Part shown: piece by piece, positions 1-62,785 of the stretch
Numbering within the stretch: the first letter of the stretch is position 1
Layout: each line of letters starts with the position of its first letter
IMG/VR virus record: IMGVR_UViG_3300031565_000023
Span: 1-62,785 of that record
Reading direction: 5' to 3' (one strand)
Source of the DNA: a virus
Lineage: Duplodnaviria > Caudoviricetes
Length of the DNA: 62,785 bases
Program-made: the position numbers and the translations under genes
The notes under the pieces: generated by a model
Told to the model about the DNA's origin: nothing
The model's database searches: none
The model's input: the letters and a program-made list of their open reading frames with translations, nothing else

Positions 1-271
1 GGGAATGGATTTGTGGCTGCCGGGTTTTGGGTAGGCGATGTGCTTTTTGTCCAGGGGGCGACTACCTCAGCTAACGATACCGCCTGCACCGGCGCAGTAT
101 TAACTGCGGTCGCAGCCGGAACGCTCACCTTCGCAACGGCAACGGTTGATACCGGCGAAGCTGGCGCAGCCGGAACGGTAGTGGCGTGTGCCAGGGGCGG
201 ATCGCTAAAAGACAGGTTTAAAAACGGCGTTTTGAGGATCTACAGCGGATCACAGGTTGCCACACCCGATA
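1..271. repeat. Terminal direct repeat / circular assembly overlap (copy 1)
   Basis: 1-271 matches 62515-62785 except C128/T62642 and G169/A62683; the overlap falls inside a CDS. Confidence 0.95.
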
Positions 272-618
272 CTGCCGTATCCGGGACTCTGCTTCTTGAG
301 GTAACAGTATCAAGCGGTACATTTGCTCATGGCGCAGAAGCAAACGGACTTGAATTCGGCGCTGCCGCAAGTGGGGCAATCGACAAGGATACTGATGTGT
401 GGAGTGGCGTTGGCCTGGCTGCCGGGACTGCTGCCTGGTTCAGATTGTGCGCGAATCCAACCGATGCCGGTGGTGCAAGTGCTACGCTAGACAGGATTGA
501 CGGCACAGTTGGCACAAGCGGTGCGGATCTGAATATAACCAACACCACGATAGCAGTCGGCGCAACCTATACAATCGATCAGTTTCAGTTTACCTTACCA
601 TTACAGTATGGCTCTTAA
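1..618 (+). CDS. Virion structural protein, 3' part (gene starts at 62383 and spans the circular join)
   Basis: Frame continuous with MALRLSTGARNNML... at 62383; G/A/T-rich phage structural composition. Confidence 0.8.
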   Translation, partial: GNGFVAAGFWVGDVLFVQGATTSANDTACTGAVLTAVAAGTLTFATATVDTGEAGAAGTVVACARGGSLKDRFKNGVLRIYSGSQVATPDTAVSGTLLLEVTVSSGTFAHGAEANGLEFGAAASGAIDKDTDVWSGVGLAAGTAAWFRLCANPTDAGGASATLDRIDGTVGTSGADLNITNTTIAVGATYTIDQFQFTLPLQYGS

Positions 619-640
619 TCCCTAACCGGAGGCATATTGA

Positions 641-1549
641 ATGGCTGAAACTCTAGGGATTGATGCCCTGCTAAACGAAGAAGGCAAGTCTGGCTTTTCG
701 TTTATCGATGCCATCTTAATCACAACCGAACATGGCATCCTGGATGAAAACCTGCCAGATTTACAGCTTACAGCTAATATATCAGGCGGTAGGCTTGATG
801 CCAACCTTCCTGATCTTCAGCTAACCGGTCAGTTTGGCGAAAACGCCTGGACAGGAGATCGGGGGACAGAGGAATGGGGGCTTAACCTTCCGGATCTCCG
901 GCTCGATGCTACTTTTGGCGAAAGGATAGAGCTTGACGAGGACATACCAGGGCTGGAGCTTGAAGCCAGGTTCGGTTTAAGGCTTGACGATCCGGAACTT
1001 CTCCCTGATTTAAGGTTGTCTGCAAGTGCATCTTGGGAAACCTTTTTATCGCTTGATGAAAATCTCCCACAGCTTACTTTAAATGCCGGCAGATCAGGCG
1101 GTCAATGTGACGTTAGATTACCGAACCTCACTATTTCTGCAACCTTTTCCACAGACATCACGGGTGGATTAACAAAAGATCTTACCTTCCCCACCCTTTC
1201 GGCCAGTATGATTCTTCCTTATACCGGCATATTGAGCAAGGCCCTCACCTTTCCAACTATAAGCGCATCGGCAACAGGATCATACATAGGTACTCTATCG
1301 GCTAATCTGCCCGGGCTTCAAATTACCGCAACTGCCTATGTTGGTGGGGTGGGAACACTCGATGCTACTTTGCCAAATCTTCAAATTACCGCAACCGGCA
1401 TAGCAAGTGAAACAGCGACATTAGATGCGAATTTACCGGCCCTTCAGATGGGCGCTGTCGCGAGTGGGGATACGGGCGGCCAGACAGGCGGAGTCATGTC
1501 AAACAAGAATAGATTTACGGATTATGTAATGAGGTATTCAAGATGGTAA
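641..1549 (+). CDS. Putative tail-associated repeat protein (LPxL-type repeats)
   Basis: GGAGG RBS; repeated L(D/E)xNLPxLxLxA units; structural module. Confidence 0.7.
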   Translation: MAETLGIDALLNEEGKSGFSFIDAILITTEHGILDENLPDLQLTANISGGRLDANLPDLQLTGQFGENAWTGDRGTEEWGLNLPDLRLDATFGERIELDEDIPGLELEARFGLRLDDPELLPDLRLSASASWETFLSLDENLPQLTLNAGRSGGQCDVRLPNLTISATFSTDITGGLTKDLTFPTLSASMILPYTGILSKALTFPTISASATGSYIGTLSANLPGLQITATAYVGGVGTLDATLPNLQITATGIASETATLDANLPALQMGAVASGDTGGQTGGVMSNKNRFTDYVMRYSRW

Positions 1550-1773
1550 TGCCATTAGCGAAACACCGTTTCTTAGAAGTAAGATTGAATATCAGGGAGG
1601 CATTGGCGATACACAGAGTCCTAGAAAAAGCAAGGAATGTGGAAGTTAAGAGCAAGGAGGAAGATTTAGAAAAAAGATGGATGGAAAAAGGGGCAGATAA
1701 CTTGCTGCTTGCGATAACGAAAGAATTGAAAGAGTCCAAAATAAAGTTAATGGAGTATAGGTTCAATGGCTGA
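1543..1773 (+). CDS. Hypothetical protein
   Basis: Overlaps both neighbours in a tightly packed operon. Confidence 0.55.
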   Translation: MVMPLAKHRFLEVRLNIREALAIHRVLEKARNVEVKSKEEDLEKRWMEKGADNLLLAITKELKESKIKLMEYRFNG

Positions 1774-2242
1774 TGATAGGCTATGCTTGTGTATCAATGT
1801 GAGGAACAATGCACCATTTCAATATGCAAACTATAACTTCAATTCCTTTGCAACTGTGAATGGGCTGAAGATCGGTGTCAACGAAGATGGGATATATACC
1901 CTGGATGATGCGGAAAATGATGATGGAACGGAAATCTATGGTTTTTTTGAATCGGTAACAACGGACTTCGGGATTAAAAATGCCAAAAGAATGAGAAAGG
2001 GCTATGTGGGATACGAAGCAAACGGCAATCTTATCCTTAAAATTAAAGCCGATGATGAAATTGAAAGAACGTACCTCTTGAAGCCGGTAAAGAAAGGCCA
2101 GCTAGAGCATAAGGCAATAGTGCCGATGGGGAGGGATTTGAAGGGGACATATTTTATGTATCGGGTGGAGAACAAAGATGGATGTGATTTCAGCATAGAC
2201 TCCCTTGAAGTATTGCCTGTAATTTTAAGCATGGGGAGATAA
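1766..2242 (+). CDS. Putative virion/tail protein
   Basis: Operon packing; beta-rich sequence; context. Confidence 0.65.
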   Translation: MADDRLCLCINVRNNAPFQYANYNFNSFATVNGLKIGVNEDGIYTLDDAENDDGTEIYGFFESVTTDFGIKNAKRMRKGYVGYEANGNLILKIKADDEIERTYLLKPVKKGQLEHKAIVPMGRDLKGTYFMYRVENKDGCDFSIDSLEVLPVILSMGR

Positions 2243-3633
2243 TGGGAACGTACTACATATTAAAAGGTGATCTTGAAAAGGCAAGGGAGTATTTTCAATC
2301 TGCAAGAATGTTAAGAAGGCAGATGAGGGATATTAATAAGAATAATTTACCACAGATTCATGCAAAAAGAACCATGCCCGACGGAACGGTTATTAAGGCG
2401 CAAGACGTTTATGGGAAGAGCCAGATGGTGATTGATGTGCCTGTTGGTGTAGTGCAACAAGAAGCGCCGAAGGAAATCAGGATAGGGCAAAATATCGGGG
2501 GCGCATACCAAAGGCTAGTGCCGGCGATTGATGTGGATTCGGGCGTGTATAAAGATTATCTAGGATATGTAATGTGTAAAGCAGGGAACAGGCAATTTAT
2601 TGGGGGATATATAGCCTACAGCCCTTATGTGGAAAATCAGGGGGCTGAAAGACTTTGGCACTTGACAGAGCAACCTGTTGACAGAGAACTTCTTATAAGA
2701 AGGGGTGAGGCTTATAGCATGGGGGCCGAAGGGAGTGGAGCGATGAATAATTCCTTTTTGCTCTACCGAGAACTTGAACCAATCGGCTATTATAGCACTA
2801 CTTTAGAAGGGTCAAGCACAGTATCGGGACTGAACATAAGAGTATCAGAAACCCCTTATTATCACTACATTGTAGATCAAGTGCACACCGTTACTAAATG
2901 GATAACATTTTTCGACAACAATGCTTATGTTCCAATAGGTCCAATTATTGTTGGCCCATTTACTTACTCGTATCGTTATAGAGAGGATTCCTATCGCGTG
3001 ATGTGGAATTTTGACTATTATTTTGGATGGTACGAATATTCAAACTATAGCGGAATTAACATTACTCACACCTTTGAAGGATTTGGAACAGAGGACTTTG
3101 AAAGATGGGGGTTACTCTATGCTTTAAATGACATGGCTGGTAAATATCTCTATTCATGGTGGGATATTTACGGCGGGGGTACTGTTAGCGCTTTTACAAT
3201 GGGGAATTGGTATGTTCAAGTAGATGGAGGACCCCCTCATGCGCTGGATACTGCTGACTTTGAAACAATGGGCGCAAGACAACAGTTTGTACCAAACCTG
3301 TATAAATATGACGATGGGGATGGAGAAAAAACCATAATGACCTGGTTCTGGAATCCCTGGTATAACACTACAGAATACCCCTTAGAGGCAAGGTATAAAA
3401 ATAATTGGTGTGGTCTTACCCAATGGGATCAAAACAATGTTACCCTTTTCCCAACTGAGACAAATGAATATTATGCCAAAATTGACGATTTAGAAATCAA
3501 CGATGTGCAGGTATGGATTGCAAGGCAAACCAGGGTATTTGAAGAAACAACGATAGAAACAGGCGCGTTACATACAGGGCCTTTGGGTGGTACTAATATA
3601 GATTTGCCATTCCCGGCTCGAATTGGAGGATAG
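2242..3633 (+). CDS. Putative tail/receptor-binding protein
   Basis: TAATG coupling; aromatic-rich, lower-GC C-terminal region. Confidence 0.6.
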   Translation: MGTYYILKGDLEKAREYFQSARMLRRQMRDINKNNLPQIHAKRTMPDGTVIKAQDVYGKSQMVIDVPVGVVQQEAPKEIRIGQNIGGAYQRLVPAIDVDSGVYKDYLGYVMCKAGNRQFIGGYIAYSPYVENQGAERLWHLTEQPVDRELLIRRGEAYSMGAEGSGAMNNSFLLYRELEPIGYYSTTLEGSSTVSGLNIRVSETPYYHYIVDQVHTVTKWITFFDNNAYVPIGPIIVGPFTYSYRYREDSYRVMWNFDYYFGWYEYSNYSGINITHTFEGFGTEDFERWGLLYALNDMAGKYLYSWWDIYGGGTVSAFTMGNWYVQVDGGPPHALDTADFETMGARQQFVPNLYKYDDGDGEKTIMTWFWNPWYNTTEYPLEARYKNNWCGLTQWDQNNVTLFPTETNEYYAKIDDLEINDVQVWIARQTRVFEETTIETGALHTGPLGGTNIDLPFPARIGG

Positions 3634-5620
3634 AAAAATGGTAGATATTGCAACGGGAAATGAAATTACTGCCAGAGGTATCGGTTCGGACGCTAGAGAT
3701 TTAGCGCTGGGACGTTTTAATGCCGGTGAGTTTGCTGTGTTTACAGCATGGCAGCAACTTCGGGAAGCTATTGCCTGGCTACAGGAGGCAACAGAGCTTT
3801 TTGAGTTTCCGGAGATTGACATTGTGTTTGATCGCGTTCCCCTTATGGGGCTTGATGGAATGGTCCTGACAGATCCAGTACCGCCAATATTGGAAGAAAT
3901 TGAAGTTGAAACAGTTTCTTTTCCCTTTGCTCCGCCGGTAATGCCACCCCTGGTATTAGATGTTGACGATATACCGATTTTTGATGTGGTTATCCCTGCG
4001 TTCTCCATTCCAGATGCACCTGATGTAGTGTGGCCTACGCTGGACGCAACACCGCCAACAGCAACAGATATAACCATTCCAACCGCCCCGAGCATCACAT
4101 TACCGGCTCTACCCTCTCTTGATGGTGTGAGCGTTCCATCTCCCCCCGAAATTACAATGCCGACATTCGAGGGAGTTGCGCCATCGATGGACCTTACACC
4201 GCCAGAACCGGCTTTCACATGGGATGAAGCAGATTACGATAGCGATTTGATGCAGGCGTTAAGAACAAAACTCCTGACCGATCTTCAAAATGGTGGGACA
4301 GGGTTAGGGGCTGCCGTTGAACAGGCAATATGGGATCGAGCATTAGAAAGACAGGAAGTGCAGACCGAAAAGACATACAATGAAGGGTTGTACTTGTGGG
4401 CTTCAAAAGGCCACTCGTTACCACAGGGCGCACTTGTAAGCAGATTGGCAGAGATAAGGGCAAGGATAGACCAGCTCAACGAAGATCTCAATAATGATAT
4501 TCTGATCGAGCAAGCAAAGCTGGCCCAGGAATACACGATTTTAAACATTAAGGAAGTGATTAATTGGGAAAAGACCTACATGGGCCACCTGAACAATGTC
4601 CAGCAGAGAGCATTTGAAGCTGCGGTAAAAACGGTTGAAATGGCAATCTTAATTTATAATGCGAAAATCGCTGCCTACAATGCACAGCTAGAAGCATACA
4701 AAACCTATGCTCAAGTGTTTGAAGCCCGGATCAGGGCAGAGATCGCAAAGGTGGAAATCTACAAGGCCCAGGTTGAGGGCGCTAAACTATCGGTTGAGAT
4801 ACGGAAAGCGCTTATCGATGCTTATGAAGCCCAGGTTGCGGGGATCACTACTCTTATCGAGTTATATAAAGCACAGATGGAAGCCGCGAATATCCAGGCT
4901 CAATATGACAGGACAAGAATTGAAGGATACAAGGCGGTTGTGGAAGCCTACGGTATCAGGGTTGGCGCTGTTACCAGCAGATATAATGCTTATCAGGCGC
5001 AAATAGCCGGAGAAGCCGAAAAAGCCAATATGTATAAGACCCAGGTTGATGCGTATACCAGTAGGGTCGCAGCTTTTAAGGCTGGTGCGGATGTTGACCT
5101 TGCCGAAATGAGTTTAACCGTTGAGCATAATAAGGGAGAGGTTCAAACCTACCTGGCATTGATCGAGAAGTACAAGGCAGATATTCAAAGAGCGATTGCA
5201 CGGGCCGAAATGATAGCAAAAGAGGAAGGCTACAAGACAGACCGATATACCGCAGAGGTGGGAGAGTTTAGTGCAAAGGCCGATGCCCTGGTTAAGTTAT
5301 ATAATGGCAGGGTAACAGAAAGAGCAGCCGAATATGACGTGAGGATAAAAGAGGCCGACATTGAGATGAAGTCGACTGTTGCGCTTTATGAGCTGCAAGT
5401 CGAGAGCATAAGGGCTGCCGCACAGATCGCAGCGCAGATATGCGCCTCTGCCATATCATCGGCCAGTGCATCTGTTCATCTTGGGGCAAGCGAATCAAGG
5501 TCCGACTCAAGGGCTGGATCTGGCGTTAATAGTGATTCGGGAAGTAGCGTATCTGTAACTTCCAGATCTGTATCAGCTATTACTTCTGACAATGATCAAC
5601 ACATTTACCAAGAAGATTAA
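3623..5620 (+). CDS. Putative virion protein (Pro-rich N-terminal part, long Ala/Tyr coiled coil)
   Basis: 665-aa ORF; coiled-coil pattern; structural module. Confidence 0.7.
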   Translation: MEDRKMVDIATGNEITARGIGSDARDLALGRFNAGEFAVFTAWQQLREAIAWLQEATELFEFPEIDIVFDRVPLMGLDGMVLTDPVPPILEEIEVETVSFPFAPPVMPPLVLDVDDIPIFDVVIPAFSIPDAPDVVWPTLDATPPTATDITIPTAPSITLPALPSLDGVSVPSPPEITMPTFEGVAPSMDLTPPEPAFTWDEADYDSDLMQALRTKLLTDLQNGGTGLGAAVEQAIWDRALERQEVQTEKTYNEGLYLWASKGHSLPQGALVSRLAEIRARIDQLNEDLNNDILIEQAKLAQEYTILNIKEVINWEKTYMGHLNNVQQRAFEAAVKTVEMAILIYNAKIAAYNAQLEAYKTYAQVFEARIRAEIAKVEIYKAQVEGAKLSVEIRKALIDAYEAQVAGITTLIELYKAQMEAANIQAQYDRTRIEGYKAVVEAYGIRVGAVTSRYNAYQAQIAGEAEKANMYKTQVDAYTSRVAAFKAGADVDLAEMSLTVEHNKGEVQTYLALIEKYKADIQRAIARAEMIAKEEGYKTDRYTAEVGEFSAKADALVKLYNGRVTERAAEYDVRIKEADIEMKSTVALYELQVESIRAAAQIAAQICASAISSASASVHLGASESRSDSRAGSGVNSDSGSSVSVTSRSVSAITSDNDQHIYQED

Positions 5621-5634
5621 AGGGAGGCTGGCAA

Positions 5635-5853
5635 ATGTTATCTGTAGATGCAAGAAAGGCGTTATTCGGTATGCCATCATCAATCAATGCGAGATCGGTA
5701 TTGAGGGGGGTGCCGACATCCATAGACGCAAGAAGGGCGCTAGCATTTGGGGGGAGTTCGCAATCTTTCCAACCTCTCTTGAGAAGGAGAAATCTGCGGT
5801 TAGGGGTTAAGAAACAAATGGACAAATTCAGCTTGTTAAAAAACTGGAAGTAG
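5635..5853 (+). CDS. Small basic hypothetical protein
   Basis: GGGAGG RBS; three S(V/I)(D/N)AR repeats. Confidence 0.55.
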   Translation: MLSVDARKALFGMPSSINARSVLRGVPTSIDARRALAFGGSSQSFQPLLRRRNLRLGVKKQMDKFSLLKNWK

Positions 5854-5865
5854 GGAGGACTTAAA

Positions 5866-6897
5866 ATGTATGGATTGAGAGATGAAGTTTCCAGCTTCAA
5901 CAAAAACAGGATGGGTGGCTACAGGGCCAGAGTCAGGTCTTTCCTTGATCGCAGAAAAGAAGGTTACGCAGGGGTAAGGCAGAAATTAAAAGGAGTAGCC
6001 GGTTTTATGCCGGAAGTCTACAACAGAGTAACCGCTTTAGGCGGTACTAAAACCCCCGCCCCTGGCAGAGGCTTTACTCCCGGTGAAAGAATGAGGGAGA
6101 TAGCGGGGAATGTGGGATTGCCATCACCGCCCAGGGAATCTACCGTTAAGGGAATTGCCAATGCCCTCCAAACTGGCGGCAAGTCTTTCTTGAAAAGTGG
6201 TGGAAGTCCGCTTCTAGCTGCTGGCGCTACTGCCTATGAATTGGCGCAAAAACTTAAAGGAATTAGAGGACCCGCACCAGAAACATTCGCAGCAACCATG
6301 CCAGCAACCATGCCAGAGCAGGCCATAGAGCCGGATCTCCGGGCAAGGGCAGAGAAGGCAGCCGGTGGCGGTGAGTTTAAGCCGGACTTCAGCAAGCCTA
6401 ATTGGTGGAAAGATGAACGGTTGGGGGATAGAAGGCCAACCAGGGTAATACTAGGGACGGAAAGCCATTGGCAAAGCCCGATTACAGGCGGGAGCTATGC
6501 TACACCGAAAGAAGCATATGAAGGAATCGGGGTTGATGTTAGGGCGTTGGAGGCTTCAAGGGCGCATGAACTGGAATTAGAAAAGACGAAGGGCAGATAT
6601 GGTCTGCTTGAGCAAACAGCAAAGCCTTTCAAGAGATATGAGGAATTAGGATCGAGCCCAATGGGGGAGCCATCGATACTTGATACGCTAACAGGTGGCG
6701 TTTCCGCCCCCGGTATGCCCGGGGCAGCACAGGGAGGGATCCCCCAGGAGGCCATTGATTCCCTCAATTCTGTTTCTCCGGAGATTGCGCAGGCTCAACT
6801 AGCAGACATGCCACCAGAACAGCGAAAGGCTATTTTGCCACAACTTGATCCGGGGCAAGCGGAGAAAATACTAAAGATATGGAGAAGCCTTCTTTAA
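5866..6897 (+). CDS. Putative internal virion (ejection) protein
   Basis: GGAGG RBS; G/A/P-rich; directly upstream of the giant protein. Confidence 0.6.
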   Translation: MYGLRDEVSSFNKNRMGGYRARVRSFLDRRKEGYAGVRQKLKGVAGFMPEVYNRVTALGGTKTPAPGRGFTPGERMREIAGNVGLPSPPRESTVKGIANALQTGGKSFLKSGGSPLLAAGATAYELAQKLKGIRGPAPETFAATMPATMPEQAIEPDLRARAEKAAGGGEFKPDFSKPNWWKDERLGDRRPTRVILGTESHWQSPITGGSYATPKEAYEGIGVDVRALEASRAHELELEKTKGRYGLLEQTAKPFKRYEELGSSPMGEPSILDTLTGGVSAPGMPGAAQGGIPQEAIDSLNSVSPEIAQAQLADMPPEQRKAILPQLDPGQAEKILKIWRSLL

Positions 6898-6910
6898 AGG
6901 GAACTGCTAA

Positions 6911-9900
6911 ATGCCGATACCAACGAGAGAAGAAATACAGCAACTATCTGACGATCTAGCCAATAGATCAAGGAAAGCAGTAACCCCTACCCAAAAACCC
7001 GGTATCACACCGGCTGACCTTAAAGATCTTGAAAGTATCCACCAGGCAAGGTTGGTAAGAGAAAGAAAAGAAGCCATTGGGGAGAGATCTGCCATAACTG
7101 ATGCAGCTATGGGAGTAGGAAGGGGTGCGATTGATTATGCAGGGAGAATACTATTGCCAGAAGCGAGGCTTTACGAAGGTATGTTAAAACCTGGCAGAGA
7201 GCATGGCCCTGTTGGAAGATTTGCAACGAAAAGTATTGAGGCAATAGAGGATTTCAGAGCAAAAAAACCCTGGATGCAACCGAAAGAAGGGTTTGCCGGT
7301 ATGGTTTCAGAGGGGTTTGCCATGACAACCATGTCGCTAATGTCTGCGATCCCTGGTGCGCTTGCCGGTGCTGGTCTTGGCGCTTTGGGAGGAACAGCCG
7401 GAGGCCCTCTTGCCCCCCTTACCGTTCCAGCAGGGGCAGCAGCAGGGTTTGTTTTAGGTGGTGCGGTTCAATTTGGGGCAGCACAAATTGATGATTTTCT
7501 TAATCGGTCAGACAAGGCCGGAGTGCCAAGAGAAAAAAGCGAACCCATAGCGGTAGCAGCCGGTTTAGTCGAAGGCGGTCTTGAAGGATTATTTAACTGG
7601 TTATCACTTATTACTTTTGGATTATCGAAACCCCTTACAATCCCGGCTCAAGTTGCCATGAAAAAGGGAATAGGGGCAGTATTTAAAGTTGGAATTAAGC
7701 AATACGCAAAACAAGCAGCACAATTAGCATCGGTTGAGATTCCTACGGAAATCTTACAAGAAGGTATTGGGGCAGAGTTAGAACGGAAAATAGGAATAGG
7801 AGATACTAGATTTTGGGATGCAGCAAAACAGGTAATTGGACCAACTGCTGTTTCCTCTATCCTATTTACTGGTTTCTTTGGCTCTATTAACATGGTTAAT
7901 AGAAAACGTATTAAAAAAGCCCTGACAGATCCAGCCATCCCGATTGGACAAAGGAAGGAAGCAGCACTTTTAGTCGAAAATGCGGTAAAAGAAGTTAATC
8001 CAGAATTAGCCCAGGTGTGGGGGCATAACGCTTTTGTAGCCATTGAAAACGGAGAAGCAATAGAAATAGACGAATCCCTTGTGGGGGTTGAGGAAGTTGC
8101 GCCAACAGTACCAGGTGAGGAAGTGATCGAGGAAGCGCCTGCCGGTACCGGATTGTCACCCGAAGAAGAATTGGCAGCAACCGAAGAAGATATTGAGAGG
8201 ATCTATACCCCGGAACAGCTTGCAGATCTGGAAAAGGGAGTTGATAAGAAGATAGGGGATCACTTAAATGCTCTCAGCAAAAAAATTGCAAACCTTGAGA
8301 GCCTAAAAAAGAGAACGGACAAGCAGGAATCCAATCTAAAGGCATACAAGGAAGAACGAAAAACAATCATGGAGGAACAGGGCTATGATAAAGAAGGTAA
8401 AAGGAGGCTACCAGGTGGTGTCCGAGAAGGGGAAGAACCTGGGAGGCCCGTACAAGAGCGAGAAGGCGGCGAAAAAGCGATTGAAGCAGGTGGAATTTTT
8501 CAAACACAAGAAGGGGAAGAGATAGAATTGCCTGGCATCGAGTTTAGGGATGATTTGACACCGGCTGATATTGAAGATCAATGGAGTGAGATGGTTGCAA
8601 TTCAGGGCCAGCTCATTGAGAAGAACGCTCCCCGATTAGAAGAAATCGAAAAAGAGCTGGCAACACTCAAGGGCAAGCGGAAAAAACCGGATCAGGAGAA
8701 GCGGAAAGCATTAAGGGAAGAAGCTCAAGAGTTAAGAGAGGAACCGGCAGCCTTTATAGCTGGCGCTGAAAACAGCTTTATTAACGCACAGGAAGATTTT
8801 AATGATCGAGTAATTGCAAGGGCAAAGGAAAAAGGAATAGAGGATGAAGAAACTCAAGGGGAGATTGCGGAGCTTGCCGGAATGATGCTCACCGAAAGGC
8901 AGTACATCGAACAAACTTGGAACTGGCCTATAAGCAAGGTTATTGATGAAGCGATTGACGAATACACAGAAGGGGAAGCCGAAGCAGCGCCAGAGAAGCC
9001 AGCCGAGGAAGAACTGTCAGCAGAAGAAAGGAGAGATTTAGGTAAGGTTATAAAGGAAGCAGAAAAGGCAGAAGCAAAGAAAGCCAAAAAAGTAACAACC
9101 CGAAAACCCACCGAGATCAAACCCGGGGAAACCCCGCAATCTATCGTTAAAGCATTGGGCGGTATTTATATAGAAGAAGGTGGAGAGACAGAGTTTGCAA
9201 CCGTCAAAGAAGGTGGCGGTACGAATATTGGAATAGTAAATAAAAAAGGATTAACCTTTGACATGATAAGGGAGAAGTTTGTCGAAGATCCAGCAATAGG
9301 GGCAGTTACTTCAGACATGACCTTATCTGATTTCAAAGTATGGTTGAAAGACAACTGGAATAAACCTGTTACGGAGAAAGCGATTGAAAAAGCGGCAGAG
9401 GAAGAACATGCAAAAGAGATGGAAAGGCCGGAGGAAGAAGGTAAACTTGAGGAAAGGGTGATAGCTGATCTGGCCCTTGAGGAAGGGGATGTTGTCTACA
9501 CTGCTGGTGATGTCTATAAGGTTAAAAGGGTAGCCGAGGGAGAGGTAACACTCCAGGATGATTTCACCATTACCAAAGATGAATTTGACAAGATCACTCT
9601 TGAAAAGCCGGTTGTAAAGAAAGCGGCTGTTGGAGGATTACCTGCCGAAGTTAAGAAGCAGTTGAATATTAAGGTTGGCAAGAAGGAGGGGGCAGCCGAG
9701 GAAGCCAAAAAGAAAGAGCCGTGGGAGATGACGAGGGGGGAATATTTTAACGCTTCAAGATTCTATCAGTCTGGTCCGCACAAAAATTTAGAGTTGCCAG
9801 ATGGAGAGCGCATTCTTCTCCGCAAGGAATCAACCCTAAAGACTTGGCAAGAGCGCAGCGGCGATTTTGTGGCAGGAACCCATGAGGCACGAATTAAAAA

Positions 9901-12900
9901 AGCCCTATCCGAAAACAAACCCGTTTCCCCCGAAGTCCTAAAGGACTATCCCGAGCTACAAAAGCCAGCCGAGGAAGCAAAGAAAAAAGAACCGACCAGG
10001 GAAAAATTCATCAAAGACCTGGAAATGAAAGGAGTAGCGACAGGATACGAAGGCGAAACCATCTCAATTCAACATAGTGATGAAAGCGGATACTATGTTC
10101 GCATCACCAAGGATGGCATCCGTACAGAGAAAGGTGGAGATCCCAAGGGCGGTGGTTGGGGCTTAGAAGAAGCCAGGGCAAAAGCCCTTGATATGGCTGG
10201 ATTTGAGGAAGCCCCGGAAGCAACCGAGAAAACCAATCCGGTATCCGAGTGGGTAGCTGATCGGGTCAGCAAGGGGAGACTCTTTGTTGCGAAGGATCTA
10301 TTCGATCAGGCCGATAAGTATTTTGGCGGCACACAGGCCCAGGGGAAGTATGTTGCCAAAGATGCCTATGAGTTGATGGAATTGGGCGTTAATCAATATA
10401 TTAAAAAGATCGGCATAGGATTTGAGCCAACTGGTGCTGTAAACAGTCCAGCAGTACATGAAAGAATTAAGTTACTAAAGCAGCTCGTCAACAAACTCCC
10501 CACTCAAACCCGAAGAACAACCGAATCCGGAGAGTTTCAGCAATTCTCTACTCCCCCTCACCTGGCCTTTGTGGTTAATTGGGTAGCCAACCTCAATAAA
10601 GATGATGTGGTCCTTGAACCATCTGCGGGAATCGGGGGGATCGCAGTATTCGCTAAAAACGCAGGGGTGTCAAAGGTAATCGTCAATGAACTGTCAAAGG
10701 ACCGGCTGGATCTGCTCAAACAGTTAGGCTTCGATGAATACTTCAATGAAAACGCAGAGCAGCTCGATAACATACTCCCCGATACCGTAAAGCCAACCGT
10801 AGTCGTTATGAACCCCCCATTTAGCGCTACTGCTGGCAGATTAGAGGGCAAAAGAGATACTAAATTCGCTACCAGGCATATCGAGCAGGCTATGGCAAGA
10901 TTAGAACCCGGGGGAAGACTGGTTGCGATTGTTGGTAAGGGAATGGGGATGAATGCACCGGCTTTCAGGGAATGGTGGAATAAGAAGGATTACAACGTCA
11001 GGGCCAATATTAGAATATCCGGGAAGGAATACCAGAAGTACGGCACTACGTTTGATAACAGAATAATAGTTATTGACAAAAACAGCAAAAAGAAGGATAA
11101 TATAATAACAGGCAAAGTCGAAAGTGTTGAAGATTTATTGCCTTTGTTGGAGGGAATAAGAAATGAAAGAAGCTATCAAGCTAAACGAGAGCCCACTAAA
11201 CCAACTGGCAAAGAGTCTGCTGAAGAAGGTAGAGCCGGAGTGGGGCGAGAACCTTCTTTACTTTCTACAACTGGCACTTTGGGGACTGAACCAGGAAGGG
11301 GTGAGCGTGAGGGGGAACAGGCCATTGAGGGAGAACGTGGAGGCCCTGGCGGCCTGGAAACCGGGGAACCTACAGAAGCTCATCTTCCCGAACGAGAACG
11401 GAGAGGACAGCGAAAGCGACCTTCTGAAACACCAAAAACCCCTGGACCTGGCGACAGAGCTATTGGAACACATAGACAGCCGACTTACCGCCACCCTGGA
11501 AAACTACCCTATCCCGAGGGATCTACCGGCAAACTTCAAGTAGGGGAAGAAAAGGGAAAGAAAGAGAAAAAAGCCCTTACTGACTCTATCTATGACGAAT
11601 ACACTCCCGAAAAAGTAAAGATCAAGGGCGCTCAAAAGCACCCTGGCAAATTAGTAGAATCTGCTGCCATGGCAGCAGTTGAACAACCTACCCCAACCTA
11701 CCAACCGGACCTCCCTAAAGAATCCATCGAATCAGGCAAAATTAGTGATGCTCAATTAGAGGCGGTAGTCTATGCCGGTCAATCCCACGAAAAGACCCTT
11801 CCCACAGGCGAGAGAAGGGGCTTTTTTATCGGCGATGGTACAGGTGTTGGCAAAGGCCGAGAAGCTGCTGCGATTATCCTTGATAACTGGAACAAGGGCA
11901 GAAAGAAATCGATATGGTTATCAGAGAAACAGGGATTAATAAAGGATGCGAAGCGTGATGTTGACGGGGTTGGCTGGAATTCTAAAGTTGTATTCCCATT
12001 AAACAAGACAAAAGCTACCGGCAAGATAGCACAAGAAAATGGCGTATTATTTACAACCTACGACACCCTAAAGAATAAAGCGCGAGACAAGGGAGATGTG
12101 GCCGGCAAGAGAAGGCTTGACCAGGTAGCTGAGTGGTTAGGTGAAGACTTTGATGGTGTTATCGTCTTTGACGAATCTCACAACATGGGAAATGCCATTG
12201 AAACTAAAGTCGGTGGTAGAAAGAAAGATCCTTCCAACAAAGCACTTACCGGGGTAGAACTCCAAAGAAGATTACCCAATGCAAGGGTCCTATATGTGTC
12301 TGCAACCGGCGCAACCGATCCGCTAAACCTGGCATACGCAACGAGGCTAGGATTGTTCGGGGAAGGTACGCCATTCCCCAATGTTGGTACATTTGTCAAC
12401 CAGATTGAAGCGCAGGGCTTGGCAGCTATGGAGTTAGTTGCACGAGATATGAAGGCTATGGGTAAGTACATTTCGAGATCCTTATCCTTCGATGGAGTAA
12501 CATACGAAAGACTTGAGCATAAACTCACCCGGGATCAGAAAGACATTTACAACGAACTTGCTGGTGGATGGCAGATCGTATTAAAGAATGTCCACGATGC
12601 ACTCAAAGCAACAGGCAGGGAAACGGAAACCGGAAAGCAAGTAACGGGGGCAAACAACGGTCAGGCGATATGGAGTCATTTTTGGAGTACGCAGCAGAGG
12701 TTTTTTAACCAGGTAATAACTGCCATGCAAGTACCATCTGCGATAAAGAGCGCAGAGAAAGATCTTAAAGATGGCAAGTCGGTTGTTTTTCAGCTTGTCA
12801 ACACAATGGAAGCAGCTCAAGAAAGGGCATTGTCAAGGATTGAAGAAGGCCAGGCGATTGAGGATCTTGACCTTACCCCGAAACAGCAGCTAATGGATTG

Positions 12901-15900
12901 GGTTGAAAGATCCTTCCCGGTCCAAGAATATGAAAAATATAAAGATGAAGATGGGAATGAGAGGGCAAGGCCGGTATTTGAGGCAGATGGTGAGACACCG
13001 GTAATAAACAAAGAAGCGGTAAGGATGCGAACCGAGCTGCTTGCAAAGATCGGCAGCATAAAGGCAGTTGATAACCCACTCGATCAGATTATCGATTACT
13101 TTGGGGCAGAAAATGTTGCCGAAGTAACCGGAAGGAAAGTAAGATTAATCAGGAAAGAAGGGGTTGAGGGGAAGGTAGAGGAAAAACTAGGGCTTTCTCA
13201 CAGGGAAAAAGACGCTGATGCCTTCATGGATGGCAAAAAGAGGGTTCTTATCTTTAGCGATGCCGGTGGAACCGGGAGAAGCTATGACGCAGATCGGAAT
13301 GTAAAAAATCAGCAAAGGAGATCCCATTACGTTCTTCAACCTGGATGGAGGGCTGATAGAGCAATTCAAGGCATGGGAAGAACGCACAGAGCAAACCAAG
13401 CGATACCGCCTCACTACGTTTTAGTCCATACGGATCTCGAAGCACAAAAAAGGTTTATCTCCACTATTGCAAGAAGGCTGGATCAGTTAGGCGCATTAAC
13501 TAAAGGCCAGCGTCAGACCGGAAGCCAGGGGTTCTTCCAGGCAAGGGATAATCTTGAAAGCCCTCATGCGATAGAGGCACTCCACGGCTTTATAGCCGAT
13601 ACCGCCTATGGACACAACGACATTGATATTGACGAGTTTTACAATCAGACAGGGCTAAGGCTTACGAGTGAGAAGGGCGGTTTGAACTTTATTGAGATGA
13701 AGCAATTTCTCAATCGCTTGCTCTCATTAAAAACAGATTACATGAATAGGGTTTTCAGCGCCTATCAAAAGAAATATGATGAAGTGATTGAGCGTCATAT
13801 CAACAATGGAACACTTGATAAGGGCATTGAAACATTACGAGCTGACAAGGTAGAGAAGGTATCGAGCCAGAAAGTATATACCCACAAGGAAACAGGCGCA
13901 GAAACACACTATGTTGAGATTGACGCTACCCGACCAGCCGACCTCATTAAATACGAAGAAGCAAGGGACGCCTTTAGGGGAGGCACGGCCCAAGGGATTT
14001 TTCAGAACATAAGTAGTGGTAGGGTATGGGTTGCATCTTACAAGAGATTTCACACAGATCCGAATACAGGCAGCATAAATGAATACTACGCACTACTATC
14101 CCCGGCAAGGCATTATCAAACAGCGAAATCCTATGTATTTGAAGATAAGGAAAAATGGAGATCCCTAACCGATGCCGAGTCAAAGGAATTATGGAACAAA
14201 GAATATGCCGATCAGCCGAAAACCGTAACTGATCGAATCCACATGATTACAGGGGTTATCCTTCCAATATGGGATAGGATAAAGGGAAGTACCCGGATAA
14301 TAAGAACACAAACAGATGAAGGGGAAACCCTTTTAGGCCGGATGATCGACCCTGCTCACGTTACGAAAACCCTTCAAAGCCTTCAAGCAGAGCTGAAAGC
14401 ACCAAAGGAAACCCCGGCACAGATCGTTGATAAAATACTGAAAAACAACTATGTGGCTGAACTTGCAAATGGCTGGATAATCAAAAGGGTTAAGTCCTAT
14501 CAGGAAAACAGGATCGAGATAGATGGTCCTGATTACTCACACATGAGGGAATTAACGAGGGCTGGTGTTTTTACGGAAGTCATCGATTACGATACTCGCT
14601 TTTTCATCCCCACCGGGGAAGATGCAGCCAAGATATTTAAGCAGATAACAGAGAGCAGACCGGTATTGAGTTTAAGACCACATAAGCCTGCTACCGCTAC
14701 GTTTGCCAGGGCAGCCAAAGAGGCTGCCGGGATCCCGGTTGAACAAATAAAAAATACAATCACTCCCATCTTAAAAAACCTCAAAGGATTAACCCCTGGG
14801 GTTAATGTGGTTAGCTCAATCTCCGAGCTTTCCCCTGAATTGCAAAAAGAGGCGGGAAAAGTAGCCGGTGCCGGGGTAAAGGCCGTATTTGATAGCGAAA
14901 CCAACGAAATAACACTTGTTGCCGAAGGGCTTTCAAGTATTGAAGAAGCCCAGGAATCACTTTTCCATGAGCTGTACGGTCATTATGGCCCAAGAAAACT
15001 TTTTGGCAGATCTTTTGATCCCTTCCTGGCACAAGTCTATAATGCCTATGGTCCCAAACAATTACAAGACATAGCAGATCTCTATGGCCTTGATTTCAGC
15101 AAAAGGGAAGATCGGCTTACCGCAGCCGAAGAAAAACTGGCACGGATGGCCGGGAAGAATGAAAAGCCTGGTCTTTTAAAAAGAGTATATGCCTATATCA
15201 AAAATTGGCTGCGAAAGATGGGTTTTAATATAAAGCTCAACGATGATGATCTTAAAATAATTGTTGGCGCAACAAAAAGGGCAATAGAGGAAGGATACGA
15301 CATCGGGGAATTAAGGGGAGCTGCAACAAGATTTGCCAGGGAGAAAGAAGCAGGAAAGGCCGAAGAAGTCCTAAAGCAATTCCCGGTAAAATATGAAGGC
15401 ATACAGAAAGGCTTTTTAGGTGCGGAAGATGTAGTTGTATTCAGAAACAAGAAGAATGAAGAATTTAAAGTGCCGGTATCCGAGTTTAATGAGGAAGCGG
15501 TCAGAAAAGCACTAGGCATAAAAGCGCCATCACCGCAGATGGGCTTTAGGTTTGCCAAAGAGAAAGAAGTGTCTCCCACTAAAGAGCCGATGGCTGCCCT
15601 GCCCTCTCAAGTAAGGCCGAGGATCGAGGCAGCAAGGGGGATACCGAAGCCAACCATAGTGCAGAGATTAGAGAAGTTAGGCACACAGATCATGGCATCT
15701 ACCACTCGTCACTGGCCTTTGCTCGACCCGAAAGAACATGGATTTGCGATAAGTAATTTGAGAAGGTTTCAGGAGATCCCCTCATATGCAAAAGACGCAG
15801 GGATGAATCATCTTAAAGATGTGCTATCCGGCCTTACTCCCCAGGAATATGATGCGTTTTCCATGAATCTGCTCTTATCAGATATGATGCACGACATTGA

Positions 15901-18670
15901 TTTTGTGGATCCGGCAACAGGGGAACGCTTGCTCGATCCCGGAAAAGGGCTTCCCTATGATTTTATGGACCGCACGGAAGTCGTTAGCACCTTGAGCAAG
16001 TTTAAAAAGATGGCAGAGGAAAACCCGAAAATAAAAGAGGCCCTGGCTAAACGAAAAAGTTTTATGAGCAAGCTGAAAAAGGATCTCATTGATGCCAAGT
16101 TTCTCAATAAAAATGTTGTTAAAAATGAAGATTACTGGCATCACCAGGTCCTTGAGTATATGCAGAAGAAATACAAAGATACTGGCATCGGAGGTAAAGA
16201 CGTAAGGACACATAAGAAAGGATGGATGATAAGCCGGATCGGATCAATTAAAGATTACAACACCGAATATGCCGAAAGTGAATTTGAGGTTGTATCGCAG
16301 GGGTTAGCGCAGTTAAGGGCAAAAGAGATTATTGACGAGATGGACACGAAATACAACATAATAAAATCATTGAGGGCAAAGGCAAAAGACAAAAACACAG
16401 CTAAACTATGGGAGGTTTTAAGGGATAAAGGAGAGATCGAAACGGACGAATTAGGGAAAGAGATAGATCCGTTAAAACCATTTAGCATAAAGATCGCTAT
16501 GGGGTTTGGCAAGCTAGGGAAGCTGGCGGCAGACGGTGAGCTTTATGGGCCGGTAGAATATGAGGGGATCATAGATGATCTTGCGGCCTCTCATGCAGAA
16601 AAGGCAGTAGCAAAAAAAGACTACCCCGAAGAACCCGAATTGGGGGGATCTGTAACCACGGACAACCCTCTGATCTTCCAGTTTTTGAGCTATCTCATAA
16701 ACAGCAATCAGGATGGCGCTCAAGCAGCAGCTACAATATTCAATGGGATAAGGGAGCGGAATGCCTTTATCAAGGCCGGGTTAGGAAAAGATTTTACCAC
16801 CTGGAAGAATCTCATGCCGGAGGATTATTCAAGCTGGAAACCAAAACCCCATACCGCCTGGTTTATTACCAACGCCATAAATGACAAGATACTGGAAGGC
16901 GTGATTGCAGGGAACAGACAGCTCACAGAGGATGATGCTAAAAAGATACTGGCAAGGGGGATGGATCTGGAGTGGGTAATCCCCACCAACATAGCTGATA
17001 CAATGGACGACATCACCTTCTTCCCGAACAGGAATCCCATTCAAAGAATTGCCGAAAGATCATTGAATCTGTGGAAGCAATACATTTTGATAAATCCTTT
17101 GCGGATAATCAAGTACAATACTAACAACCTCTCCGGGGATGCGGACATAACGCTGGCCTATGATCCAAAGATAATAAAAAACTATTCCATACAGGCAGCG
17201 AAGGACCTGTGGAAGTATCATTATAAATACGATCAACTACCGGCTGATCTTGTAAAGGAAATGGATGTTGCGCGGAAAGAAGCGGTAATAGGATCTGGAA
17301 TGACGATCCACGATATACCCGATGTTGTCCAAAACCTTTCTCACGATAATTTTATGAAATTAATGAGGGGTGAAGGGAAAAACCTTGAATACTATGCAAA
17401 GGCATATTGGGAACATTCAAAGAGGTTTACCACCTGGAGGGAAAACGTATTAAGGCTGGCAGCATTCAGATATTTTAAGGACAGGATAAGGGCCGGCGAG
17501 AAAAATATCTATGGCGTTTCTAATCCTGACGTAGTTGACGATACCCCCTTTGATGGTGATCGTAAGGCAGCTCTTTTGGCAAGGGATCTGCTCGGTGATT
17601 ATGGCAATATCACCCAGGCCGGACAATGGTTGAGAAGAAAGATGATCCCATTTTTTTCATGGCTGGAAATAAACGCCCCCAGGTATTATAAATTATTTAG
17701 AAACCTGCCACTAGAAGGGAGGGGCAAGAAGGGCGCTATATCGATGGCGAGTATGTCGTTTGCGAAAGAAGGAGCTGCGCTGGCATTTAGGGCGAGTATG
17801 CTTTATGGCTCTATCATGCTCTGGAATATGATCTTCTTCCCGGACGAAGAAAGAGAGCTTGGGGAGTCGGGGAGAAGGCAACTTCACATTATCCTACCGC
17901 CTGGCAGGAGGGGTGATGGATCTATTGTTACACTCCGCTTTCAGGGTGCGTTAAGTGATGCACTAGAATGGATTGGGATGGAAGATGCGCCACAAGACAT
18001 GAAGGACCTTCTTACCAGGAAGATGAGCTTCTACGATCTTTACAAAGACGCTTACCAGGGATTTGTCAACAAATTTGCAAGGGGCATCAGGCCGGATCTC
18101 AAGATGGCTTTAATGGAATTGCCCACAGGTAAATCAACCTACCCCGATATATTTAAGTCAAGACCGATCAGGGATAAGCTGGAGCATATCGCAAGGACAT
18201 TCTCCCTGGACATTCCCTATCGGTGGGCTGCCGGAAAGCCACTGAGGGGCAAAGCTACTGGCGGGAGATTAATGCAGGATATAGCAAGTATAGTTTCTTA
18301 CAGGACCGATCCGGGCGAAATGGCTTATTACGACACCCGGAAACTTGCAACAGATTATCTTGAGGATAATAATTTATCAAAGCCGATGGTTGATCCAACC
18401 ACAAAGAGTAACGCACTTTATTATTATAAGAGGGCTTTAAAATTTGCAGATCTAAAAGCTGCCGAGAAATACCTCAAACAGTATCAGGATCTTGGCGGTA
18501 CAACGAAAGGGCTGAAGATAAGTATCAAGCTGGCGCATCCCATGTCCAGCGTTCCCATTAGGCACAGAAAAACATTTTTTGGAAGCCTGACAAAAGGAGA
18601 TAGGGAAAAGGTTAAATCTGCAATCAAGTGGTATGAACAGACCTATCGAGGAAGAAAGGAGGCTGCGTAA
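6911..18670 (+). CDS. Large polyvalent (DarB-like) protein: N6-adenine MTase + Strawberry-notch SF2 helicase + zincin-like motif + LPD38-like C-terminus
   Basis: VLEPSAGIGG and VMNPPF (MTase motifs I/IV); GFFIGDGTGVGKGR, DESH, SAT and QGMGRTHR (Sno-type helicase); HELYGH zincin-like motif; IPFFSW in the C-terminal region. Confidence 0.9.
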   Translation: MPIPTREEIQQLSDDLANRSRKAVTPTQKPGITPADLKDLESIHQARLVRERKEAIGERSAITDAAMGVGRGAIDYAGRILLPEARLYEGMLKPGREHGPVGRFATKSIEAIEDFRAKKPWMQPKEGFAGMVSEGFAMTTMSLMSAIPGALAGAGLGALGGTAGGPLAPLTVPAGAAAGFVLGGAVQFGAAQIDDFLNRSDKAGVPREKSEPIAVAAGLVEGGLEGLFNWLSLITFGLSKPLTIPAQVAMKKGIGAVFKVGIKQYAKQAAQLASVEIPTEILQEGIGAELERKIGIGDTRFWDAAKQVIGPTAVSSILFTGFFGSINMVNRKRIKKALTDPAIPIGQRKEAALLVENAVKEVNPELAQVWGHNAFVAIENGEAIEIDESLVGVEEVAPTVPGEEVIEEAPAGTGLSPEEELAATEEDIERIYTPEQLADLEKGVDKKIGDHLNALSKKIANLESLKKRTDKQESNLKAYKEERKTIMEEQGYDKEGKRRLPGGVREGEEPGRPVQEREGGEKAIEAGGIFQTQEGEEIELPGIEFRDDLTPADIEDQWSEMVAIQGQLIEKNAPRLEEIEKELATLKGKRKKPDQEKRKALREEAQELREEPAAFIAGAENSFINAQEDFNDRVIARAKEKGIEDEETQGEIAELAGMMLTERQYIEQTWNWPISKVIDEAIDEYTEGEAEAAPEKPAEEELSAEERRDLGKVIKEAEKAEAKKAKKVTTRKPTEIKPGETPQSIVKALGGIYIEEGGETEFATVKEGGGTNIGIVNKKGLTFDMIREKFVEDPAIGAVTSDMTLSDFKVWLKDNWNKPVTEKAIEKAAEEEHAKEMERPEEEGKLEERVIADLALEEGDVVYTAGDVYKVKRVAEGEVTLQDDFTITKDEFDKITLEKPVVKKAAVGGLPAEVKKQLNIKVGKKEGAAEEAKKKEPWEMTRGEYFNASRFYQSGPHKNLELPDGERILLRKESTLKTWQERSGDFVAGTHEARIKKALSENKPVSPEVLKDYPELQKPAEEAKKKEPTREKFIKDLEMKGVATGYEGETISIQHSDESGYYVRITKDGIRTEKGGDPKGGGWGLEEARAKALDMAGFEEAPEATEKTNPVSEWVADRVSKGRLFVAKDLFDQADKYFGGTQAQGKYVAKDAYELMELGVNQYIKKIGIGFEPTGAVNSPAVHERIKLLKQLVNKLPTQTRRTTESGEFQQFSTPPHLAFVVNWVANLNKDDVVLEPSAGIGGIAVFAKNAGVSKVIVNELSKDRLDLLKQLGFDEYFNENAEQLDNILPDTVKPTVVVMNPPFSATAGRLEGKRDTKFATRHIEQAMARLEPGGRLVAIVGKGMGMNAPAFREWWNKKDYNVRANIRISGKEYQKYGTTFDNRIIVIDKNSKKKDNIITGKVESVEDLLPLLEGIRNERSYQAKREPTKPTGKESAEEGRAGVGREPSLLSTTGTLGTEPGRGEREGEQAIEGERGGPGGLETGEPTEAHLPERERRGQRKRPSETPKTPGPGDRAIGTHRQPTYRHPGKLPYPEGSTGKLQVGEEKGKKEKKALTDSIYDEYTPEKVKIKGAQKHPGKLVESAAMAAVEQPTPTYQPDLPKESIESGKISDAQLEAVVYAGQSHEKTLPTGERRGFFIGDGTGVGKGREAAAIILDNWNKGRKKSIWLSEKQGLIKDAKRDVDGVGWNSKVVFPLNKTKATGKIAQENGVLFTTYDTLKNKARDKGDVAGKRRLDQVAEWLGEDFDGVIVFDESHNMGNAIETKVGGRKKDPSNKALTGVELQRRLPNARVLYVSATGATDPLNLAYATRLGLFGEGTPFPNVGTFVNQIEAQGLAAMELVARDMKAMGKYISRSLSFDGVTYERLEHKLTRDQKDIYNELAGGWQIVLKNVHDALKATGRETETGKQVTGANNGQAIWSHFWSTQQRFFNQVITAMQVPSAIKSAEKDLKDGKSVVFQLVNTMEAAQERALSRIEEGQAIEDLDLTPKQQLMDWVERSFPVQEYEKYKDEDGNERARPVFEADGETPVINKEAVRMRTELLAKIGSIKAVDNPLDQIIDYFGAENVAEVTGRKVRLIRKEGVEGKVEEKLGLSHREKDADAFMDGKKRVLIFSDAGGTGRSYDADRNVKNQQRRSHYVLQPGWRADRAIQGMGRTHRANQAIPPHYVLVHTDLEAQKRFISTIARRLDQLGALTKGQRQTGSQGFFQARDNLESPHAIEALHGFIADTAYGHNDIDIDEFYNQTGLRLTSEKGGLNFIEMKQFLNRLLSLKTDYMNRVFSAYQKKYDEVIERHINNGTLDKGIETLRADKVEKVSSQKVYTHKETGAETHYVEIDATRPADLIKYEEARDAFRGGTAQGIFQNISSGRVWVASYKRFHTDPNTGSINEYYALLSPARHYQTAKSYVFEDKEKWRSLTDAESKELWNKEYADQPKTVTDRIHMITGVILPIWDRIKGSTRIIRTQTDEGETLLGRMIDPAHVTKTLQSLQAELKAPKETPAQIVDKILKNNYVAELANGWIIKRVKSYQENRIEIDGPDYSHMRELTRAGVFTEVIDYDTRFFIPTGEDAAKIFKQITESRPVLSLRPHKPATATFARAAKEAAGIPVEQIKNTITPILKNLKGLTPGVNVVSSISELSPELQKEAGKVAGAGVKAVFDSETNEITLVAEGLSSIEEAQESLFHELYGHYGPRKLFGRSFDPFLAQVYNAYGPKQLQDIADLYGLDFSKREDRLTAAEEKLARMAGKNEKPGLLKRVYAYIKNWLRKMGFNIKLNDDDLKIIVGATKRAIEEGYDIGELRGAATRFAREKEAGKAEEVLKQFPVKYEGIQKGFLGAEDVVVFRNKKNEEFKVPVSEFNEEAVRKALGIKAPSPQMGFRFAKEKEVSPTKEPMAALPSQVRPRIEAARGIPKPTIVQRLEKLGTQIMASTTRHWPLLDPKEHGFAISNLRRFQEIPSYAKDAGMNHLKDVLSGLTPQEYDAFSMNLLLSDMMHDIDFVDPATGERLLDPGKGLPYDFMDRTEVVSTLSKFKKMAEENPKIKEALAKRKSFMSKLKKDLIDAKFLNKNVVKNEDYWHHQVLEYMQKKYKDTGIGGKDVRTHKKGWMISRIGSIKDYNTEYAESEFEVVSQGLAQLRAKEIIDEMDTKYNIIKSLRAKAKDKNTAKLWEVLRDKGEIETDELGKEIDPLKPFSIKIAMGFGKLGKLAADGELYGPVEYEGIIDDLAASHAEKAVAKKDYPEEPELGGSVTTDNPLIFQFLSYLINSNQDGAQAAATIFNGIRERNAFIKAGLGKDFTTWKNLMPEDYSSWKPKPHTAWFITNAINDKILEGVIAGNRQLTEDDAKKILARGMDLEWVIPTNIADTMDDITFFPNRNPIQRIAERSLNLWKQYILINPLRIIKYNTNNLSGDADITLAYDPKIIKNYSIQAAKDLWKYHYKYDQLPADLVKEMDVARKEAVIGSGMTIHDIPDVVQNLSHDNFMKLMRGEGKNLEYYAKAYWEHSKRFTTWRENVLRLAAFRYFKDRIRAGEKNIYGVSNPDVVDDTPFDGDRKAALLARDLLGDYGNITQAGQWLRRKMIPFFSWLEINAPRYYKLFRNLPLEGRGKKGAISMASMSFAKEGAALAFRASMLYGSIMLWNMIFFPDEERELGESGRRQLHIILPPGRRGDGSIVTLRFQGALSDALEWIGMEDAPQDMKDLLTRKMSFYDLYKDAYQGFVNKFARGIRPDLKMALMELPTGKSTYPDIFKSRPIRDKLEHIARTFSLDIPYRWAAGKPLRGKATGGRLMQDIASIVSYRTDPGEMAYYDTRKLATDYLEDNNLSKPMVDPTTKSNALYYYKRALKFADLKAAEKYLKQYQDLGGTTKGLKISIKLAHPMSSVPIRHRKTFFGSLTKGDREKVKSAIKWYEQTYRGRKEAA
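8385..8525 (+). CDS. Nested 46-aa basic protein in the +1 frame of the giant gene
   Basis: GGAGGA 8 nt before ATG; MIKKVKGGYQVVSEKGKNLGGPYKSEKAAKKRLKQVEFFKHKKGKR resembles a recurrent small phage protein (recognised from memory). Confidence 0.7.
   Translation: MIKKVKGGYQVVSEKGKNLGGPYKSEKAAKKRLKQVEFFKHKKGKR
11163..11543 (+). CDS. Nested 126-aa helical protein in the +1 frame of the giant gene
   Basis: GGAGGG RBS; globular amphipathic sequence, while the host frame is a disordered G/E/R/P linker. Confidence 0.6.
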   Translation: MKEAIKLNESPLNQLAKSLLKKVEPEWGENLLYFLQLALWGLNQEGVSVRGNRPLRENVEALAAWKPGNLQKLIFPNENGEDSESDLLKHQKPLDLATELLEHIDSRLTATLENYPIPRDLPANFK

Positions 18671-19002
18671 TGTGGGAATATATTGCAACTGCTATGGGTA
18701 CGATTACCATCCTTCTTATTGGCTATCAGATCAATCGCCAGGGCAAGCAAGAGGATAAGCTGGACGACCACATTAAGAGCATGAATAAAGTCTTAACCAC
18801 AAAGCTCAGTACGCTTGATTGCGATAAAATAAGAGAAGATTGCGCTGAACATCGCAAGGCGGCGTATGAAGATTCTACCGTTAAAGCTCTTGACGATTTA
18901 GGGAAAAAGAATGAACGGTTTTGGGATGTGATAAATCTTCATTCCCATACCGGGCTAACGATGGATTCGGTTATAATAAGAAAGGATCACGATAAAGGAT
19001 AG
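18670..19002 (+). CDS. Membrane protein, possible holin-like
   Basis: N-terminal TM helix followed by coiled coil; TAATG coupling. Confidence 0.5.
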   Translation: MWEYIATAMGTITILLIGYQINRQGKQEDKLDDHIKSMNKVLTTKLSTLDCDKIREDCAEHRKAAYEDSTVKALDDLGKKNERFWDVINLHSHTGLTMDSVIIRKDHDKG

Positions 19003-19005
19003 CTT

Positions 19006-19836
19006 ATGGGTGATTGGCCTCTACATGGGTACTGCTCAAGGATAAAACATTATCCCGATGGTTTTGGGGCAGGGGATATAAAAGTTTATGTTTCATGCAC
19101 AACAGCACATACAAAAGGAGATTGGGTAGAACTTGTTGCCAGCACGGACTTCGATTGTTTTCTTTTCGTTCAGGTATATGTTGTTTTTAGTTCCTTATTT
19201 TTTTTCTTTGACATAGGGATAGGCGCTGCTGAATCGGAAGTGGTTTTGTTCCCGAATTTAATGGTACAGGACAAAACATACTTTATGGTAAATGATCAAT
19301 TTGTTCTGCCCGTTCTTATTCCAGCCGGAACAAGAATTTCAGCAAGGAGCCAAAGCAATGTTACCGCGAGCAGAGGTATATCTTTAAATATCGGGCTAAT
19401 TGAAGGAAAGAACTTCAAAACGCCATTTTCTTATGCTCATTGTGATGCGTATGGGGCAGATGAAGCGGACACTACTGGCGTAGAGATAGATCCGGGGGCA
19501 GTAGCAGACACAAAAGGGGCGTGGGTAGAGATTACCGGCTCAACAACAGAGGACCTCAAGGGTTTTTTCTTTAGGATAGGGGATAAGGCTAACACAGTCT
19601 TGACAACCTGTTACTGGCAACTTGACGTAGCGATTGGCGCTGCTGAATCGGAAGTGATAATAGTTGAAAATTGGGGGCAAGCTGCTTCTGGCACTCCTGA
19701 TCGCATTACCCCTTTACACTCCCCCTTTTTCGGGATCTCTATCCCGGCAGGAACAAGAATCGCAGTACGAGCAGCTTGCAGCACTAATGGTGCAACCGAC
19801 AGGTTATTTGATTTTGTGTTGTATGGAGTAAGGTAA
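19006..19836 (+). CDS. Structural protein with two internal repeated domains (paralog 1)
   Basis: KGxWVE, DIGIGAAESEV and IPAGTRI motifs each occur twice. Confidence 0.75.
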   Translation: MGDWPLHGYCSRIKHYPDGFGAGDIKVYVSCTTAHTKGDWVELVASTDFDCFLFVQVYVVFSSLFFFFDIGIGAAESEVVLFPNLMVQDKTYFMVNDQFVLPVLIPAGTRISARSQSNVTASRGISLNIGLIEGKNFKTPFSYAHCDAYGADEADTTGVEIDPGAVADTKGAWVEITGSTTEDLKGFFFRIGDKANTVLTTCYWQLDVAIGAAESEVIIVENWGQAASGTPDRITPLHSPFFGISIPAGTRIAVRAACSTNGATDRLFDFVLYGVR

Positions 19837-20362
19837 TGTTTTTTTCGATTGGGAATATAGCCCGACATAAAGGTTATCCAGCATCAGGTTATGCAACTAC
19901 GGTAACTGCTGCCGGGAGTGCTGACACAAAGGGGGAGTGGACAGAGCTGGTGGCAAGTACGGACTTCGAGGCAGGTGCATTTTCTATTGAGGTTCTATAT
20001 TGGTCGCAAGCCGATTCGGATGTTCTTTGGGATGTAGGCATCGGCGCTGCTGAATCGGAAGTAAGCATTGTGGATAATTTGATATTTGCAGTAGGGAAAA
20101 CCTACAGTTATCGTAATGCCCTAACTTACCATTTTCCCTTACCAATCCCTGCTGGCACAAGATTATCGGCAAGGTGCCAAGCTGAAATAGCCAGTAGCAC
20201 CATTGGCCTTGCAACACAGATTTATGATGTTACGTACTACTCTCAAGGGCCACCAGGTAGAATCACAACCTACGGTGCTAATACTACCGATACAGATGGC
20301 GTAGAGATAGATCCGGGGGCAGTAGCAGACACAAAAGGGGCGTGGGTAGAGATTACCGGCTC
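19476..20362 (+). repeat. 66-bp identical block at 19476-19541 and 20297-20362
   Basis: tggcgtagagatagatccgggggcagtagcagacacaaaaggggcgtgggtagagattaccggctc occurs twice. Confidence 0.9.
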
Positions 20363-20657
20363 TCTCACACATGACATTCAAGGGTTTATGTGGGGGATTA
20401 CATCAAACCAGAATCATGCCAGATCAACTTACACCTTCAAACTTGACATAGGTGTTGGTGCTGCTGCATCGGAAGTGGTCATTATGTCAAACCATCTATT
20501 GACCAGCTACACCCAACTCGATATGGTTTTTCCCAGGTTTTCCCCTTATATTCCCTTCCCTATCCCGGCTGGAACGAGAATATCAGCAAGGGCAGCTTGT
20601 AGTGGTACGGATGAAGCAGACAGAAAATTTGGTTTTATATTTTATGGCGTAAGCTAG
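19836..20657 (+). CDS. Structural protein with two internal repeated domains (paralog 2)
   Basis: Same motifs as the upstream gene; shares a 66-bp identical DNA block with it. Confidence 0.75.
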   Translation: MFFSIGNIARHKGYPASGYATTVTAAGSADTKGEWTELVASTDFEAGAFSIEVLYWSQADSDVLWDVGIGAAESEVSIVDNLIFAVGKTYSYRNALTYHFPLPIPAGTRLSARCQAEIASSTIGLATQIYDVTYYSQGPPGRITTYGANTTDTDGVEIDPGAVADTKGAWVEITGSLTHDIQGFMWGITSNQNHARSTYTFKLDIGVGAAASEVVIMSNHLLTSYTQLDMVFPRFSPYIPFPIPAGTRISARAACSGTDEADRKFGFIFYGVS

Positions 20658-20666
20658 GAGGTTATC

Positions 20667-20993
20667 ATGGCAGTTACATCAGTTGGAAGTGGACAACAAA
20701 CAGCAGTAGTAGATACCGAGCATACCCTTGATACCGAAACAGCCGCCGGTGTCTACGTTCTAGTCGTTGACACAAATGAAATGATAAACGGTGATGTGGT
20801 TATCCTTCGGCTAAAGACAAAGGACAAATCAGGGGGGGATTCAAGGCTGGCATACCAGGCTACTTATGCTCATATTCAGACAGAACCGCACAAGTATAGC
20901 ATCCCCATCCCGGTAGATACGGAGATTATCGCTACCCTGGAACAGACGGATGGAACCTCAAGGGACTTCGATTGGAATTTGTTAAAATTATAG
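20667..20993 (+). CDS. Putative virion structural protein
   Basis: GGAGG RBS; beta-rich 108 aa. Confidence 0.7.
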   Translation: MAVTSVGSGQQTAVVDTEHTLDTETAAGVYVLVVDTNEMINGDVVILRLKTKDKSGGDSRLAYQATYAHIQTEPHKYSIPIPVDTEIIATLEQTDGTSRDFDWNLLKL

Positions 20994-21002
20994 GATCTTC
21001 AA

Positions 21003-22109
21003 ATGAATATTCTACGATATGCCGCAAGTTATTTACCAGTTGAATCTGTTACAAAAACGGTTGACATTGATGCGCTTATCCAGGGTGTGTTAAGCAGTAC
21101 GGTTGATCTCGATGCTTTGCTCAATAAGGGGGATATCCCCGTTACCCTTGACATTGATGGGCTTATTTATTTGTTGGGGACTATCGCTACCGATCTCGAT
21201 GCCTACCTGACCAAGGCCGGATCATCGACTACCGGCATTGATGCCCTCTTAAAAGCTATTGGATTAACTTCAACAACCGATCTCGATGCCCTGCTCAATC
21301 AGACAGACCGGACCATAGCCTCAAACATTGATGCGATTACCTATGCTATTTACACAAAAGCCATCTCTCTTGATGCCCTTTTGAATAAAATCGGCATTGA
21401 AACTTCCCTATCTATCGATGCACTTCTCAACAAGGCTGACATTACTCTAACAACAGGGATTGATTCGTTACTCCTAAAAGTGAATATCGAAGGCGGTACT
21501 TTCGGGATCGATGCGCTGCTTAATGAAGTAGGATTGCTGGCCCAGGTTGATCTCAACGCACTTCTGACGAAGGTGCAGACCGCTACCACTGCCCTGGATG
21601 CTTGCCTGTATTGGGGGCTTGTCAAAACCCTATCTCTTGATTCAATTTTAAATAAAACAGATTTGACAGCATTGACTAATTTAGACGCACTTTTAAATGA
21701 GGTGGGAAGATCCGCCACCACAACATTAGATGGTTATCTCTACCAAATTAATACTATCACTTTTGAATTAGATGCTCTACTGAATAAAGTAGGCTTTACT
21801 TCTACCGCCAATCTTGACGCTCTTTTAAATAAAGTGGGGCAAACTAAAGCGGTATCTTTAGATGCCGGGCTTTTTTGGGGGTTTGTCAAGGAAGCAAGCA
21901 TTGATTCTATTTTAACAAAGACATTGGGAAAAGAGATAAATATTGATGCCTGTGTCAGGGGAGAAATATTGAGAATTACTTTGCTGGATGCGGTCCTGGT
22001 GTCAGCCCTGCTCTTTGCGCAATCCAGATATACGTTCAAAACAAAACTGGACCGGGAAATGTTTTTCTCAACTTTAGAAATGCCAATGGCGGTATCGAGG
22101 TTAGGATAA
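21003..22109 (+). CDS. LDALL-repeat fibre-like protein
   Basis: More than 20 tandem 14-15-aa (L/I)DALLNKxG repeats. Confidence 0.75.
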   Translation: MNILRYAASYLPVESVTKTVDIDALIQGVLSSTVDLDALLNKGDIPVTLDIDGLIYLLGTIATDLDAYLTKAGSSTTGIDALLKAIGLTSTTDLDALLNQTDRTIASNIDAITYAIYTKAISLDALLNKIGIETSLSIDALLNKADITLTTGIDSLLLKVNIEGGTFGIDALLNEVGLLAQVDLNALLTKVQTATTALDACLYWGLVKTLSLDSILNKTDLTALTNLDALLNEVGRSATTTLDGYLYQINTITFELDALLNKVGFTSTANLDALLNKVGQTKAVSLDAGLFWGFVKEASIDSILTKTLGKEINIDACVRGEILRITLLDAVLVSALLFAQSRYTFKTKLDREMFFSTLEMPMAVSRLG

Positions 22110-22270
22110 TGATGTTAAGACCACTTTACACTAAACATATCGGCACTCACTGTTTTGGTGATCCTGATACGGTTGGGACAATAAGGATTCGCCAGGATGG
22201 GACAGATTATGTAATGGAGGTTTATGCGGGAGGTGATGTTTGGAATGAAATGGAAAGAAAGGGTCTTTAA
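22109..22270 (+). CDS. Small 53-aa protein (below the ORF-track cutoff)
   Basis: TAATG coupling with the upstream gene; MMLRPLYTKHIGTHCFGDPDTVGTIRIRQDG... Confidence 0.55.
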   Translation: MMLRPLYTKHIGTHCFGDPDTVGTIRIRQDGTDYVMEVYAGGDVWNEMERKGL

Positions 22271-25085
22271 AATTGCTTTGATTTCCTTCTTGTTGTTCCC
22301 GTCTATAGCGGGGGGAACGGATATAACCTGGCCCACCGGATCAACCCTTACTTTTGGCACTACTCAATGGGATGATGGTTCGGATAAATTTGATGGGGAG
22401 GTATGTTCTGATGATAGTGTAGATGATGATGCTATAGATTTCTCGTCTGACAATTCGGGCGATACCGTATCCATAACTGATATGTTGAGTAGTGGCCCAG
22501 GATCAGGTGAAGATGAGATTAAATTATGTGGCGTTAGTTTATTGGTAATGGCAAGTTTTATTTTTGTCAATACTTGCTTTGCCGTATCTGCAATAGAGGT
22601 ATTAAGGCCAACATCAGACGTAGATGTTAATATAGCAAATACCAGCGATGGTGGAGGAGTTCACTACACAGAAGTAGATGACCAGCTTTCGGATGCTGGT
22701 GCAACTGTTGTTTATACAGATGCTGGTGCAACTCACACTGTAGAGTATGATTTATACGGTATTCAAAACCATAGCGCAGCGAGTGTTGGAACGATTGAAA
22801 AAGTTTCTCTGGTAGCACTTACATCGTATGAGTGTCTTTATTCACCGCCTGCTTGTTTTGGAAAGATATATTTTAAACTAACAACCCATTCAACTACCTA
22901 TACTGCGTCTCCCCAAAACATAACTTCAGGATGGGCGAGTTATACAGAGGATTATGCTACCAACCCCTATACTTCTTCCGCCTGGACATGGGATGAAGTG
23001 AACGATTTAATAGCAGGGTTTGGATTTGATACACAAATTTATACATCGGGCGCTTGTTCTCTTTTTTATGTAAAGGTCACCTATACACTTCCCACTGGTG
23101 AAACCCTAAGACCAACCTCGGATTCAGATGTTAATTTAGATTCTACCGCTGGAGATAATTATACAGAAGTAGATGAGGACCCTATAAATTTGGCTGATTA
23201 TGTTTCTGAATCAGGTGTTGCAGGATATACAAAAGACCTCTACGGAATGGGGGATTCTGGTGTGGGGACTGGTACTATAAATAGTGTTACTGTGGTTTGG
23301 AGTGGTTATGGATATAAACCATGGTTCAATCCTGGAGGTGGTAATATAAAACCGACAGTAAAGATGGGTGGCACAGAGTATGATGGAAGTGAAAAAGAAT
23401 TATCTTTTGATTGGGCAAGCGGAGACCTCTATTCTCAAACATGGAATGAAAATCCAAACACTTCTTCTGCATGGACTTGGGCAAATATAGATGACTTAAT
23501 TGCAGGAATACAAATTAAATCTTATGATGCCGCGAGTGTTACCGCTGTAACTCAATTTTATGTAATAGTTGATTATACGGTAGAGGGGGGGGCCAGCTTG
23601 TCCGCCGATATTGACGCACTTATAAAGAAAGCCCTATCGGATGGCGTGGACCTGGATGCGTACCTTACAAAATCAATCCCAATAACACTTGACCTGGATG
23701 CGCTACTTAACCTTGTAGGCCAGACCAAAACGCTTGAAATCGATGCCTTATTGCAGAAGGCGGGAGTAGATACTTCCCTCTCCTTAGATGCCATTTTGCA
23801 GCAGCTTAAATCAGGCGAGATTTCCCTTGATGCCCTGCTCAATCAAGTGGGTCTTACAACTTCCTCAAGCCTGGATGCCATATTAGAGCAATCCGGAATA
23901 GTGCAGGTTTTTCTTGATGCCCTGCTCAATAAAACAGGGCTTACTGCTTCCTCAAGTCTGGATGCCATATTGCAGCAACTTAAATCGGGGCAAGTGTCTA
24001 TCGATGCACTTCTCAATGAGGTTGGACAGACAGACCAGGCTTCCCTTGACGCACTACTTAATGCTCTAGGTGTAAGTTCAACTGCGGAACTCGATGCCTT
24101 GCTAAATAAGATAGGATTAACCATATCCTCTAGCATTGATGCACTTCTAAACAAAGTTGGTCAAGCAAGCCAGTTAAATATTGATGCCCTTTTAAACGCC
24201 ATTGGCTTAACCTCAACTGCGGATCTCGATGCCCTGTTGTCAGAAACAGGGCTCACCATAACCTCCGACCTTGATGCGATCCTGGCAGCCATATACACGA
24301 AAACCATCTCCCTTGACGCTCTACTAAATAAAATGGGGATTGAGGCATCCCTGTCCATCGATGCACTCTTAAATAAGACAGGGCTTTTCTCAACCACAGA
24401 GCTTGATGCCTTTTTAACACAATTCAAGTCAGGGCAGCTTTCCCTTGATGCCCTGCTTGCTAAATATGGAGTGCTGTTTCAGTTAAATTTAGACGCACTC
24501 CTGGTGAAAGCGCAATCGGCATCAACCGAACTGGATGCACATTTGATTATGGTAGTTACCGAAAGCCTCTATCTCGACTCGCTATTAACAAAGGGGATTA
24601 CGGGTCACACCGAACTGGATGCGCTTTTAAATAAACTTGGAAGCACGTCTAGCGTTTTGCTTGATGGCTATCTTACGAAGTTAGGCCAGATCAGCGTAAC
24701 GCTGGATTCAATACTTCAAAAACAGGGAATCACAGTATCGGGGCTGGATGCCCTGGTGCAAGGAGAAATTCAAAAACCAATATCCCTGGACGCTTTTCTG
24801 TTTGTTGGAAAAACTAAAGATGTTTCGATTGATTCCTTGATTACTCAAACGCTGGGAAAGGAGGTGAATATTGAAGCAATCCTGCAAGGCCAGTATGGAG
24901 AAATCACCCTGCTCGATGCGCTGATCTACGCAACGCTCCTAAATGCTATACCAAGATTTGCATTGTATAGCACATTAGAGCAGCCCGCTTGCAAGGGATC
25001 TCCCGACCTGGCCTTTAAATCAAATTTAGAAATGCCGGAATTGAGATCGAAACTGGAAAAGTATCAGTTTTTCACAAACATTTAA
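22245..25085 (+). CDS. Fibre/adhesin-like protein: signal-like N-terminus, two repeated beta domains, long LDALL-repeat stalk
   Basis: LRPTSDxDVN...NPxTSSAWTWxxxxDLIAG occurs twice; about 30 LDALL-type repeats. Confidence 0.75.
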   Translation: MKWKERVFKIALISFLLFPSIAGGTDITWPTGSTLTFGTTQWDDGSDKFDGEVCSDDSVDDDAIDFSSDNSGDTVSITDMLSSGPGSGEDEIKLCGVSLLVMASFIFVNTCFAVSAIEVLRPTSDVDVNIANTSDGGGVHYTEVDDQLSDAGATVVYTDAGATHTVEYDLYGIQNHSAASVGTIEKVSLVALTSYECLYSPPACFGKIYFKLTTHSTTYTASPQNITSGWASYTEDYATNPYTSSAWTWDEVNDLIAGFGFDTQIYTSGACSLFYVKVTYTLPTGETLRPTSDSDVNLDSTAGDNYTEVDEDPINLADYVSESGVAGYTKDLYGMGDSGVGTGTINSVTVVWSGYGYKPWFNPGGGNIKPTVKMGGTEYDGSEKELSFDWASGDLYSQTWNENPNTSSAWTWANIDDLIAGIQIKSYDAASVTAVTQFYVIVDYTVEGGASLSADIDALIKKALSDGVDLDAYLTKSIPITLDLDALLNLVGQTKTLEIDALLQKAGVDTSLSLDAILQQLKSGEISLDALLNQVGLTTSSSLDAILEQSGIVQVFLDALLNKTGLTASSSLDAILQQLKSGQVSIDALLNEVGQTDQASLDALLNALGVSSTAELDALLNKIGLTISSSIDALLNKVGQASQLNIDALLNAIGLTSTADLDALLSETGLTITSDLDAILAAIYTKTISLDALLNKMGIEASLSIDALLNKTGLFSTTELDAFLTQFKSGQLSLDALLAKYGVLFQLNLDALLVKAQSASTELDAHLIMVVTESLYLDSLLTKGITGHTELDALLNKLGSTSSVLLDGYLTKLGQISVTLDSILQKQGITVSGLDALVQGEIQKPISLDAFLFVGKTKDVSIDSLITQTLGKEVNIEAILQGQYGEITLLDALIYATLLNAIPRFALYSTLEQPACKGSPDLAFKSNLEMPELRSKLEKYQFFTNI

Positions 25086-25112
25086 GGGGGAAGGAGAAAG
25101 AAGGAGAATATT

Positions 25113-25604
25113 ATGGCTGCAACAGTTCAGATACATGAGAATAGTGCGGATGAAACAGGAGTTGACAAAACCAGCTCAACGGTGCGGTTTAAAAGTGCGG
25201 TTGAAACTACGGTAGATACCGCAAACAGGCTTCAGATTCCGGCTGCCGATACGGATTACAGCTACACAAAGCAGTTACGTTTTTATGTGAGTGTAGCCCC
25301 GGCAGTTGATTTGCAGAATTTGAGGGCCTATTCGGACGGTGCGAATAACTTTGGTACCGGGATCGGTGTGCAATACGATACCGCGACCGACTGGCAGACG
25401 GAAACGGATGCCGACATATCGGGTACGGATGTTTTCACCAAAACATCAGGCGCAAGCATCGATATGGATGCCGGGAATACCGGACCGCATACAGGCACCG
25501 GGTATAAGGGGGATCTGTTAAGGCTACAAATGACGGTGGCATCTACCGCAAGTCCTGGTTCGTTAAGTGCGGAAGTTCTTACGTTCAGTTATGATGAAAC
25601 ATAG
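25113..25604 (+). CDS. Virion structural protein
   Basis: AAGGAG RBS; typical C-terminus ...TFSYDET; T/A/G/D-rich. Confidence 0.7.
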   Translation: MAATVQIHENSADETGVDKTSSTVRFKSAVETTVDTANRLQIPAADTDYSYTKQLRFYVSVAPAVDLQNLRAYSDGANNFGTGIGVQYDTATDWQTETDADISGTDVFTKTSGASIDMDAGNTGPHTGTGYKGDLLRLQMTVASTASPGSLSAEVLTFSYDET

Positions 25605-25607
25605 ACC

Positions 25608-25636
25608 TTGACATCTGCGTACAATTAATATATGCT
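25608..25636 (+). promoter_or_regulatory. Sigma70-type promoter for the HNH gene
   Basis: TTGACA-17 nt-TATGCT. Confidence 0.6.
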
Positions 25637-26345
25637 GTCCTCAAACATTAACTTATTTGAAGGCAGTATAATGATTACAAAAAAATGGGTTACAAAAAAA
25701 TGTTTGGCATGTAAAAGGGAGTTCAGCTCTTACGTTTCGGAAGAAAGAAAATATTGTTCGCCCAAGTGTCGTGGGATTGGAAGGCGAGTTAAAAAACCAC
25801 CATGTATTGTTTGTGGTAGTTCTTTGCCATTGAGAAAGGGCAACAAAAAATATTGTTCTTTAAAATGTAGAACGAAAGATTGGACAGGCAAGAAAAAACC
25901 CCATACATGGAACATTGAGAAAAGGGAGTGCAAGTTTTGTGGAAAAGCATTTACGGTTGGTGGAAGATATGCAGATAAGATACACAAAGATGCTTTATTT
26001 TGCTCAAATGAATGCTCAAGCAAATCGCAGAGAATCACCATAGATGAGTTTTGGGTAAACGGTGGGAAAACTTCAAGTAAGAATTGGGAAGAATACCGAG
26101 AAAAAATTTTAAAGAGGGATGGTTATAAATGTGTCTTTTGTGGCATCAGTCGAAACTTACAAATACATCACATGCTCCCCAGGGAATATGGTGGCTCACA
26201 CACTAAAGGAAATTTAGTTGCGTGTTGTCGGCATTGTCATGGAAGTATTGATAGGGTTATTCGTCTAATTGCCAATAACGATCCTGACAACCAAAAAGAG
26301 GTTATCAATAAAATGATGCAGCTTATTGGAAAACAAAAAACATGA
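25632..26345 (+). CDS. HNH endonuclease with N-terminal Zn-finger repeats
   Basis: RDGYKCVFCG...LQIHH...GNLVACCRHCH; three CxxC...(Y/F)CSxxC modules; likely start at ATG 25671. Confidence 0.9.
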   Translation: MLSSNINLFEGSIMITKKWVTKKCLACKREFSSYVSEERKYCSPKCRGIGRRVKKPPCIVCGSSLPLRKGNKKYCSLKCRTKDWTGKKKPHTWNIEKRECKFCGKAFTVGGRYADKIHKDALFCSNECSSKSQRITIDEFWVNGGKTSSKNWEEYREKILKRDGYKCVFCGISRNLQIHHMLPREYGGSHTKGNLVACCRHCHGSIDRVIRLIANNDPDNQKEVINKMMQLIGKQKT

Positions 26346-26357
26346 AACCTAAAAAAA

Positions 26358-26387
26358 TTTAACATCTTGCATGTGAATTTCACACTA
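26358..26387 (+). repeat. 30-bp intergenic element, copy 1 (copy 2 at 59958-59987), containing the TGTGAATTTCACA palindrome
   Basis: tttaacatcttgYatgtgaatttcacacta, one mismatch between copies. Confidence 0.85.
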
Positions 26388-26432
26388 GAGGGTAGTGGGC
26401 GAGCTGCTCACTACCTGGAAATGGAGGGAATA

Positions 26433-27656
26433 ATGCAAAAAAAACTAAAGATTGCCGTACCATATAATACGGCAATAGATCCAGAAGCGCAGATATGTGT
26501 GTTTAATGTTGCCCTGCATTTGCAATCAAAGGGCTACGAGTGCGAGCCCAAGTTTAAAGAAGGGACATATCTTTCAACGCTGAGAAACGCTTTTTCGTGG
26601 GAAGCTCTACAGAAGGGACAGGATCTCCTGTTTGTTGATAGCGATATGATCTTTGGGCCATCGGAAGTTAATAGCCTGTTGGAAGCAGGCAAGGACATTA
26701 TCGGTGGGCTTTACTATGCCAGGAGAAAGCCTTACTTTCCGATTGCCTACAGGATTTTGAAACCCGATGATATTGTTCTGCCCGATAAGTACAGTACCGA
26801 AATTGTAGAGGGCGACAACTACTTTGCCGGTATGAAATACCATGAGATACCTGATGATGTTTTCACTCATCCTGATGGGTTAGGGGTAGGCACAGGATTT
26901 CTCTATATCAAAAACCATGTGCTTGAAAAGATGTGGACTACAAAAGTAGTACAGGAGTTTGGAAGGCCATTCAATTTTTTCCCCATGAAAAACGGTGATG
27001 AAATCAAGGAGGATCTCGCCTTTTGTTTGCGCTGCAACAAGCAAGGGTTTGAGGTTTACTGCCACCCGGGTTTAAACCTGGCTCATCTGGGGAAAATCAG
27101 GATCAATAAGAACACTCACCTGGACCATATCGGCAGGGAGAAACATTTTTACAGTAACGATATTCAAGGCTGGATGAATTTTAACGAGCTGAATTGGCTT
27201 TATCAAACTGCGAAAAAGATGGATACCATAGTTGAGATCGGATCATGGAAAGGAAGATCTACCCATGCATTGCTATCCGGCACGCCTGGGAAGGTTACTG
27301 CCATTGACACTTTTTGTGGTAAGGCTGCCCTGAAAATTTGCTACAAAGAAAATAAAGATACCGTTCTTGCCGAGTTTATGAAGAACACAGAGAAATTTAA
27401 TAACCTTAATATGGTGATCGGCAATAGCGTTGAGGAAGCCACGTTCTTTGCGGATAAATCAGTTGATATGGTTTTCATTGATGGGGGCCACGCTTATGAG
27501 GAAGTGAAGGCCGATCTGCTTGCTTGGAAGGGTAAGCCTAAAAAACTGCTTTGTGGGCACGATTATACTTTCGATGGTGTTTATCATGCGGTAAGAGATG
27601 TGATCGGGGAAGTGCGTCAATACGAAACAATCTGGTTTAAGGAGATTTCAGCATGA
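26433..27656 (+). CDS. Glycosyltransferase (GT-A, DxD) fused to a class I SAM methyltransferase
   Basis: FVDSDM, GTGFLYI and EDLAFC; VEIGSWKGRS, FIDGGHAYEEV and GHDY. Confidence 0.85.
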   Translation: MQKKLKIAVPYNTAIDPEAQICVFNVALHLQSKGYECEPKFKEGTYLSTLRNAFSWEALQKGQDLLFVDSDMIFGPSEVNSLLEAGKDIIGGLYYARRKPYFPIAYRILKPDDIVLPDKYSTEIVEGDNYFAGMKYHEIPDDVFTHPDGLGVGTGFLYIKNHVLEKMWTTKVVQEFGRPFNFFPMKNGDEIKEDLAFCLRCNKQGFEVYCHPGLNLAHLGKIRINKNTHLDHIGREKHFYSNDIQGWMNFNELNWLYQTAKKMDTIVEIGSWKGRSTHALLSGTPGKVTAIDTFCGKAALKICYKENKDTVLAEFMKNTEKFNNLNMVIGNSVEEATFFADKSVDMVFIDGGHAYEEVKADLLAWKGKPKKLLCGHDYTFDGVYHAVRDVIGEVRQYETIWFKEISA

Positions 27657-28009
27657 CGATAAAGGCCAACCTAATATACACATGGGAAATGGAATTGGCA
27701 GATAAAACGATCCTCAAACAATATGAGCCGGACGGGAAAGAAAACACCTGGAAAAGTCTGGCAATCGATCAAATTGTAAGGGTGGGGTTCGTTCCCTCCA
27801 TTGCCATCCTTCCAAAACACAACGTCATTATAGATCGAGATAAGGGCATTAGGTTTGTCAGGCGATTCGGTAGGGGGTTCATAAAGCAGAAGGACGGATT
27901 CAGGCTGTCCGAGTATGTGAATTGTGTCGTAACCAACCGCTACAGGTTTTGGGTATTTTCTAATGGGTCAACGCTAGTAACCGATCCAGACTACGAACTG
28001 TATATTTAG
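27653..28009 (+). CDS. Hypothetical protein
   Basis: ATGA overlap; AAGGAG RBS. Confidence 0.7.
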   Translation: MTIKANLIYTWEMELADKTILKQYEPDGKENTWKSLAIDQIVRVGFVPSIAILPKHNVIIDRDKGIRFVRRFGRGFIKQKDGFRLSEYVNCVVTNRYRFWVFSNGSTLVTDPDYELYI

Positions 28010-28015
28010 GGGGGA

Positions 28016-28390
28016 TTGACCATGATCGAGGGAAAAAGGCTATTTAATCTGCCACAAGAAAAACCGGCATTTTCAGAATGGTTTGTTACCGTTGATATAT
28101 CCGAGTGGTTGGGAACAGAAGATATTTCGGCAGTAACCTTCACCGCCATTTGTGAGAATGACGGTACGGATGCCAGCGCAATCGTTCTTGATCCTGCGAA
28201 AAATACCTATACAGGATCGTATCTCAAGCCATTCATTCAAGCCGGTCAGCCTGGCTATACCTACAGGGTGGAGATGCGAGTTACCACTACCCAAGGGAGC
28301 AAAGAGGTTTTTTATATCCGGTTTGATGTTGCCGATTACTACAGATCTATCAACCTGGGCGTTGGCCTGGATGCGGTTCTCTATGAGTAA
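28016..28390 (+). CDS. Putative tail fibre adaptor-type protein
   Basis: VDISEWL...G.PG.TY.V...TT.QG pattern; ends in a GLDAVL unit. Confidence 0.55.
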   Translation: MTMIEGKRLFNLPQEKPAFSEWFVTVDISEWLGTEDISAVTFTAICENDGTDASAIVLDPAKNTYTGSYLKPFIQAGQPGYTYRVEMRVTTTQGSKEVFYIRFDVADYYRSINLGVGLDAVLYE

Positions 28391-28567
28391 GTCAAATGGG
28401 GACTCTATGCAAGATTTTGAATGAAATTGAGTTTTTTCTTAACCCGATCCCCCTGGTGTTTTGCAATTTGCGAAGATTGAAAATGCATACAGGATTCAGC
28501 CTAAAAATGGCATGGTGGTACGAGAAATCACTTTTTGTCTTAATCCGATGGAGTTTTAAAAAGATTT

Positions 28568-29008
28568 ATGGGCTTTTGGGATACCGTAAAACACTTTGAG
28601 CCAATCGAGTTTGAAGATCCGCTCAATACCGGGAGTGGCCTTTATATCGATCATGCGCTGGTGTTGATGCTGGATGATATGGGAGAACGAACAAGCTGGC
28701 CTATCATAATTCATCATATAGTTGGTGGCGCGGTGGACGTTGGTGGCGTTCATGGACACGAAAGTAATAGCTATCATCTGGTTGAGAATGGCTGCAAGGC
28801 AGTTGATTTTCATTTCAACACTATTGCCGATACGCGCACACAATACTACGAGGTTGAGAGATCCGGCTTTACCGGGATCGGGGTTTATTACTGCTGGAAA
28901 TGGCATGGGAAGCAACTGCCGATTGGATTCCACGCAGATCGAAGGCCGATCAACAAAACACAAAGATGGAGCTCCCGGAAGAAGGGAGAGCGCAAATATC
29001 TTCTTTAA
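28568..29008 (+). CDS. Endolysin, peptidase M15-type (Zn D-Ala-D-Ala peptidase fold)
   Basis: SYH...AVDF, GFTGIGVY and FHAD motifs. Confidence 0.8.
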   Translation: MGFWDTVKHFEPIEFEDPLNTGSGLYIDHALVLMLDDMGERTSWPIIIHHIVGGAVDVGGVHGHESNSYHLVENGCKAVDFHFNTIADTRTQYYEVERSGFTGIGVYYCWKWHGKQLPIGFHADRRPINKTQRWSSRKKGERKYLL

Positions 29009-29022
29009 GGGGGGTTGCTATT

Positions 29023-29490
29023 ATGGAGAAGAAACCAAAACGACTAAAGGTAAATGACTTGAGGCCCTTTGACATTCTGCTCTATAAGCGTAAAAGATTC
29101 CGGATCATTAACTACTATCACGCTGCCTGGTTTGTGGGGCGCATGTGGGGCATGAATGTAAATTATGAAGCAACCTTCGGGGGGCCAGAAATGGAGGAAT
29201 GGCACAAGGGGGATTTCCCAACCTATGTGTGCCGGTTAAAAAGGCCGCTAAAGATCCATGAGCGAGTAAAGATCATGAAGATGTGCAAGAAGCTCAAAGA
29301 CAGGAAGTATGACTTCCTCTACCTTTTTGGTCATTTCCTGGGGATAAATCATGTCCTCCGCATCCGGTGTGATGAAAATATTGAGATACCCCTGCGATAT
29401 GCCGGGATAGATAGCAAGCGAAAGGTTTTGAGACCTGGTGGATTCTTGGAATCACCCGTAATGGACGTTTTTGAGCTGGAGGTAACATGA
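29023..29490 (+). CDS. Permuted papain-like (YiiX/NlpC-P60) protein
   Basis: DLRPFDILL, YHAA, KYDF and downstream Cys (His-before-Cys order). Confidence 0.65.
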   Translation: MEKKPKRLKVNDLRPFDILLYKRKRFRIINYYHAAWFVGRMWGMNVNYEATFGGPEMEEWHKGDFPTYVCRLKRPLKIHERVKIMKMCKKLKDRKYDFLYLFGHFLGINHVLRIRCDENIEIPLRYAGIDSKRKVLRPGGFLESPVMDVFELEVT

Positions 29491-30182
29491 AAAACAGATT
29501 GGTTGTTCTGTTGATAATATTGTGGATCTTGATCTTCGTTATGCTTTTTTGGAATACGTCTAGGGCTACCGAGGATTGGCCTGACGAGGGAACTATTATT
29601 TTGTCCTGGCGTAACCCTAACCTGCAATTTTTCTATGGGGGAGGGTCATTTCCGCTTCCTGTTACTTATCTTGAAAACCGGTGCGACAACATAGACCGGG
29701 CAGATCAGCATTTTGATGTACTCGGGGAAAATGGTTGCGTCTATACATCCACCCCGGGATCGGGCGCTAACGCACAGTCAACTCTCGACAGCCGGGTAAG
29801 TAGTGGGACATTCGATCACCTTACAGTCCTATTCAATCCTGATCGGGATTGGGAAACGACAAAAAATGAGATGGATAAGATGGATGGCTGGATCTACGAT
29901 TTTGATATGTATATGGCATCTGCGCTTGATGTGCTTGCAACTTGTGGCAGAAAATCATGTTTCAGAAATTTCGGCATGTGGCTTAAAGCATGGAAAGAAC
30001 TGTTGGGGATTTACTCCTGTCATTGTGTTAGCCATGCGCTTTATGCGGTTGGTGAGCCAGATCCGGACACCACTATGCCCTATGATTTTGTCCAGGAAGT
30101 GAGGGCCGGGGATAGGGGATCATGGGTAGTAATAGCTGATTATAATATTGTAGGCGTTGAATTAGTGGAGGAAGGTGATTGA
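29487..30182 (+). CDS. Secreted protein, probable permuted papain-like domain
   Basis: Signal/TM N-terminus; FDHLTV, YDF, YSCHCVSHAL and MPYDF. Confidence 0.55.
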   Translation: MKNRLVVLLIILWILIFVMLFWNTSRATEDWPDEGTIILSWRNPNLQFFYGGGSFPLPVTYLENRCDNIDRADQHFDVLGENGCVYTSTPGSGANAQSTLDSRVSSGTFDHLTVLFNPDRDWETTKNEMDKMDGWIYDFDMYMASALDVLATCGRKSCFRNFGMWLKAWKELLGIYSCHCVSHALYAVGEPDPDTTMPYDFVQEVRAGDRGSWVVIADYNIVGVELVEEGD

Positions 30183-30282
30183 GGCGATTTGTGATTGTCT
30201 TGATAATTTTAGCGATCCACTTTTGTTTTAAGTTTGAGAATGGATGGCTAACGATTTTAGAATGGTAAAGGAGGATTGAAAA

Positions 30283-30582
30283 ATGAGCTACAGAAGAATG
30301 TTTTTACTTGGATCGATTATGATTATCCTGGCATTTGTAGTTGCTTTCACATTATCCGGCTGCGCTACAAGTACCGCACTTAATCTTTTCGGCAATCAGG
30401 AGGTCCACTACATATCCCCGGATGGCGTAGAAAGTAAAATTGGTACCGCCGAAGGGAACACGGCTAATGTAGATGTGGACAAAGAAAAAGAAGTAGTAAT
30501 AGAAATGAAAGAGGTCAATCAAGGCCAGGCGATTCCCGAAAAGAAGGGCTTTTTGAGAAAGGCGCTTGGTTTAATTTTTTAG
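30283..30582 (+). CDS. Lipoprotein
   Basis: Signal peptide with LSGC lipobox; GGAGG RBS. Confidence 0.75.
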   Translation: MSYRRMFLLGSIMIILAFVVAFTLSGCATSTALNLFGNQEVHYISPDGVESKIGTAEGNTANVDVDKEKEVVIEMKEVNQGQAIPEKKGFLRKALGLIF

Positions 30583-30596
30583 AAGGAGGTAGGAAA

Positions 30597-31052
30597 ATGA
30601 GCTTGTATAATGATTATAAGTTTACGCCACGAAAGAGGATAAGAAAAAGAGTTGCACTATTTTTCTGCATTACTGCACTACTTTTCTGCACAAGTGCATT
30701 TGCAGGGCAGAAGGAGATTGTTTTTACCTGGCAGAAAGCCACTATTGAAGCGGATCTGGCCGGCTTCACACTCTATGAGTATGACGCAGATCACAATCCT
30801 ACCGGCAGGGAATTTATTATACCCTACACAGGACAAACGGACTTTACCCATTCCGAAACAATTTCTGCCCCTGATGGTACAGAAACAAAATTCTGCTATC
30901 GTCTTGATGCCTTTGATAATTCTGGAAACTGTAGCGATAAAACGCCCCTCATTGATGATGATAGTCCACAGAAAACCTGTATTGTACTCGACTTTGCAGC
31001 GCCAGGGATGCCGACTCAATTTACCGTCACCGTTATTGTTGTACCGGAATAG
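30597..31052 (+). CDS. Secreted fibronectin-III-like protein
   Basis: Signal ending in AFA; FTW...DLAGFTLY...YRLDAFDNSGN...PGMP. Confidence 0.65.
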   Translation: MSLYNDYKFTPRKRIRKRVALFFCITALLFCTSAFAGQKEIVFTWQKATIEADLAGFTLYEYDADHNPTGREFIIPYTGQTDFTHSETISAPDGTETKFCYRLDAFDNSGNCSDKTPLIDDDSPQKTCIVLDFAAPGMPTQFTVTVIVVPE

Positions 31053-31096
31053 AAATCGGGTCTTAATCGGGTCTTACTATATAGTGCCTTTAGGCC

Positions 31097-31135
31097 AAAA
31101 AAAGCCACAACACATACTATATGTTGTGGTTTTTT
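31097..31135. terminator. Bidirectional intrinsic terminator between the convergent operons
   Basis: aaaaaaagccacaaca...tgttgtggtttttt hairpin with A and T tails. Confidence 0.75.
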
Positions 31136-31164
31136 GGTGGAGGCGGCGGGAGTCGAACCCGCGT
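31135..31164 (-). mobile_element. attP core = 3' end of a tmRNA (ssrA)/tRNA-like gene
   Basis: Minus strand reads ACGCGGGTTCGACTCCCGCCGCCTCCACCA (T-arm, acceptor strand, CCA); downstream of the integrase. Confidence 0.85.
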
Positions 31165-31224
31165 TTTACGCTGTAAGTGCTTGAAATTTAGATACCGGAT
31201 TTAGGATCGGGTCTTAATCGGGTC

Positions 31225-31602
31225 TTAAATTCTCCCTTTTGATAGAATTTCACAGGCATTTATCCTCATGTGAAGCAAATCCTGGCTATTTTTGAGTTTA
31301 ACTGTTCCCCTTTTCCCATCACGCAACTTAAATGTTACCAAGTAACCCTTGCCTTTTCTTCTAATCTTAATGGGTCTATCTACAAGCCAATCTATATAAG
31401 CCTCTATGATGTTATCAAAAGTTTTTGGCCCGATTCCCCTTACCCCTAAAAGATCTTTCCTTTTCATTTTTTTTAATTGCTCAAGAGTTCTAATGCCTGA
31501 ACTTTTGAGAAAGCCAATGGTTTTGGCTGGAAGCTCTAGTTTGTCTATTCCCTGTAGGCCCACATATTGTATCCCTGTTGCCTCATTGTTATCGTGCATC
31601 AT
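31225..31602 (-). CDS. Protein with an RNA polymerase alpha C-terminal domain-like (HhH) fold
   Basis: IDKLELPAKTIGFLKSSGIRTLEQL...DLLGVRGIGPKTFDNI matches the alphaCTD pattern. Confidence 0.75.
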   Translation of the reverse strand: MMHDNNEATGIQYVGLQGIDKLELPAKTIGFLKSSGIRTLEQLKKMKRKDLLGVRGIGPKTFDNIIEAYIDWLVDRPIKIRRKGKGYLVTFKLRDGKRGTVKLKNSQDLLHMRINACEILSKGRI

Positions 31603-32687
31603 TCATCTTCCCCCTTCTTATCCTTGAGCTTAATAACTTTGCCCTTCTTCCGTTCTATAATTTCCTGGGTGCTATCATAGTGTTCATATCTCTGCGTAGT
31701 CCTAATATCTCTATGCCCCAATGCCTTCTGTAATCCCCTAATGTCTTTGGTATCCGCATACGCCTCTGTTGCGCTGCTATGCCTGGTAGCGCCATACATG
31801 GTTAGCTCTTTACTGTATTCTTTTTCATCCCTGGCCTTGTCAAACACCTTCCTCATTAATGATTCGTGAAAAGGTTTACCGTTATTATGAAAAACCCAAC
31901 CATTCGAGAGTCCTTTCCGGGGTAGCAGCATTTCCTTCACCTTGCTATGAAGGTGTTTACAAACCCAACCATCGTTTTTTGTGGTTTCCCTAAATGTGTT
32001 GTCGGAAAACGAGTTTCGTATGATTATCTGATTCTCGTCAAACAGTATGTCTTCCCATCGTAACGCCCGGACCTCTCCTGTCCTCAACAACTCCAGTCTC
32101 ATTGTGATAATGGCATCCACTACCATCGGGTTATCAATCGCACTCAAAATATCTTCCAGCACTTTCCATGAACAGGTTTTCCGGTACCGGTACCCTGGCT
32201 TTTTCCATGCAGGGAACCCCGGCATTTCTCTTATAACTTCATCTTCTTTGAGTTGCTTAAAGAATGAGCGCAACACACTCATAATGTTGTTTTTGGTTTT
32301 GGTGGTTTTCTTTAGCCCTTTATAAAACGCCTTGATCTCTTTTCCTACAATGTCTGCTATGTGGGTGTCTTTGAAGTGTGGGATAAGGACAGTCTGGATC
32401 TTGTTCCGGTAATCACTCCTGGTGCTTGGTGCAAGATCGGCATCATTCAGCCAATCCATAATAGCTACATCAAACGCCAGCTTCACCGCCTTCTTTGGTT
32501 TATAGTGGTCAGGATCAAAGGTTCTCTGCTCAATCTCGTCAAGGATCTTCCCCCTAACCCCGATAGCATAGCGCAGTTCAATCAGGCGTTTACCCTGCTT
32601 GTCGTGGTAAATCTGACAAGTACCATACCGCTTGTCATAGACGGTAAGAACAAAACTATCCTTTGTTTTTTGCCTTACCCCTTTCAT
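31599..32687 (-). CDS. int: Tyrosine integrase
   Basis: LRTGEV, TTK, YGATRH, LGH and TTQRY catalytic motifs; ATG 32687 has an RBS (ORF track starts at 32741). Confidence 0.92.
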   Translation of the reverse strand: MKGVRQKTKDSFVLTVYDKRYGTCQIYHDKQGKRLIELRYAIGVRGKILDEIEQRTFDPDHYKPKKAVKLAFDVAIMDWLNDADLAPSTRSDYRNKIQTVLIPHFKDTHIADIVGKEIKAFYKGLKKTTKTKNNIMSVLRSFFKQLKEDEVIREMPGFPAWKKPGYRYRKTCSWKVLEDILSAIDNPMVVDAIITMRLELLRTGEVRALRWEDILFDENQIIIRNSFSDNTFRETTKNDGWVCKHLHSKVKEMLLPRKGLSNGWVFHNNGKPFHESLMRKVFDKARDEKEYSKELTMYGATRHSSATEAYADTKDIRGLQKALGHRDIRTTQRYEHYDSTQEIIERKKGKVIKLKDKKGEDE

Positions 32688-32754
32688 TAGATCTGCCTCC
32701 CCCAATAGGGAAGGCATATCATTATGTGTGGATTTCGTCAACAGTTTTTACCTG

Positions 32755-32924
32755 TAGTTTAGTTTAGTGCAAGCGAGTTTAGTTTAGTCCAGGTAGTGCG
32801 AACCCAAATTAACAGAGGTGAGTATAATTTAGTCTAGGTTAAGCAATGCTAGGCCACACGAAAATAAAACAACTGAAACTAAAATAATCTAGCGAAATTC
32901 ACATTAACTCACGTTACTGTAGGT
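32755..32924 (-). ncRNA. 5-nt-periodic array 1 (34 units), putative guide RNA
   Basis: + strand tagtt tagtt tagtg caagc gagtt...; A at unit position 2 in 33/34. Confidence 0.75.
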
Positions 32925-33106
32925 TATCTTTTTTTCGTAAATGAAAAGACTTTTATAATTTCCTTTTTGTCAAACCGAGGCTTTCTTCCCCCCTGGGGTG
33001 AGCTATTATTCCCTGGCATCGAAAGAGAAAACATCTTCCTCAATTCTTCTTCCGTTATGCCCCCAACAGGCCACTTAACTAATTTGTATCCTCTTAAATA
33101 TTTCAT
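32924..33106 (-). CDS. Small basic protein, possible excisionase
   Basis: Upstream of int; YL...P...GGRKPRFDKKEI resembles a Xis wHTH; no RBS at this ATG. Confidence 0.5.
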   Translation of the reverse strand: MKYLRGYKLVKWPVGGITEEELRKMFSLSMPGNNSSPQGGRKPRFDKKEIIKVFSFTKKR

Positions 33107-33230
33107 AGTGAAGTTTAGTGCAAATCAAGGTAAAAGATTTCAACATAAGCAAAATAAGTCTAGGGTAAATAACAAAAAAATAGGTAAGATCAAGCCAAGC
33201 AAGTCCAAGAGAGTTCACGATAGATTATTT
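33106..33230 (-). ncRNA. 5-nt-periodic array 2 (25 units)
   Basis: tagtg aagtt tagtg caaat caagg...; A at position 2 in 25/25. Confidence 0.75.
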
Positions 33231-33260
33231 GCTGGATCTACAATGCCTATTTGCATCCCT

Positions 33261-33430
33261 TAAAACAGGTCAGAGAAGAATAGATCAGTACAGAATGGTA
33301 AAGAATAAGTTGATTAAAGGAAAGTTAATAAACCCCAACAAAGCGCATCCTATTGCACAATAGTAGAAACAAATTTAGTTCAATTCGCTTGAGTTCAACC
33401 TAATCTGGCTTAATGTAATACACGCAATCT
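33261..33430 (-). ncRNA. 5-nt-periodic array 3 (34 units)
   Basis: taaaa caggt cagag aagaa tagat...; position 2 is A in 30 and G in 4. Confidence 0.75.
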
Positions 33431-33456
33431 ATTTCCTTGCCCCCCCCTTTAAGGTG

Positions 33457-33571
33457 TAGTGTAGATTAATAAAACGCAACTTATGGCAATATAATTTAGC
33501 TGACTTTAGTTCGACCGATAACAGCTTACCCCATGATAGAGCGCAATAGAACAGCCGAACACAAATCAAGA
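33457..33571 (-). ncRNA. 5-nt-periodic array 4 (23 units)
   Basis: tagtg tagat taata aaacg caact...; position 2 is A in 21 and G in 2; abuts the RAMP gene stop codon. Confidence 0.75.
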
Positions 33572-34207
33572 TTAGGCAAATTTACTAACCAAAAACCTTC
33601 CATATCCCCCTGACTTGTGGTAAGCACCGATCCCACGAAAGACCCCTGTTACCTCAAGTAGTTCTTTGATTTTCTCTTTGGGAACCATGCCTAGGGAAAC
33701 GATTGTAAACTTACACTTCCAGCCCTCTTTAAAACCAGGCATTTGAGATAAATGCCTTTGGCCTAATTTGTTTGCCGGGAAAGAGGTAAGTATTGTTTCT
33801 GGCCTTCTGAAATGTTCGGTGGTTCCTATGCCTATTAGCTTTTCCTTGATTACTATGTCTGAATTGACATAATCCCTGATTGTTTGCCTTCCGGCAACCT
33901 TCACCTTTCCACCACATTCATGCAGCGCCTTTGAAAGCCAGTATTGTATAGGGATCGCAGGAGTTATCCCTTCCTTTTTCATTCGCTTTAATAGATCCTC
34001 TGTTTCAACAACATTTCCGTTCTCCATTTCTTCGTCTGTCCTTGCAAATCTCTTATCATCGGTTGTGTAAAACTGAAACATATTATACTTCTTTACTGCG
34101 CCTTGAGTGGGTGAGGTTCCTTCTAAATCATCAGCTAAAGACCAAAACCTGTCAAACAACAAATCTTTCATTCCTTCTATTTCTGCTTCGTACTCTTTGA
34201 TTTTCAT
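33572..34207 (-). CDS. Stand-alone RAMP/Cas7-like RNA-binding protein
   Basis: N-terminal strand YEAEIEG..DLLF, GWKCKFTI strand and C-terminal Gly-rich loop GIGAYHKSGGYGRFLV; AAGGGAG RBS. Confidence 0.8.
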   Translation of the reverse strand: MKIKEYEAEIEGMKDLLFDRFWSLADDLEGTSPTQGAVKKYNMFQFYTTDDKRFARTDEEMENGNVVETEDLLKRMKKEGITPAIPIQYWLSKALHECGGKVKVAGRQTIRDYVNSDIVIKEKLIGIGTTEHFRRPETILTSFPANKLGQRHLSQMPGFKEGWKCKFTIVSLGMVPKEKIKELLEVTGVFRGIGAYHKSGGYGRFLVSKFA

Positions 34208-34231
34208 GTTTTTTCTCCCTTCAAAAAAGTT

Positions 34232-34391
34232 TAGGTTACAGTAATAAAAGCGAATTTAAACGAGCTTAAAACAATTAAACCCAGGGTAGAGTAGTTTAGT
34301 TCAGCCAAGTAAAAAATACTTTACATAACGAAAGTTGAAATTAAGCTAAATCAAGAATGTCCAGTAAAGGGAAAGTCAGCATAAACGACAT
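34232..34391 (-). ncRNA. 5-nt-periodic array 5 (32 units)
   Basis: taggt tacag taata aaagc gaatt...; A at position 2 in 31/32; lies between the bet stop and the RAMP RBS. Confidence 0.75.
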
Positions 34392-34393
34392 TA

Positions 34394-35509
34394 TTAAGCT
34401 GCTGCTTGCGCTTTTCTCTTTGCTGTAGCCCACGTCCACATCTTGTGAAGTTGTTTTTCGTTCATTTCCTGGATGGGCTTTTCCATCATGTCTTCATCAA
34501 CGTTGATCTTCTTTAGCAGCTCTCTTAGGGCTGACATCTTATCTTCTATCTGGACATTCATAAAATCTTCTTCATTTGTGACCGGATCAAGCGATGGATC
34601 GCTCGATGAATCAATCGATTTCTCCGGCTCTTTCTCTTTGTCCTTCTTCCCTTTGGCCTCATTTTTAGCTTTGGCCTTCCCCTTTTTCTCCGGAGGAGCT
34701 TTCTTTTTCTCAACCCACTTGGAAAATGAAGGCCAAAAAGTTTCATCATTGGTGGCCGCCTCTTTTGCCTCTGCAACCGTACACTTATTGCTAGCTGCGC
34801 TAGCCGCGAGAAACTCACCCAACAAGGCCATGTCCGTTTCTTTCGGTATGTTCTTGTCAAAGTCTTTTGCTGCCTCTGTTTCCTTTCCCACATCGGTGAA
34901 GTCCGCCTCAATGGTCTCGCCCCCCTGGGATGCTTCGGCATCAACATAGAGCTGCTGAAATTCATCGGGCCATATAGATCTCAACCCCTGGGCCTCTGCT
35001 ACTTTGCTAATCATGGTAGGCTGGTTTTCTTCTTTCCAAAAGCGGGTGATCTTCCCTTCGGAGGTTTTTTTCAGATAGCCTTTGAGGTTTACTTCCAGCT
35101 CAAAAGGCTCAATCCATCCCTCCGGGGTGGCCCTAAACCAACCGCCCAGGAGTGTTTCGCCTTCAAGCAGCAATCCCTTGCTGTACTTGATTTCTCCGTC
35201 TTTGGTTTTAACTATGATCCCCTTGTTCCAGCCCTTGCAGTCCGGCATGGATTTTGCCCGGGACCTCAGATAGTCGATGGATACCACGATTGCAGCGTTA
35301 TCCTTCTGGCTGTACTTAATCAGGTACACATCTTTCTTGAATGGGTTTAGCCCTTTGCTCTTACAAATTTGTAGAAAGTAAAAAAGCTCCTGGTCGGTAA
35401 CAAGATCGGCGTCGCCACTTACCAGGAATTTCCGGCAATCATCAAAGGACAGGGTTATCTGCTGCTTGTCCTTTGATTCGTACTTCACTACTCGTCTTTC
35501 TGCCTCCAT
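34394..35509 (-). CDS. bet: Phage single-strand annealing recombinase (Bet/RecT family)
   Basis: GLNPFKKDVYLIKY and W...PTMISKVAEAQGLR..WP...LY. Confidence 0.88.
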   Translation of the reverse strand: MEAERRVVKYESKDKQQITLSFDDCRKFLVSGDADLVTDQELFYFLQICKSKGLNPFKKDVYLIKYSQKDNAAIVVSIDYLRSRAKSMPDCKGWNKGIIVKTKDGEIKYSKGLLLEGETLLGGWFRATPEGWIEPFELEVNLKGYLKKTSEGKITRFWKEENQPTMISKVAEAQGLRSIWPDEFQQLYVDAEASQGGETIEADFTDVGKETEAAKDFDKNIPKETDMALLGEFLAASAASNKCTVAEAKEAATNDETFWPSFSKWVEKKKAPPEKKGKAKAKNEAKGKKDKEKEPEKSIDSSSDPSLDPVTNEEDFMNVQIEDKMSALRELLKKINVDEDMMEKPIQEMNEKQLHKMWTWATAKRKAQAAA

Positions 35510-35524
35510 AATAACTCCTTTCTG

Positions 35525-36208
35525 TTAGGTTTTAAAAACTGTGGACTTCTTTTCATAAATAGTTATGCCTTCGATCTTTTTGATTCCTGTCTTAATCGCA
35601 GCTCGTACTTTCTTCTCGTCAAGCATGAGGTATTTCCTGGGTACTTTGTCAAGCTCGACTTTATCCGGGTCGAAAGTCATAACTCCCCTTTGATGTGCGG
35701 TTCCGCTTGCTGTCCGATGGATTGTTTTTTCTTCCGGTATTGTTTGCATCTGTACCTTCTCCGGCTCGATCCCCTGTTCTTTTGCCTCTGCGTTTAATTT
35801 CTCCTGTAGCTCGGCTGCTGCTTCGTTAGCCTTTTTCTCTGCATCCCTCCGATCCTGCTCTACCTGCGCATCATATTGTCTTATCTTTCTACCCGCTTCT
35901 CCTTCAACGAGCTTTAGCTTCTCCGTAAACAGTTTGCAAAACTTATTAACAGCGGTAAAACGGTTGTAGGGGATCTCGTTTATTTCCTTCCTTCTTTTCT
36001 CTATTTCATTCCCCAATCTTTTTGCATCTGTGCCTTGACTCGTTGCCTTTTTTACGCTTTCATCATCTATGACCTTCAGATCTTTTGCTTCTTTCACCAG
36101 GCGGTTAAATTCGGGCTCATATTTCTCTATGATCGCTAACTGCGACTCTAGGCTGGGTAACGTTATGAGCGTTAAACCTTCTTCCTGTTTTGAAAAATCT
36201 ACAGCCAT
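35525..36208 (-). CDS. Coiled-coil recombination-module protein
   Basis: C-terminal VPRKYL.LDEKKVRAAIK.G...IEGITIYE; context. Confidence 0.7.
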   Translation of the reverse strand: MAVDFSKQEEGLTLITLPSLESQLAIIEKYEPEFNRLVKEAKDLKVIDDESVKKATSQGTDAKRLGNEIEKRRKEINEIPYNRFTAVNKFCKLFTEKLKLVEGEAGRKIRQYDAQVEQDRRDAEKKANEAAAELQEKLNAEAKEQGIEPEKVQMQTIPEEKTIHRTASGTAHQRGVMTFDPDKVELDKVPRKYLMLDEKKVRAAIKTGIKKIEGITIYEKKSTVFKT

Positions 36209-36344
36209 GTTCTCACCCCCTTTTTTAAAAGATTTTCATTAAAAAATACTTTATGATCAACCACCACACTAAAGCGCAAAACAGAATACAAGCCCACCAG
36301 CTCAACGCTTTATACCAATCTACGCTAATCATGTTTGCCGCCCC

Positions 36345-36908
36345 CTATGCTGCGTTAAACCACCTATACGCATTGAGCGCATCCAAAAAATGTTTAAGAT
36401 CACTGGCGCTCTCTTTATACCAATGCACTCTAGGCAGCTTCCCATCACGATCCAATGCCAGGCTGCCGATGTGTGTTATTGTGTAGCCATTTACATTTGC
36501 CAGGTGCATGTAGGCTGCCAGTTGAGCAGCCCATATCCTCTTTAGCTTCGCTGTAGGGATCGGGGTTTTGAGATCGAGCATGGATAACTCCCCCGGCCCA
36601 TCGTCATTCATTTCCACGATTAAGTCCGGGTGTCCTGAAAACCCTAGCTTTTCATCCTTGAGGGAAATTTCCGTATCAATAACCTCTTTCACGTTATTAT
36701 CTAGGAAGTACCGGAAGGAAGAAATGTATCCCCCGTAGATGGGGTTTATAATCGGAAATAGGCCCCGGCCTATGGTTGAGCAGATCCGGTGGATATTCGT
36801 ACCATGATAGGCTTTCTCTTTGAACCGGGCCTTTAGGTTGGGATACCTCTCAAGATCACTATACCCGGAGTAGGGGGAAAGCGCTGTTGTAACGCTGTAG
36901 AATTTCAC
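36345..36908 (-). CDS. PD-(D/E)XK exonuclease
   Basis: SVTT, GTNIH, E, GHPDL, LDLKT and QLAAY. Confidence 0.85.
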   Translation of the reverse strand: MKFYSVTTALSPYSGYSDLERYPNLKARFKEKAYHGTNIHRICSTIGRGLFPIINPIYGGYISSFRYFLDNNVKEVIDTEISLKDEKLGFSGHPDLIVEMNDDGPGELSMLDLKTPIPTAKLKRIWAAQLAAYMHLANVNGYTITHIGSLALDRDGKLPRVHWYKESASDLKHFLDALNAYRWFNAA

Positions 36909-36912
36909 TTAC

Positions 36913-37086
36913 TTATTCCTCGTCTGGACTTATAGTTTGGGAATATGACCACTTCATCAATTCCATCACCGTACATTTAGATGGAAGGCTGTCGGTGTGT
37001 GTGATCCAGTTGGCCACCAACTCGTCCAGGCTTTTGTGTAGCTCCACGTGGCGCTTCCTGTGTTTCTCAATATTACTATCTGTCAT
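36913..37086 (-). CDS. Small 57-aa protein (below the ORF-track cutoff)
   Basis: AAGGGG RBS; MTDSNIEKHRKRHVELHKSLDELVANWI... Confidence 0.55.
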   Translation of the reverse strand: MTDSNIEKHRKRHVELHKSLDELVANWITHTDSLPSKCTVMELMKWSYSQTISPDEE

Positions 37087-37313
37087 TTTAACAGCCCCTT
37101 TGTGATTAGATGATACACCTGTGAAACAATCACCGTAAAAAGTAACAGCCCCACAAGCCAGGCCAAAAACCTTTCAGTCACTTTGCACGAGAAAAACTTA
37201 TAGCTGGCACGATCACATTTTTTTAACAATTTTTCCATTTCGCCTCCTAAAACCAGGCCACCAGGGAAAAGAGGGGATAAGAAAAAAAAACCTGGCGGCC
37301 TGGCGTGAAAGGA

Positions 37314-37640
37314 TTAGCTTTCGAAAGAGCTTTTCACTCGCAGCGTAAATTTCTTCAATCTTGTCTTGAATTTCTTTCTGTCTTTAGCCTGGAAATAGTC
37401 ATAGAGGTTTTCAAGCATCGAGTGTCTGTCAAAGGGTGCGTCAACATAGCCCCATGTATCCTCGTGCCCCAGATGCCTGCCGTCATATCCTTCGCACAGG
37501 AAAGCGAAACTCCCAAAATTCTCAAGGCCACCACTCAAACAAATAACCTTTTTCAGCCTGCCGAAAAGCCCGTACAGGCGATCATACTCATGGCAATCTA
37601 TCTGCCCCACTTTCCATCTAACGTCTACTGTGATTGGCAT
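37314..37640 (-). CDS. Hypothetical early protein
   Basis: GGAGGG RBS. Confidence 0.6.
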   Translation of the reverse strand: MPITVDVRWKVGQIDCHEYDRLYGLFGRLKKVICLSGGLENFGSFAFLCEGYDGRHLGHEDTWGYVDAPFDRHSMLENLYDYFQAKDRKKFKTRLKKFTLRVKSSFES

Positions 37641-37655
37641 GTCTCACCCTCCCCC

Positions 37656-37877
37656 TTAATTCGCTACGATTGCAGCGAAGAAATCAGTTTCCTCATAGTT
37701 GTCGGGATCAACGATAAAGCAAAGATACGCCTCACCGTTTGTTGTCCAGTGCAAAACCTCTCCGGGGCCCTTCAATTCCTCAAGTTTTGTTTCTGCAAAC
37801 TTAACCGCCATTTTCAGCTCGTCCACCGGGATGCTCTCAATGACACCTTTTGCCTTATCTATTAGTCGCACTACCAT
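37656..37877 (-). CDS. Hypothetical early protein
   Basis: AAGGGG RBS before MVVRLIDK; first gene after PL. Confidence 0.6.
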   Translation of the reverse strand: MVVRLIDKAKGVIESIPVDELKMAVKFAETKLEELKGPGEVLHWTTNGEAYLCFIVDPDNYEETDFFAAIVAN

Positions 37878-38049
37878 GGGTGCCCCCTTTAAAAAAAAAG
37901 AAGGCCACCCAGGGTGAATTGCTTTTGGGGAAGCAGACGAGAAACCAGTACCCTGGCAGGATCCCCCCGGTGGCCTTCTACTAATTTTTTTTGATTGTTT
38001 TTTCCCCAAAGCATTTTTGCCAGCCATCCGTACTGTGTTTGTGCTATAC

Positions 38050-38102
38050 ACTATATGAACTTCATTCACACTTGTCAAGTTAAAAATATGAATATTATTC
38101 AT
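38050..38102 (-). promoter_or_regulatory. PL-like promoter with two operators
   Basis: Minus strand TTGACA-17-TATAGT; ATGAACTTCATTCAC (38055) and ATGAATATTATTCAT (38088). Confidence 0.75.
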
Positions 38103-38150
38103 TATTATTCTATCGGTCCAACTTCGGTGTGAATTTCACATCATTCCCAC

Positions 38151-38180
38151 AAAAAAAACACCCCCGAAATGGAGGTGTTT
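38151..38180 (-). terminator. Intrinsic terminator of the repressor operon
   Basis: Minus strand aaacacctcc-atttc-gggggtgttttttt; flanked by two TGTGAAWTTCACA palindromes. Confidence 0.7.
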
Positions 38181-38217
38181 AAGCATTGTGTGAAATTCAC
38201 ACTATTGAGTTCTCGGC

Positions 38218-38523
38218 CTAACGGCCCTTTTTGCTATTTTTCTCTATTGTTGCCTTATCGCCATGAATTATAAGGCAAATGCCGAGCTTTTTTGTCAATT
38301 TGCTCACGTCTTCCCAGGAGATCCCATAATTCTGGTCCTTAAACATTCGGTACAGTTTTTCCCTCCCCATCCCCATTGTCCTGGAAAGGACAGGCCAGTT
38401 GATTCCTTCAAATCCACTGTCTTTTGGGTGCGCAAGGCTTTCGTTCCTGGAAATCATAGACCAAAGCAAGCGTATGATCTTTTTTTCCAACACCGAGTAG
38501 TTTTTCTTGCCTCTATATGGCAT
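38218..38523 (-). CDS. HTH-like protein
   Basis: WPVLSRTMGMGREKLYRMF...ISWEDVSKLTKKLG; GAGG RBS. Confidence 0.6.
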   Translation of the reverse strand: MPYRGKKNYSVLEKKIIRLLWSMISRNESLAHPKDSGFEGINWPVLSRTMGMGREKLYRMFKDQNYGISWEDVSKLTKKLGICLIIHGDKATIEKNSKKGR

Positions 38524-38576
38524 TTTACCTCATGGATATTAACAATCGAGCGTTAAGATTAATTTGTGTCGGCCGT

Positions 38577-39041
38577 TTATTCATCGTCGGGGGGAGAGGC
38601 ATCCGGATAAAACTCTCCTGTCTTTGGATTGATTGCGCCAGGTCCTACCCCTGGATAAAACTCTCCTGTCTTTGGATTGATTGCGCCAGATCCTACCCCC
38701 GGGTAAAACTCCCCACCTTCACCCACAACACCTTCTTTTACTCCCGGATAATATTTCCCACTAGGGCCAACTGCCCCTTGGTGTTTAGGCTTTACGTCTA
38801 TGGTTTTTTGTTGACTAGCTTCTTTTTCTTTAAAAGACCCCCTATATCTCTTAATGGTTTCTACGGCATATTCCCCATCAAGCCCCTTTCCCTGGTAGCC
38901 TTCTTCTGCTTTTCCCTCATTCTCTGTCGCAGGGGCATTGTCTCCCCCTTCGTCCCCATGGGAAAAGCCACAGATCAAAGCGATTGCTAAAGTTGTGACA
39001 AAAATTGATTTCAATGAAAGCATAATGATCAGTTTTTTCAT
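38577..39041 (-). CDS. Secreted protein with 16-aa GEFYPGVGxGAINPKT repeats (possible lysogenic conversion/exclusion)
   Basis: Signal peptide MKKLIIML...; 48-bp tandem repeats at 38605-38712; co-oriented with the repressor. Confidence 0.65.
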   Translation of the reverse strand: MKKLIIMLSLKSIFVTTLAIALICGFSHGDEGGDNAPATENEGKAEEGYQGKGLDGEYAVETIKRYRGSFKEKEASQQKTIDVKPKHQGAVGPSGKYYPGVKEGVVGEGGEFYPGVGSGAINPKTGEFYPGVGPGAINPKTGEFYPDASPPDDE

Positions 39042-39060
39042 AATGTCCTCCCCTTTCTTG

Positions 39061-39579
39061 TTAGGCACCTCCGGCGCCAACTTTTTTGGCCTCTTCTTTT
39101 TTTCTTCTTTCCTTAGCGTTGCCAGCATCTTTAAATCCATTATTAAAAACTTCAAGTATTTTTGTGAGGATTTCCCTTTCATGTTTGCGATCATAACCCA
39201 AAGTATTAATTAAATTTTTTACAACGTTCTTGTTCTCAATAGACAATCCCTTTATTGTTTTTAATAATTTATTTATTTCTTCCTTTGCTTCCAAGATCTC
39301 TTCCAATGTTTCGGGCTCGCCTTCAATGGAGATAACGTCTGTGGGTGTAATAATAAAAGAATGGTTTAAGAGCTCCGAAAGTTGGAAGACTCTTTCTGTT
39401 GTTAGGCGCCCCCTTTTTCTTCTAAAAATTAAATCTAGGTGCGCCCGGTCAAATTTTATAGATTTAGACTCTAATTCTTTTTTTGCTTTTGTTACATCTA
39501 CGCGGTTCGCTTTCCAATAACCACATTCTTTAAATGCCTTCTCCACGGCCGCGATAAGCTGTTTTTCCCTATTATTCAC
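39061..39579 (-). CDS. Putative CI-like repressor (no S24 peptidase seen)
   Basis: Divergent from the Cro-like gene across the operators; weak HTH resemblance. Confidence 0.55.
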   Translation of the reverse strand: MNNREKQLIAAVEKAFKECGYWKANRVDVTKAKKELESKSIKFDRAHLDLIFRRKRGRLTTERVFQLSELLNHSFIITPTDVISIEGEPETLEEILEAKEEINKLLKTIKGLSIENKNVVKNLINTLGYDRKHEREILTKILEVFNNGFKDAGNAKERRKKEEAKKVGAGGA

Positions 39580-39616
39580 AATAACCTACCTATATGAAAT
39601 ATGGTCACGCGTCAGC

Positions 39617-39669
39617 GTGAATGTTATTTACATTTTTTTCTTGACATCTGTGAATATTATTCATACTAT
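39617..39669 (+). promoter_or_regulatory. PR-like promoter with operators
   Basis: TTGACA(39641)-17-TACTAT; GTGAATGTTATTTAC (39617) and GTGAATATTATTCAT (39650). Confidence 0.8.
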
Positions 39670-39675
39670 GCCCTC

Positions 39676-39897
39676 ATGCATCCACTTAAGAAATATAGGC
39701 TCAAACACAAAACAACTGCCAGGGAAATAGCTGAAGAGGTTGAAGCGCAGGGAATCACTTGCGACATCTCCTATATTTATCACATTGAAAGTGGGCGGGC
39801 CAACCCAAGCTATAAGATGGCAAAGGCCATTTCGGTTGCTTCTGCTGGTGAAATAAACATTATAGAATTATTGGAACATTCTAATAGTGCAGCCTAA
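39676..39897 (+). CDS. Cro-like XRE HTH regulator
   Basis: LKKYR...AREIA...SYIYHIESGRANPS..MA..I. Confidence 0.8.
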   Translation: MHPLKKYRLKHKTTAREIAEEVEAQGITCDISYIYHIESGRANPSYKMAKAISVASAGEINIIELLEHSNSAA

Positions 39898-40384
39898 GAA
39901 ACCACGCCACAGCAGAGAAATTGCTTTCCTGCGGGAAATGAAGGATAAGGGTACAACTCTTATCTACGAACCTCGCGTATTTTACCTTTCTAGCGGCTCC
40001 ACGTACACGCCCGATTTTTACGATCCCGAAGAAGATAAATACTATGAATTAATAAGCACCCGGCAAAGGTGGCAGCAATGTAAAGATAAGTTGCGATTAT
40101 TCCAGGTAGACTATCCCGACATTAACTTTGAGATTATTGCTAAATATAAAAAGAAAAAGAGCTATGTTCTCCCAATTAAGCCCAAAACGGACGGCGCGCC
40201 CATTTCCCTAGATGCCATAAGATATAGGGTGATAGAACATTTAAATGAAAGTGGCATGCGCGCAAGTTCCTTTGCAAAAGAAAACGACATTAACCAGCCT
40301 ACCCTGCACAGATTTTTGGTGGGACAGACAGCGCCAAACGTGAAGAATTTAAACAAAATCCTTAATGGTTTGCGCGACAGTTAG
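39887..40384 (+). CDS. PD-(D/E)XK-fold domain fused to a C-terminal XRE HTH
   Basis: YEPRVFYL...YTPDFY...YYEL; FAKENDINQPTLHRFLVG..PN. Confidence 0.75.
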   Translation: MQPKKPRHSREIAFLREMKDKGTTLIYEPRVFYLSSGSTYTPDFYDPEEDKYYELISTRQRWQQCKDKLRLFQVDYPDINFEIIAKYKKKKSYVLPIKPKTDGAPISLDAIRYRVIEHLNESGMRASSFAKENDINQPTLHRFLVGQTAPNVKNLNKILNGLRDS

Positions 40385-40428
40385 GCGGTCAGAAGAAATA
40401 CATAACATACTCAAAACAGGTTGTCAAC

Positions 40429-40656
40429 ATGGTGACAAGAAAAAAAAGAATTTTTGGGATTTTGGAGGCCGAGGGGATTCCCGTGGGCGACATTATAGCG
40501 CTGCTACTCCGGCAGCAGGGAGTCGGGTTATCGGATGTTGCCAAAAAAGCGCGAGTCCATCGATCTTTTGTTTCTAAGGTTTTTGCCGGCGAAAGAAATC
40601 CGGCCTGCATTAAAGAAACCGTTTCGGGCGTGCTGGGGTTTGATCCCTGGGAATAG
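40429..40656 (+). CDS. Small HTH (Ner-like) protein
   Basis: LSDVAKKARVHRSFVSKVFAGER. Confidence 0.7.
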   Translation: MVTRKKRIFGILEAEGIPVGDIIALLLRQQGVGLSDVAKKARVHRSFVSKVFAGERNPACIKETVSGVLGFDPWE

Positions 40657-40674
40657 CCAAATTTGAAGATTTTT

Positions 40675-40875
40675 ATGACCCGGATTCCCATTTCTACCTT
40701 TAAGGAGCTCATGAGGCGCATTGCGAAAAATTGTAAGAAGTGCGCGGGATCCAGCCAGCGGGTAAAAAAATGCATGAGCCTTGAGTGTGACTTTCACGCC
40801 GTTCGTAATGGTGCCAGGATGAGCAGAAGGATAAACCCTAAGAGCCTTCAGAATTTGAAGAATGCCTCCGATTGA
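40675..40875 (+). CDS. Small Cys-rich hypothetical protein
   Basis: CxxC...C...C pattern. Confidence 0.5.
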   Translation: MTRIPISTFKELMRRIAKNCKKCAGSSQRVKKCMSLECDFHAVRNGARMSRRINPKSLQNLKNASD

Positions 40876-41313
40876 ATCGGGGGCTTTTCTCGTAGGATCA
40901 ACGATCTCCTGCTTGTGCGATGGATTCCATGCCTAAATTAAAAAAGTGTCTTAAAATCGATTTTTAAATAAAAGAGTATTGAACTTGGGAACTTTCAGAA
41001 TAGTAATTTCGCGCGGTAACTACTAGGCAAGAAATTTCACAGGCAACACAACGGGAATAACTGTGGCGTTATTCGCACATTACTAACATTCGGCTTGTTT
41101 GGTAATCACCCCCTTTGGATATAAATATAACATGATGTACGATAATATACCAAGTGGCTTTATTTGTCAAGTATTTTTTTTGATAATCTGCGATTTTATT
41201 TTTTTGACAGCGAGGCTTGCTTGACTGAAAACCGAGCACATACTCCAAGCCCAATCCATCGCCATATCAAAGCTGCGCCCCCTAGAATTATAATATTTAA
41301 GGAGAATTTCAAA

Positions 41314-41583
41314 ATGAAGTGTAGAGCCTGCGATAAGGAAATCCAGTTTATAAAAAGTGCTTTACCGGAAAAAGGTGGCAGCAGGGCCAAGTTTATGCCC
41401 TGCGAAATGGACAAGCTAACCATTGTCACCCCGGAGGGTGTGATTGTCCAGGGGTACGAGCCTCATTGGGGAAACTGCCCCGATCCGGAGAGATTCAGGA
41501 AGGTCAAGGGAGCCGATCCGGAGGTTGAGAGATCGGAGCTTAAAAACGAGCTGGCGAGGGCAGGGGAAACAGAAAGGGGGTAA
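41314..41583 (+). CDS. Small Zn-binding phage protein
   Basis: AAGGAG RBS; CxxC...MP...PHWGNCP. Confidence 0.7.
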   Translation: MKCRACDKEIQFIKSALPEKGGSRAKFMPCEMDKLTIVTPEGVIVQGYEPHWGNCPDPERFRKVKGADPEVERSELKNELARAGETERG

Positions 41584-41586
41584 TAT

Positions 41587-42453
41587 ATGGCAATTACCAA
41601 GGTGGGGAATCTAAGAGATAGACTGGATACGATTGACAGCAGGGTGATGAAGCGGGCATATGATGGGTTTTATAAGAGTCGGCTGGCCATTCTAGTCGGG
41701 GAGTGGGAGAAGGGTGAAGCAATCGCCTCTCATTTTAGGGGGGGTAAAATGAGAAGCTGGAATCAAATATCCAAAGAAACCGGCAGAAGAGATGTGTCCC
41801 TTAAAAAATGGCACGATCTTTACGAGGAATATCCAAACAAGGAGGACTATTTAGAGATAACAGAGAAAAAAGCAAAAGAATGGACACAAAAAGCACTGTC
41901 TGAAAAAGACACGAAAGGAGTTATTGCCATGCTACATACTGGAGATCAGGAAAGCTATACACCGGAGCAATATATAGAATCGGCAAGAGAGGTAATGGGT
42001 AGTATAGACGTTGATCCCGCCTCAAATGAATTTGCCAACGAAACGGTAAAGGCAAAAACATATTACACCGTTGAAGATGATGGCCTTACTAAAGAATGGA
42101 ATGGGAATGTATTTTTAAACCCACCCTATGAATTTCCACTCATAAAGAATTTTGTTGATAAGCTGCTGGAGGAATATCGGGCAGGCAGGACAAAAAGGGC
42201 CATACTTCTCACAAACAACAATACCGATACACAGTGGTTTCACGATGCAGGGAGGGTGTCCGGCATTATCTGTTTTACAAGGGGGCGGATCAATTTTTAT
42301 AAAAAAGACGGATCTGTTAGCCAGCCGACTAACGGCCAGGCATTTTTCTATTTTGGTGATGAGCCCGAGAAGTTTAAGGCATCGTTTCGTCAATATGGTT
42401 GGGTGGGAACGGTAATAAAAGGTGTGAAGGGGTTGATAATGAAAAATGCCTGA
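41587..42453 (+). CDS. Phage DNA N6-adenine methyltransferase (Dam-like)
   Basis: YTP, IDVDPAS, DGL..W, VFLNPPY, T.WF and GRINF. Confidence 0.88.
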   Translation: MAITKVGNLRDRLDTIDSRVMKRAYDGFYKSRLAILVGEWEKGEAIASHFRGGKMRSWNQISKETGRRDVSLKKWHDLYEEYPNKEDYLEITEKKAKEWTQKALSEKDTKGVIAMLHTGDQESYTPEQYIESAREVMGSIDVDPASNEFANETVKAKTYYTVEDDGLTKEWNGNVFLNPPYEFPLIKNFVDKLLEEYRAGRTKRAILLTNNNTDTQWFHDAGRVSGIICFTRGRINFYKKDGSVSQPTNGQAFFYFGDEPEKFKASFRQYGWVGTVIKGVKGLIMKNA

Positions 42454-42877
42454 TGATCTTCCAGATACCATTTACAATAAGGAGGCTTTTGAAGATGGTT
42501 TGCCAGCCGGTTTCGATGGATATTTTCATTGGGAATGGACGAAGGGTTGTTTCGGTGCAACCAACATAAAGCCGATGGACTTCGATGGGGTAGTTGAGCG
42601 AAGTGGACATTTTCTCGTTTTTGAAACAAAAAAACAGGGCATCCCTGTCCCGGACGCACAAATGAGAGCGCTTATGGCTGCGGTCAAGACAGGCTATTTT
42701 ACGGTGATGATTATGTGGGGCAAAAAAACACCGGGGAAGATAATCGTACTGCATCCGGGGGGAAAACAAGAAGAATATTATGGCGTAGAGGCCGCCAGGG
42801 GAATAGTGAAACGATGGTTTGCCTATGCAAACGGCCTGGGCATCCGGGCTGAGCTTAAACGGCTTTTCGCCAACTAA
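42446..42877 (+). CDS. PD-(D/E)XK-like nuclease
   Basis: MDFDGVVE...FLVFETK...Q. Confidence 0.6.
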   Translation: MPDDLPDTIYNKEAFEDGLPAGFDGYFHWEWTKGCFGATNIKPMDFDGVVERSGHFLVFETKKQGIPVPDAQMRALMAAVKTGYFTVMIMWGKKTPGKIIVLHPGGKQEEYYGVEAARGIVKRWFAYANGLGIRAELKRLFAN

Positions 42878-42890
42878 AAGGAGGGGAAGA

Positions 42891-43835
42891 ATGAATAGCA
42901 AAACAGTGTGTCGAATCCTAAAAAGAAAACATGAGGAATTTTTAGCATCTATTTCCGATGATAAAGTTAGGTTGCTTGTGCAGGATAATTCTTTTATCAC
43001 CGGAGGGGCAATAGCTTCTATGTTGTTGGGGGAAAAGGTTAATGACTATGATTATTATTTTACCAACAAAGAAACGTGCAAGGCTGTGGCAGAATACTAC
43101 GTCAAAATGTTTAATGATCTTCACCCCGACAATACCTACCTCACCACCACGAAACTTACCAGGCCAGAAGTGCAAGAAATAGATGGCCGGATAAAGATTG
43201 TTGTACCATCTGCGGGGATAACAAGCGAAGAAGAAACAATGGGTGATTATCAGTATTTTGAGGGGCAGCCGGACGAAGCAGGGGAAGAATGGGTTGAAAA
43301 AACAATTACTGACGCAGACAGCGTGGACGGTAAGCCAATGGAGGAAATTGAAAAACCCCCATACAGGCCGATCTTTCTTTCAGCCAACGCAATAACCCTT
43401 TCCCAAAAAATTCAACTGGTGATTCGCTTTTACGGCACCCCGAAAGAAGTCCACGAAAACTATGATTTCGTACACTGCACCAATTATTGGATGCCCGCAA
43501 ATGGGAATCTCGTTTTGAAAAAGGCGGCCCTGGAAAGCCTGTTGTCTCGGCAGCTACATTATGTGGGCTCCCTTTATCCCGTTTGCTCCGTTATCCGCAC
43601 CAGGAAATTTATCAGGGCCGGCTGGCACATCAACGCCGGGCAGTATTTAAAGATGTGTTTCCAGGTTAGCGGGCTCGACTTAACCAACCTGGAGATATTG
43701 GAGGATCAGCTAACCGGGGTAGACACAGCATACTTCCAGCAGCTAATCGATTATTGTAAGGAGAGGCAGGGGGAAGACGAGGGGTTTCGGGTTACAATGC
43801 CATACATAGCAAGTTTAGTGGATAAAATATTTTAA
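42891..43835 (+). CDS. Nucleotidyltransferase-like protein
   Basis: ITGGAIASML...NDYDYYF (GG + DxD motif); YDFVHC. Confidence 0.7.
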   Translation: MNSKTVCRILKRKHEEFLASISDDKVRLLVQDNSFITGGAIASMLLGEKVNDYDYYFTNKETCKAVAEYYVKMFNDLHPDNTYLTTTKLTRPEVQEIDGRIKIVVPSAGITSEEETMGDYQYFEGQPDEAGEEWVEKTITDADSVDGKPMEEIEKPPYRPIFLSANAITLSQKIQLVIRFYGTPKEVHENYDFVHCTNYWMPANGNLVLKKAALESLLSRQLHYVGSLYPVCSVIRTRKFIRAGWHINAGQYLKMCFQVSGLDLTNLEILEDQLTGVDTAYFQQLIDYCKERQGEDEGFRVTMPYIASLVDKIF

Positions 43836-43881
43836 GCGCCTATTTAACCTGCCTTTCCAAGCGAGCAAAAGACCAGCGATT

Positions 43882-44334
43882 ATGCCAAAGCGTGTATTTA
43901 ATCAGCCCAACAAACAACCAAAACACGCCAGGGAAATATCCTTTCAAAACGAGATGGCCATCAAGGGAATACACCTTGTTTATGAACCCCGCACTTTCTA
44001 CCTTTCTAATGGATCACGATACACTCCTGATTTTTGCGATCCTAAAGAAGATAAATACTACGAGCTCGCTGGCACTAGGCAGGCGTGGCATGAGAATAAA
44101 AATAAAATCAACCACTTCAAAAAAGAGCATCCCCACATTAAATTTGAAATTGTTTTTAAATATCGAAAAAATCAAAAAACAAGGCAGGGGCCAGGAGAAC
44201 ATAAGTCCTATTTACTCCGGGGTGTCCCGCTTGGTCTGTGGCGAAAGTTCCGGGCTGTGTGCAAACTGGAAGGTACAACCGTAAAACAAAAATTGCTCAA
44301 ATTTATCGAGTCCACAACCTTACGGGAGATATAA
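43882..44334 (+). CDS. PD-(D/E)XK-fold domain (paralog of 39887) fused to an RHH-like C-terminus
   Basis: YEPRTFYLSNGSRYTPDF...YYEL; SYLLRGVP..LWRKFRAVC..EG.TV. Confidence 0.72.
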   Translation: MPKRVFNQPNKQPKHAREISFQNEMAIKGIHLVYEPRTFYLSNGSRYTPDFCDPKEDKYYELAGTRQAWHENKNKINHFKKEHPHIKFEIVFKYRKNQKTRQGPGEHKSYLLRGVPLGLWRKFRAVCKLEGTTVKQKLLKFIESTTLREI

Positions 44335-44335
44335 A

Positions 44336-44692
44336 ATGAGTCCATTAAGAAATGTCCTTGATCTTGATGAACAGAAGGACAAACAGGATCAATGCCATTT
44401 TCATTCATGCGATTTGCACGAAAGGGTTTTGATCCTTGAAAAGCAGTATGTCCAAGCAAAGTGCTTCCTTTTGCAGAAGCATGAAGAAATTAAAACCTTG
44501 CGGGGGCACGCCAAGGAGCTGACAGATCGGGTGCGGGAGCTTGAGAAAAAGTGGAGCGAAGCAAAAATTATCCAGGCGCTCACAAAAATATGTGTCGTTG
44601 ATCCGGACAAGAAAAACACATTCAAAGGGGTGAAAAATGGCAAGGGGACGAGTGCTTTTAAACCGCATTTCGGCCAGCCAAAAGGTGAATAA
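44336..44692 (+). CDS. Coiled-coil hypothetical protein
   Basis: GGGAG RBS; heptad pattern. Confidence 0.6.
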   Translation: MSPLRNVLDLDEQKDKQDQCHFHSCDLHERVLILEKQYVQAKCFLLQKHEEIKTLRGHAKELTDRVRELEKKWSEAKIIQALTKICVVDPDKKNTFKGVKNGKGTSAFKPHFGQPKGE

Positions 44693-45410
44693 GCTCACCG
44701 ATGGACAGGCATTATTATATAGCTGGTTGATCTCGCATTTAGACTATAATGGAAATTACTACTATGATTTTTGGGTGTGTAAGGGCAAAATTGTACCAAA
44801 ACGAAAAAAAATGACGGTTAATTTTGTCAAGAAAGCATTCCAAAAAATGAGGCAAGTTGGCCTAATCACAACCTACAAAAACGGCACCGATACCTTTCTC
44901 CACCTTGAGCAGTTTGTGGAATTGCAGCCCAATTTACGCCCGGATAGGGAAACCCCAACGGAAATCCCCGACATCAACGCTCCGGACTCCACTCCGGAGT
45001 TAATTCCGGACTCCACTCCGGACTCCACTCCGGAGCCAACTCCGCGTGAATATAATATAAGTAAAGGTAATATAAAACCCCCTATACCCCCCAAAAAAAT
45101 GGTATCGAAAAAATCACAGGACAACGGCGTAAAACTCACCCCGGAGCAAAGCATAAGATTCGATCTCTTTTGGAATGTTTACTCCAAAAAACAAAACAAA
45201 GAAAAAGCAAGGGCAGCCTTCAAAAAACTTGACCCCAATGACGATCTTACGAAGATCATTATTACGAATGTTAAAGTAAGAAATAAAAGTGATCCGCAAT
45301 GGACAAAAAATAACGGTGAGTTTGTCCCATTACCAAACACGTACTTAAACAACAAGCGGTGGGCAGATATTTTAAACCCATCTAAGGACGATAGTAGATA
45401 TGACTTCTAA
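44637..45410 (+). CDS. Replication initiator protein
   Basis: MARGR...LLYSWL N-terminus; FDLFWNVY.KK..K..A and P.P.TYLN..RW C-terminus; internal iterons. Confidence 0.85.
   Translation: MARGRVLLNRISASQKVNKLTDGQALLYSWLISHLDYNGNYYYDFWVCKGKIVPKRKKMTVNFVKKAFQKMRQVGLITTYKNGTDTFLHLEQFVELQPNLRPDRETPTEIPDINAPDSTPELIPDSTPDSTPEPTPREYNISKGNIKPPIPPKKMVSKKSQDNGVKLTPEQSIRFDLFWNVYSKKQNKEKARAAFKKLDPNDDLTKIIITNVKVRNKSDPQWTKNNGEFVPLPNTYLNNKRWADILNPSKDDSRYDF
44980..45075 (+). repeat. Putative replication origin: five 12-bp YTCCGGA iterons plus an AT-rich tract
   Basis: ctccggactcca-type units at 44980-45039 followed by tataatataagtaaaggtaatataaaa. Confidence 0.7.
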
Positions 45411-45999
45411 AAAATATTTTCAAGAGCAGATGCAGGAATTAGAAAGAGCGTTTAACAGCGCATACTCTAAGGAGCAGTTATCTCGATGCCATGAGGCCAT
45501 CAAGGGTTATGAGTCTCACCACGTTAAGCGAGCCATCGATAATCTGATTATAACGGTGTACAGGCTACCCACCATTGCCCAGGTAATCCAGGAAATACGC
45601 GCTCAATGGGAGCACGATTGGGATCGGGATAAAAAAACCGACAAACAAGTAGCAAAAGATATCCTCAACGGTAGACACCTCAAGCTCAACGAGCCCCACA
45701 CTAAAGACGCTTTCAACCTAATCAAGTCAACGCTGTTTGGACACTTTGACGCACGGAAGTTTTACAAGGACATGGTAGCCATGGAAACCAAACATCCCGG
45801 CTTCGGATGGAGGGAAAACGCTGAGCAGCTTAAAAAGAAAACCACAGATCATCCGGGGCGAGCTCCTTTTACCCCATGGCGATCAAAATGGAAACGAGCA
45901 ATAGACGAGCTAAAAGCAATTAGAGAGGCCAACAAAAATGTACCAAAACCAATCGGCACAGATAGAAAAATCCTTGAGGACATGCCTAAGCTCGATTGA
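45400..45999 (+). CDS. Putative helicase loader/inhibitor-type replication protein
   Basis: Follows the initiator; AIDNLI...LPTIAQV. Confidence 0.55.
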   Translation: MTSKKYFQEQMQELERAFNSAYSKEQLSRCHEAIKGYESHHVKRAIDNLIITVYRLPTIAQVIQEIRAQWEHDWDRDKKTDKQVAKDILNGRHLKLNEPHTKDAFNLIKSTLFGHFDARKFYKDMVAMETKHPGFGWRENAEQLKKKTTDHPGRAPFTPWRSKWKRAIDELKAIREANKNVPKPIGTDRKILEDMPKLD

Positions 46000-46301
46000 T
46001 CGGGCCTGGTTACCAGGGACATTACCATGGATCACAAAACACGATCCAGCATTGATAAAATCTATGCGCGATATAGCTAATCGCATTGATACCGCTTCAT
46101 TGATAAAACCCATGCAAGGCATAAGAAAAATCAATGCGTTGCTGGCCGTGTATTTCTCGCAGCATATGGAAGCAATAGAGAGATATAAGGAGTATAGGAG
46201 AGATATGAGGGTACAAATCAGGAATATTTTGGGATAATCGGCGTTTTCGGTGATTTTTTGGGCATTATAAGGTTTTTTAATTCAAGGCCTTGGAGGGAAA
46301 A

Positions 46302-46508
46302 ATGAGCGCAAACCAGGACAGAAGATTGCTGAAAAGCTACATAATGCTACACTTCGACAACCAGGGGGATTTCGGCCGGGCGGTGGAAATGACACCATCA
46401 GACGTTAGCCAGGTTTTGAAAGGCCGGGAGAAACTAACCCTGGATCAGGCCGGGAGGTGGACATCTATCCTGCATTGTCCGGCCTTTATCATTCAACCTT
46501 TTGTGTAG
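46302..46508 (+). CDS. Small HTH protein
   Basis: QGDFGRAVEMTPSDVSQVLKGR; GGAGGG RBS. Confidence 0.6.
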   Translation: MSANQDRRLLKSYIMLHFDNQGDFGRAVEMTPSDVSQVLKGREKLTLDQAGRWTSILHCPAFIIQPFV

Positions 46509-46968
46509 TATGGGTACACAAATATGTATATTATGCCCCTAAAATTATCAGAAATCTATAAGGCTATGATATATAAAGACAATCTCAAAAAAAAGATGGC
46601 CGATAAGAAGTATTATGTAAACTTTCTATGTATCATGTGCGAAACCATGAGTCAATGGTGGAGTGGTGGCCGCCCTGGCCTGGCGTGTGTGGCTGGCTGG
46701 CCCTCGGCTCTTGATCGTGTCAACTTGGGTGAGCTGGCCCTGTCGTTGGCTACGATCCTGGTGCTGATCCGGCTGGCTGGCGAGCAAAATCTTTTGAGCA
46801 TGGCCGTGTGGGGTGTGGAAATTAAAAGGGGTATCGAAGTGGGATATATGAGGACTAGGGATGGGGAGGATGCCCTCTTGACAAACAATAATATGGCCCA
46901 CTATTCTATTATTTCAAATTTTCACAACACGAGAAAAGCACTTTCGTTTTTTAACGATAGGAGGCAAC

Positions 46969-47205
46969 ATGAGAAGATGTAAAACTTGTGGGGGGCACTT
47001 GTGGATTATTTATTTTTTAATTGGCTTTCCCTTTCAGAAAAGGGTTAAGAGGTTTCGTGATGCCGAAGATTGCATAGATCTTCTTCCAAAAAACTGGCAA
47101 TCATTAAGGGTGAAACATCTTATTAAAAAACTTGAGGGAATGACTAACCTAAAATGGAGAAACGACACGAGGGCCAAGCGTAAGCAAAGGGCAGTTAAGG
47201 CATAA
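46969..47205 (+). CDS. Hypothetical protein
   Basis: AGGAGG RBS; CxxC. Confidence 0.5.
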   Translation: MRRCKTCGGHLWIIYFLIGFPFQKRVKRFRDAEDCIDLLPKNWQSLRVKHLIKKLEGMTNLKWRNDTRAKRKQRAVKA

Positions 47206-47285
47206 ATCGCTTTGTATAAAAACCCGTAAACTCTAAAAACCGCAGAAATCCCAAAAGTCAGAGTTTACACAAAAGGAGGTTAGGG

Positions 47286-47558
47286 ATGGTTTACTCGGAT
47301 GGCGTTCACCTAATTGGTGATAGCGTTGAAGAATTACATTCTTTTGCTCGTGGCATGGGATTAAAGAAAGAGTGGTTCCAAAGTTGCCCACGTCACCCCC
47401 ATTACGACCTAACGACAGATCTTGCTTTTTTTAGGGCCCTGTCATGTGGCGCTAAATTGGTAACAAAGAAACATTTAGTTGAAATTTTATTACGAAAAAG
47501 GAGGTTAAGCCATGAGCAAGAAGGGTGGAAAGTTAAGCAAAAAGGAGAGAGAGGTTGA
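47286..47558 (+). CDS. DUF4031-like protein
   Basis: HLIGDSVEELHSFA..MGLKKEWFQ....HPHYDL. Confidence 0.75.
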   Translation: MVYSDGVHLIGDSVEELHSFARGMGLKKEWFQSCPRHPHYDLTTDLAFFRALSCGAKLVTKKHLVEILLRKRRLSHEQEGWKVKQKGERG

Positions 47559-47811
47559 GCAACATTTTGCAAGGCTCCGAATGAAGCATCGAGATCAGGT
47601 AATGAAGATTGTAATGGAAAATTATTTTGACGATCAAAACGTAGTGTTCAGCCAGGGGAGGGCCATTTTAAAGGTTTGTCTTGATGCCATGGAGGGAAAG
47701 GCATGTAGCGAAGAAGCGCGCCAGAGGTTATGCATAGAGGAAGCGCTGCAAGTGGCCCTGGTGTTGTTGGACTTGAGCGCAATAGAAGTTATTGACGAGG
47801 AAGGAGGTTAA
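47512..47811 (+). CDS. Hypothetical protein
   Basis: AGGAGG RBS. Confidence 0.6.
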   Translation: MSKKGGKLSKKEREVEQHFARLRMKHRDQVMKIVMENYFDDQNVVFSQGRAILKVCLDAMEGKACSEEARQRLCIEEALQVALVLLDLSAIEVIDEEGG

Positions 47812-48334
47812 GTGAAGAATCCGGATTGCTATGAGAAGGTTTATGTGCGGGGCGGTTGTTGTGTGATGCACACCCACGCAGTTTTAGAGAGGGGGTTTGG
47901 GGATATTAGACAGAAATTTAAAAACACGAAGTATGGACTGGCTGCAATCTGCCATGTGTGCAGGAAGGTTTTTATAAGAAAAGGAGGTTAAGGTGGACTT
48001 ATTTGCATTTCGTGTTGATGTTGGAGGTTTTGAAACCTCTATTGTGGTGGCACAGAGTTGGGGAGAGGCCCTTGAGATAGCGGCGAACAGGGAGAAATCC
48101 TGCGAGGACGAAAAAGAATTTGTCAAGGTTGAGCTTATCGGGGAGGTAAGATTTTTTACAACAAGCATTTTAAAAGATTGGGCGGGGGGAAAGATACGAC
48201 ATGCGAGGGCCAACGGCTCGGCTGGCCCGAAAAGTGGCCCGGAAAAAAGTCCATAAGTTTTTCAAGAAGATCGGCAGAGACAACCTGGTGTCCAGGCTGA
48301 AGCTGGCCTGGCTGATTGTGAGGGGGAAAGAATA

Positions 48335-48553
48335 GTGGGCTATTTAAAAGATTTATATGGAGAGCGAGGGGAAGATTTTATTAGGGGTTTGAAGGCGGGG
48401 ATAGAAGCGTATGCGTGGTGGAAAGATGGAACGCAGTATGTAGGAACTGCGGGACGCACCCTAAAAGAAGCACTGGAAGAAGTTGATAAGGAGTTTGGGA
48501 ATGAGAATCAGAAAAAAGCCGAAGAAACTAACCCCGGAAGGGATCATTACTAA
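48335..48553 (+). CDS. Small conserved-type phage protein
   Basis: GIEAYAWWKDGTQYVGT.G.TLKEA pattern. Confidence 0.6.
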   Translation: MGYLKDLYGERGEDFIRGLKAGIEAYAWWKDGTQYVGTAGRTLKEALEEVDKEFGNENQKKAEETNPGRDHY

Positions 48554-48872
48554 AGCGATAAGAAATTTTCTAAAATTCTGCGGCGTGTTTCATTGGAAGG
48601 TGTTTCAGACGTTGGGCAGCACTCCGGGCGTGTCAGACGTAATCGCGATCAGGACCTATTCGCTCGATGAATTATGCGGGGAATGGAAAAGGAGGGGGCT
48701 AACAAAAGTCGGTGTTTTTGTGGCGATTGAGATCAAAGACAAGAATAAGAATCCAACGGAAGATCAAAAGAATTTTTTGTTTAACGTGGAACAGTCCGGC
48801 GGAATAGGAATTGTGGCAAGGAGTGTGGATGATGTCATTGATGCGCTCGGCTTTAGAAAAAAACTTGGATGA
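48501..48872 (+). CDS. VRR-NUC nuclease
   Basis: GVSDVI, AIEIK, TEDQKNFL, GGIGIVARSVDDV. Confidence 0.85.
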   Translation: MRIRKKPKKLTPEGIITKAIRNFLKFCGVFHWKVFQTLGSTPGVSDVIAIRTYSLDELCGEWKRRGLTKVGVFVAIEIKDKNKNPTEDQKNFLFNVEQSGGIGIVARSVDDVIDALGFRKKLG

Positions 48873-49399
48873 TCTTGGGCGGCGGGCAAAGGCACAGCTT
48901 AAATGCAAAACCCTGAATGCCCGGCTGTCCAAACGAGCTTGTGTTAAAAGGCAGTATTTCGCGCAGCGTTGGACAAGGGAGGGAAGGCAGAAGGCGTGGA
49001 ACCCCTGGACGTATTCGGAATGTAAGGATTGCGAGAAAGGGCGGAAGGTGGCCGGGAAATTAGGGCTGATTTTGTTTACAAGCAAGAAAAAACGGGCGAA
49101 ATGCCAGGTTAAATCGTGTAACAAGGAGATATTTTCCGGTAATCTGTGCGCAGATCACTACTTGAATTACATCAAGATTTAGGGGAGGTGAGAAAATCAT
49201 GGACGAAGAAACGATCTTAAAAATTGAAGCGATTGTAGCGTTAAGGAATATCCATCACAGTCTAATTAACATTGGCGATGGTTTTGCCTTTTCGGTTTGT
49301 CTTCCAAGTGCCTACAAATTTAGAAATGAACTTGCAATCGCTATCGAAAAACTCATCAAAGAAGTAAAAAAGGATTAACACTATGAAAGGAGGTTGAAA

Positions 49400-49972
49400 A
49401 TGGAAAGGGTGTTTTTGATAAGAAGTGAAGACAGCTTTTATGTGTGTCCTTCAGTCAACTCTACGGTTTCACTTGCGAGGAAGTTTTTAGAAATGGGAGA
49501 AGACGGAGGCGCAAAGCTCTGCATCGAAACCAGGAGCAAGGAATCATTCGATAGGTTTTTGAATGATACCTCCGCTGCTGATCTACCCAGTGAAAAGAGG
49601 AAATACAAAAAGAGAGAGGAAAAAGAGAGGGTAAAGAAAGTAAAGCCTGTTGCCACTAAACGAGGCCGAAAAAAGGGATTGATAACAACATCGGCAAAAA
49701 TCGTGGCTCTCTTGGGTAGAAAGGGTGAGCTTGCCAATGAGCAGCTACAGGGCTACCTGGGGATCACGGGAGAAGCGGTAAGGCAGCACTTGATAAGGCT
49801 GATCGCTCAAAACAAAGTGGAGATCTCCGGGGAAAACCCCCGAACATTTAAACTCACGAAAATGGTCACGTTTCAATGTGCCGCCAGGGGAAGAAAGATT
49901 GAGTCAGTAGACTGTGTGCCGAATAAGAATAGTCACGATTGTATGGCTTGCGATTATAAAGATGGAAACTAA
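49400..49972 (+). CDS. wHTH transcriptional regulator with a Cys-rich tail
   Basis: LQGYLGITGEAVRQHLIRL; AGGAGG RBS. Confidence 0.65.
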   Translation: MERVFLIRSEDSFYVCPSVNSTVSLARKFLEMGEDGGAKLCIETRSKESFDRFLNDTSAADLPSEKRKYKKREEKERVKKVKPVATKRGRKKGLITTSAKIVALLGRKGELANEQLQGYLGITGEAVRQHLIRLIAQNKVEISGENPRTFKLTKMVTFQCAARGRKIESVDCVPNKNSHDCMACDYKDGN

Positions 49973-50136
49973 TTCCCGGGAATGGGATTTTGTCCGTTGC
50001 CCCCACTGCGGATCTACGGACATTAAAAGAGAAGAAACCGCCTTTTGGTATAATTGCCTCAACTGCAAGAAAAGATTTTCTCGCGCTGAAATGCTAAATA
50101 AATCCTCTACCTATAAAAAAGAGTAAAAAAAAAGAG

Positions 50137-50191
50137 TTGACATCTCGTTTTTGATATGCTTGTCATGGGTTAAAGAGTGTGAAATTCACAC
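50137..50191 (+). promoter_or_regulatory. Putative late promoter with a GTGTGAAATTCACAC palindrome
   Basis: TTGACA at 50137, weak -10; palindrome at 50177-50191 before terS. Confidence 0.5.
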
Positions 50192-50210
50192 AATTTCAAC
50201 GTTGGGATAA

Positions 50211-50795
50211 ATGACAGGCGATTTAGAAGAAAAAAAGGGCAAAGGGTGTCCAACAAAATATCGAGAGGAATTTGTTGGCCTGGTAAGGGCGATCTGCGAA
50301 GAAACCCGCCCGACAGATAAGCAGCTCTGTAAAATCCTTGGCAAGTTCATACAGGAAAAGCCACTTTCACAAGAAACTTTTGCCACCTGGCGAAAAACCT
50401 ACCCCGATTTTAACGATGCGCTCATTACGGGTCGGGATGCCTTCAATAGCAGGAATATTGAAAAATCCCTTGTGAAAATTGCGAGGGGTTTTCATTTTAC
50501 CGAAGTAACGAAAGAACCATCGATATTAAGGTTACAAGGGAAAACACCCTTAATCGTCAGCCCAACCCTCCACGTTACAAAAAAAGTCCGAAAGTTTATT
50601 CCCCCCAATCAGAAGTCCATCGAATATTTCCTAGACAACAGAGCGCATCTACGCTGGAAGAGCCGGCAGATCCATGAGATTACCGGCAAAGACGGAAATC
50701 CACTTACCGTAACCCACGAAGCCAGGCTAAACGCAATCATGGATGAAGTGAGGGAAATTGAAAGCCAAGAAGCAAAAGAAGCAAGCGAAGCATAG
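50211..50795 (+). CDS. terS: Terminase small subunit
   Basis: G.PTKY..E, T...W...YPDF..A, PPN...I.Y.L.NR...W and EITGKDG.PL. Confidence 0.85.
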   Translation: MTGDLEEKKGKGCPTKYREEFVGLVRAICEETRPTDKQLCKILGKFIQEKPLSQETFATWRKTYPDFNDALITGRDAFNSRNIEKSLVKIARGFHFTEVTKEPSILRLQGKTPLIVSPTLHVTKKVRKFIPPNQKSIEYFLDNRAHLRWKSRQIHEITGKDGNPLTVTHEARLNAIMDEVREIESQEAKEASEA

Positions 50796-52431
50796 CGAAA
50801 CACCCGAAATGATCGAGCTGCGAAAGTGTACCGGCGTAGCCTATCACAACAGAATGAGGGGCTTCCTCTATTTCGTCAATAAATTTGTGTGGATTGAGGA
50901 TCGGAAATCCAAAAGAGCGATCCCCTTTAAGTTGTGGCCTGGTCAGATAGAAGCAGTACCACGGTTTTTTAAATCAAAATTCCTTATTATCCTCAAGGCA
51001 AGACAGCTCGGCCTCACCTGGCTGGTTGCCGCCTATGTGCTGTGGTGTGCAATCTTCAATTACCATGAGTTTATCGTTGTGATAAGTGCAAAAGAGGATC
51101 TCTCAATAGAATTCCTTGATCGGGTGAAATTTATATTTGATCGATTGCCCGGCTGGATGAAGCCGGTTGTTTTCAAGCGATCAACCATTGAATTGTCATT
51201 CGGGGTCGAAACGAAAGACGAAAAAGGGAATATAGTGCTTGAAGGATTAAACAGCGTTATCAAATCAATTCCGTCAACTCCCGATGCCGGGCAATCAAAA
51301 ACCATTACCCGCCTGATTCTCGATGAATCGGCACTTAACCGCTATTGTAAGGAAATATGGGGCGCTGCAAACCCCACTCTGGAACACGCCGGCGGTCAGG
51401 CCATCATAATTTCTAACCCCTCAAAAAACAGACCGGGCTGGTCGTGGACGCGAGATCTCTATACAAATGCCATGAAAGGATTGAATAGATTTTCCAGAAT
51501 ATTCCTTGATTGGCGTTGCGTTCCGGGCAGGGGCGTTGATTTTCTTGAGAAGAAAGCAAAAGAGGAAAACCTTGACGAAGAAGATATTTCCATGCAGTAC
51601 CCATCTGACGAAGCGGAAGCGGTCAGCACATTGGGCGGATCTTATTTTGGCAGATCGCTTGGTGGTTTCTCCGGGGAGAAAGGGGAAAACGGGTATTTTA
51701 AAGAGTATAACGGTGAAATTCAGTTTGTTAAGGATGATAGCGGTATAGTTGAGATTTGGAATCACCCCGACAACAGTATGCTTAACCGGTATGCAGTTGG
51801 ATCTGATGTGTCAGAGGGAATAGGGGAAACCTATTCGGTTGGCTATGTGTATGACCGGTTTGAAAATGTGCTTGTGGCGAGGATACGCTCAAACAAAATC
51901 GATGCTGATGTGTGGGCCGATAAACTGATTGAGCTGGCGAGGTACTATGGTGATGCCATGATAGGCGTTGAAAGGAATGGCGCGGGAATCACTACCGTTA
52001 TGCACCTGGCCGAAAAATACGACAACCTGTTTTACCGGAGAAGGCCGGGCAAGATGAAGGGGGCCTATGTTTTTGAATATGGCTGGCTGGAAACCAGGGA
52101 AAATAAACAGATCCTTGCAGACGAATTGAGAAGACATTATAGGCTGGTTTTTACAAAAGTGCCATGCCAAATCCTGATCGATGAATGCTCAACCTTCATC
52201 CGCCACGATAGCGGAAAGTTGGAACATGAAGATGGGAAAATGGATGATTGCGTTATCGCTGCCGGGGTAACGCTACAAGTCAGCATTATGATGAATACGG
52301 TAGTTGAAAAAGAAATGAAACCGGCAAAGAGCATGACGGAAAAAAGGATCGAGGCACTTGAAGCAACAAGCGAGGATGATTATGAACGCTTTATAAGCAC
52401 AGAGTACGCAAGAGTGATTCAAGATTTATAA
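50758..52431 (+). CDS. terL: Terminase large subunit
   Basis: LKARQLGLTW Walker A, LILDES Walker B, GSDVSEG, VERN and DDCVIA nuclease motifs. Confidence 0.93.
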   Translation: MKAKKQKKQAKHSETPEMIELRKCTGVAYHNRMRGFLYFVNKFVWIEDRKSKRAIPFKLWPGQIEAVPRFFKSKFLIILKARQLGLTWLVAAYVLWCAIFNYHEFIVVISAKEDLSIEFLDRVKFIFDRLPGWMKPVVFKRSTIELSFGVETKDEKGNIVLEGLNSVIKSIPSTPDAGQSKTITRLILDESALNRYCKEIWGAANPTLEHAGGQAIIISNPSKNRPGWSWTRDLYTNAMKGLNRFSRIFLDWRCVPGRGVDFLEKKAKEENLDEEDISMQYPSDEAEAVSTLGGSYFGRSLGGFSGEKGENGYFKEYNGEIQFVKDDSGIVEIWNHPDNSMLNRYAVGSDVSEGIGETYSVGYVYDRFENVLVARIRSNKIDADVWADKLIELARYYGDAMIGVERNGAGITTVMHLAEKYDNLFYRRRPGKMKGAYVFEYGWLETRENKQILADELRRHYRLVFTKVPCQILIDECSTFIRHDSGKLEHEDGKMDDCVIAAGVTLQVSIMMNTVVEKEMKPAKSMTEKRIEALEATSEDDYERFISTEYARVIQDL

Positions 52432-52454
52432 ACCCTAACAAAGCGAGGTGCGCT

Positions 52455-52655
52455 ATGACAAGAGAAGAAGTTGTAGAAAGAGTAAGAGTGAAAATCGGCG
52501 AAATTGGCAACAGGCCGGCCCCCCCTACCCTACCCCTTCACATAGAGGCGGTTGTCCACGTTTTCTGCGAATTGGGGGATATCCCCTTTTCAAACATCAA
52601 TACCGCAGATGGTGAAAGGCCGGATCAGCCAGAACCGCCACAAGTCGAGGCATAG
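52455..52655 (+). CDS. Hypothetical protein
   Basis: GAGGTG RBS. Confidence 0.55.
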   Translation: MTREEVVERVRVKIGEIGNRPAPPTLPLHIEAVVHVFCELGDIPFSNINTADGERPDQPEPPQVEA

Positions 52656-52667
52656 CGAGAGGTAAAA

Positions 52668-52892
52668 ATGGTTGAGACTGCAATAGTTGTTTTTGCTTTT
52701 TTGGTAACAGCGGCATCGTTCCTCCTGATCGGCTTTATTATGGGAAGGAAAACCTATGTTGCGCCCGCGATAGGGGGGAAAGAGGAAAAGATTAAAGTGT
52801 CAATCCCCTTTGTCGAGGACATCGGGGAAGATCCTTATGCCCTGGCATTAACGGAAGATGAAACAAAGCCAAAGATTGTTGGCTCACTATAG
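52668..52892 (+). CDS. Small membrane protein
   Basis: N-terminal TM helix; GAGGT RBS. Confidence 0.65.
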   Translation: MVETAIVVFAFLVTAASFLLIGFIMGRKTYVAPAIGGKEEKIKVSIPFVEDIGEDPYALALTEDETKPKIVGSL

Positions 52893-52899
52893 GTGATTT

Positions 52900-53448
52900 A
52901 TGGCGAAACCCGGGAGGAAGAAAAAACCGGGGAGAAGAAGGACAAAACCCCCGATTGTGCGAGCAAAGAGGCAGATACCGAAACTTTTTATGAAGTGCCG
53001 GATCTGTGAGGAAACGATTGCCTCGTTCAACCCGGAGGAAATTAAAAGGCCCTTAAAATCGGAAATGTTTAGCGGTATCGACCATACCTACGCAAAGCCC
53101 TTTTTTGATGGAGTTTTTTGGGTGGATTTTGTTTGCCCTTTCTGCACGAATCAGCCCTTTTGGGTTACTGAAGAGATTGCACAAGAATGGAGTGGGGAAA
53201 AGGGAAAGGGGGTCAACGAGATCCTCACCGATCAAGGGGTTTATCATGTAGATAGCCAAGAGATGTTTACCAGGCAAGGTGAGCTAACGAAAATAAGGGG
53301 CGGTTGGATATGCAAACAATGTGGTGCGGATTTCGAGAAGTCACAAAGCCTTTCGGCCCATTTGAGAGGTCACAAGAATAAGGAACCAAAACCCCAGGAG
53401 ATTGTAAATGAACAAGTGGGGCTACCCGGAGCTTTTGCCACCAGTTGA
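52900..53448 (+). CDS. Zn-finger protein (CxxC pairs plus C2H2)
   Basis: CKQCGADFEKSQSLSAHLRGH. Confidence 0.7.
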   Translation: MAKPGRKKKPGRRRTKPPIVRAKRQIPKLFMKCRICEETIASFNPEEIKRPLKSEMFSGIDHTYAKPFFDGVFWVDFVCPFCTNQPFWVTEEIAQEWSGEKGKGVNEILTDQGVYHVDSQEMFTRQGELTKIRGGWICKQCGADFEKSQSLSAHLRGHKNKEPKPQEIVNEQVGLPGAFATS

Positions 53449-55519
53449 TAATGCGGAAGTAGGCAGCAGGGTATTTGAGCTGCTTAACAAGATAATCACC
53501 GACAAGATTAATCTTGGCCTTCATAAAAAGTGGCTTAACCATTATCAGCTCGGCAGAAACAAACATTGGAAAAGAGAATCGACTACGGTTCCCCTTATAA
53601 CCGGGAATCTCCTGCAGGTCCACCGGCAAAGAACCGTCAATATGCTTACCGACAACAACCCGATTTTCAATGTTGTGCAGCTTGGCGGCAAGCCGGATGC
53701 TCCGATCTATGACAAGCTCCACCAGGCATCTAAATACTGGTGGATCGAGCAGGAACAGCAGGAGAGGTACGAAGAAAGCGTGCTGAATGGTGAAACCTAT
53801 GGTGTGTGTATCGAAAAAAGCATTTTCAATCCCGAATTGGAGTATAACCTGGGCGAAGTCGAAACCGTTATAGTCGACCCGTTCAGATTTGGGTTTTGGC
53901 CTTTAAAGTGCAAAGACATTCAGAAAGCGGAAGCGGTCTTCCATTACTATCCAATGGGTGTTGCGGAGGCAAAAAGAAGGTGGCCCAAATATAAAAACCT
54001 GATCCAGCCCGACAGCCAACTATTGGGCGAGATGGGAGAAGAAAGGCGAGAGCTGATAACCGGCAGCAACAAAGAAAGCATCACCGCCAGGATCGGGGGT
54101 ACGATAAAAACTCTTTTTACCGGCTCAACCGACAAAATGTATGATGCGGATGATACGCTCGTCTGCGAGTGCTGGTGTAAAGACTACACAAGACATCCCG
54201 AAACTAACGCATACATCTACACAGGAAAGATCAGGTGCGTTACCACTTGTAATGGCGGGAAACTTGTGCTTTCCGACAGATCAAACCCATCCATTAATCC
54301 AGCATACGATATTAAAAAAGCACAGAACACCTACCTCTACGACAAATATCCTTTTATCATGGTAGTGAGCGTTAAAGATACTTCAACCGCCTGGGGATCG
54401 AGTGATTTTGAGCAACTCGAACAGCTAAACCGGGAATTTAATAAAGCCATATCTCAACTGGTATTTTTGAAAGACAAGGCGGCCAGGCCAAAAATCGTCA
54501 ACCCAAAATCATCCGGCATCCCGAACAGCCATTTTACTAATATCCCAAGTGTGGTGAATCCCAAAAATCCAGTTGAGGCAGCAGCGCTCAGGTATATGGA
54601 TTTCCCCAGCTCACCGATTGATGTTGAAAAAGCAGCAGCACTCCTAAAGGAGATCTTCTTCCTGGTGTCCGGCACCTTCGATCTCGAACAGGCGCAAACC
54701 CCCGGCAGAGAGGTTATCGCTTATAAAGCTATCGCTGCCCTGCTTGAAAGAGCAGCAACAATGATGCGTGGAAAAATAAGGGGCTACTCAAGATTGCTTC
54801 GGGAACGGGGGAGAATGTATTTATCACATTTGCAGAACTGGTACACCGAGGATCGCTGGTTTTTTTATGAGGAAGCCGGGAAATCGAAAACCGACAAGAT
54901 AAATGCATCGGAAGTTAATTTTCCCGTAAAACTCACCGTTGTTAATGGCTCAATGCTTCCTGTTTCAAAAGTACAGCAGAGAGAAGAAGCCCTGGTCCTC
55001 TATGAGAAAGGCGCAATAGATCAGCAGGATCTCCTGGAAAAGCTGGATTGGTCAAACAGAAGCGACTTGCTTGAAAGGATGAAAGCCGGTCCCTTGGGTG
55101 ATCTGGTTATGAAACTTGAGGCTATGGGCGCGCCGGATGAAATTCTTGAAGTAATCAACATGATTGCCCCAATGGAAGAAGAAGATTTTGAAAAGGCGGT
55201 TGTGGGTGGAGACATACCCCCGGTTGATTGGCCTAATGTGCAGGACAAGGAATCAAGGGTTGCGGTTGAAAACGATTTGGCTATGGAAAAATTGAAAAAG
55301 GAAAGAGCTGACCGTCAGCTCGTTGAAGAAAAAATCACCACCGAAAGAGTTGAGCAAACGATTAAACAGGCCGGCGTTGAATTTGATAGAGAGAAATTAC
55401 GAATAGAAGAAAAAAAGGTTGATGCGGAAATAGTGGCAATTAAAAGAGAGCCTACCCAAACCGCAAAAGAAAAAAACGTAACGGAGAAAGGGCTGAAAAG
55501 CAATAATAAAAAAACATAA
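53408..55519 (+). CDS. Portal protein
   Basis: 703 aa after terL; VDPFRF and YPF motifs; coiled-coil C-terminus. Confidence 0.85.
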   Translation: MNKWGYPELLPPVDNAEVGSRVFELLNKIITDKINLGLHKKWLNHYQLGRNKHWKRESTTVPLITGNLLQVHRQRTVNMLTDNNPIFNVVQLGGKPDAPIYDKLHQASKYWWIEQEQQERYEESVLNGETYGVCIEKSIFNPELEYNLGEVETVIVDPFRFGFWPLKCKDIQKAEAVFHYYPMGVAEAKRRWPKYKNLIQPDSQLLGEMGEERRELITGSNKESITARIGGTIKTLFTGSTDKMYDADDTLVCECWCKDYTRHPETNAYIYTGKIRCVTTCNGGKLVLSDRSNPSINPAYDIKKAQNTYLYDKYPFIMVVSVKDTSTAWGSSDFEQLEQLNREFNKAISQLVFLKDKAARPKIVNPKSSGIPNSHFTNIPSVVNPKNPVEAAALRYMDFPSSPIDVEKAAALLKEIFFLVSGTFDLEQAQTPGREVIAYKAIAALLERAATMMRGKIRGYSRLLRERGRMYLSHLQNWYTEDRWFFYEEAGKSKTDKINASEVNFPVKLTVVNGSMLPVSKVQQREEALVLYEKGAIDQQDLLEKLDWSNRSDLLERMKAGPLGDLVMKLEAMGAPDEILEVINMIAPMEEEDFEKAVVGGDIPPVDWPNVQDKESRVAVENDLAMEKLKKERADRQLVEEKITTERVEQTIKQAGVEFDREKLRIEEKKVDAEIVAIKREPTQTAKEKNVTEKGLKSNNKKT

Positions 55520-55531
55520 TTGGGAAATTTT

Positions 55532-55834
55532 ATGAGCAACGATGACAGCAAAATAATTAAACTGTCTAATCCGGGGGATAAGAAGCCTGGTAAGGTGCTA
55601 GGCGAATGCCCTGCTTGCAAAAAAAAGATAAGACGTGGTGAGCCTATCGTGCTTACCCAGTATGTGATATCCACTCCCCAGGGAATCCAGCCGGCCATCC
55701 CGAAAGTAGCCTGTCTTAATTGTGGAATTGAATATTTTGCAAATGCAGAATTGGAACACTTAAAGAAAAAAATAGCAGAAGGCCAAAACAGGATTGTCCT
55801 TGCACAGCCGGGGATGGTTCCGAGAACTAACTAA
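55532..55834 (+). CDS. Zn-ribbon protein
   Basis: CPAC...CLNCG. Confidence 0.6.
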   Translation: MSNDDSKIIKLSNPGDKKPGKVLGECPACKKKIRRGEPIVLTQYVISTPQGIQPAIPKVACLNCGIEYFANAELEHLKKKIAEGQNRIVLAQPGMVPRTN

Positions 55835-55865
55835 ACTTTTCAATCTAACAAAAGGAGGAAGGAGA

Positions 55866-56783
55866 ATGAAGAAACTAAAAACAGTTGCAGCTCTAGTATT
55901 AGCCCTGGCCTTTGTGGTTGGTGTCGGATTTGCCGAAGAAAAAGTGCCCACCATTCACGGACCAGCCCCGTACCTGTCTGTTGTTAATGACCAGGATGGA
56001 TCTACTACGCCAGCCAGGGAAGTGCCGACTTTTAATGCACTAGAAGATATGCTTGAGATTGATCTTGTGGTGCTTGGCACAATGACAAACGGCTCAACCG
56101 AAACCACAAGCTACATGACAGATGATCCGGCAAGCTGGTTTGGCGGTGCTAACATGACATTAGGACCGAATCCGGTTGATAGTAATAGCACAACCGCAAA
56201 GATCGGCACAAATTCACTTTTGCTTCAGTTTTCTGCTTCTGCATCAGAAAGTTCCGGGGTGCAAAAAACACTTGTATCGGATGATTTAGAGGCGGATGAA
56301 TCGATCGGGTTTTGGTTTAGGACAGACACCGCACTTACCGCCGGGGATCTTTACCTTACGCTGTTAGATGATGCACCTGCGGAAAGAGCCTTTGATCTTC
56401 CAGCAGTTGCAGCCACAGCGATTAACACATGGATATGGACAGAACTTGACATAACTGCGCTGACCGGTGGAACAGGTGATGCAATTACAAAGGTGGCGAT
56501 CAGACTATCATCCGCAGGGGCATCAAGGCTTCCCGCATTTAACTGTTACATTGATGGAATGTGGAAATGGGATGCTGCCGATGAAGAAACATTATCACAC
56601 CCCATAAGAGATGGCGGAGTTTATACTGTTTTGACGATGGCCTACAGCGAGGCTACAAGCCGGGAAATGGTAAAACTAACGGAGAACACCGATTATTTTC
56701 CCCACTATCAAACAGGGAATGACGCTATCGTAATTATTACAGATCAATCGGCTGCTACCGGGATGGCCCTGGTTGCCTATTAG
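55866..56783 (+). CDS. Signal-peptide-bearing beta-sandwich protein in the head module
   Basis: MKKLKTVAALVLALAFVVGVGFA; GGAGG RBS; NTW.W...I and YID carbohydrate-binding-like strands. Confidence 0.65.
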   Translation: MKKLKTVAALVLALAFVVGVGFAEEKVPTIHGPAPYLSVVNDQDGSTTPAREVPTFNALEDMLEIDLVVLGTMTNGSTETTSYMTDDPASWFGGANMTLGPNPVDSNSTTAKIGTNSLLLQFSASASESSGVQKTLVSDDLEADESIGFWFRTDTALTAGDLYLTLLDDAPAERAFDLPAVAATAINTWIWTELDITALTGGTGDAITKVAIRLSSAGASRLPAFNCYIDGMWKWDAADEETLSHPIRDGGVYTVLTMAYSEATSREMVKLTENTDYFPHYQTGNDAIVIITDQSAATGMALVAY

Positions 56784-56792
56784 GGAGGGGTT

Positions 56793-57122
56793 ATGGCTTT
56801 AGTGGATATGAAAAGGCCGAAAGCGGAGATTGAAAAGATGGAGGTGCCGCAAGAAGTTGAACAGGACAAGTATCCCTATGGGCTGCGGATCACACTCGAA
56901 GATGCCGAGCTTGGCAAGTTGGGGATAAGCGTTAAGGAGTTGGATGTTGGCAACGAAATGAGCGTTAAGGCGATTGCCAAAATTACCAACCTTGAAGATA
57001 GGGATAGTAGTGGTAGGGGGCATCGGCAAAGTGCCAGCTTGCAGATAATCAAACTTGACATCCCGAAGCCCAATGGCAAAACCGCGAGGCACTTTGCTAA
57101 CCTAAATAGAGGGCCAGGTTAA
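56793..57122 (+). CDS. Small head-associated protein (capsid staple-like)
   Basis: LVDMK...YPYGLRITLE...L.KLG pattern. Confidence 0.65.
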   Translation: MALVDMKRPKAEIEKMEVPQEVEQDKYPYGLRITLEDAELGKLGISVKELDVGNEMSVKAIAKITNLEDRDSSGRGHRQSASLQIIKLDIPKPNGKTARHFANLNRGPG

Positions 57123-57353
57123 ATGTTTATTCAATACCCACTTACCGAGCAAACATTGAATCAATATTTGCAAAATCCCGATTCAAACCATTTGGTTGTG
57201 GCTATCCTATGGCTGGCTCAGACATTGAGAAACCCCCCATCTACCATTGGGCAGCCCGAAGATCCAGAGGAAATGATCGAGAAGCTAAAGAGGGAAGGCA
57301 AGGATTTTACCGTAACCAGGTACGGGCCTCAAGCAAATAGGGATAAAAAGTAA
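57123..57353 (+). CDS. Hypothetical protein
   Basis: Tight coupling on both sides. Confidence 0.55.
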   Translation: MFIQYPLTEQTLNQYLQNPDSNHLVVAILWLAQTLRNPPSTIGQPEDPEEMIEKLKREGKDFTVTRYGPQANRDKK

Positions 57354-57763
57354 TGCCACTCTACGACTACGAATGTAAAAGATGCGGTAGCATCACCGAG
57401 AAAATAAGATCGTTTGATGATAAGATCATAAGCTGCCCTAAATGCAACAATGGGGTAGCGGTCAGGATCATGTCTTCATCCAAAGTCAATACCGCCAACG
57501 ATGATGCCGAATGGATAAGATCGGTAACAGAAGTGGTAGAGAAAGGCACAGACAAGCCTCATTGTAACGAATTTTTGAAAAACCCTACCCGGACAAACTT
57601 GAGGGAATGGATGAAGGGGGAGGGGTTAAGACACATGGACCCGAATGAAGGCAAAAAAAAACCCGTAACCGAAAGAGAAGAGAGAGCAGCCGATTTACGG
57701 ACAGTCAACACATTAATGAGGAAAAAGAAAGCGAGGGAACGAATTGTCGTCAGAGGATATTAA
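57353..57763 (+). CDS. FmdB-family zinc-ribbon protein
   Basis: MPLYDYECKRCG...CPKC...RIMS. Confidence 0.85.
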   Translation: MPLYDYECKRCGSITEKIRSFDDKIISCPKCNNGVAVRIMSSSKVNTANDDAEWIRSVTEVVEKGTDKPHCNEFLKNPTRTNLREWMKGEGLRHMDPNEGKKKPVTEREERAADLRTVNTLMRKKKARERIVVRGY

Positions 57764-57918
57764 AACAATCATAGAAGATACCGAAAGTACCTTAACCGGA
57801 TTAAACAAACGGAAGTATTCCGGGAAAATCAGTATTGAGTTTAATATGTTCAAAGGAGGCATAACAGATGCCTTTATGAACATCTACACCCGAATGGGTT
57901 TAAAAAGGGAGAAAAAAG

Positions 57919-58839
57919 ATGCCAGCAGAACACCCGACGATAAATGAAACGGTTTTAACACCGGAATCAGGGGCTTCGTCAACTTCTGATACGTCAGCAG
58001 CATCCTCTAAAGAATCGTCAGGCGCAGACGCTAAAGGCGCAGAGGGAGTGCAGACGTTAAACGAAGATGGAACACCAAAAGCACCAGTTAAAGAAGCAGG
58101 GAAAGAAAAAGTAGCAGGGGAAGAAGCGGGGAAGGAAGCCGGAGGGGAGGAAACAAGGTTAGACAAACACCCCAGGTTTCAGGAAGTGATTAAAGCCCGA
58201 CAGGATGCCGATGGAAAAGTTGCATCCTTACAGGCAGAAAACGCAGCCTTAAAAGCGCAAATGGCAACAGCGCAACAGGTAAAACCAGCCGAACCCGGAG
58301 GAAGGAATTATCAACAGGAATTGGGCGATCTTGGCAAAAAGCTGGATGAAGGCGATATTAGCCAAAGTGAGTATATGGGTAAATATACCGAAATCATCCG
58401 AGCAGAAAGCAACCAAGGTGCCCAGGAAATGATCGCACAAAGCGAAAAGCAATCAAGGGTAATCTCGCTTGAAGATCAATTCTTGAAAGATAATCCTAGC
58501 TATATGGAAGTGTTTAGGGCTGGAAAGCTGGATGCTATCAAGACGCAACATCCACTCCTTGATAATATTTCAGCTTTTAAAGAGTATGAAAGGCTCGAAG
58601 CAGTAGCATCCATTGAAGCGAAAGTTAATGAGGCAGTAGAGAAAACGAAAGCAGAAATGATCGATCAGTTCAAGGCGAAGGGAAGTGCTACCGTTTTGGG
58701 CGAAGGTTCTACGGCAATTCCTTCTGAAAAGCCAGCAGGGGAAGCACCCGAAATGAAAGATCCAAAGAAGTTTGGCGGGAGTACGAATGTGCTGGCGAAT
58801 AGACTTGCCCTAAGAAGGAAGGAGAAGGCCGGTTTATAG
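57919..58839 (+). CDS. Capsid scaffolding protein
   Basis: Acidic disordered N-terminus, HPRFQEVI, coiled coil; directly before the capsid gene. Confidence 0.8.
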   Translation: MPAEHPTINETVLTPESGASSTSDTSAASSKESSGADAKGAEGVQTLNEDGTPKAPVKEAGKEKVAGEEAGKEAGGEETRLDKHPRFQEVIKARQDADGKVASLQAENAALKAQMATAQQVKPAEPGGRNYQQELGDLGKKLDEGDISQSEYMGKYTEIIRAESNQGAQEMIAQSEKQSRVISLEDQFLKDNPSYMEVFRAGKLDAIKTQHPLLDNISAFKEYERLEAVASIEAKVNEAVEKTKAEMIDQFKAKGSATVLGEGSTAIPSEKPAGEAPEMKDPKKFGGSTNVLANRLALRRKEKAGL

Positions 58840-58959
58840 TTTATAGTTTTTAACGGTTACTTTGGTAAGTCGCTGAAATTTAGCGTAACTTCAAAAGTCC
58901 GACAGGAGAGTTGTTTCTTCTCCATCGGATTTTTTTATTTTGGAAAGGAGGAAACAAAG

Positions 58960-59931
58960 ATGATCTTAGAAGAACTTAACGAAATCACCAATGATTATTT
59001 TTTGCTTGAAGATGGGTCGGCAACGGACATCTATTTCACCACATCATTCCTGGTGGACTATCTGATGAAGCAACAGAAAGGTCTTTGGGAAAGGCCGAGT
59101 GGCGGTAAGAAAATCAGAGTACCGCTAGAGTATGACGAGAGCGAGGGCGGCTGGTATCAGAGGAATGATCCCCTGTCAAGCGATGATAGGGAGCTGATTG
59201 ACGCTGCCTACTTTGCCTGGAAACACGCCTATGGAAATGGAACCATCTATCGGACTGACTCCCTCTACAACGCCGGTGAGTATGCAGAGGTGCAGCTCGT
59301 CACCACAAAGGTAAAAAACGCTCAAAAGACGTGCAGGAATAAAATTGCAAAGTCTATCTATAGTGCGGTTGGCGATGCCGGGTCCTCCCTAACAGGGTTG
59401 CTTTCGTGTTGCAGCACGGCGACTACGGTGGCATACGGCGAAATTACCGAGGATGGTCTAGTGTCCGCCGATGGCACAAAGCGCTGGAAGGGTAACGTCA
59501 ATACTACCGGCGGTGTGATCTCTCTCGATCTTATCAGGACTATCGCATCAGCGGCCAAGATCCACGATGGCACAGATGGCAAACCCAATATAGGGACAAC
59601 CACCGAGGTTCTCTTCAACAAGGTCAACAGCCTGCTCCAGACGCAGCAAAGGTATGTGAAGGAGGAAGATAGCGTAAAGGCCGGTTTCTTGAGACTGGTT
59701 TTTGAAGGGAAGATTATCGCTGCCGATGATTACTGCCCTGCCGGTTACTACTTTAACATGAACAGTAACCACATCGGCTTTGGTATCCACGCCAAAGGTT
59801 ATTTCGCCAGACAGGAGTGGGCCGATCTTCAGGGGCCGACAGGCCAAACCATGAAAGTGTTTTGGGATGGCAACCTGATCGTAAATCACCGCCTAGCTCA
59901 AGGCTGCGGTAGCGGCATAACTGCTGCTTAA
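58960..59931 (+). CDS. Major capsid protein
   Basis: SGG.KI.VPLEY, A.F.WK, GF..L.F.G..I..D..CP and WDGNL; strong RBS. Confidence 0.88.
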   Translation: MILEELNEITNDYFLLEDGSATDIYFTTSFLVDYLMKQQKGLWERPSGGKKIRVPLEYDESEGGWYQRNDPLSSDDRELIDAAYFAWKHAYGNGTIYRTDSLYNAGEYAEVQLVTTKVKNAQKTCRNKIAKSIYSAVGDAGSSLTGLLSCCSTATTVAYGEITEDGLVSADGTKRWKGNVNTTGGVISLDLIRTIASAAKIHDGTDGKPNIGTTTEVLFNKVNSLLQTQQRYVKEEDSVKAGFLRLVFEGKIIAADDYCPAGYYFNMNSNHIGFGIHAKGYFARQEWADLQGPTGQTMKVFWDGNLIVNHRLAQGCGSGITAA

Positions 59932-59957
59932 CCGAGTTTTGAAAAATTTTCATTTTT

Positions 59958-59987
59958 TTTAACATCTTGTATGTGAATTTCACACTA
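59958..59987 (+). repeat. 30-bp intergenic element, copy 2
   Basis: Matches 26358-26387 with one mismatch. Confidence 0.85.
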
Positions 59988-60019
59988 TAGACTTAAAAAA
60001 CAGAAAGGAGGAAACGAAG

Positions 60020-60733
60020 ATGAATGAACCTCAAAAACTTATGTTCAGCCAAAGCATCAATGCCCAAAGCGCAGTCAGGAAAGAGATCCTGGGTGCACCC
60101 AGGACGCTCCACGATGGAAGAAGTTTTCGTTATTGCAGAAATGGCGGGACCCTTCTTGCCGCCGGGAAGCCAGTTGAATCACTTGATGCAGTAGCGAATA
60201 ACATTAACCTGGCAGTAGTGGCTGATGTGGCGATTGGCTCTACTACCGTAAGAGTTACCAATGGCGGTACCGCAGTTACCGAAGATCAGTATCAATGGGG
60301 CTATCTACAAATCAATGCCGGTACCGGTCTTGGAAGGCAATACCTGATTGATACCCATACTGCGGAATCGACCGGAACCGGGACAATTACCGTTCAGCTT
60401 GCAGAGCCTATCGGGGTCGCATTAACATCCGCAACCTCAAAGGCATCTCTCATCTACAACCCCTTTACAGGTATTGTGGTCGCTACTGCTGCAACAAAAA
60501 CCCCTGCCGGGGTTCCACCTATCGCTGTTACCGCATTGTATTACTTCTGGTCTCAGACAGGGGGGGTAGGTTGTGCGCTCAACACCAATGCTGTAGCGGT
60601 GGGAACGGAGCTTTCCGGCGGTGCTGGATTATTAGCCGCGAGAACAGCCTGGACCGACAACAGCTATGGTTACACCTATGCAACTGCCGGTGTTACCGCA
60701 GAGTATAAGCCTATTATATTGACCATGAAATAG
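60020..60733 (+). CDS. Capsid decoration/cement protein
   Basis: DGRSFRYCRNG and YFWSQTGG; same RBS as the capsid gene. Confidence 0.7.
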   Translation: MNEPQKLMFSQSINAQSAVRKEILGAPRTLHDGRSFRYCRNGGTLLAAGKPVESLDAVANNINLAVVADVAIGSTTVRVTNGGTAVTEDQYQWGYLQINAGTGLGRQYLIDTHTAESTGTGTITVQLAEPIGVALTSATSKASLIYNPFTGIVVATAATKTPAGVPPIAVTALYYFWSQTGGVGCALNTNAVAVGTELSGGAGLLAARTAWTDNSYGYTYATAGVTAEYKPIILTMK

Positions 60734-60785
60734 AAATCGGTTGATAATCGAATGTTAAATAAATCGGGCAGGGGGATATAAAAAA

Positions 60786-61439
60786 ATGAAACTAGGCAAT
60801 CTGGTTGAAGAAATACTTGAAATTGTGCAAGACCCATCGATTGACGCAAAGAAAGTTAAGAGGATTATAAACGATGGGATACTAGAGGCTGTTTCACTCT
60901 CCGATACCCCCCTGCCTGATCTTGAAACAAGTGCAGAGGTAAAAACAAAAACCGACAGGGCTTGGGTTAATCTGCCGGATGATTATCACCGGAAACTTAA
61001 TTTCTGCTATAGCGCAGCTCAAAATGATCGGGTGGCGACACTGGATAGCCTCCAACAGCTTCAATCGAAGTATCCCGACCTCACTCAATCGGGAGTTATC
61101 TGGTATGTAGCAATAAGCGGTGGAAGGCTCTACTACCAGGGGATACCGGACACGGTTGATACTTTAAGGATTGGTTATTACAAATTGCCACCGACCATAG
61201 CCAGGGACGATGAAGAACCGGCCTTTCTTCCCAGGCATCTTCATAAAAAGTTGCTTGTAAACTACGCTTGCAAGGAGTTTTTTAACATTATTGAAGATGG
61301 TGTTGAGGGGAGGAAGGTCAATACGGCCTCTTATGAAGGGAAGTGGGAAAAGGCCCTGGTGGATCTTGAGATGTTTCTTGGACCGGAGCAGGATGAACCC
61401 AAACAAATAAACGATATGATAATGGAAATCATGCAGTAA
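60786..61439 (+). CDS. Head-tail adaptor
   Basis: LPDDY, Y...P, P..LP..LH..LLV.YA. Confidence 0.75.
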   Translation: MKLGNLVEEILEIVQDPSIDAKKVKRIINDGILEAVSLSDTPLPDLETSAEVKTKTDRAWVNLPDDYHRKLNFCYSAAQNDRVATLDSLQQLQSKYPDLTQSGVIWYVAISGGRLYYQGIPDTVDTLRIGYYKLPPTIARDDEEPAFLPRHLHKKLLVNYACKEFFNIIEDGVEGRKVNTASYEGKWEKALVDLEMFLGPEQDEPKQINDMIMEIMQ

Positions 61440-62368
61440 TGCCTGTATTAACCATACTAAAAGCAACCAAAGGGCTAAACACAAAAAATGATCCAGCCAG
61501 ACTAAAGTATGACCCCGAAACGGGAATTCAGGAATTAGCGGTAGCGGTAAATATTGATATTGACCATACCGGAAGAATATCGAGAAGAAAGGGGTTTACT
61601 CTACAAGCAGCCGGATCATTCCATAGCCTGTTTTGTGATGGGGGGACTGCACTTGTCTGTAGCGGGGGCGGTCTTTTTGTGCTTCATCCCGATTACACCA
61701 GGACCGGGATAAGAAATGTAACTGCCGGTGCGCGGATGAGTTATTGCCAGATCGATAACAAGATCTACTACACGAATGGCTACGAAACTGGATATGTGAA
61801 GGACGAGTTAAGTTACGCCTGGGAAGCTACAACCTATTATGGCCCCGACACCAAAAGAGTGCTTTCTGATCCGCCAATCGGCAAGCATCTTGAGTTTTAC
61901 AATGGGCGAATCTACATTACGCAGAATAGCGTAGCATGGTATTCAGAACCGCTTGATTACACCAGATTTGATCTCCACAAGAATTACCTCTCATTTGCCT
62001 CTACCATAAAAATGATAAGGGCGGCAACTGATGGGATCTATATCAGCACTGACAAGGCAACTTATTTCTGCTTTGGCCCTAATCCGGACGAGGGGTTTAA
62101 TTGGGTTATGGTAGCCCCTTATCCAGCGATAGAATACTCCGACATAACCATTAATGGGCGATTGATCGTAACGCAAGAAGGTGATCCGGTAATCGATACT
62201 ACCGTCAATGAGAAGGCTGCCATGTGGGTATCGACAAAAGGGGTTTGTTACGGTGGACCAAGCGGAAGACTTGTGAATATCACGCAAGAAAAAATTGATC
62301 TCCCCACAACTTTAATTGCAAACAGTTTTTTAGTGGACAATAAGTTTCTAACAACCTTAGAACCTTAA
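61439..62368 (+). CDS. Putative tail nozzle/head-closure protein
   Basis: NIDID..G.ISRRKG; beta-propeller-like (YNGRIY, WYSEP). Confidence 0.65.
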   Translation: MPVLTILKATKGLNTKNDPARLKYDPETGIQELAVAVNIDIDHTGRISRRKGFTLQAAGSFHSLFCDGGTALVCSGGGLFVLHPDYTRTGIRNVTAGARMSYCQIDNKIYYTNGYETGYVKDELSYAWEATTYYGPDTKRVLSDPPIGKHLEFYNGRIYITQNSVAWYSEPLDYTRFDLHKNYLSFASTIKMIRAATDGIYISTDKATYFCFGPNPDEGFNWVMVAPYPAIEYSDITINGRLIVTQEGDPVIDTTVNEKAAMWVSTKGVCYGGPSGRLVNITQEKIDLPTTLIANSFLVDNKFLTTLEP

Positions 62369-62382
62369 TAGGAGGAAAGCAA

Positions 62383-62785
62383 ATGGCTTTAAGACTTTCA
62401 ACAGGGGCGCGAAACAATATGCTTGGAAAAGTAGCCACCATTGTAGGGGCGGTAATAGGGGCCGGTCTTACCTTTGTGGATGGTGGCGGTAGCGAGGATA
62501 GCATTACCGATAGTGGGAATGGATTTGTGGCTGCCGGGTTTTGGGTAGGCGATGTGCTTTTTGTCCAGGGGGCGACTACCTCAGCTAACGATACCGCCTG
62601 CACCGGCGCAGTATTAACTGCGGTCGCAGCCGGAACGCTCATCTTCGCAACGGCAACGGTTGATACCGGCGAAGCTGGCGCAACCGGAACGGTAGTGGCG
62701 TGTGCCAGGGGCGGATCGCTAAAAGACAGGTTTAAAAACGGCGTTTTGAGGATCTACAGCGGATCACAGGTTGCCACACCCGATA
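62383..62785 (+). CDS. Virion structural protein, 5' part (continues into 1-618)
   Basis: GGAGG RBS; MALRLSTGARNNMLG... Confidence 0.8.
   Translation, partial: MALRLSTGARNNMLGKVATIVGAVIGAGLTFVDGGGSEDSITDSGNGFVAAGFWVGDVLFVQGATTSANDTACTGAVLTAVAAGTLIFATATVDTGEAGATGTVVACARGGSLKDRFKNGVLRIYSGSQVATPD
62515..62785. repeat. Terminal direct repeat (copy 2)
   Basis: Matches 1-271 with two mismatches. Confidence 0.95.

What the first reader, a model, noticed from the sequence alone, without database searches (positions are those of the whole stretch)
32755..33230. Scaffold triplet is Y-T-R on the sense strand (not GGY) and is loosely conserved: possible new code variant
Seen: in arrays 1 and 2, + strand position 3 is a purine in 28/34 and 21/25 units and position 1 is a pyrimidine in 25/34 and 16/25, while positions 4-5 look unconstrained. 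On the strand of the RAMP gene the unit is NN-(Y)T(R), with only the U nearly invariant. My recollection is that described viral arrays use GGY/NN. Inference: this subfamily reads a single pyrimidine per unit, and GGY-based searches would miss it.
Basis: partly seen in the sequence, partly recalled or inferred. Interest (0 to 1): 0.82.

Follow-up and report, generated by a model that had tools for sequence, protein, structure and literature searches.

The report
Phage VIPR guide arrays without GGY
A soil phage carries a small CRISPR-like (RAMP) protein gene surrounded by 154 five-base repeat units whose only fixed letter is one U instead of the published GGY motif, so it is an unusual variant of the recently described VIPR RNA-guided system.

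Summary
Five intergenic arrays (154 five-nt units, 32755-34396) are the only period-5 signal in the 62.8-kb window. On the + strand the unit is Y-A-R-N-N, with A in 145 of 154 units, Y in 107 and R in 123.

The 211-aa gene between the arrays (33572-34207, - strand) encodes a Cas7-like RAMP. A profile of its eight closest relatives matches the solved "SUSP1 Vipr protein" (E 1.6e-09). This is therefore a VIPR locus in a temperate phage, beside the integrase and attP.

In 11 of 11 relatives' loci whose units are asymmetric, the arrays lie on the vipr sense strand. By analogy the RNA unit here is Y-U-R-N-N and contains no conserved G. The closest relative whose locus could be fetched (40% identity) also uses Y-U; a more distant clade member uses G-U.

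The residues that read the two Gs in SUSP1 Vipr (H17, R138, D177, W178) are all replaced here.

Non-GGY VIPR repeats are already in print (GAC/NN, CAC/NN, WGT/NN, TGH/NN; YNNNG, NNNNG), so this is a new variant, not a new kind.

Still untested: the transcribed strand, which positions guide, and the targets.

The parts
34222..34396 (-). Array A4: 35 five-nt units upstream of vipr. It begins at the RecT stop codon and ends 15 nt before the vipr ATG, at an AAGGGAG Shine-Dalgarno-like run.
   Evidence: + strand A at period 5 in 34 of 35 units.
33572..34207 (-). vipr: a 211-aa single-RRM RAMP with the G-loop GIGAYHKSGGYGRF.
   Evidence: AF2 model with pLDDT 89.2. Top PDB matches are all Cas7-type RAMPs. 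Clade profile A7 against PDB chain 36pp_D, 'SUSP1 Vipr protein': E 1.6e-09. No Pfam or PHROG match.
33457..33571 (-). Array A3b: 23 units, starting directly after the vipr stop codon.
   Evidence: A in 21 of 23 units.
33431..33456 (-). Non-periodic spacer between A3b and A3a (sense CCUUAAAGGGGGGGGCAAGGAAAUAG). Candidate short 3' tail.
   Evidence: it causes a one-base phase shift between the two arrays.
33261..33430 (-). Array A3a: 34 units.
   Evidence: A in 30 of 34 units.
33231..33260 (-). Non-periodic spacer after A3a (sense ...UUAAG|GGAUGCAAAUAGG...). Candidate tail; it resembles the stretch after A2.
   Evidence: Alignment of the five 3' flanks; sense-strand listing.
33096..33230 (-). 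Array A2: 25 firm units (33106-33230) plus 2 doubtful ones.
   Evidence: A in 25 of 25 firm units, 26 of 27 in all.
32924..33106 (-). 60-aa ORF between A2 and A1. Function unknown; it could be an accessory (vap) gene, an excisionase, or no gene at all.
   Evidence: No Pfam or PHROG match. The Atlas model has pLDDT 0.46 and all feature scores are below 0.9.
32755..32929 (-). Array A1: 35 units, ending 14 nt before the integrase ORF.
   Evidence: A in 34 of 35 units.
31599..32741 (-). Tyrosine integrase. Context: the VIPR locus sits at the lysogeny end of the phage.
   Evidence: PF00589 E 2e-16; phrog_1 E 4.6e-36.
34394..35509 (-). RecT-family annealing protein immediately upstream on the same strand (context).
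   Evidence: PF03837 E 1.1e-26; phrog_2760 E 1e-33.

Best explanation
This is a VIPR (Viral Interference Programmable Repeat) system of a temperate soil phage. The 211-aa Vipr RAMP is proposed to polymerise along long repeat RNAs made from the gene (-) strand, one protomer per 5-nt unit, holding the fixed part of each unit and presenting the variable bases for gapped pairing with DNA of competing mobile elements.

Its particular feature is the scaffold. The canonical G-G-Y is replaced by a pyrimidine followed by a nearly invariant U (sense unit Y-U-R-N-N, commonest unit CUAAA), and no G is conserved. I think the invariant U most likely occupies the purine-excluding 'Y3' pocket of canonical Vipr. 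In that register the unit is x-Y-U/N-N: the old G1 site is free, and the purine bias at the 'R' is the usual bias of the first guide base.

Shown here:
- the periodic arrays and their statistics;
- the RAMP fold and Vipr family membership;
- the loss of the G-contacting residues;
- the same Y-U unit at the closest relative's locus that could be fetched;
- sense-strand arrays in all relatives whose units are asymmetric.

Inferred, not shown:
- transcription from the - strand;
- RNP formation;
- the register;
- the pairing rule;
- the targets.
For: 1. Arrays. They are the only period-5 signal in the window and fill every intergenic gap around the gene.

2. Protein.
- AF2 model with pLDDT 89.2.
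- Foldseek gives 84 PDB chains at E <= 0.001, and the best listed rows are Csm3, Cmr4, type VII Cas7 and gRAMP.
- VIA-align ranks 1-16 are all CRISPR RAMP subunits, led by Csm3 6ae2_B at Z 9.9.
- Profile A1 against 'SUSP1 Vipr protein' (36pp_D): E 2e-23.
- Profile A7, the 8-member clade alone: E 1.6e-09, with the next hit at 0.13.
- hhalign of A1 against wV8 gp95: probability 99.6%, E 8.7e-24. GGY/NN arrays flank gp95 on its own strand.

3. Independent recovery. A pattern of 22 A's spaced 5 nt apart, scanned over viral contigs, returned 118 loci. Three of them (L007, L013, L096) encode Vipr homologs beside the array, at hmmsearch E 3e-16, 9e-20 and 2.9e-12.

4. Strand. In L001, L240, L243-L246 (GGY), L096 and L247 (GAC), L013 and L007 (GUU) and L241 (G-U) the G-first unit is on the gene strand. 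That is 11 of 11 loci, and the 10 loci counted have 564 units on the sense strand and 0 on the antisense strand.

5. Clade. The window protein lies in a supported clade with P0002-4 and P0006-9. The locus of P0004 (L242, 40% identity) has T at position 2 in 102 of 123 units, and position 1 is T 50, C 30, A 31, G 12. The locus of P0009 (L241) has G-U with the frequent unit GUAAA, against CUAAA here.

6. Residues. The structure preprint (section read) says G1 is read by H17 and D177, G2 by R138 and W178, and Y3 by a purine-excluding pocket that includes R179. wV8 gp95 has exactly these residues at those numbers. The window protein has D, A, M, Y and H there.

7. Covariation. An acidic residue at position 177 is present in 6 of 6 GGY loci and in 1 of 7 non-GGY loci (Fisher p 0.005; not corrected for relatedness).

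8. Base at the invariant position (sense strand): U 145, C 7, A 2, G 0, as expected for a pyrimidine pocket.

9. Purine bias. The first guide base N4 of 564 units in 10 relatives is A 37%, G 27%, U 21%, C 14%. The window's 'R' position is A 43%, G 27%, U 19%, C 11%.

10. No self-target. The rest of the window holds no match above shuffled guides at skips of 0-3, as published for VIPR.
Against: - No RNA data. All 6 sequencing runs that hold the locus are DNA, so the transcribed strand is argued by analogy only.
- The unit Y-N-R is its own complement class, so the sequence alone cannot give the strand.
- The protein alone does not reach SUSP1 Vipr by phmmer. BLASTP against wV8 gp95 gives only E 0.007 in a five-sequence set. 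Family membership therefore rests on profiles and on the fold.
- The arrays are far longer (23-35 units) than published vrRNAs (9-16 units), and no long conserved 3' tail or ribozyme was found.
- The register is unresolved. Information content favours Y-U-R as the fixed triplet, and the purine shares of the next two positions (60% and 52%) fit the family's N4/N5 (65% and 53%) about as well as my preferred register does.
- Position 177 is E in L013, which has GUU, so the residue-to-base rule is not strict.
- No natural target was found, so the pairing rule is untested.
Confidence: 0.75

Rival explanations
1. Same VIPR system, but the arrays are transcribed from the + strand, antisense to the gene cluster. 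The RNA unit would be Y-A-R/NN with an invariant A.
For: The unit is symmetric in base class (Y-N-R), so the sequence fits either strand. A GAC/NN type with a central A exists in L096 and L247 and in print. A promoter-like site on the + strand lies inside A3b, but the number of such sites in the region is no higher than in shuffles.
Against: 11 of 11 relatives with asymmetric units have their arrays on the gene strand. The nearest clade members have G-U (L241) and Y-U (L242) on the sense strand, and CUAAA here parallels GUAAA there. Every gene from 31225 to 37086 is on the - strand, and the arrays abut stop and start codons as in an operon.
Confidence: 0.1
2. The arrays are decaying remnants of a G-U or GGY-type VIPR locus and no longer work. 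The loose consensus would be erosion, not a code.
For: Positions 1 and 3 are only 69-80% biased. The arrays are unusually long and lack clear tails. The relative L241 in the same clade has a cleaner G-U unit.
Against: The anchor base is kept in 145 of 154 units, and the exact 5-nt phase is kept over runs of up to 35 units. Neutral decay would destroy both. The vipr ORF is intact, has a Shine-Dalgarno-like run, and gives a confident fold. The separate locus L242 has the same Y-U unit. The G-reading residues are replaced across the subclade rather than lost by truncation.
Confidence: 0.1
3. The period-5 stretches act as DNA rather than RNA, for example as protein-binding iterons or as a recombination or replication element beside RecT and the integrase. 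The RAMP-like gene would be unrelated to them.
For: The locus lies between RecT and the integrase/attP. The arrays are AT-rich, with 30-37% G+C.
Against: Searching for the array pattern alone recovered Vipr homologs next to such arrays in three unrelated viral contigs. Period-5 arrays also flank Vipr homologs in all 8 other relatives' loci examined, for 11 of 11 in all. Five nt is not a DNA helical repeat. The published system is an RNA-protein filament with one protomer per 5-nt repeat.
Confidence: 0.05

Closest known systems
VIPR type II: Escherichia phage SUSP1 and Felixounavirus relatives such as wV8 gp95 (bioRxiv 10.64898/2026.04.26.720920 and 10.64898/2026.04.26.720927; sections read)
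   Same: A small single-RRM RAMP with a G-loop, encoded in a phage. 5-nt tandem units lie on the gene strand both upstream and downstream of the gene. There are no cas genes and no CRISPR array. The rest of the genome holds no self-target.
   Different: - Scaffold: Y-U with no conserved G, instead of G-G-Y.
- Contact residues: H17, R138, D177, W178 and R179 are D, M, A, Y and H here.
- Array length: 23-35 units, against 9-16.
- Tail: no roughly 40-nt pseudoknot tail, only a short UUAAGGG-like 3' motif.
- Accessory gene: no recognisable vap.
- Similarity: detectable by profiles only.
Non-canonical VIPR arrays: GAC/NN, CAC/NN, WGT/NN and TGH/NN in 21 clusters (bioRxiv 10.64898/2026.10.21.760802; passages and Methods 4.22 read), and NNNGG, YNNNG and NNNNG (April preprint, Methods)
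   Same: Period-5 arrays with a non-GGY fixed part next to a Vipr-like fold. L096 and L247 found here are GAC/NN, and L241 fits WGT/NN or YNNNG.
   Different: None of the motifs named in the text is Y-U-R or x-Y-U. Here only one base is near-invariant, and it is a U. The full lists are in Fig. S10A and Fig. S17, which are images I could not see. Supplements are closed. The motif may therefore already be among them.
Cas7 backbone subunits of class 1 CRISPR effectors (Csm3, Cmr4, Csf2, type VII Cas7)
   Same: The same RRM, G-loop and thumb fold. Both are proteins that polymerise along a guide RNA with a fixed register.
   Different: The period is 5 nt, not 6. The guide itself is a tandem array, with no spacer-and-repeat structure. 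There is no large subunit, Cas6 or adaptation genes nearby. The gene is encoded by a phage.

Membership tests
VIPR system | Vipr protein: a minimal RAMP (single RRM, G-loop, thumb) homologous to described Vipr | tested here: met
   AF2 pLDDT 89.2. Cas7-type RAMPs top both fold searches. Profile A1 against PDB 36pp_D 'SUSP1 Vipr protein' gives E 2e-23, and clade-only profile A7 gives E 1.6e-09. The single sequence alone gives no hit.
VIPR system | Tandem 5-nt repeat arrays in the intergenic regions flanking vipr | tested here: met
   Five arrays with 154 units; they are the only period-5 signal in 62.8 kb.
VIPR system | Repeat consensus GGY/NN (YNNGG), or the published relaxations NNNGG, YNNNG, NNNNG | tested here: not met
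   No position on either strand has a conserved G. On the sense strand G makes up 18, 0, 41, 32 and 27 of 154 at the five positions (derived). The consensus is Y-U-R-N-N.
VIPR system | Arrays on the same strand as vipr and expressed as roughly 100-nt vrRNAs that co-purify with Vipr | not testable with these tools
   No RNA run holds the locus. The strand is inferred from 11 of 11 relatives.
VIPR system | A conserved structured 3' tail after each repeat tract | tested here: inconclusive
   The 3' flanks of A3a and A2 share a motif of about 20 nt, and A3b and A4 have a UUAAAGGG / UUGAAGGG run. There is no Rfam family and no ribozyme. Array folding energies are not below shuffles in most cases (z from -2.5 to +1.4).
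VIPR system | Gapped (1-nt skip) pairing of the NN bases with double-stranded DNA targets in competing mobile elements | not testable with these tools
   Only a self-scan was possible. The best matches were 16-19 of 24 bases, equal to shuffled guides.
VIPR system | Minimal locus in a virus or provirus, without cas genes or a CRISPR array | tested here: met
   The window is a temperate phage with terminase, portal, major head protein, integrase and attP. No CRISPR-like repeat was found by TRF or Rfam.
VIPR system | An adjacent accessory gene (vap1-6) | tested here: inconclusive
   The only unassigned neighbour is the 60-aa ORF, which has no family match and a poor model.
Class 1 CRISPR-Cas effector | A CRISPR array plus several cas genes (large subunit, Cas5, Cas6, adaptation genes) | tested here: not met
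   The neighbours are RecT, exonuclease-like genes and an integrase. There is no CRISPR repeat.

The most novel reading that the evidence does not exclude
In this Vipr subclade the scaffold has shrunk from three fixed bases to essentially one U held in the pyrimidine pocket. This frees the former G1 site, so each 5-nt unit presents three consecutive variable bases. The gap rule would then differ from the published 2-paired/1-skipped code, for instance three target bases read per unit with no skipped base.

Weak hints:
- The three variable bases form only 2 stop triplets in 152 units, against 8.0 expected from their marginals.
- They fit the phage's in-frame codon usage better than column shuffles do (0 of 2000 shuffles reach the observed value).

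Against these hints:
- Frame 3 fits nearly as well as frame 1.
- Stop triplets are visible at the same positions in the relative L242 (unit lists; not counted).
Probability: 0.12. Interest if true: 0.8.

Novelty: new variant of a known kind. Interest (0 to 1): 0.5.

Why it matters
VIPR was described only in 2026, and its code is defined by GGY/NN. This locus and the relatives gathered here show two things.

First, the scaffold part of the repeat is evolvable: GGY, GUU, GAC, G-U and Y-U all occur. It changes together with the G-loop, thumb and beta-sheet residues that contact it.

Second, repeat callers built on GG[CT]NN will miss whole clades. A motif-free period-5 search recovers them.

A set of natural Vipr proteins with different scaffold preferences would be mutually orthogonal parts for multiplexed RNA-guided repression. 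It would also give a residue-to-base map for how RAMPs read their RNA handles.

Tried and rejected
Searches for relatives that found nothing:
- Word-index protein search: only the query itself.
- tblastn of the protein against the phage collection: no match.
- The search for related loci in viral contigs with A2, P0003, P0002, RecT, A6 and P0007.
- The search for related loci in metagenome contigs with A3.
- The search for related loci in genome contigs with A3.

False positives. Of the 118 loci returned by the A-every-5 pattern, 3 encode a Vipr homolog. The 6 further candidates I read (L039, L028, L088, L065, L109, L006) showed no such array, four of them being tandem repeats of longer period. 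The rest were not read one by one.

RNA evidence. No RNA holder was listed for the locus. Laying contigs of 4 DNA runs showed no variant inside the arrays, so population variation gave no clue to the guide positions.

Host. The 30-nt tmRNA core occurs in Acidobacteriota, Desulfobacterota and many others. None of 120 loci extends the match beyond the core, so the host stays unknown.

Genome samples. A Vipr homolog was found in 1 of 401 genomes sampled from the phylum of an Acidobacteriaceae genome and in 5 of 401 from the phylum of a Desulfocapsa genome. None belonged to the window's clade.

Self-targets. None above shuffled guides at skips of 0-3, for + strand positions 4-5 only. Other registers and outside databases were not searched.

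Strand from RNA folding. There is no consistent difference between sense and antisense.

Register from codon statistics. The differences are too small to decide.

The L242 handle. The motif AAUCRAAUUAC is absent from the window's arrays. The only sites within 2 mismatches are three: two inside the vipr gene and one within A3a.

The 60-aa ORF. It has no family and a low-confidence model.

Supplementary files and figure images of the three VIPR preprints could not be seen.

Full report
**The observation**

The finding's interval (32755-33230) covers two of five period-5 arrays.
- A sliding Fourier scan of the whole 62,785-base window puts period-5 power above mean + 4 SD only at about 32711-32950, 33071-33250, 33291-33470 and 34201-34400.
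- Reading each phase shows a + strand A every five bases: A1 32755-32929 (34 of 35 units), A2 33096-33230 (26 of 27; 25 of 25 from 33106), A3a 33261-33430 (30 of 34), A3b 33457-33571 (21 of 23) and A4 34222-34396 (34 of 35).
- Over all 154 units the + strand unit is Y (107) - A (145; G 7, T 2, C 0) - R (123) - N - N.
- The biases at positions 1 and 3 exceed the composition of positions 4-5 (p 6e-4 and 1.8e-19) and of the window.
- Tandem Repeats Finder does not report the arrays, because the units are too unlike each other.

**Surroundings**

All genes from 31225 to 37086 are on the - strand.
- The arrays fill every gap between RecT (34394-35509), a 211-aa ORF (33572-34207), a 60-aa ORF (32924-33106) and a tyrosine integrase (31599-32741).
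- A4 starts at the RecT stop codon and ends at the Shine-Dalgarno-like run of the 211-aa gene. A3b starts right after that gene's stop codon.
- Just beyond the integrase lies the 3' end of a tmRNA gene with a terminator hairpin, flanked by direct repeats. This is an attP.
- The record is a single-contig virus with terminase, portal and major head protein genes.

**The protein**

The 211-aa ORF matches no Pfam or PHROG family, and the word-index search found only itself.
- An exhaustive HMMER search found 21 relatives of 129-222 aa, with E from 6e-47 to 8e-4. They share a C-terminal glycine-rich loop.
- An AlphaFold2 model built on that alignment has mean pLDDT 89.2.
- Foldseek gives 84 PDB chains at E <= 0.001, led by Csm3, Cmr4, type VII Cas7 and gRAMP.
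- An aligner that does not depend on Foldseek puts CRISPR RAMP subunits at ranks 1-16, best Csm3 6ae2_B (Z 9.9, rmsd 3.4, 153 residues aligned).
- The family profile matches PDB chain 36pp_D, named 'SUSP1 Vipr protein', at E 2e-23.
- A profile of only the eight members of the window's own clade still matches it at E 1.6e-09, with the next hit at 0.13.
- The single sequence does not reach it.
- hhalign of the family profile against gp95 of Felixounavirus wV8 gives probability 99.6%, E 8.7e-24.

**What is known**

I read sections of three 2026 preprints from one group and passages of a fourth.
- bioRxiv 10.64898/2026.04.26.720920 (Results and three Methods sections) defines VIPR. It is a phage-borne Vipr RAMP with vrRNAs of 9-16 YNNGG (GGY/NN) units and a 3' tail. 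It binds double-stranded DNA through the NN bases with one target base skipped per unit, and it silences competing elements. Its Methods say that loci without YNNGG showed NNNGG, YNNNG and NNNNG repeats.
- bioRxiv 10.64898/2026.04.26.720927 (one section) gives the contacts. G1 is read by H17 and D177, G2 by R138 and W178, and Y3 sits in a purine-excluding pocket that includes R179.
- bioRxiv 10.64898/2026.10.21.760802 (passages and Methods 4.22) reports 21 clusters of VIPR-like arrays with non-GGY cores, naming GAC/NN, CAC/NN, WGT/NN and TGH/NN as examples.
- bioRxiv 10.64898/2026.10.15.759431 (passages) treats GGYNN only.
- Figures S17 and S10A, which hold the full motif lists, are images I could not see, and supplements are closed.

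**Relatives and their arrays**

- wV8 gp95 is flanked on its own strand by GGY/NN arrays with a repeated tail.
Three of them have a Vipr homolog next to the array. L013 and L007 have sense-strand G-U-U/NN, and L096 has G-A-C/NN, conserved in nearly every unit. The 6 further candidates I read showed no such array, four of them being tandem repeats of longer period.
- Genome samples gave L240 (GGY; 1 of 401 genomes) and L243-L246 (GGY) plus L247 (GAC) (5 of 401 genomes).
- Two members of the window's own clade could be fetched. L241 encodes P0009 and has G-U-D-N-N with the frequent unit GUAAA.
- L242 encodes P0004 (40% identical to the window protein). It has short runs of [T50 C30 A31 G12]-[T 102 of 123]-N-N-N, separated by an AAUCRAAUUAC handle.
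- In the 10 loci with an unambiguous triplet, 564 units lie on the gene strand and none on the other strand. L241 makes it 11 of 11.

**Phylogeny**

I built a maximum-likelihood tree of 26 proteins. P0005 was left out because its C-terminus diverges from the family.
- The window protein falls in a supported clade with P0002-4 and P0006-9.
- All loci with GGY, GUU or GAC arrays lie outside that clade.
- GUU occurs in two separate places: L013 beside wV8 (GGY), and L007 beside L096 (GAC).
- The scaffold therefore changes repeatedly in this family.

**Protein-RNA covariation**

wV8 gp95 has H17, E71, M72, R138, C173, D177, W178 and R179, exactly as named for SUSP1; position 175 is V, not the T named there.
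- At positions 17, 138, 177, 178 and 179 the window protein has D, M, A, Y and H. P0004 (L242) has N, M, G, N and H. P0009 (L241) has D, K, A, R and R.
- The G-loop triads of the GGY loci are DWR, DWR, DYR, DFR, DFR and EYR.
- The triads of the non-GGY loci are VWR and RFR (GAC), ELR and RFR (GUU), ARR (G-U), and AYH and GNH (Y-U).
- An acidic residue at 177 occurs in 6 of 6 GGY loci and in 1 of 7 others (Fisher p 0.005). The loci are related, so this is suggestive only.
- The window protein has thus lost every side chain reported to read the two guanines, in step with arrays that have no conserved G.

**Strand and register**

The strand is inferred, not shown.
- The unit is symmetric in base class.
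- No RNA run holds the locus.
- Folding energies do not separate the strands.
- The inference rests on the 11 of 11 relatives, on the operon-like packing on the - strand, and on the match between CUAAA (11 of 154 units, the commonest) and GUAAA of L241.

On the - strand the unit reads Y (U 64, C 59) - U (145) - R (A 66, G 41, U 30, C 17) - N - N.

Two registers are possible.
It carries the most information.
- Register (ii): the U occupies the canonical Y3 pocket and the preceding Y replaces G2. The former G1 site is then free, and the 'R' is the first guide base.
- For register (ii): the anchor admits only pyrimidines (U 145, C 7, A 2, G 0).
- For register (ii): L241's G-U fits the published WGT/NN or YNNNG classes.
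- For register (ii): the G1 contacts are lost.
- For register (ii): the first guide base of 564 units in relatives has almost the same composition as the 'R' position (A 37, G 27, U 21, C 14% against A 43, G 27, U 19, C 11%).
- This last point is weak, because the next position fits nearly as well.
- I prefer (ii) at roughly 60:40.

**Targets**

For + strand positions 4-5 and skips of 0-3, the best match in the rest of the window to any 12-unit stretch is 16-19 of 24 bases. Shuffled unit orders give the same. This agrees with the published absence of self-targets and says nothing about the rule. Outside databases could not be searched with gapped queries.

One weak hint concerns the three variable sense positions after Y-U.
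- They form only 2 stop triplets in 152 units, against 8.0 expected.
- They fit in-frame codon usage better than column shuffles do (0 of 2000 shuffles reach the observed value).
- Against this, frame 3 fits nearly as well as frame 1, and L242 has stop triplets at these positions in the unit lists (not counted).

**Verdict**

The feature is real. It is a VIPR-family locus of a temperate soil phage with an unusually large repeat load (154 units) and a G-less, U-anchored scaffold. That scaffold is shared with its nearest retrievable relative and is matched by replacement of the G-reading residues.

Non-GGY VIPR repeats are already in print, so this is a new variant of a known kind. Its main value is as a natural example of co-evolving scaffold and reader, and as a warning for GGY-based callers.

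Noticed in passing
window 31054-31228: attP-like site. The last 30 nt of a tmRNA gene (31135-31164, - strand) are followed by a terminator hairpin (31105-31129) and flanked by two 11-nt direct-repeat pairs (31054-31076 and 31206-31228), probably integrase arm sites. Metagenome contigs break at this core, and its depth there is 10-30 times that of the phage.
   Followed up: partly
window 31225-31602 (-): A 125-aa ORF between attP and the integrase carries an RNA polymerase alpha C-terminal-domain-like helix-hairpin-helix (PF03118, E 2.8e-9).
   Followed up: no
window 6911-18670 (+): A single 3919-aa ORF in the tail-gene region of a 62.8-kb phage. This is unusually large.
   Followed up: no
window 23787-24017 and 38603-38711: Tandem repeats of 87 nt (2.7 copies, inside the 953-aa ORF 22224-25085) and of 48 nt (2.3 copies).
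   Followed up: no
window 32756-32791, 33107-33122, 34288-34303: Four copies of a 16-nt stretch inside the arrays (sense ...CUAAACUAAACU...). They could be duplicated guide segments or a default unit left from array growth.
   Followed up: partly
L096 (viral contig), sense strand of 7800-8480 and 9100-10182: GAC/NN arrays of 21-27 units. Three of them are each followed by the same tail of about 35 nt (GUGUUUAUCACUCAGACAAGGAGGCUGUUUUUCCU). A further array lies about 800 nt upstream, beyond other genes.
   Followed up: partly
L242 (metagenome contig) 150-520 and 1270-1515: Short Y-U arrays of 6-9 units, separated every 50-70 nt by a conserved AAUCRAAUUAC handle. The architecture is quite unlike the long uninterrupted arrays of the window, although the proteins are 40% identical.
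   Followed up: partly
L245 (sampled genome of the Desulfocapsa phylum) 1-1480: At least 144 GGY/NN units fill about 1.5 kb upstream of a vipr homolog, up to the edge of the locus fetched.
   Followed up: no
protein P0005: This relative matches the family up to about residue 170 and then diverges completely, losing the G-loop. It may be a frameshifted or chimeric gene call. It was left out of the tree.
   Followed up: no
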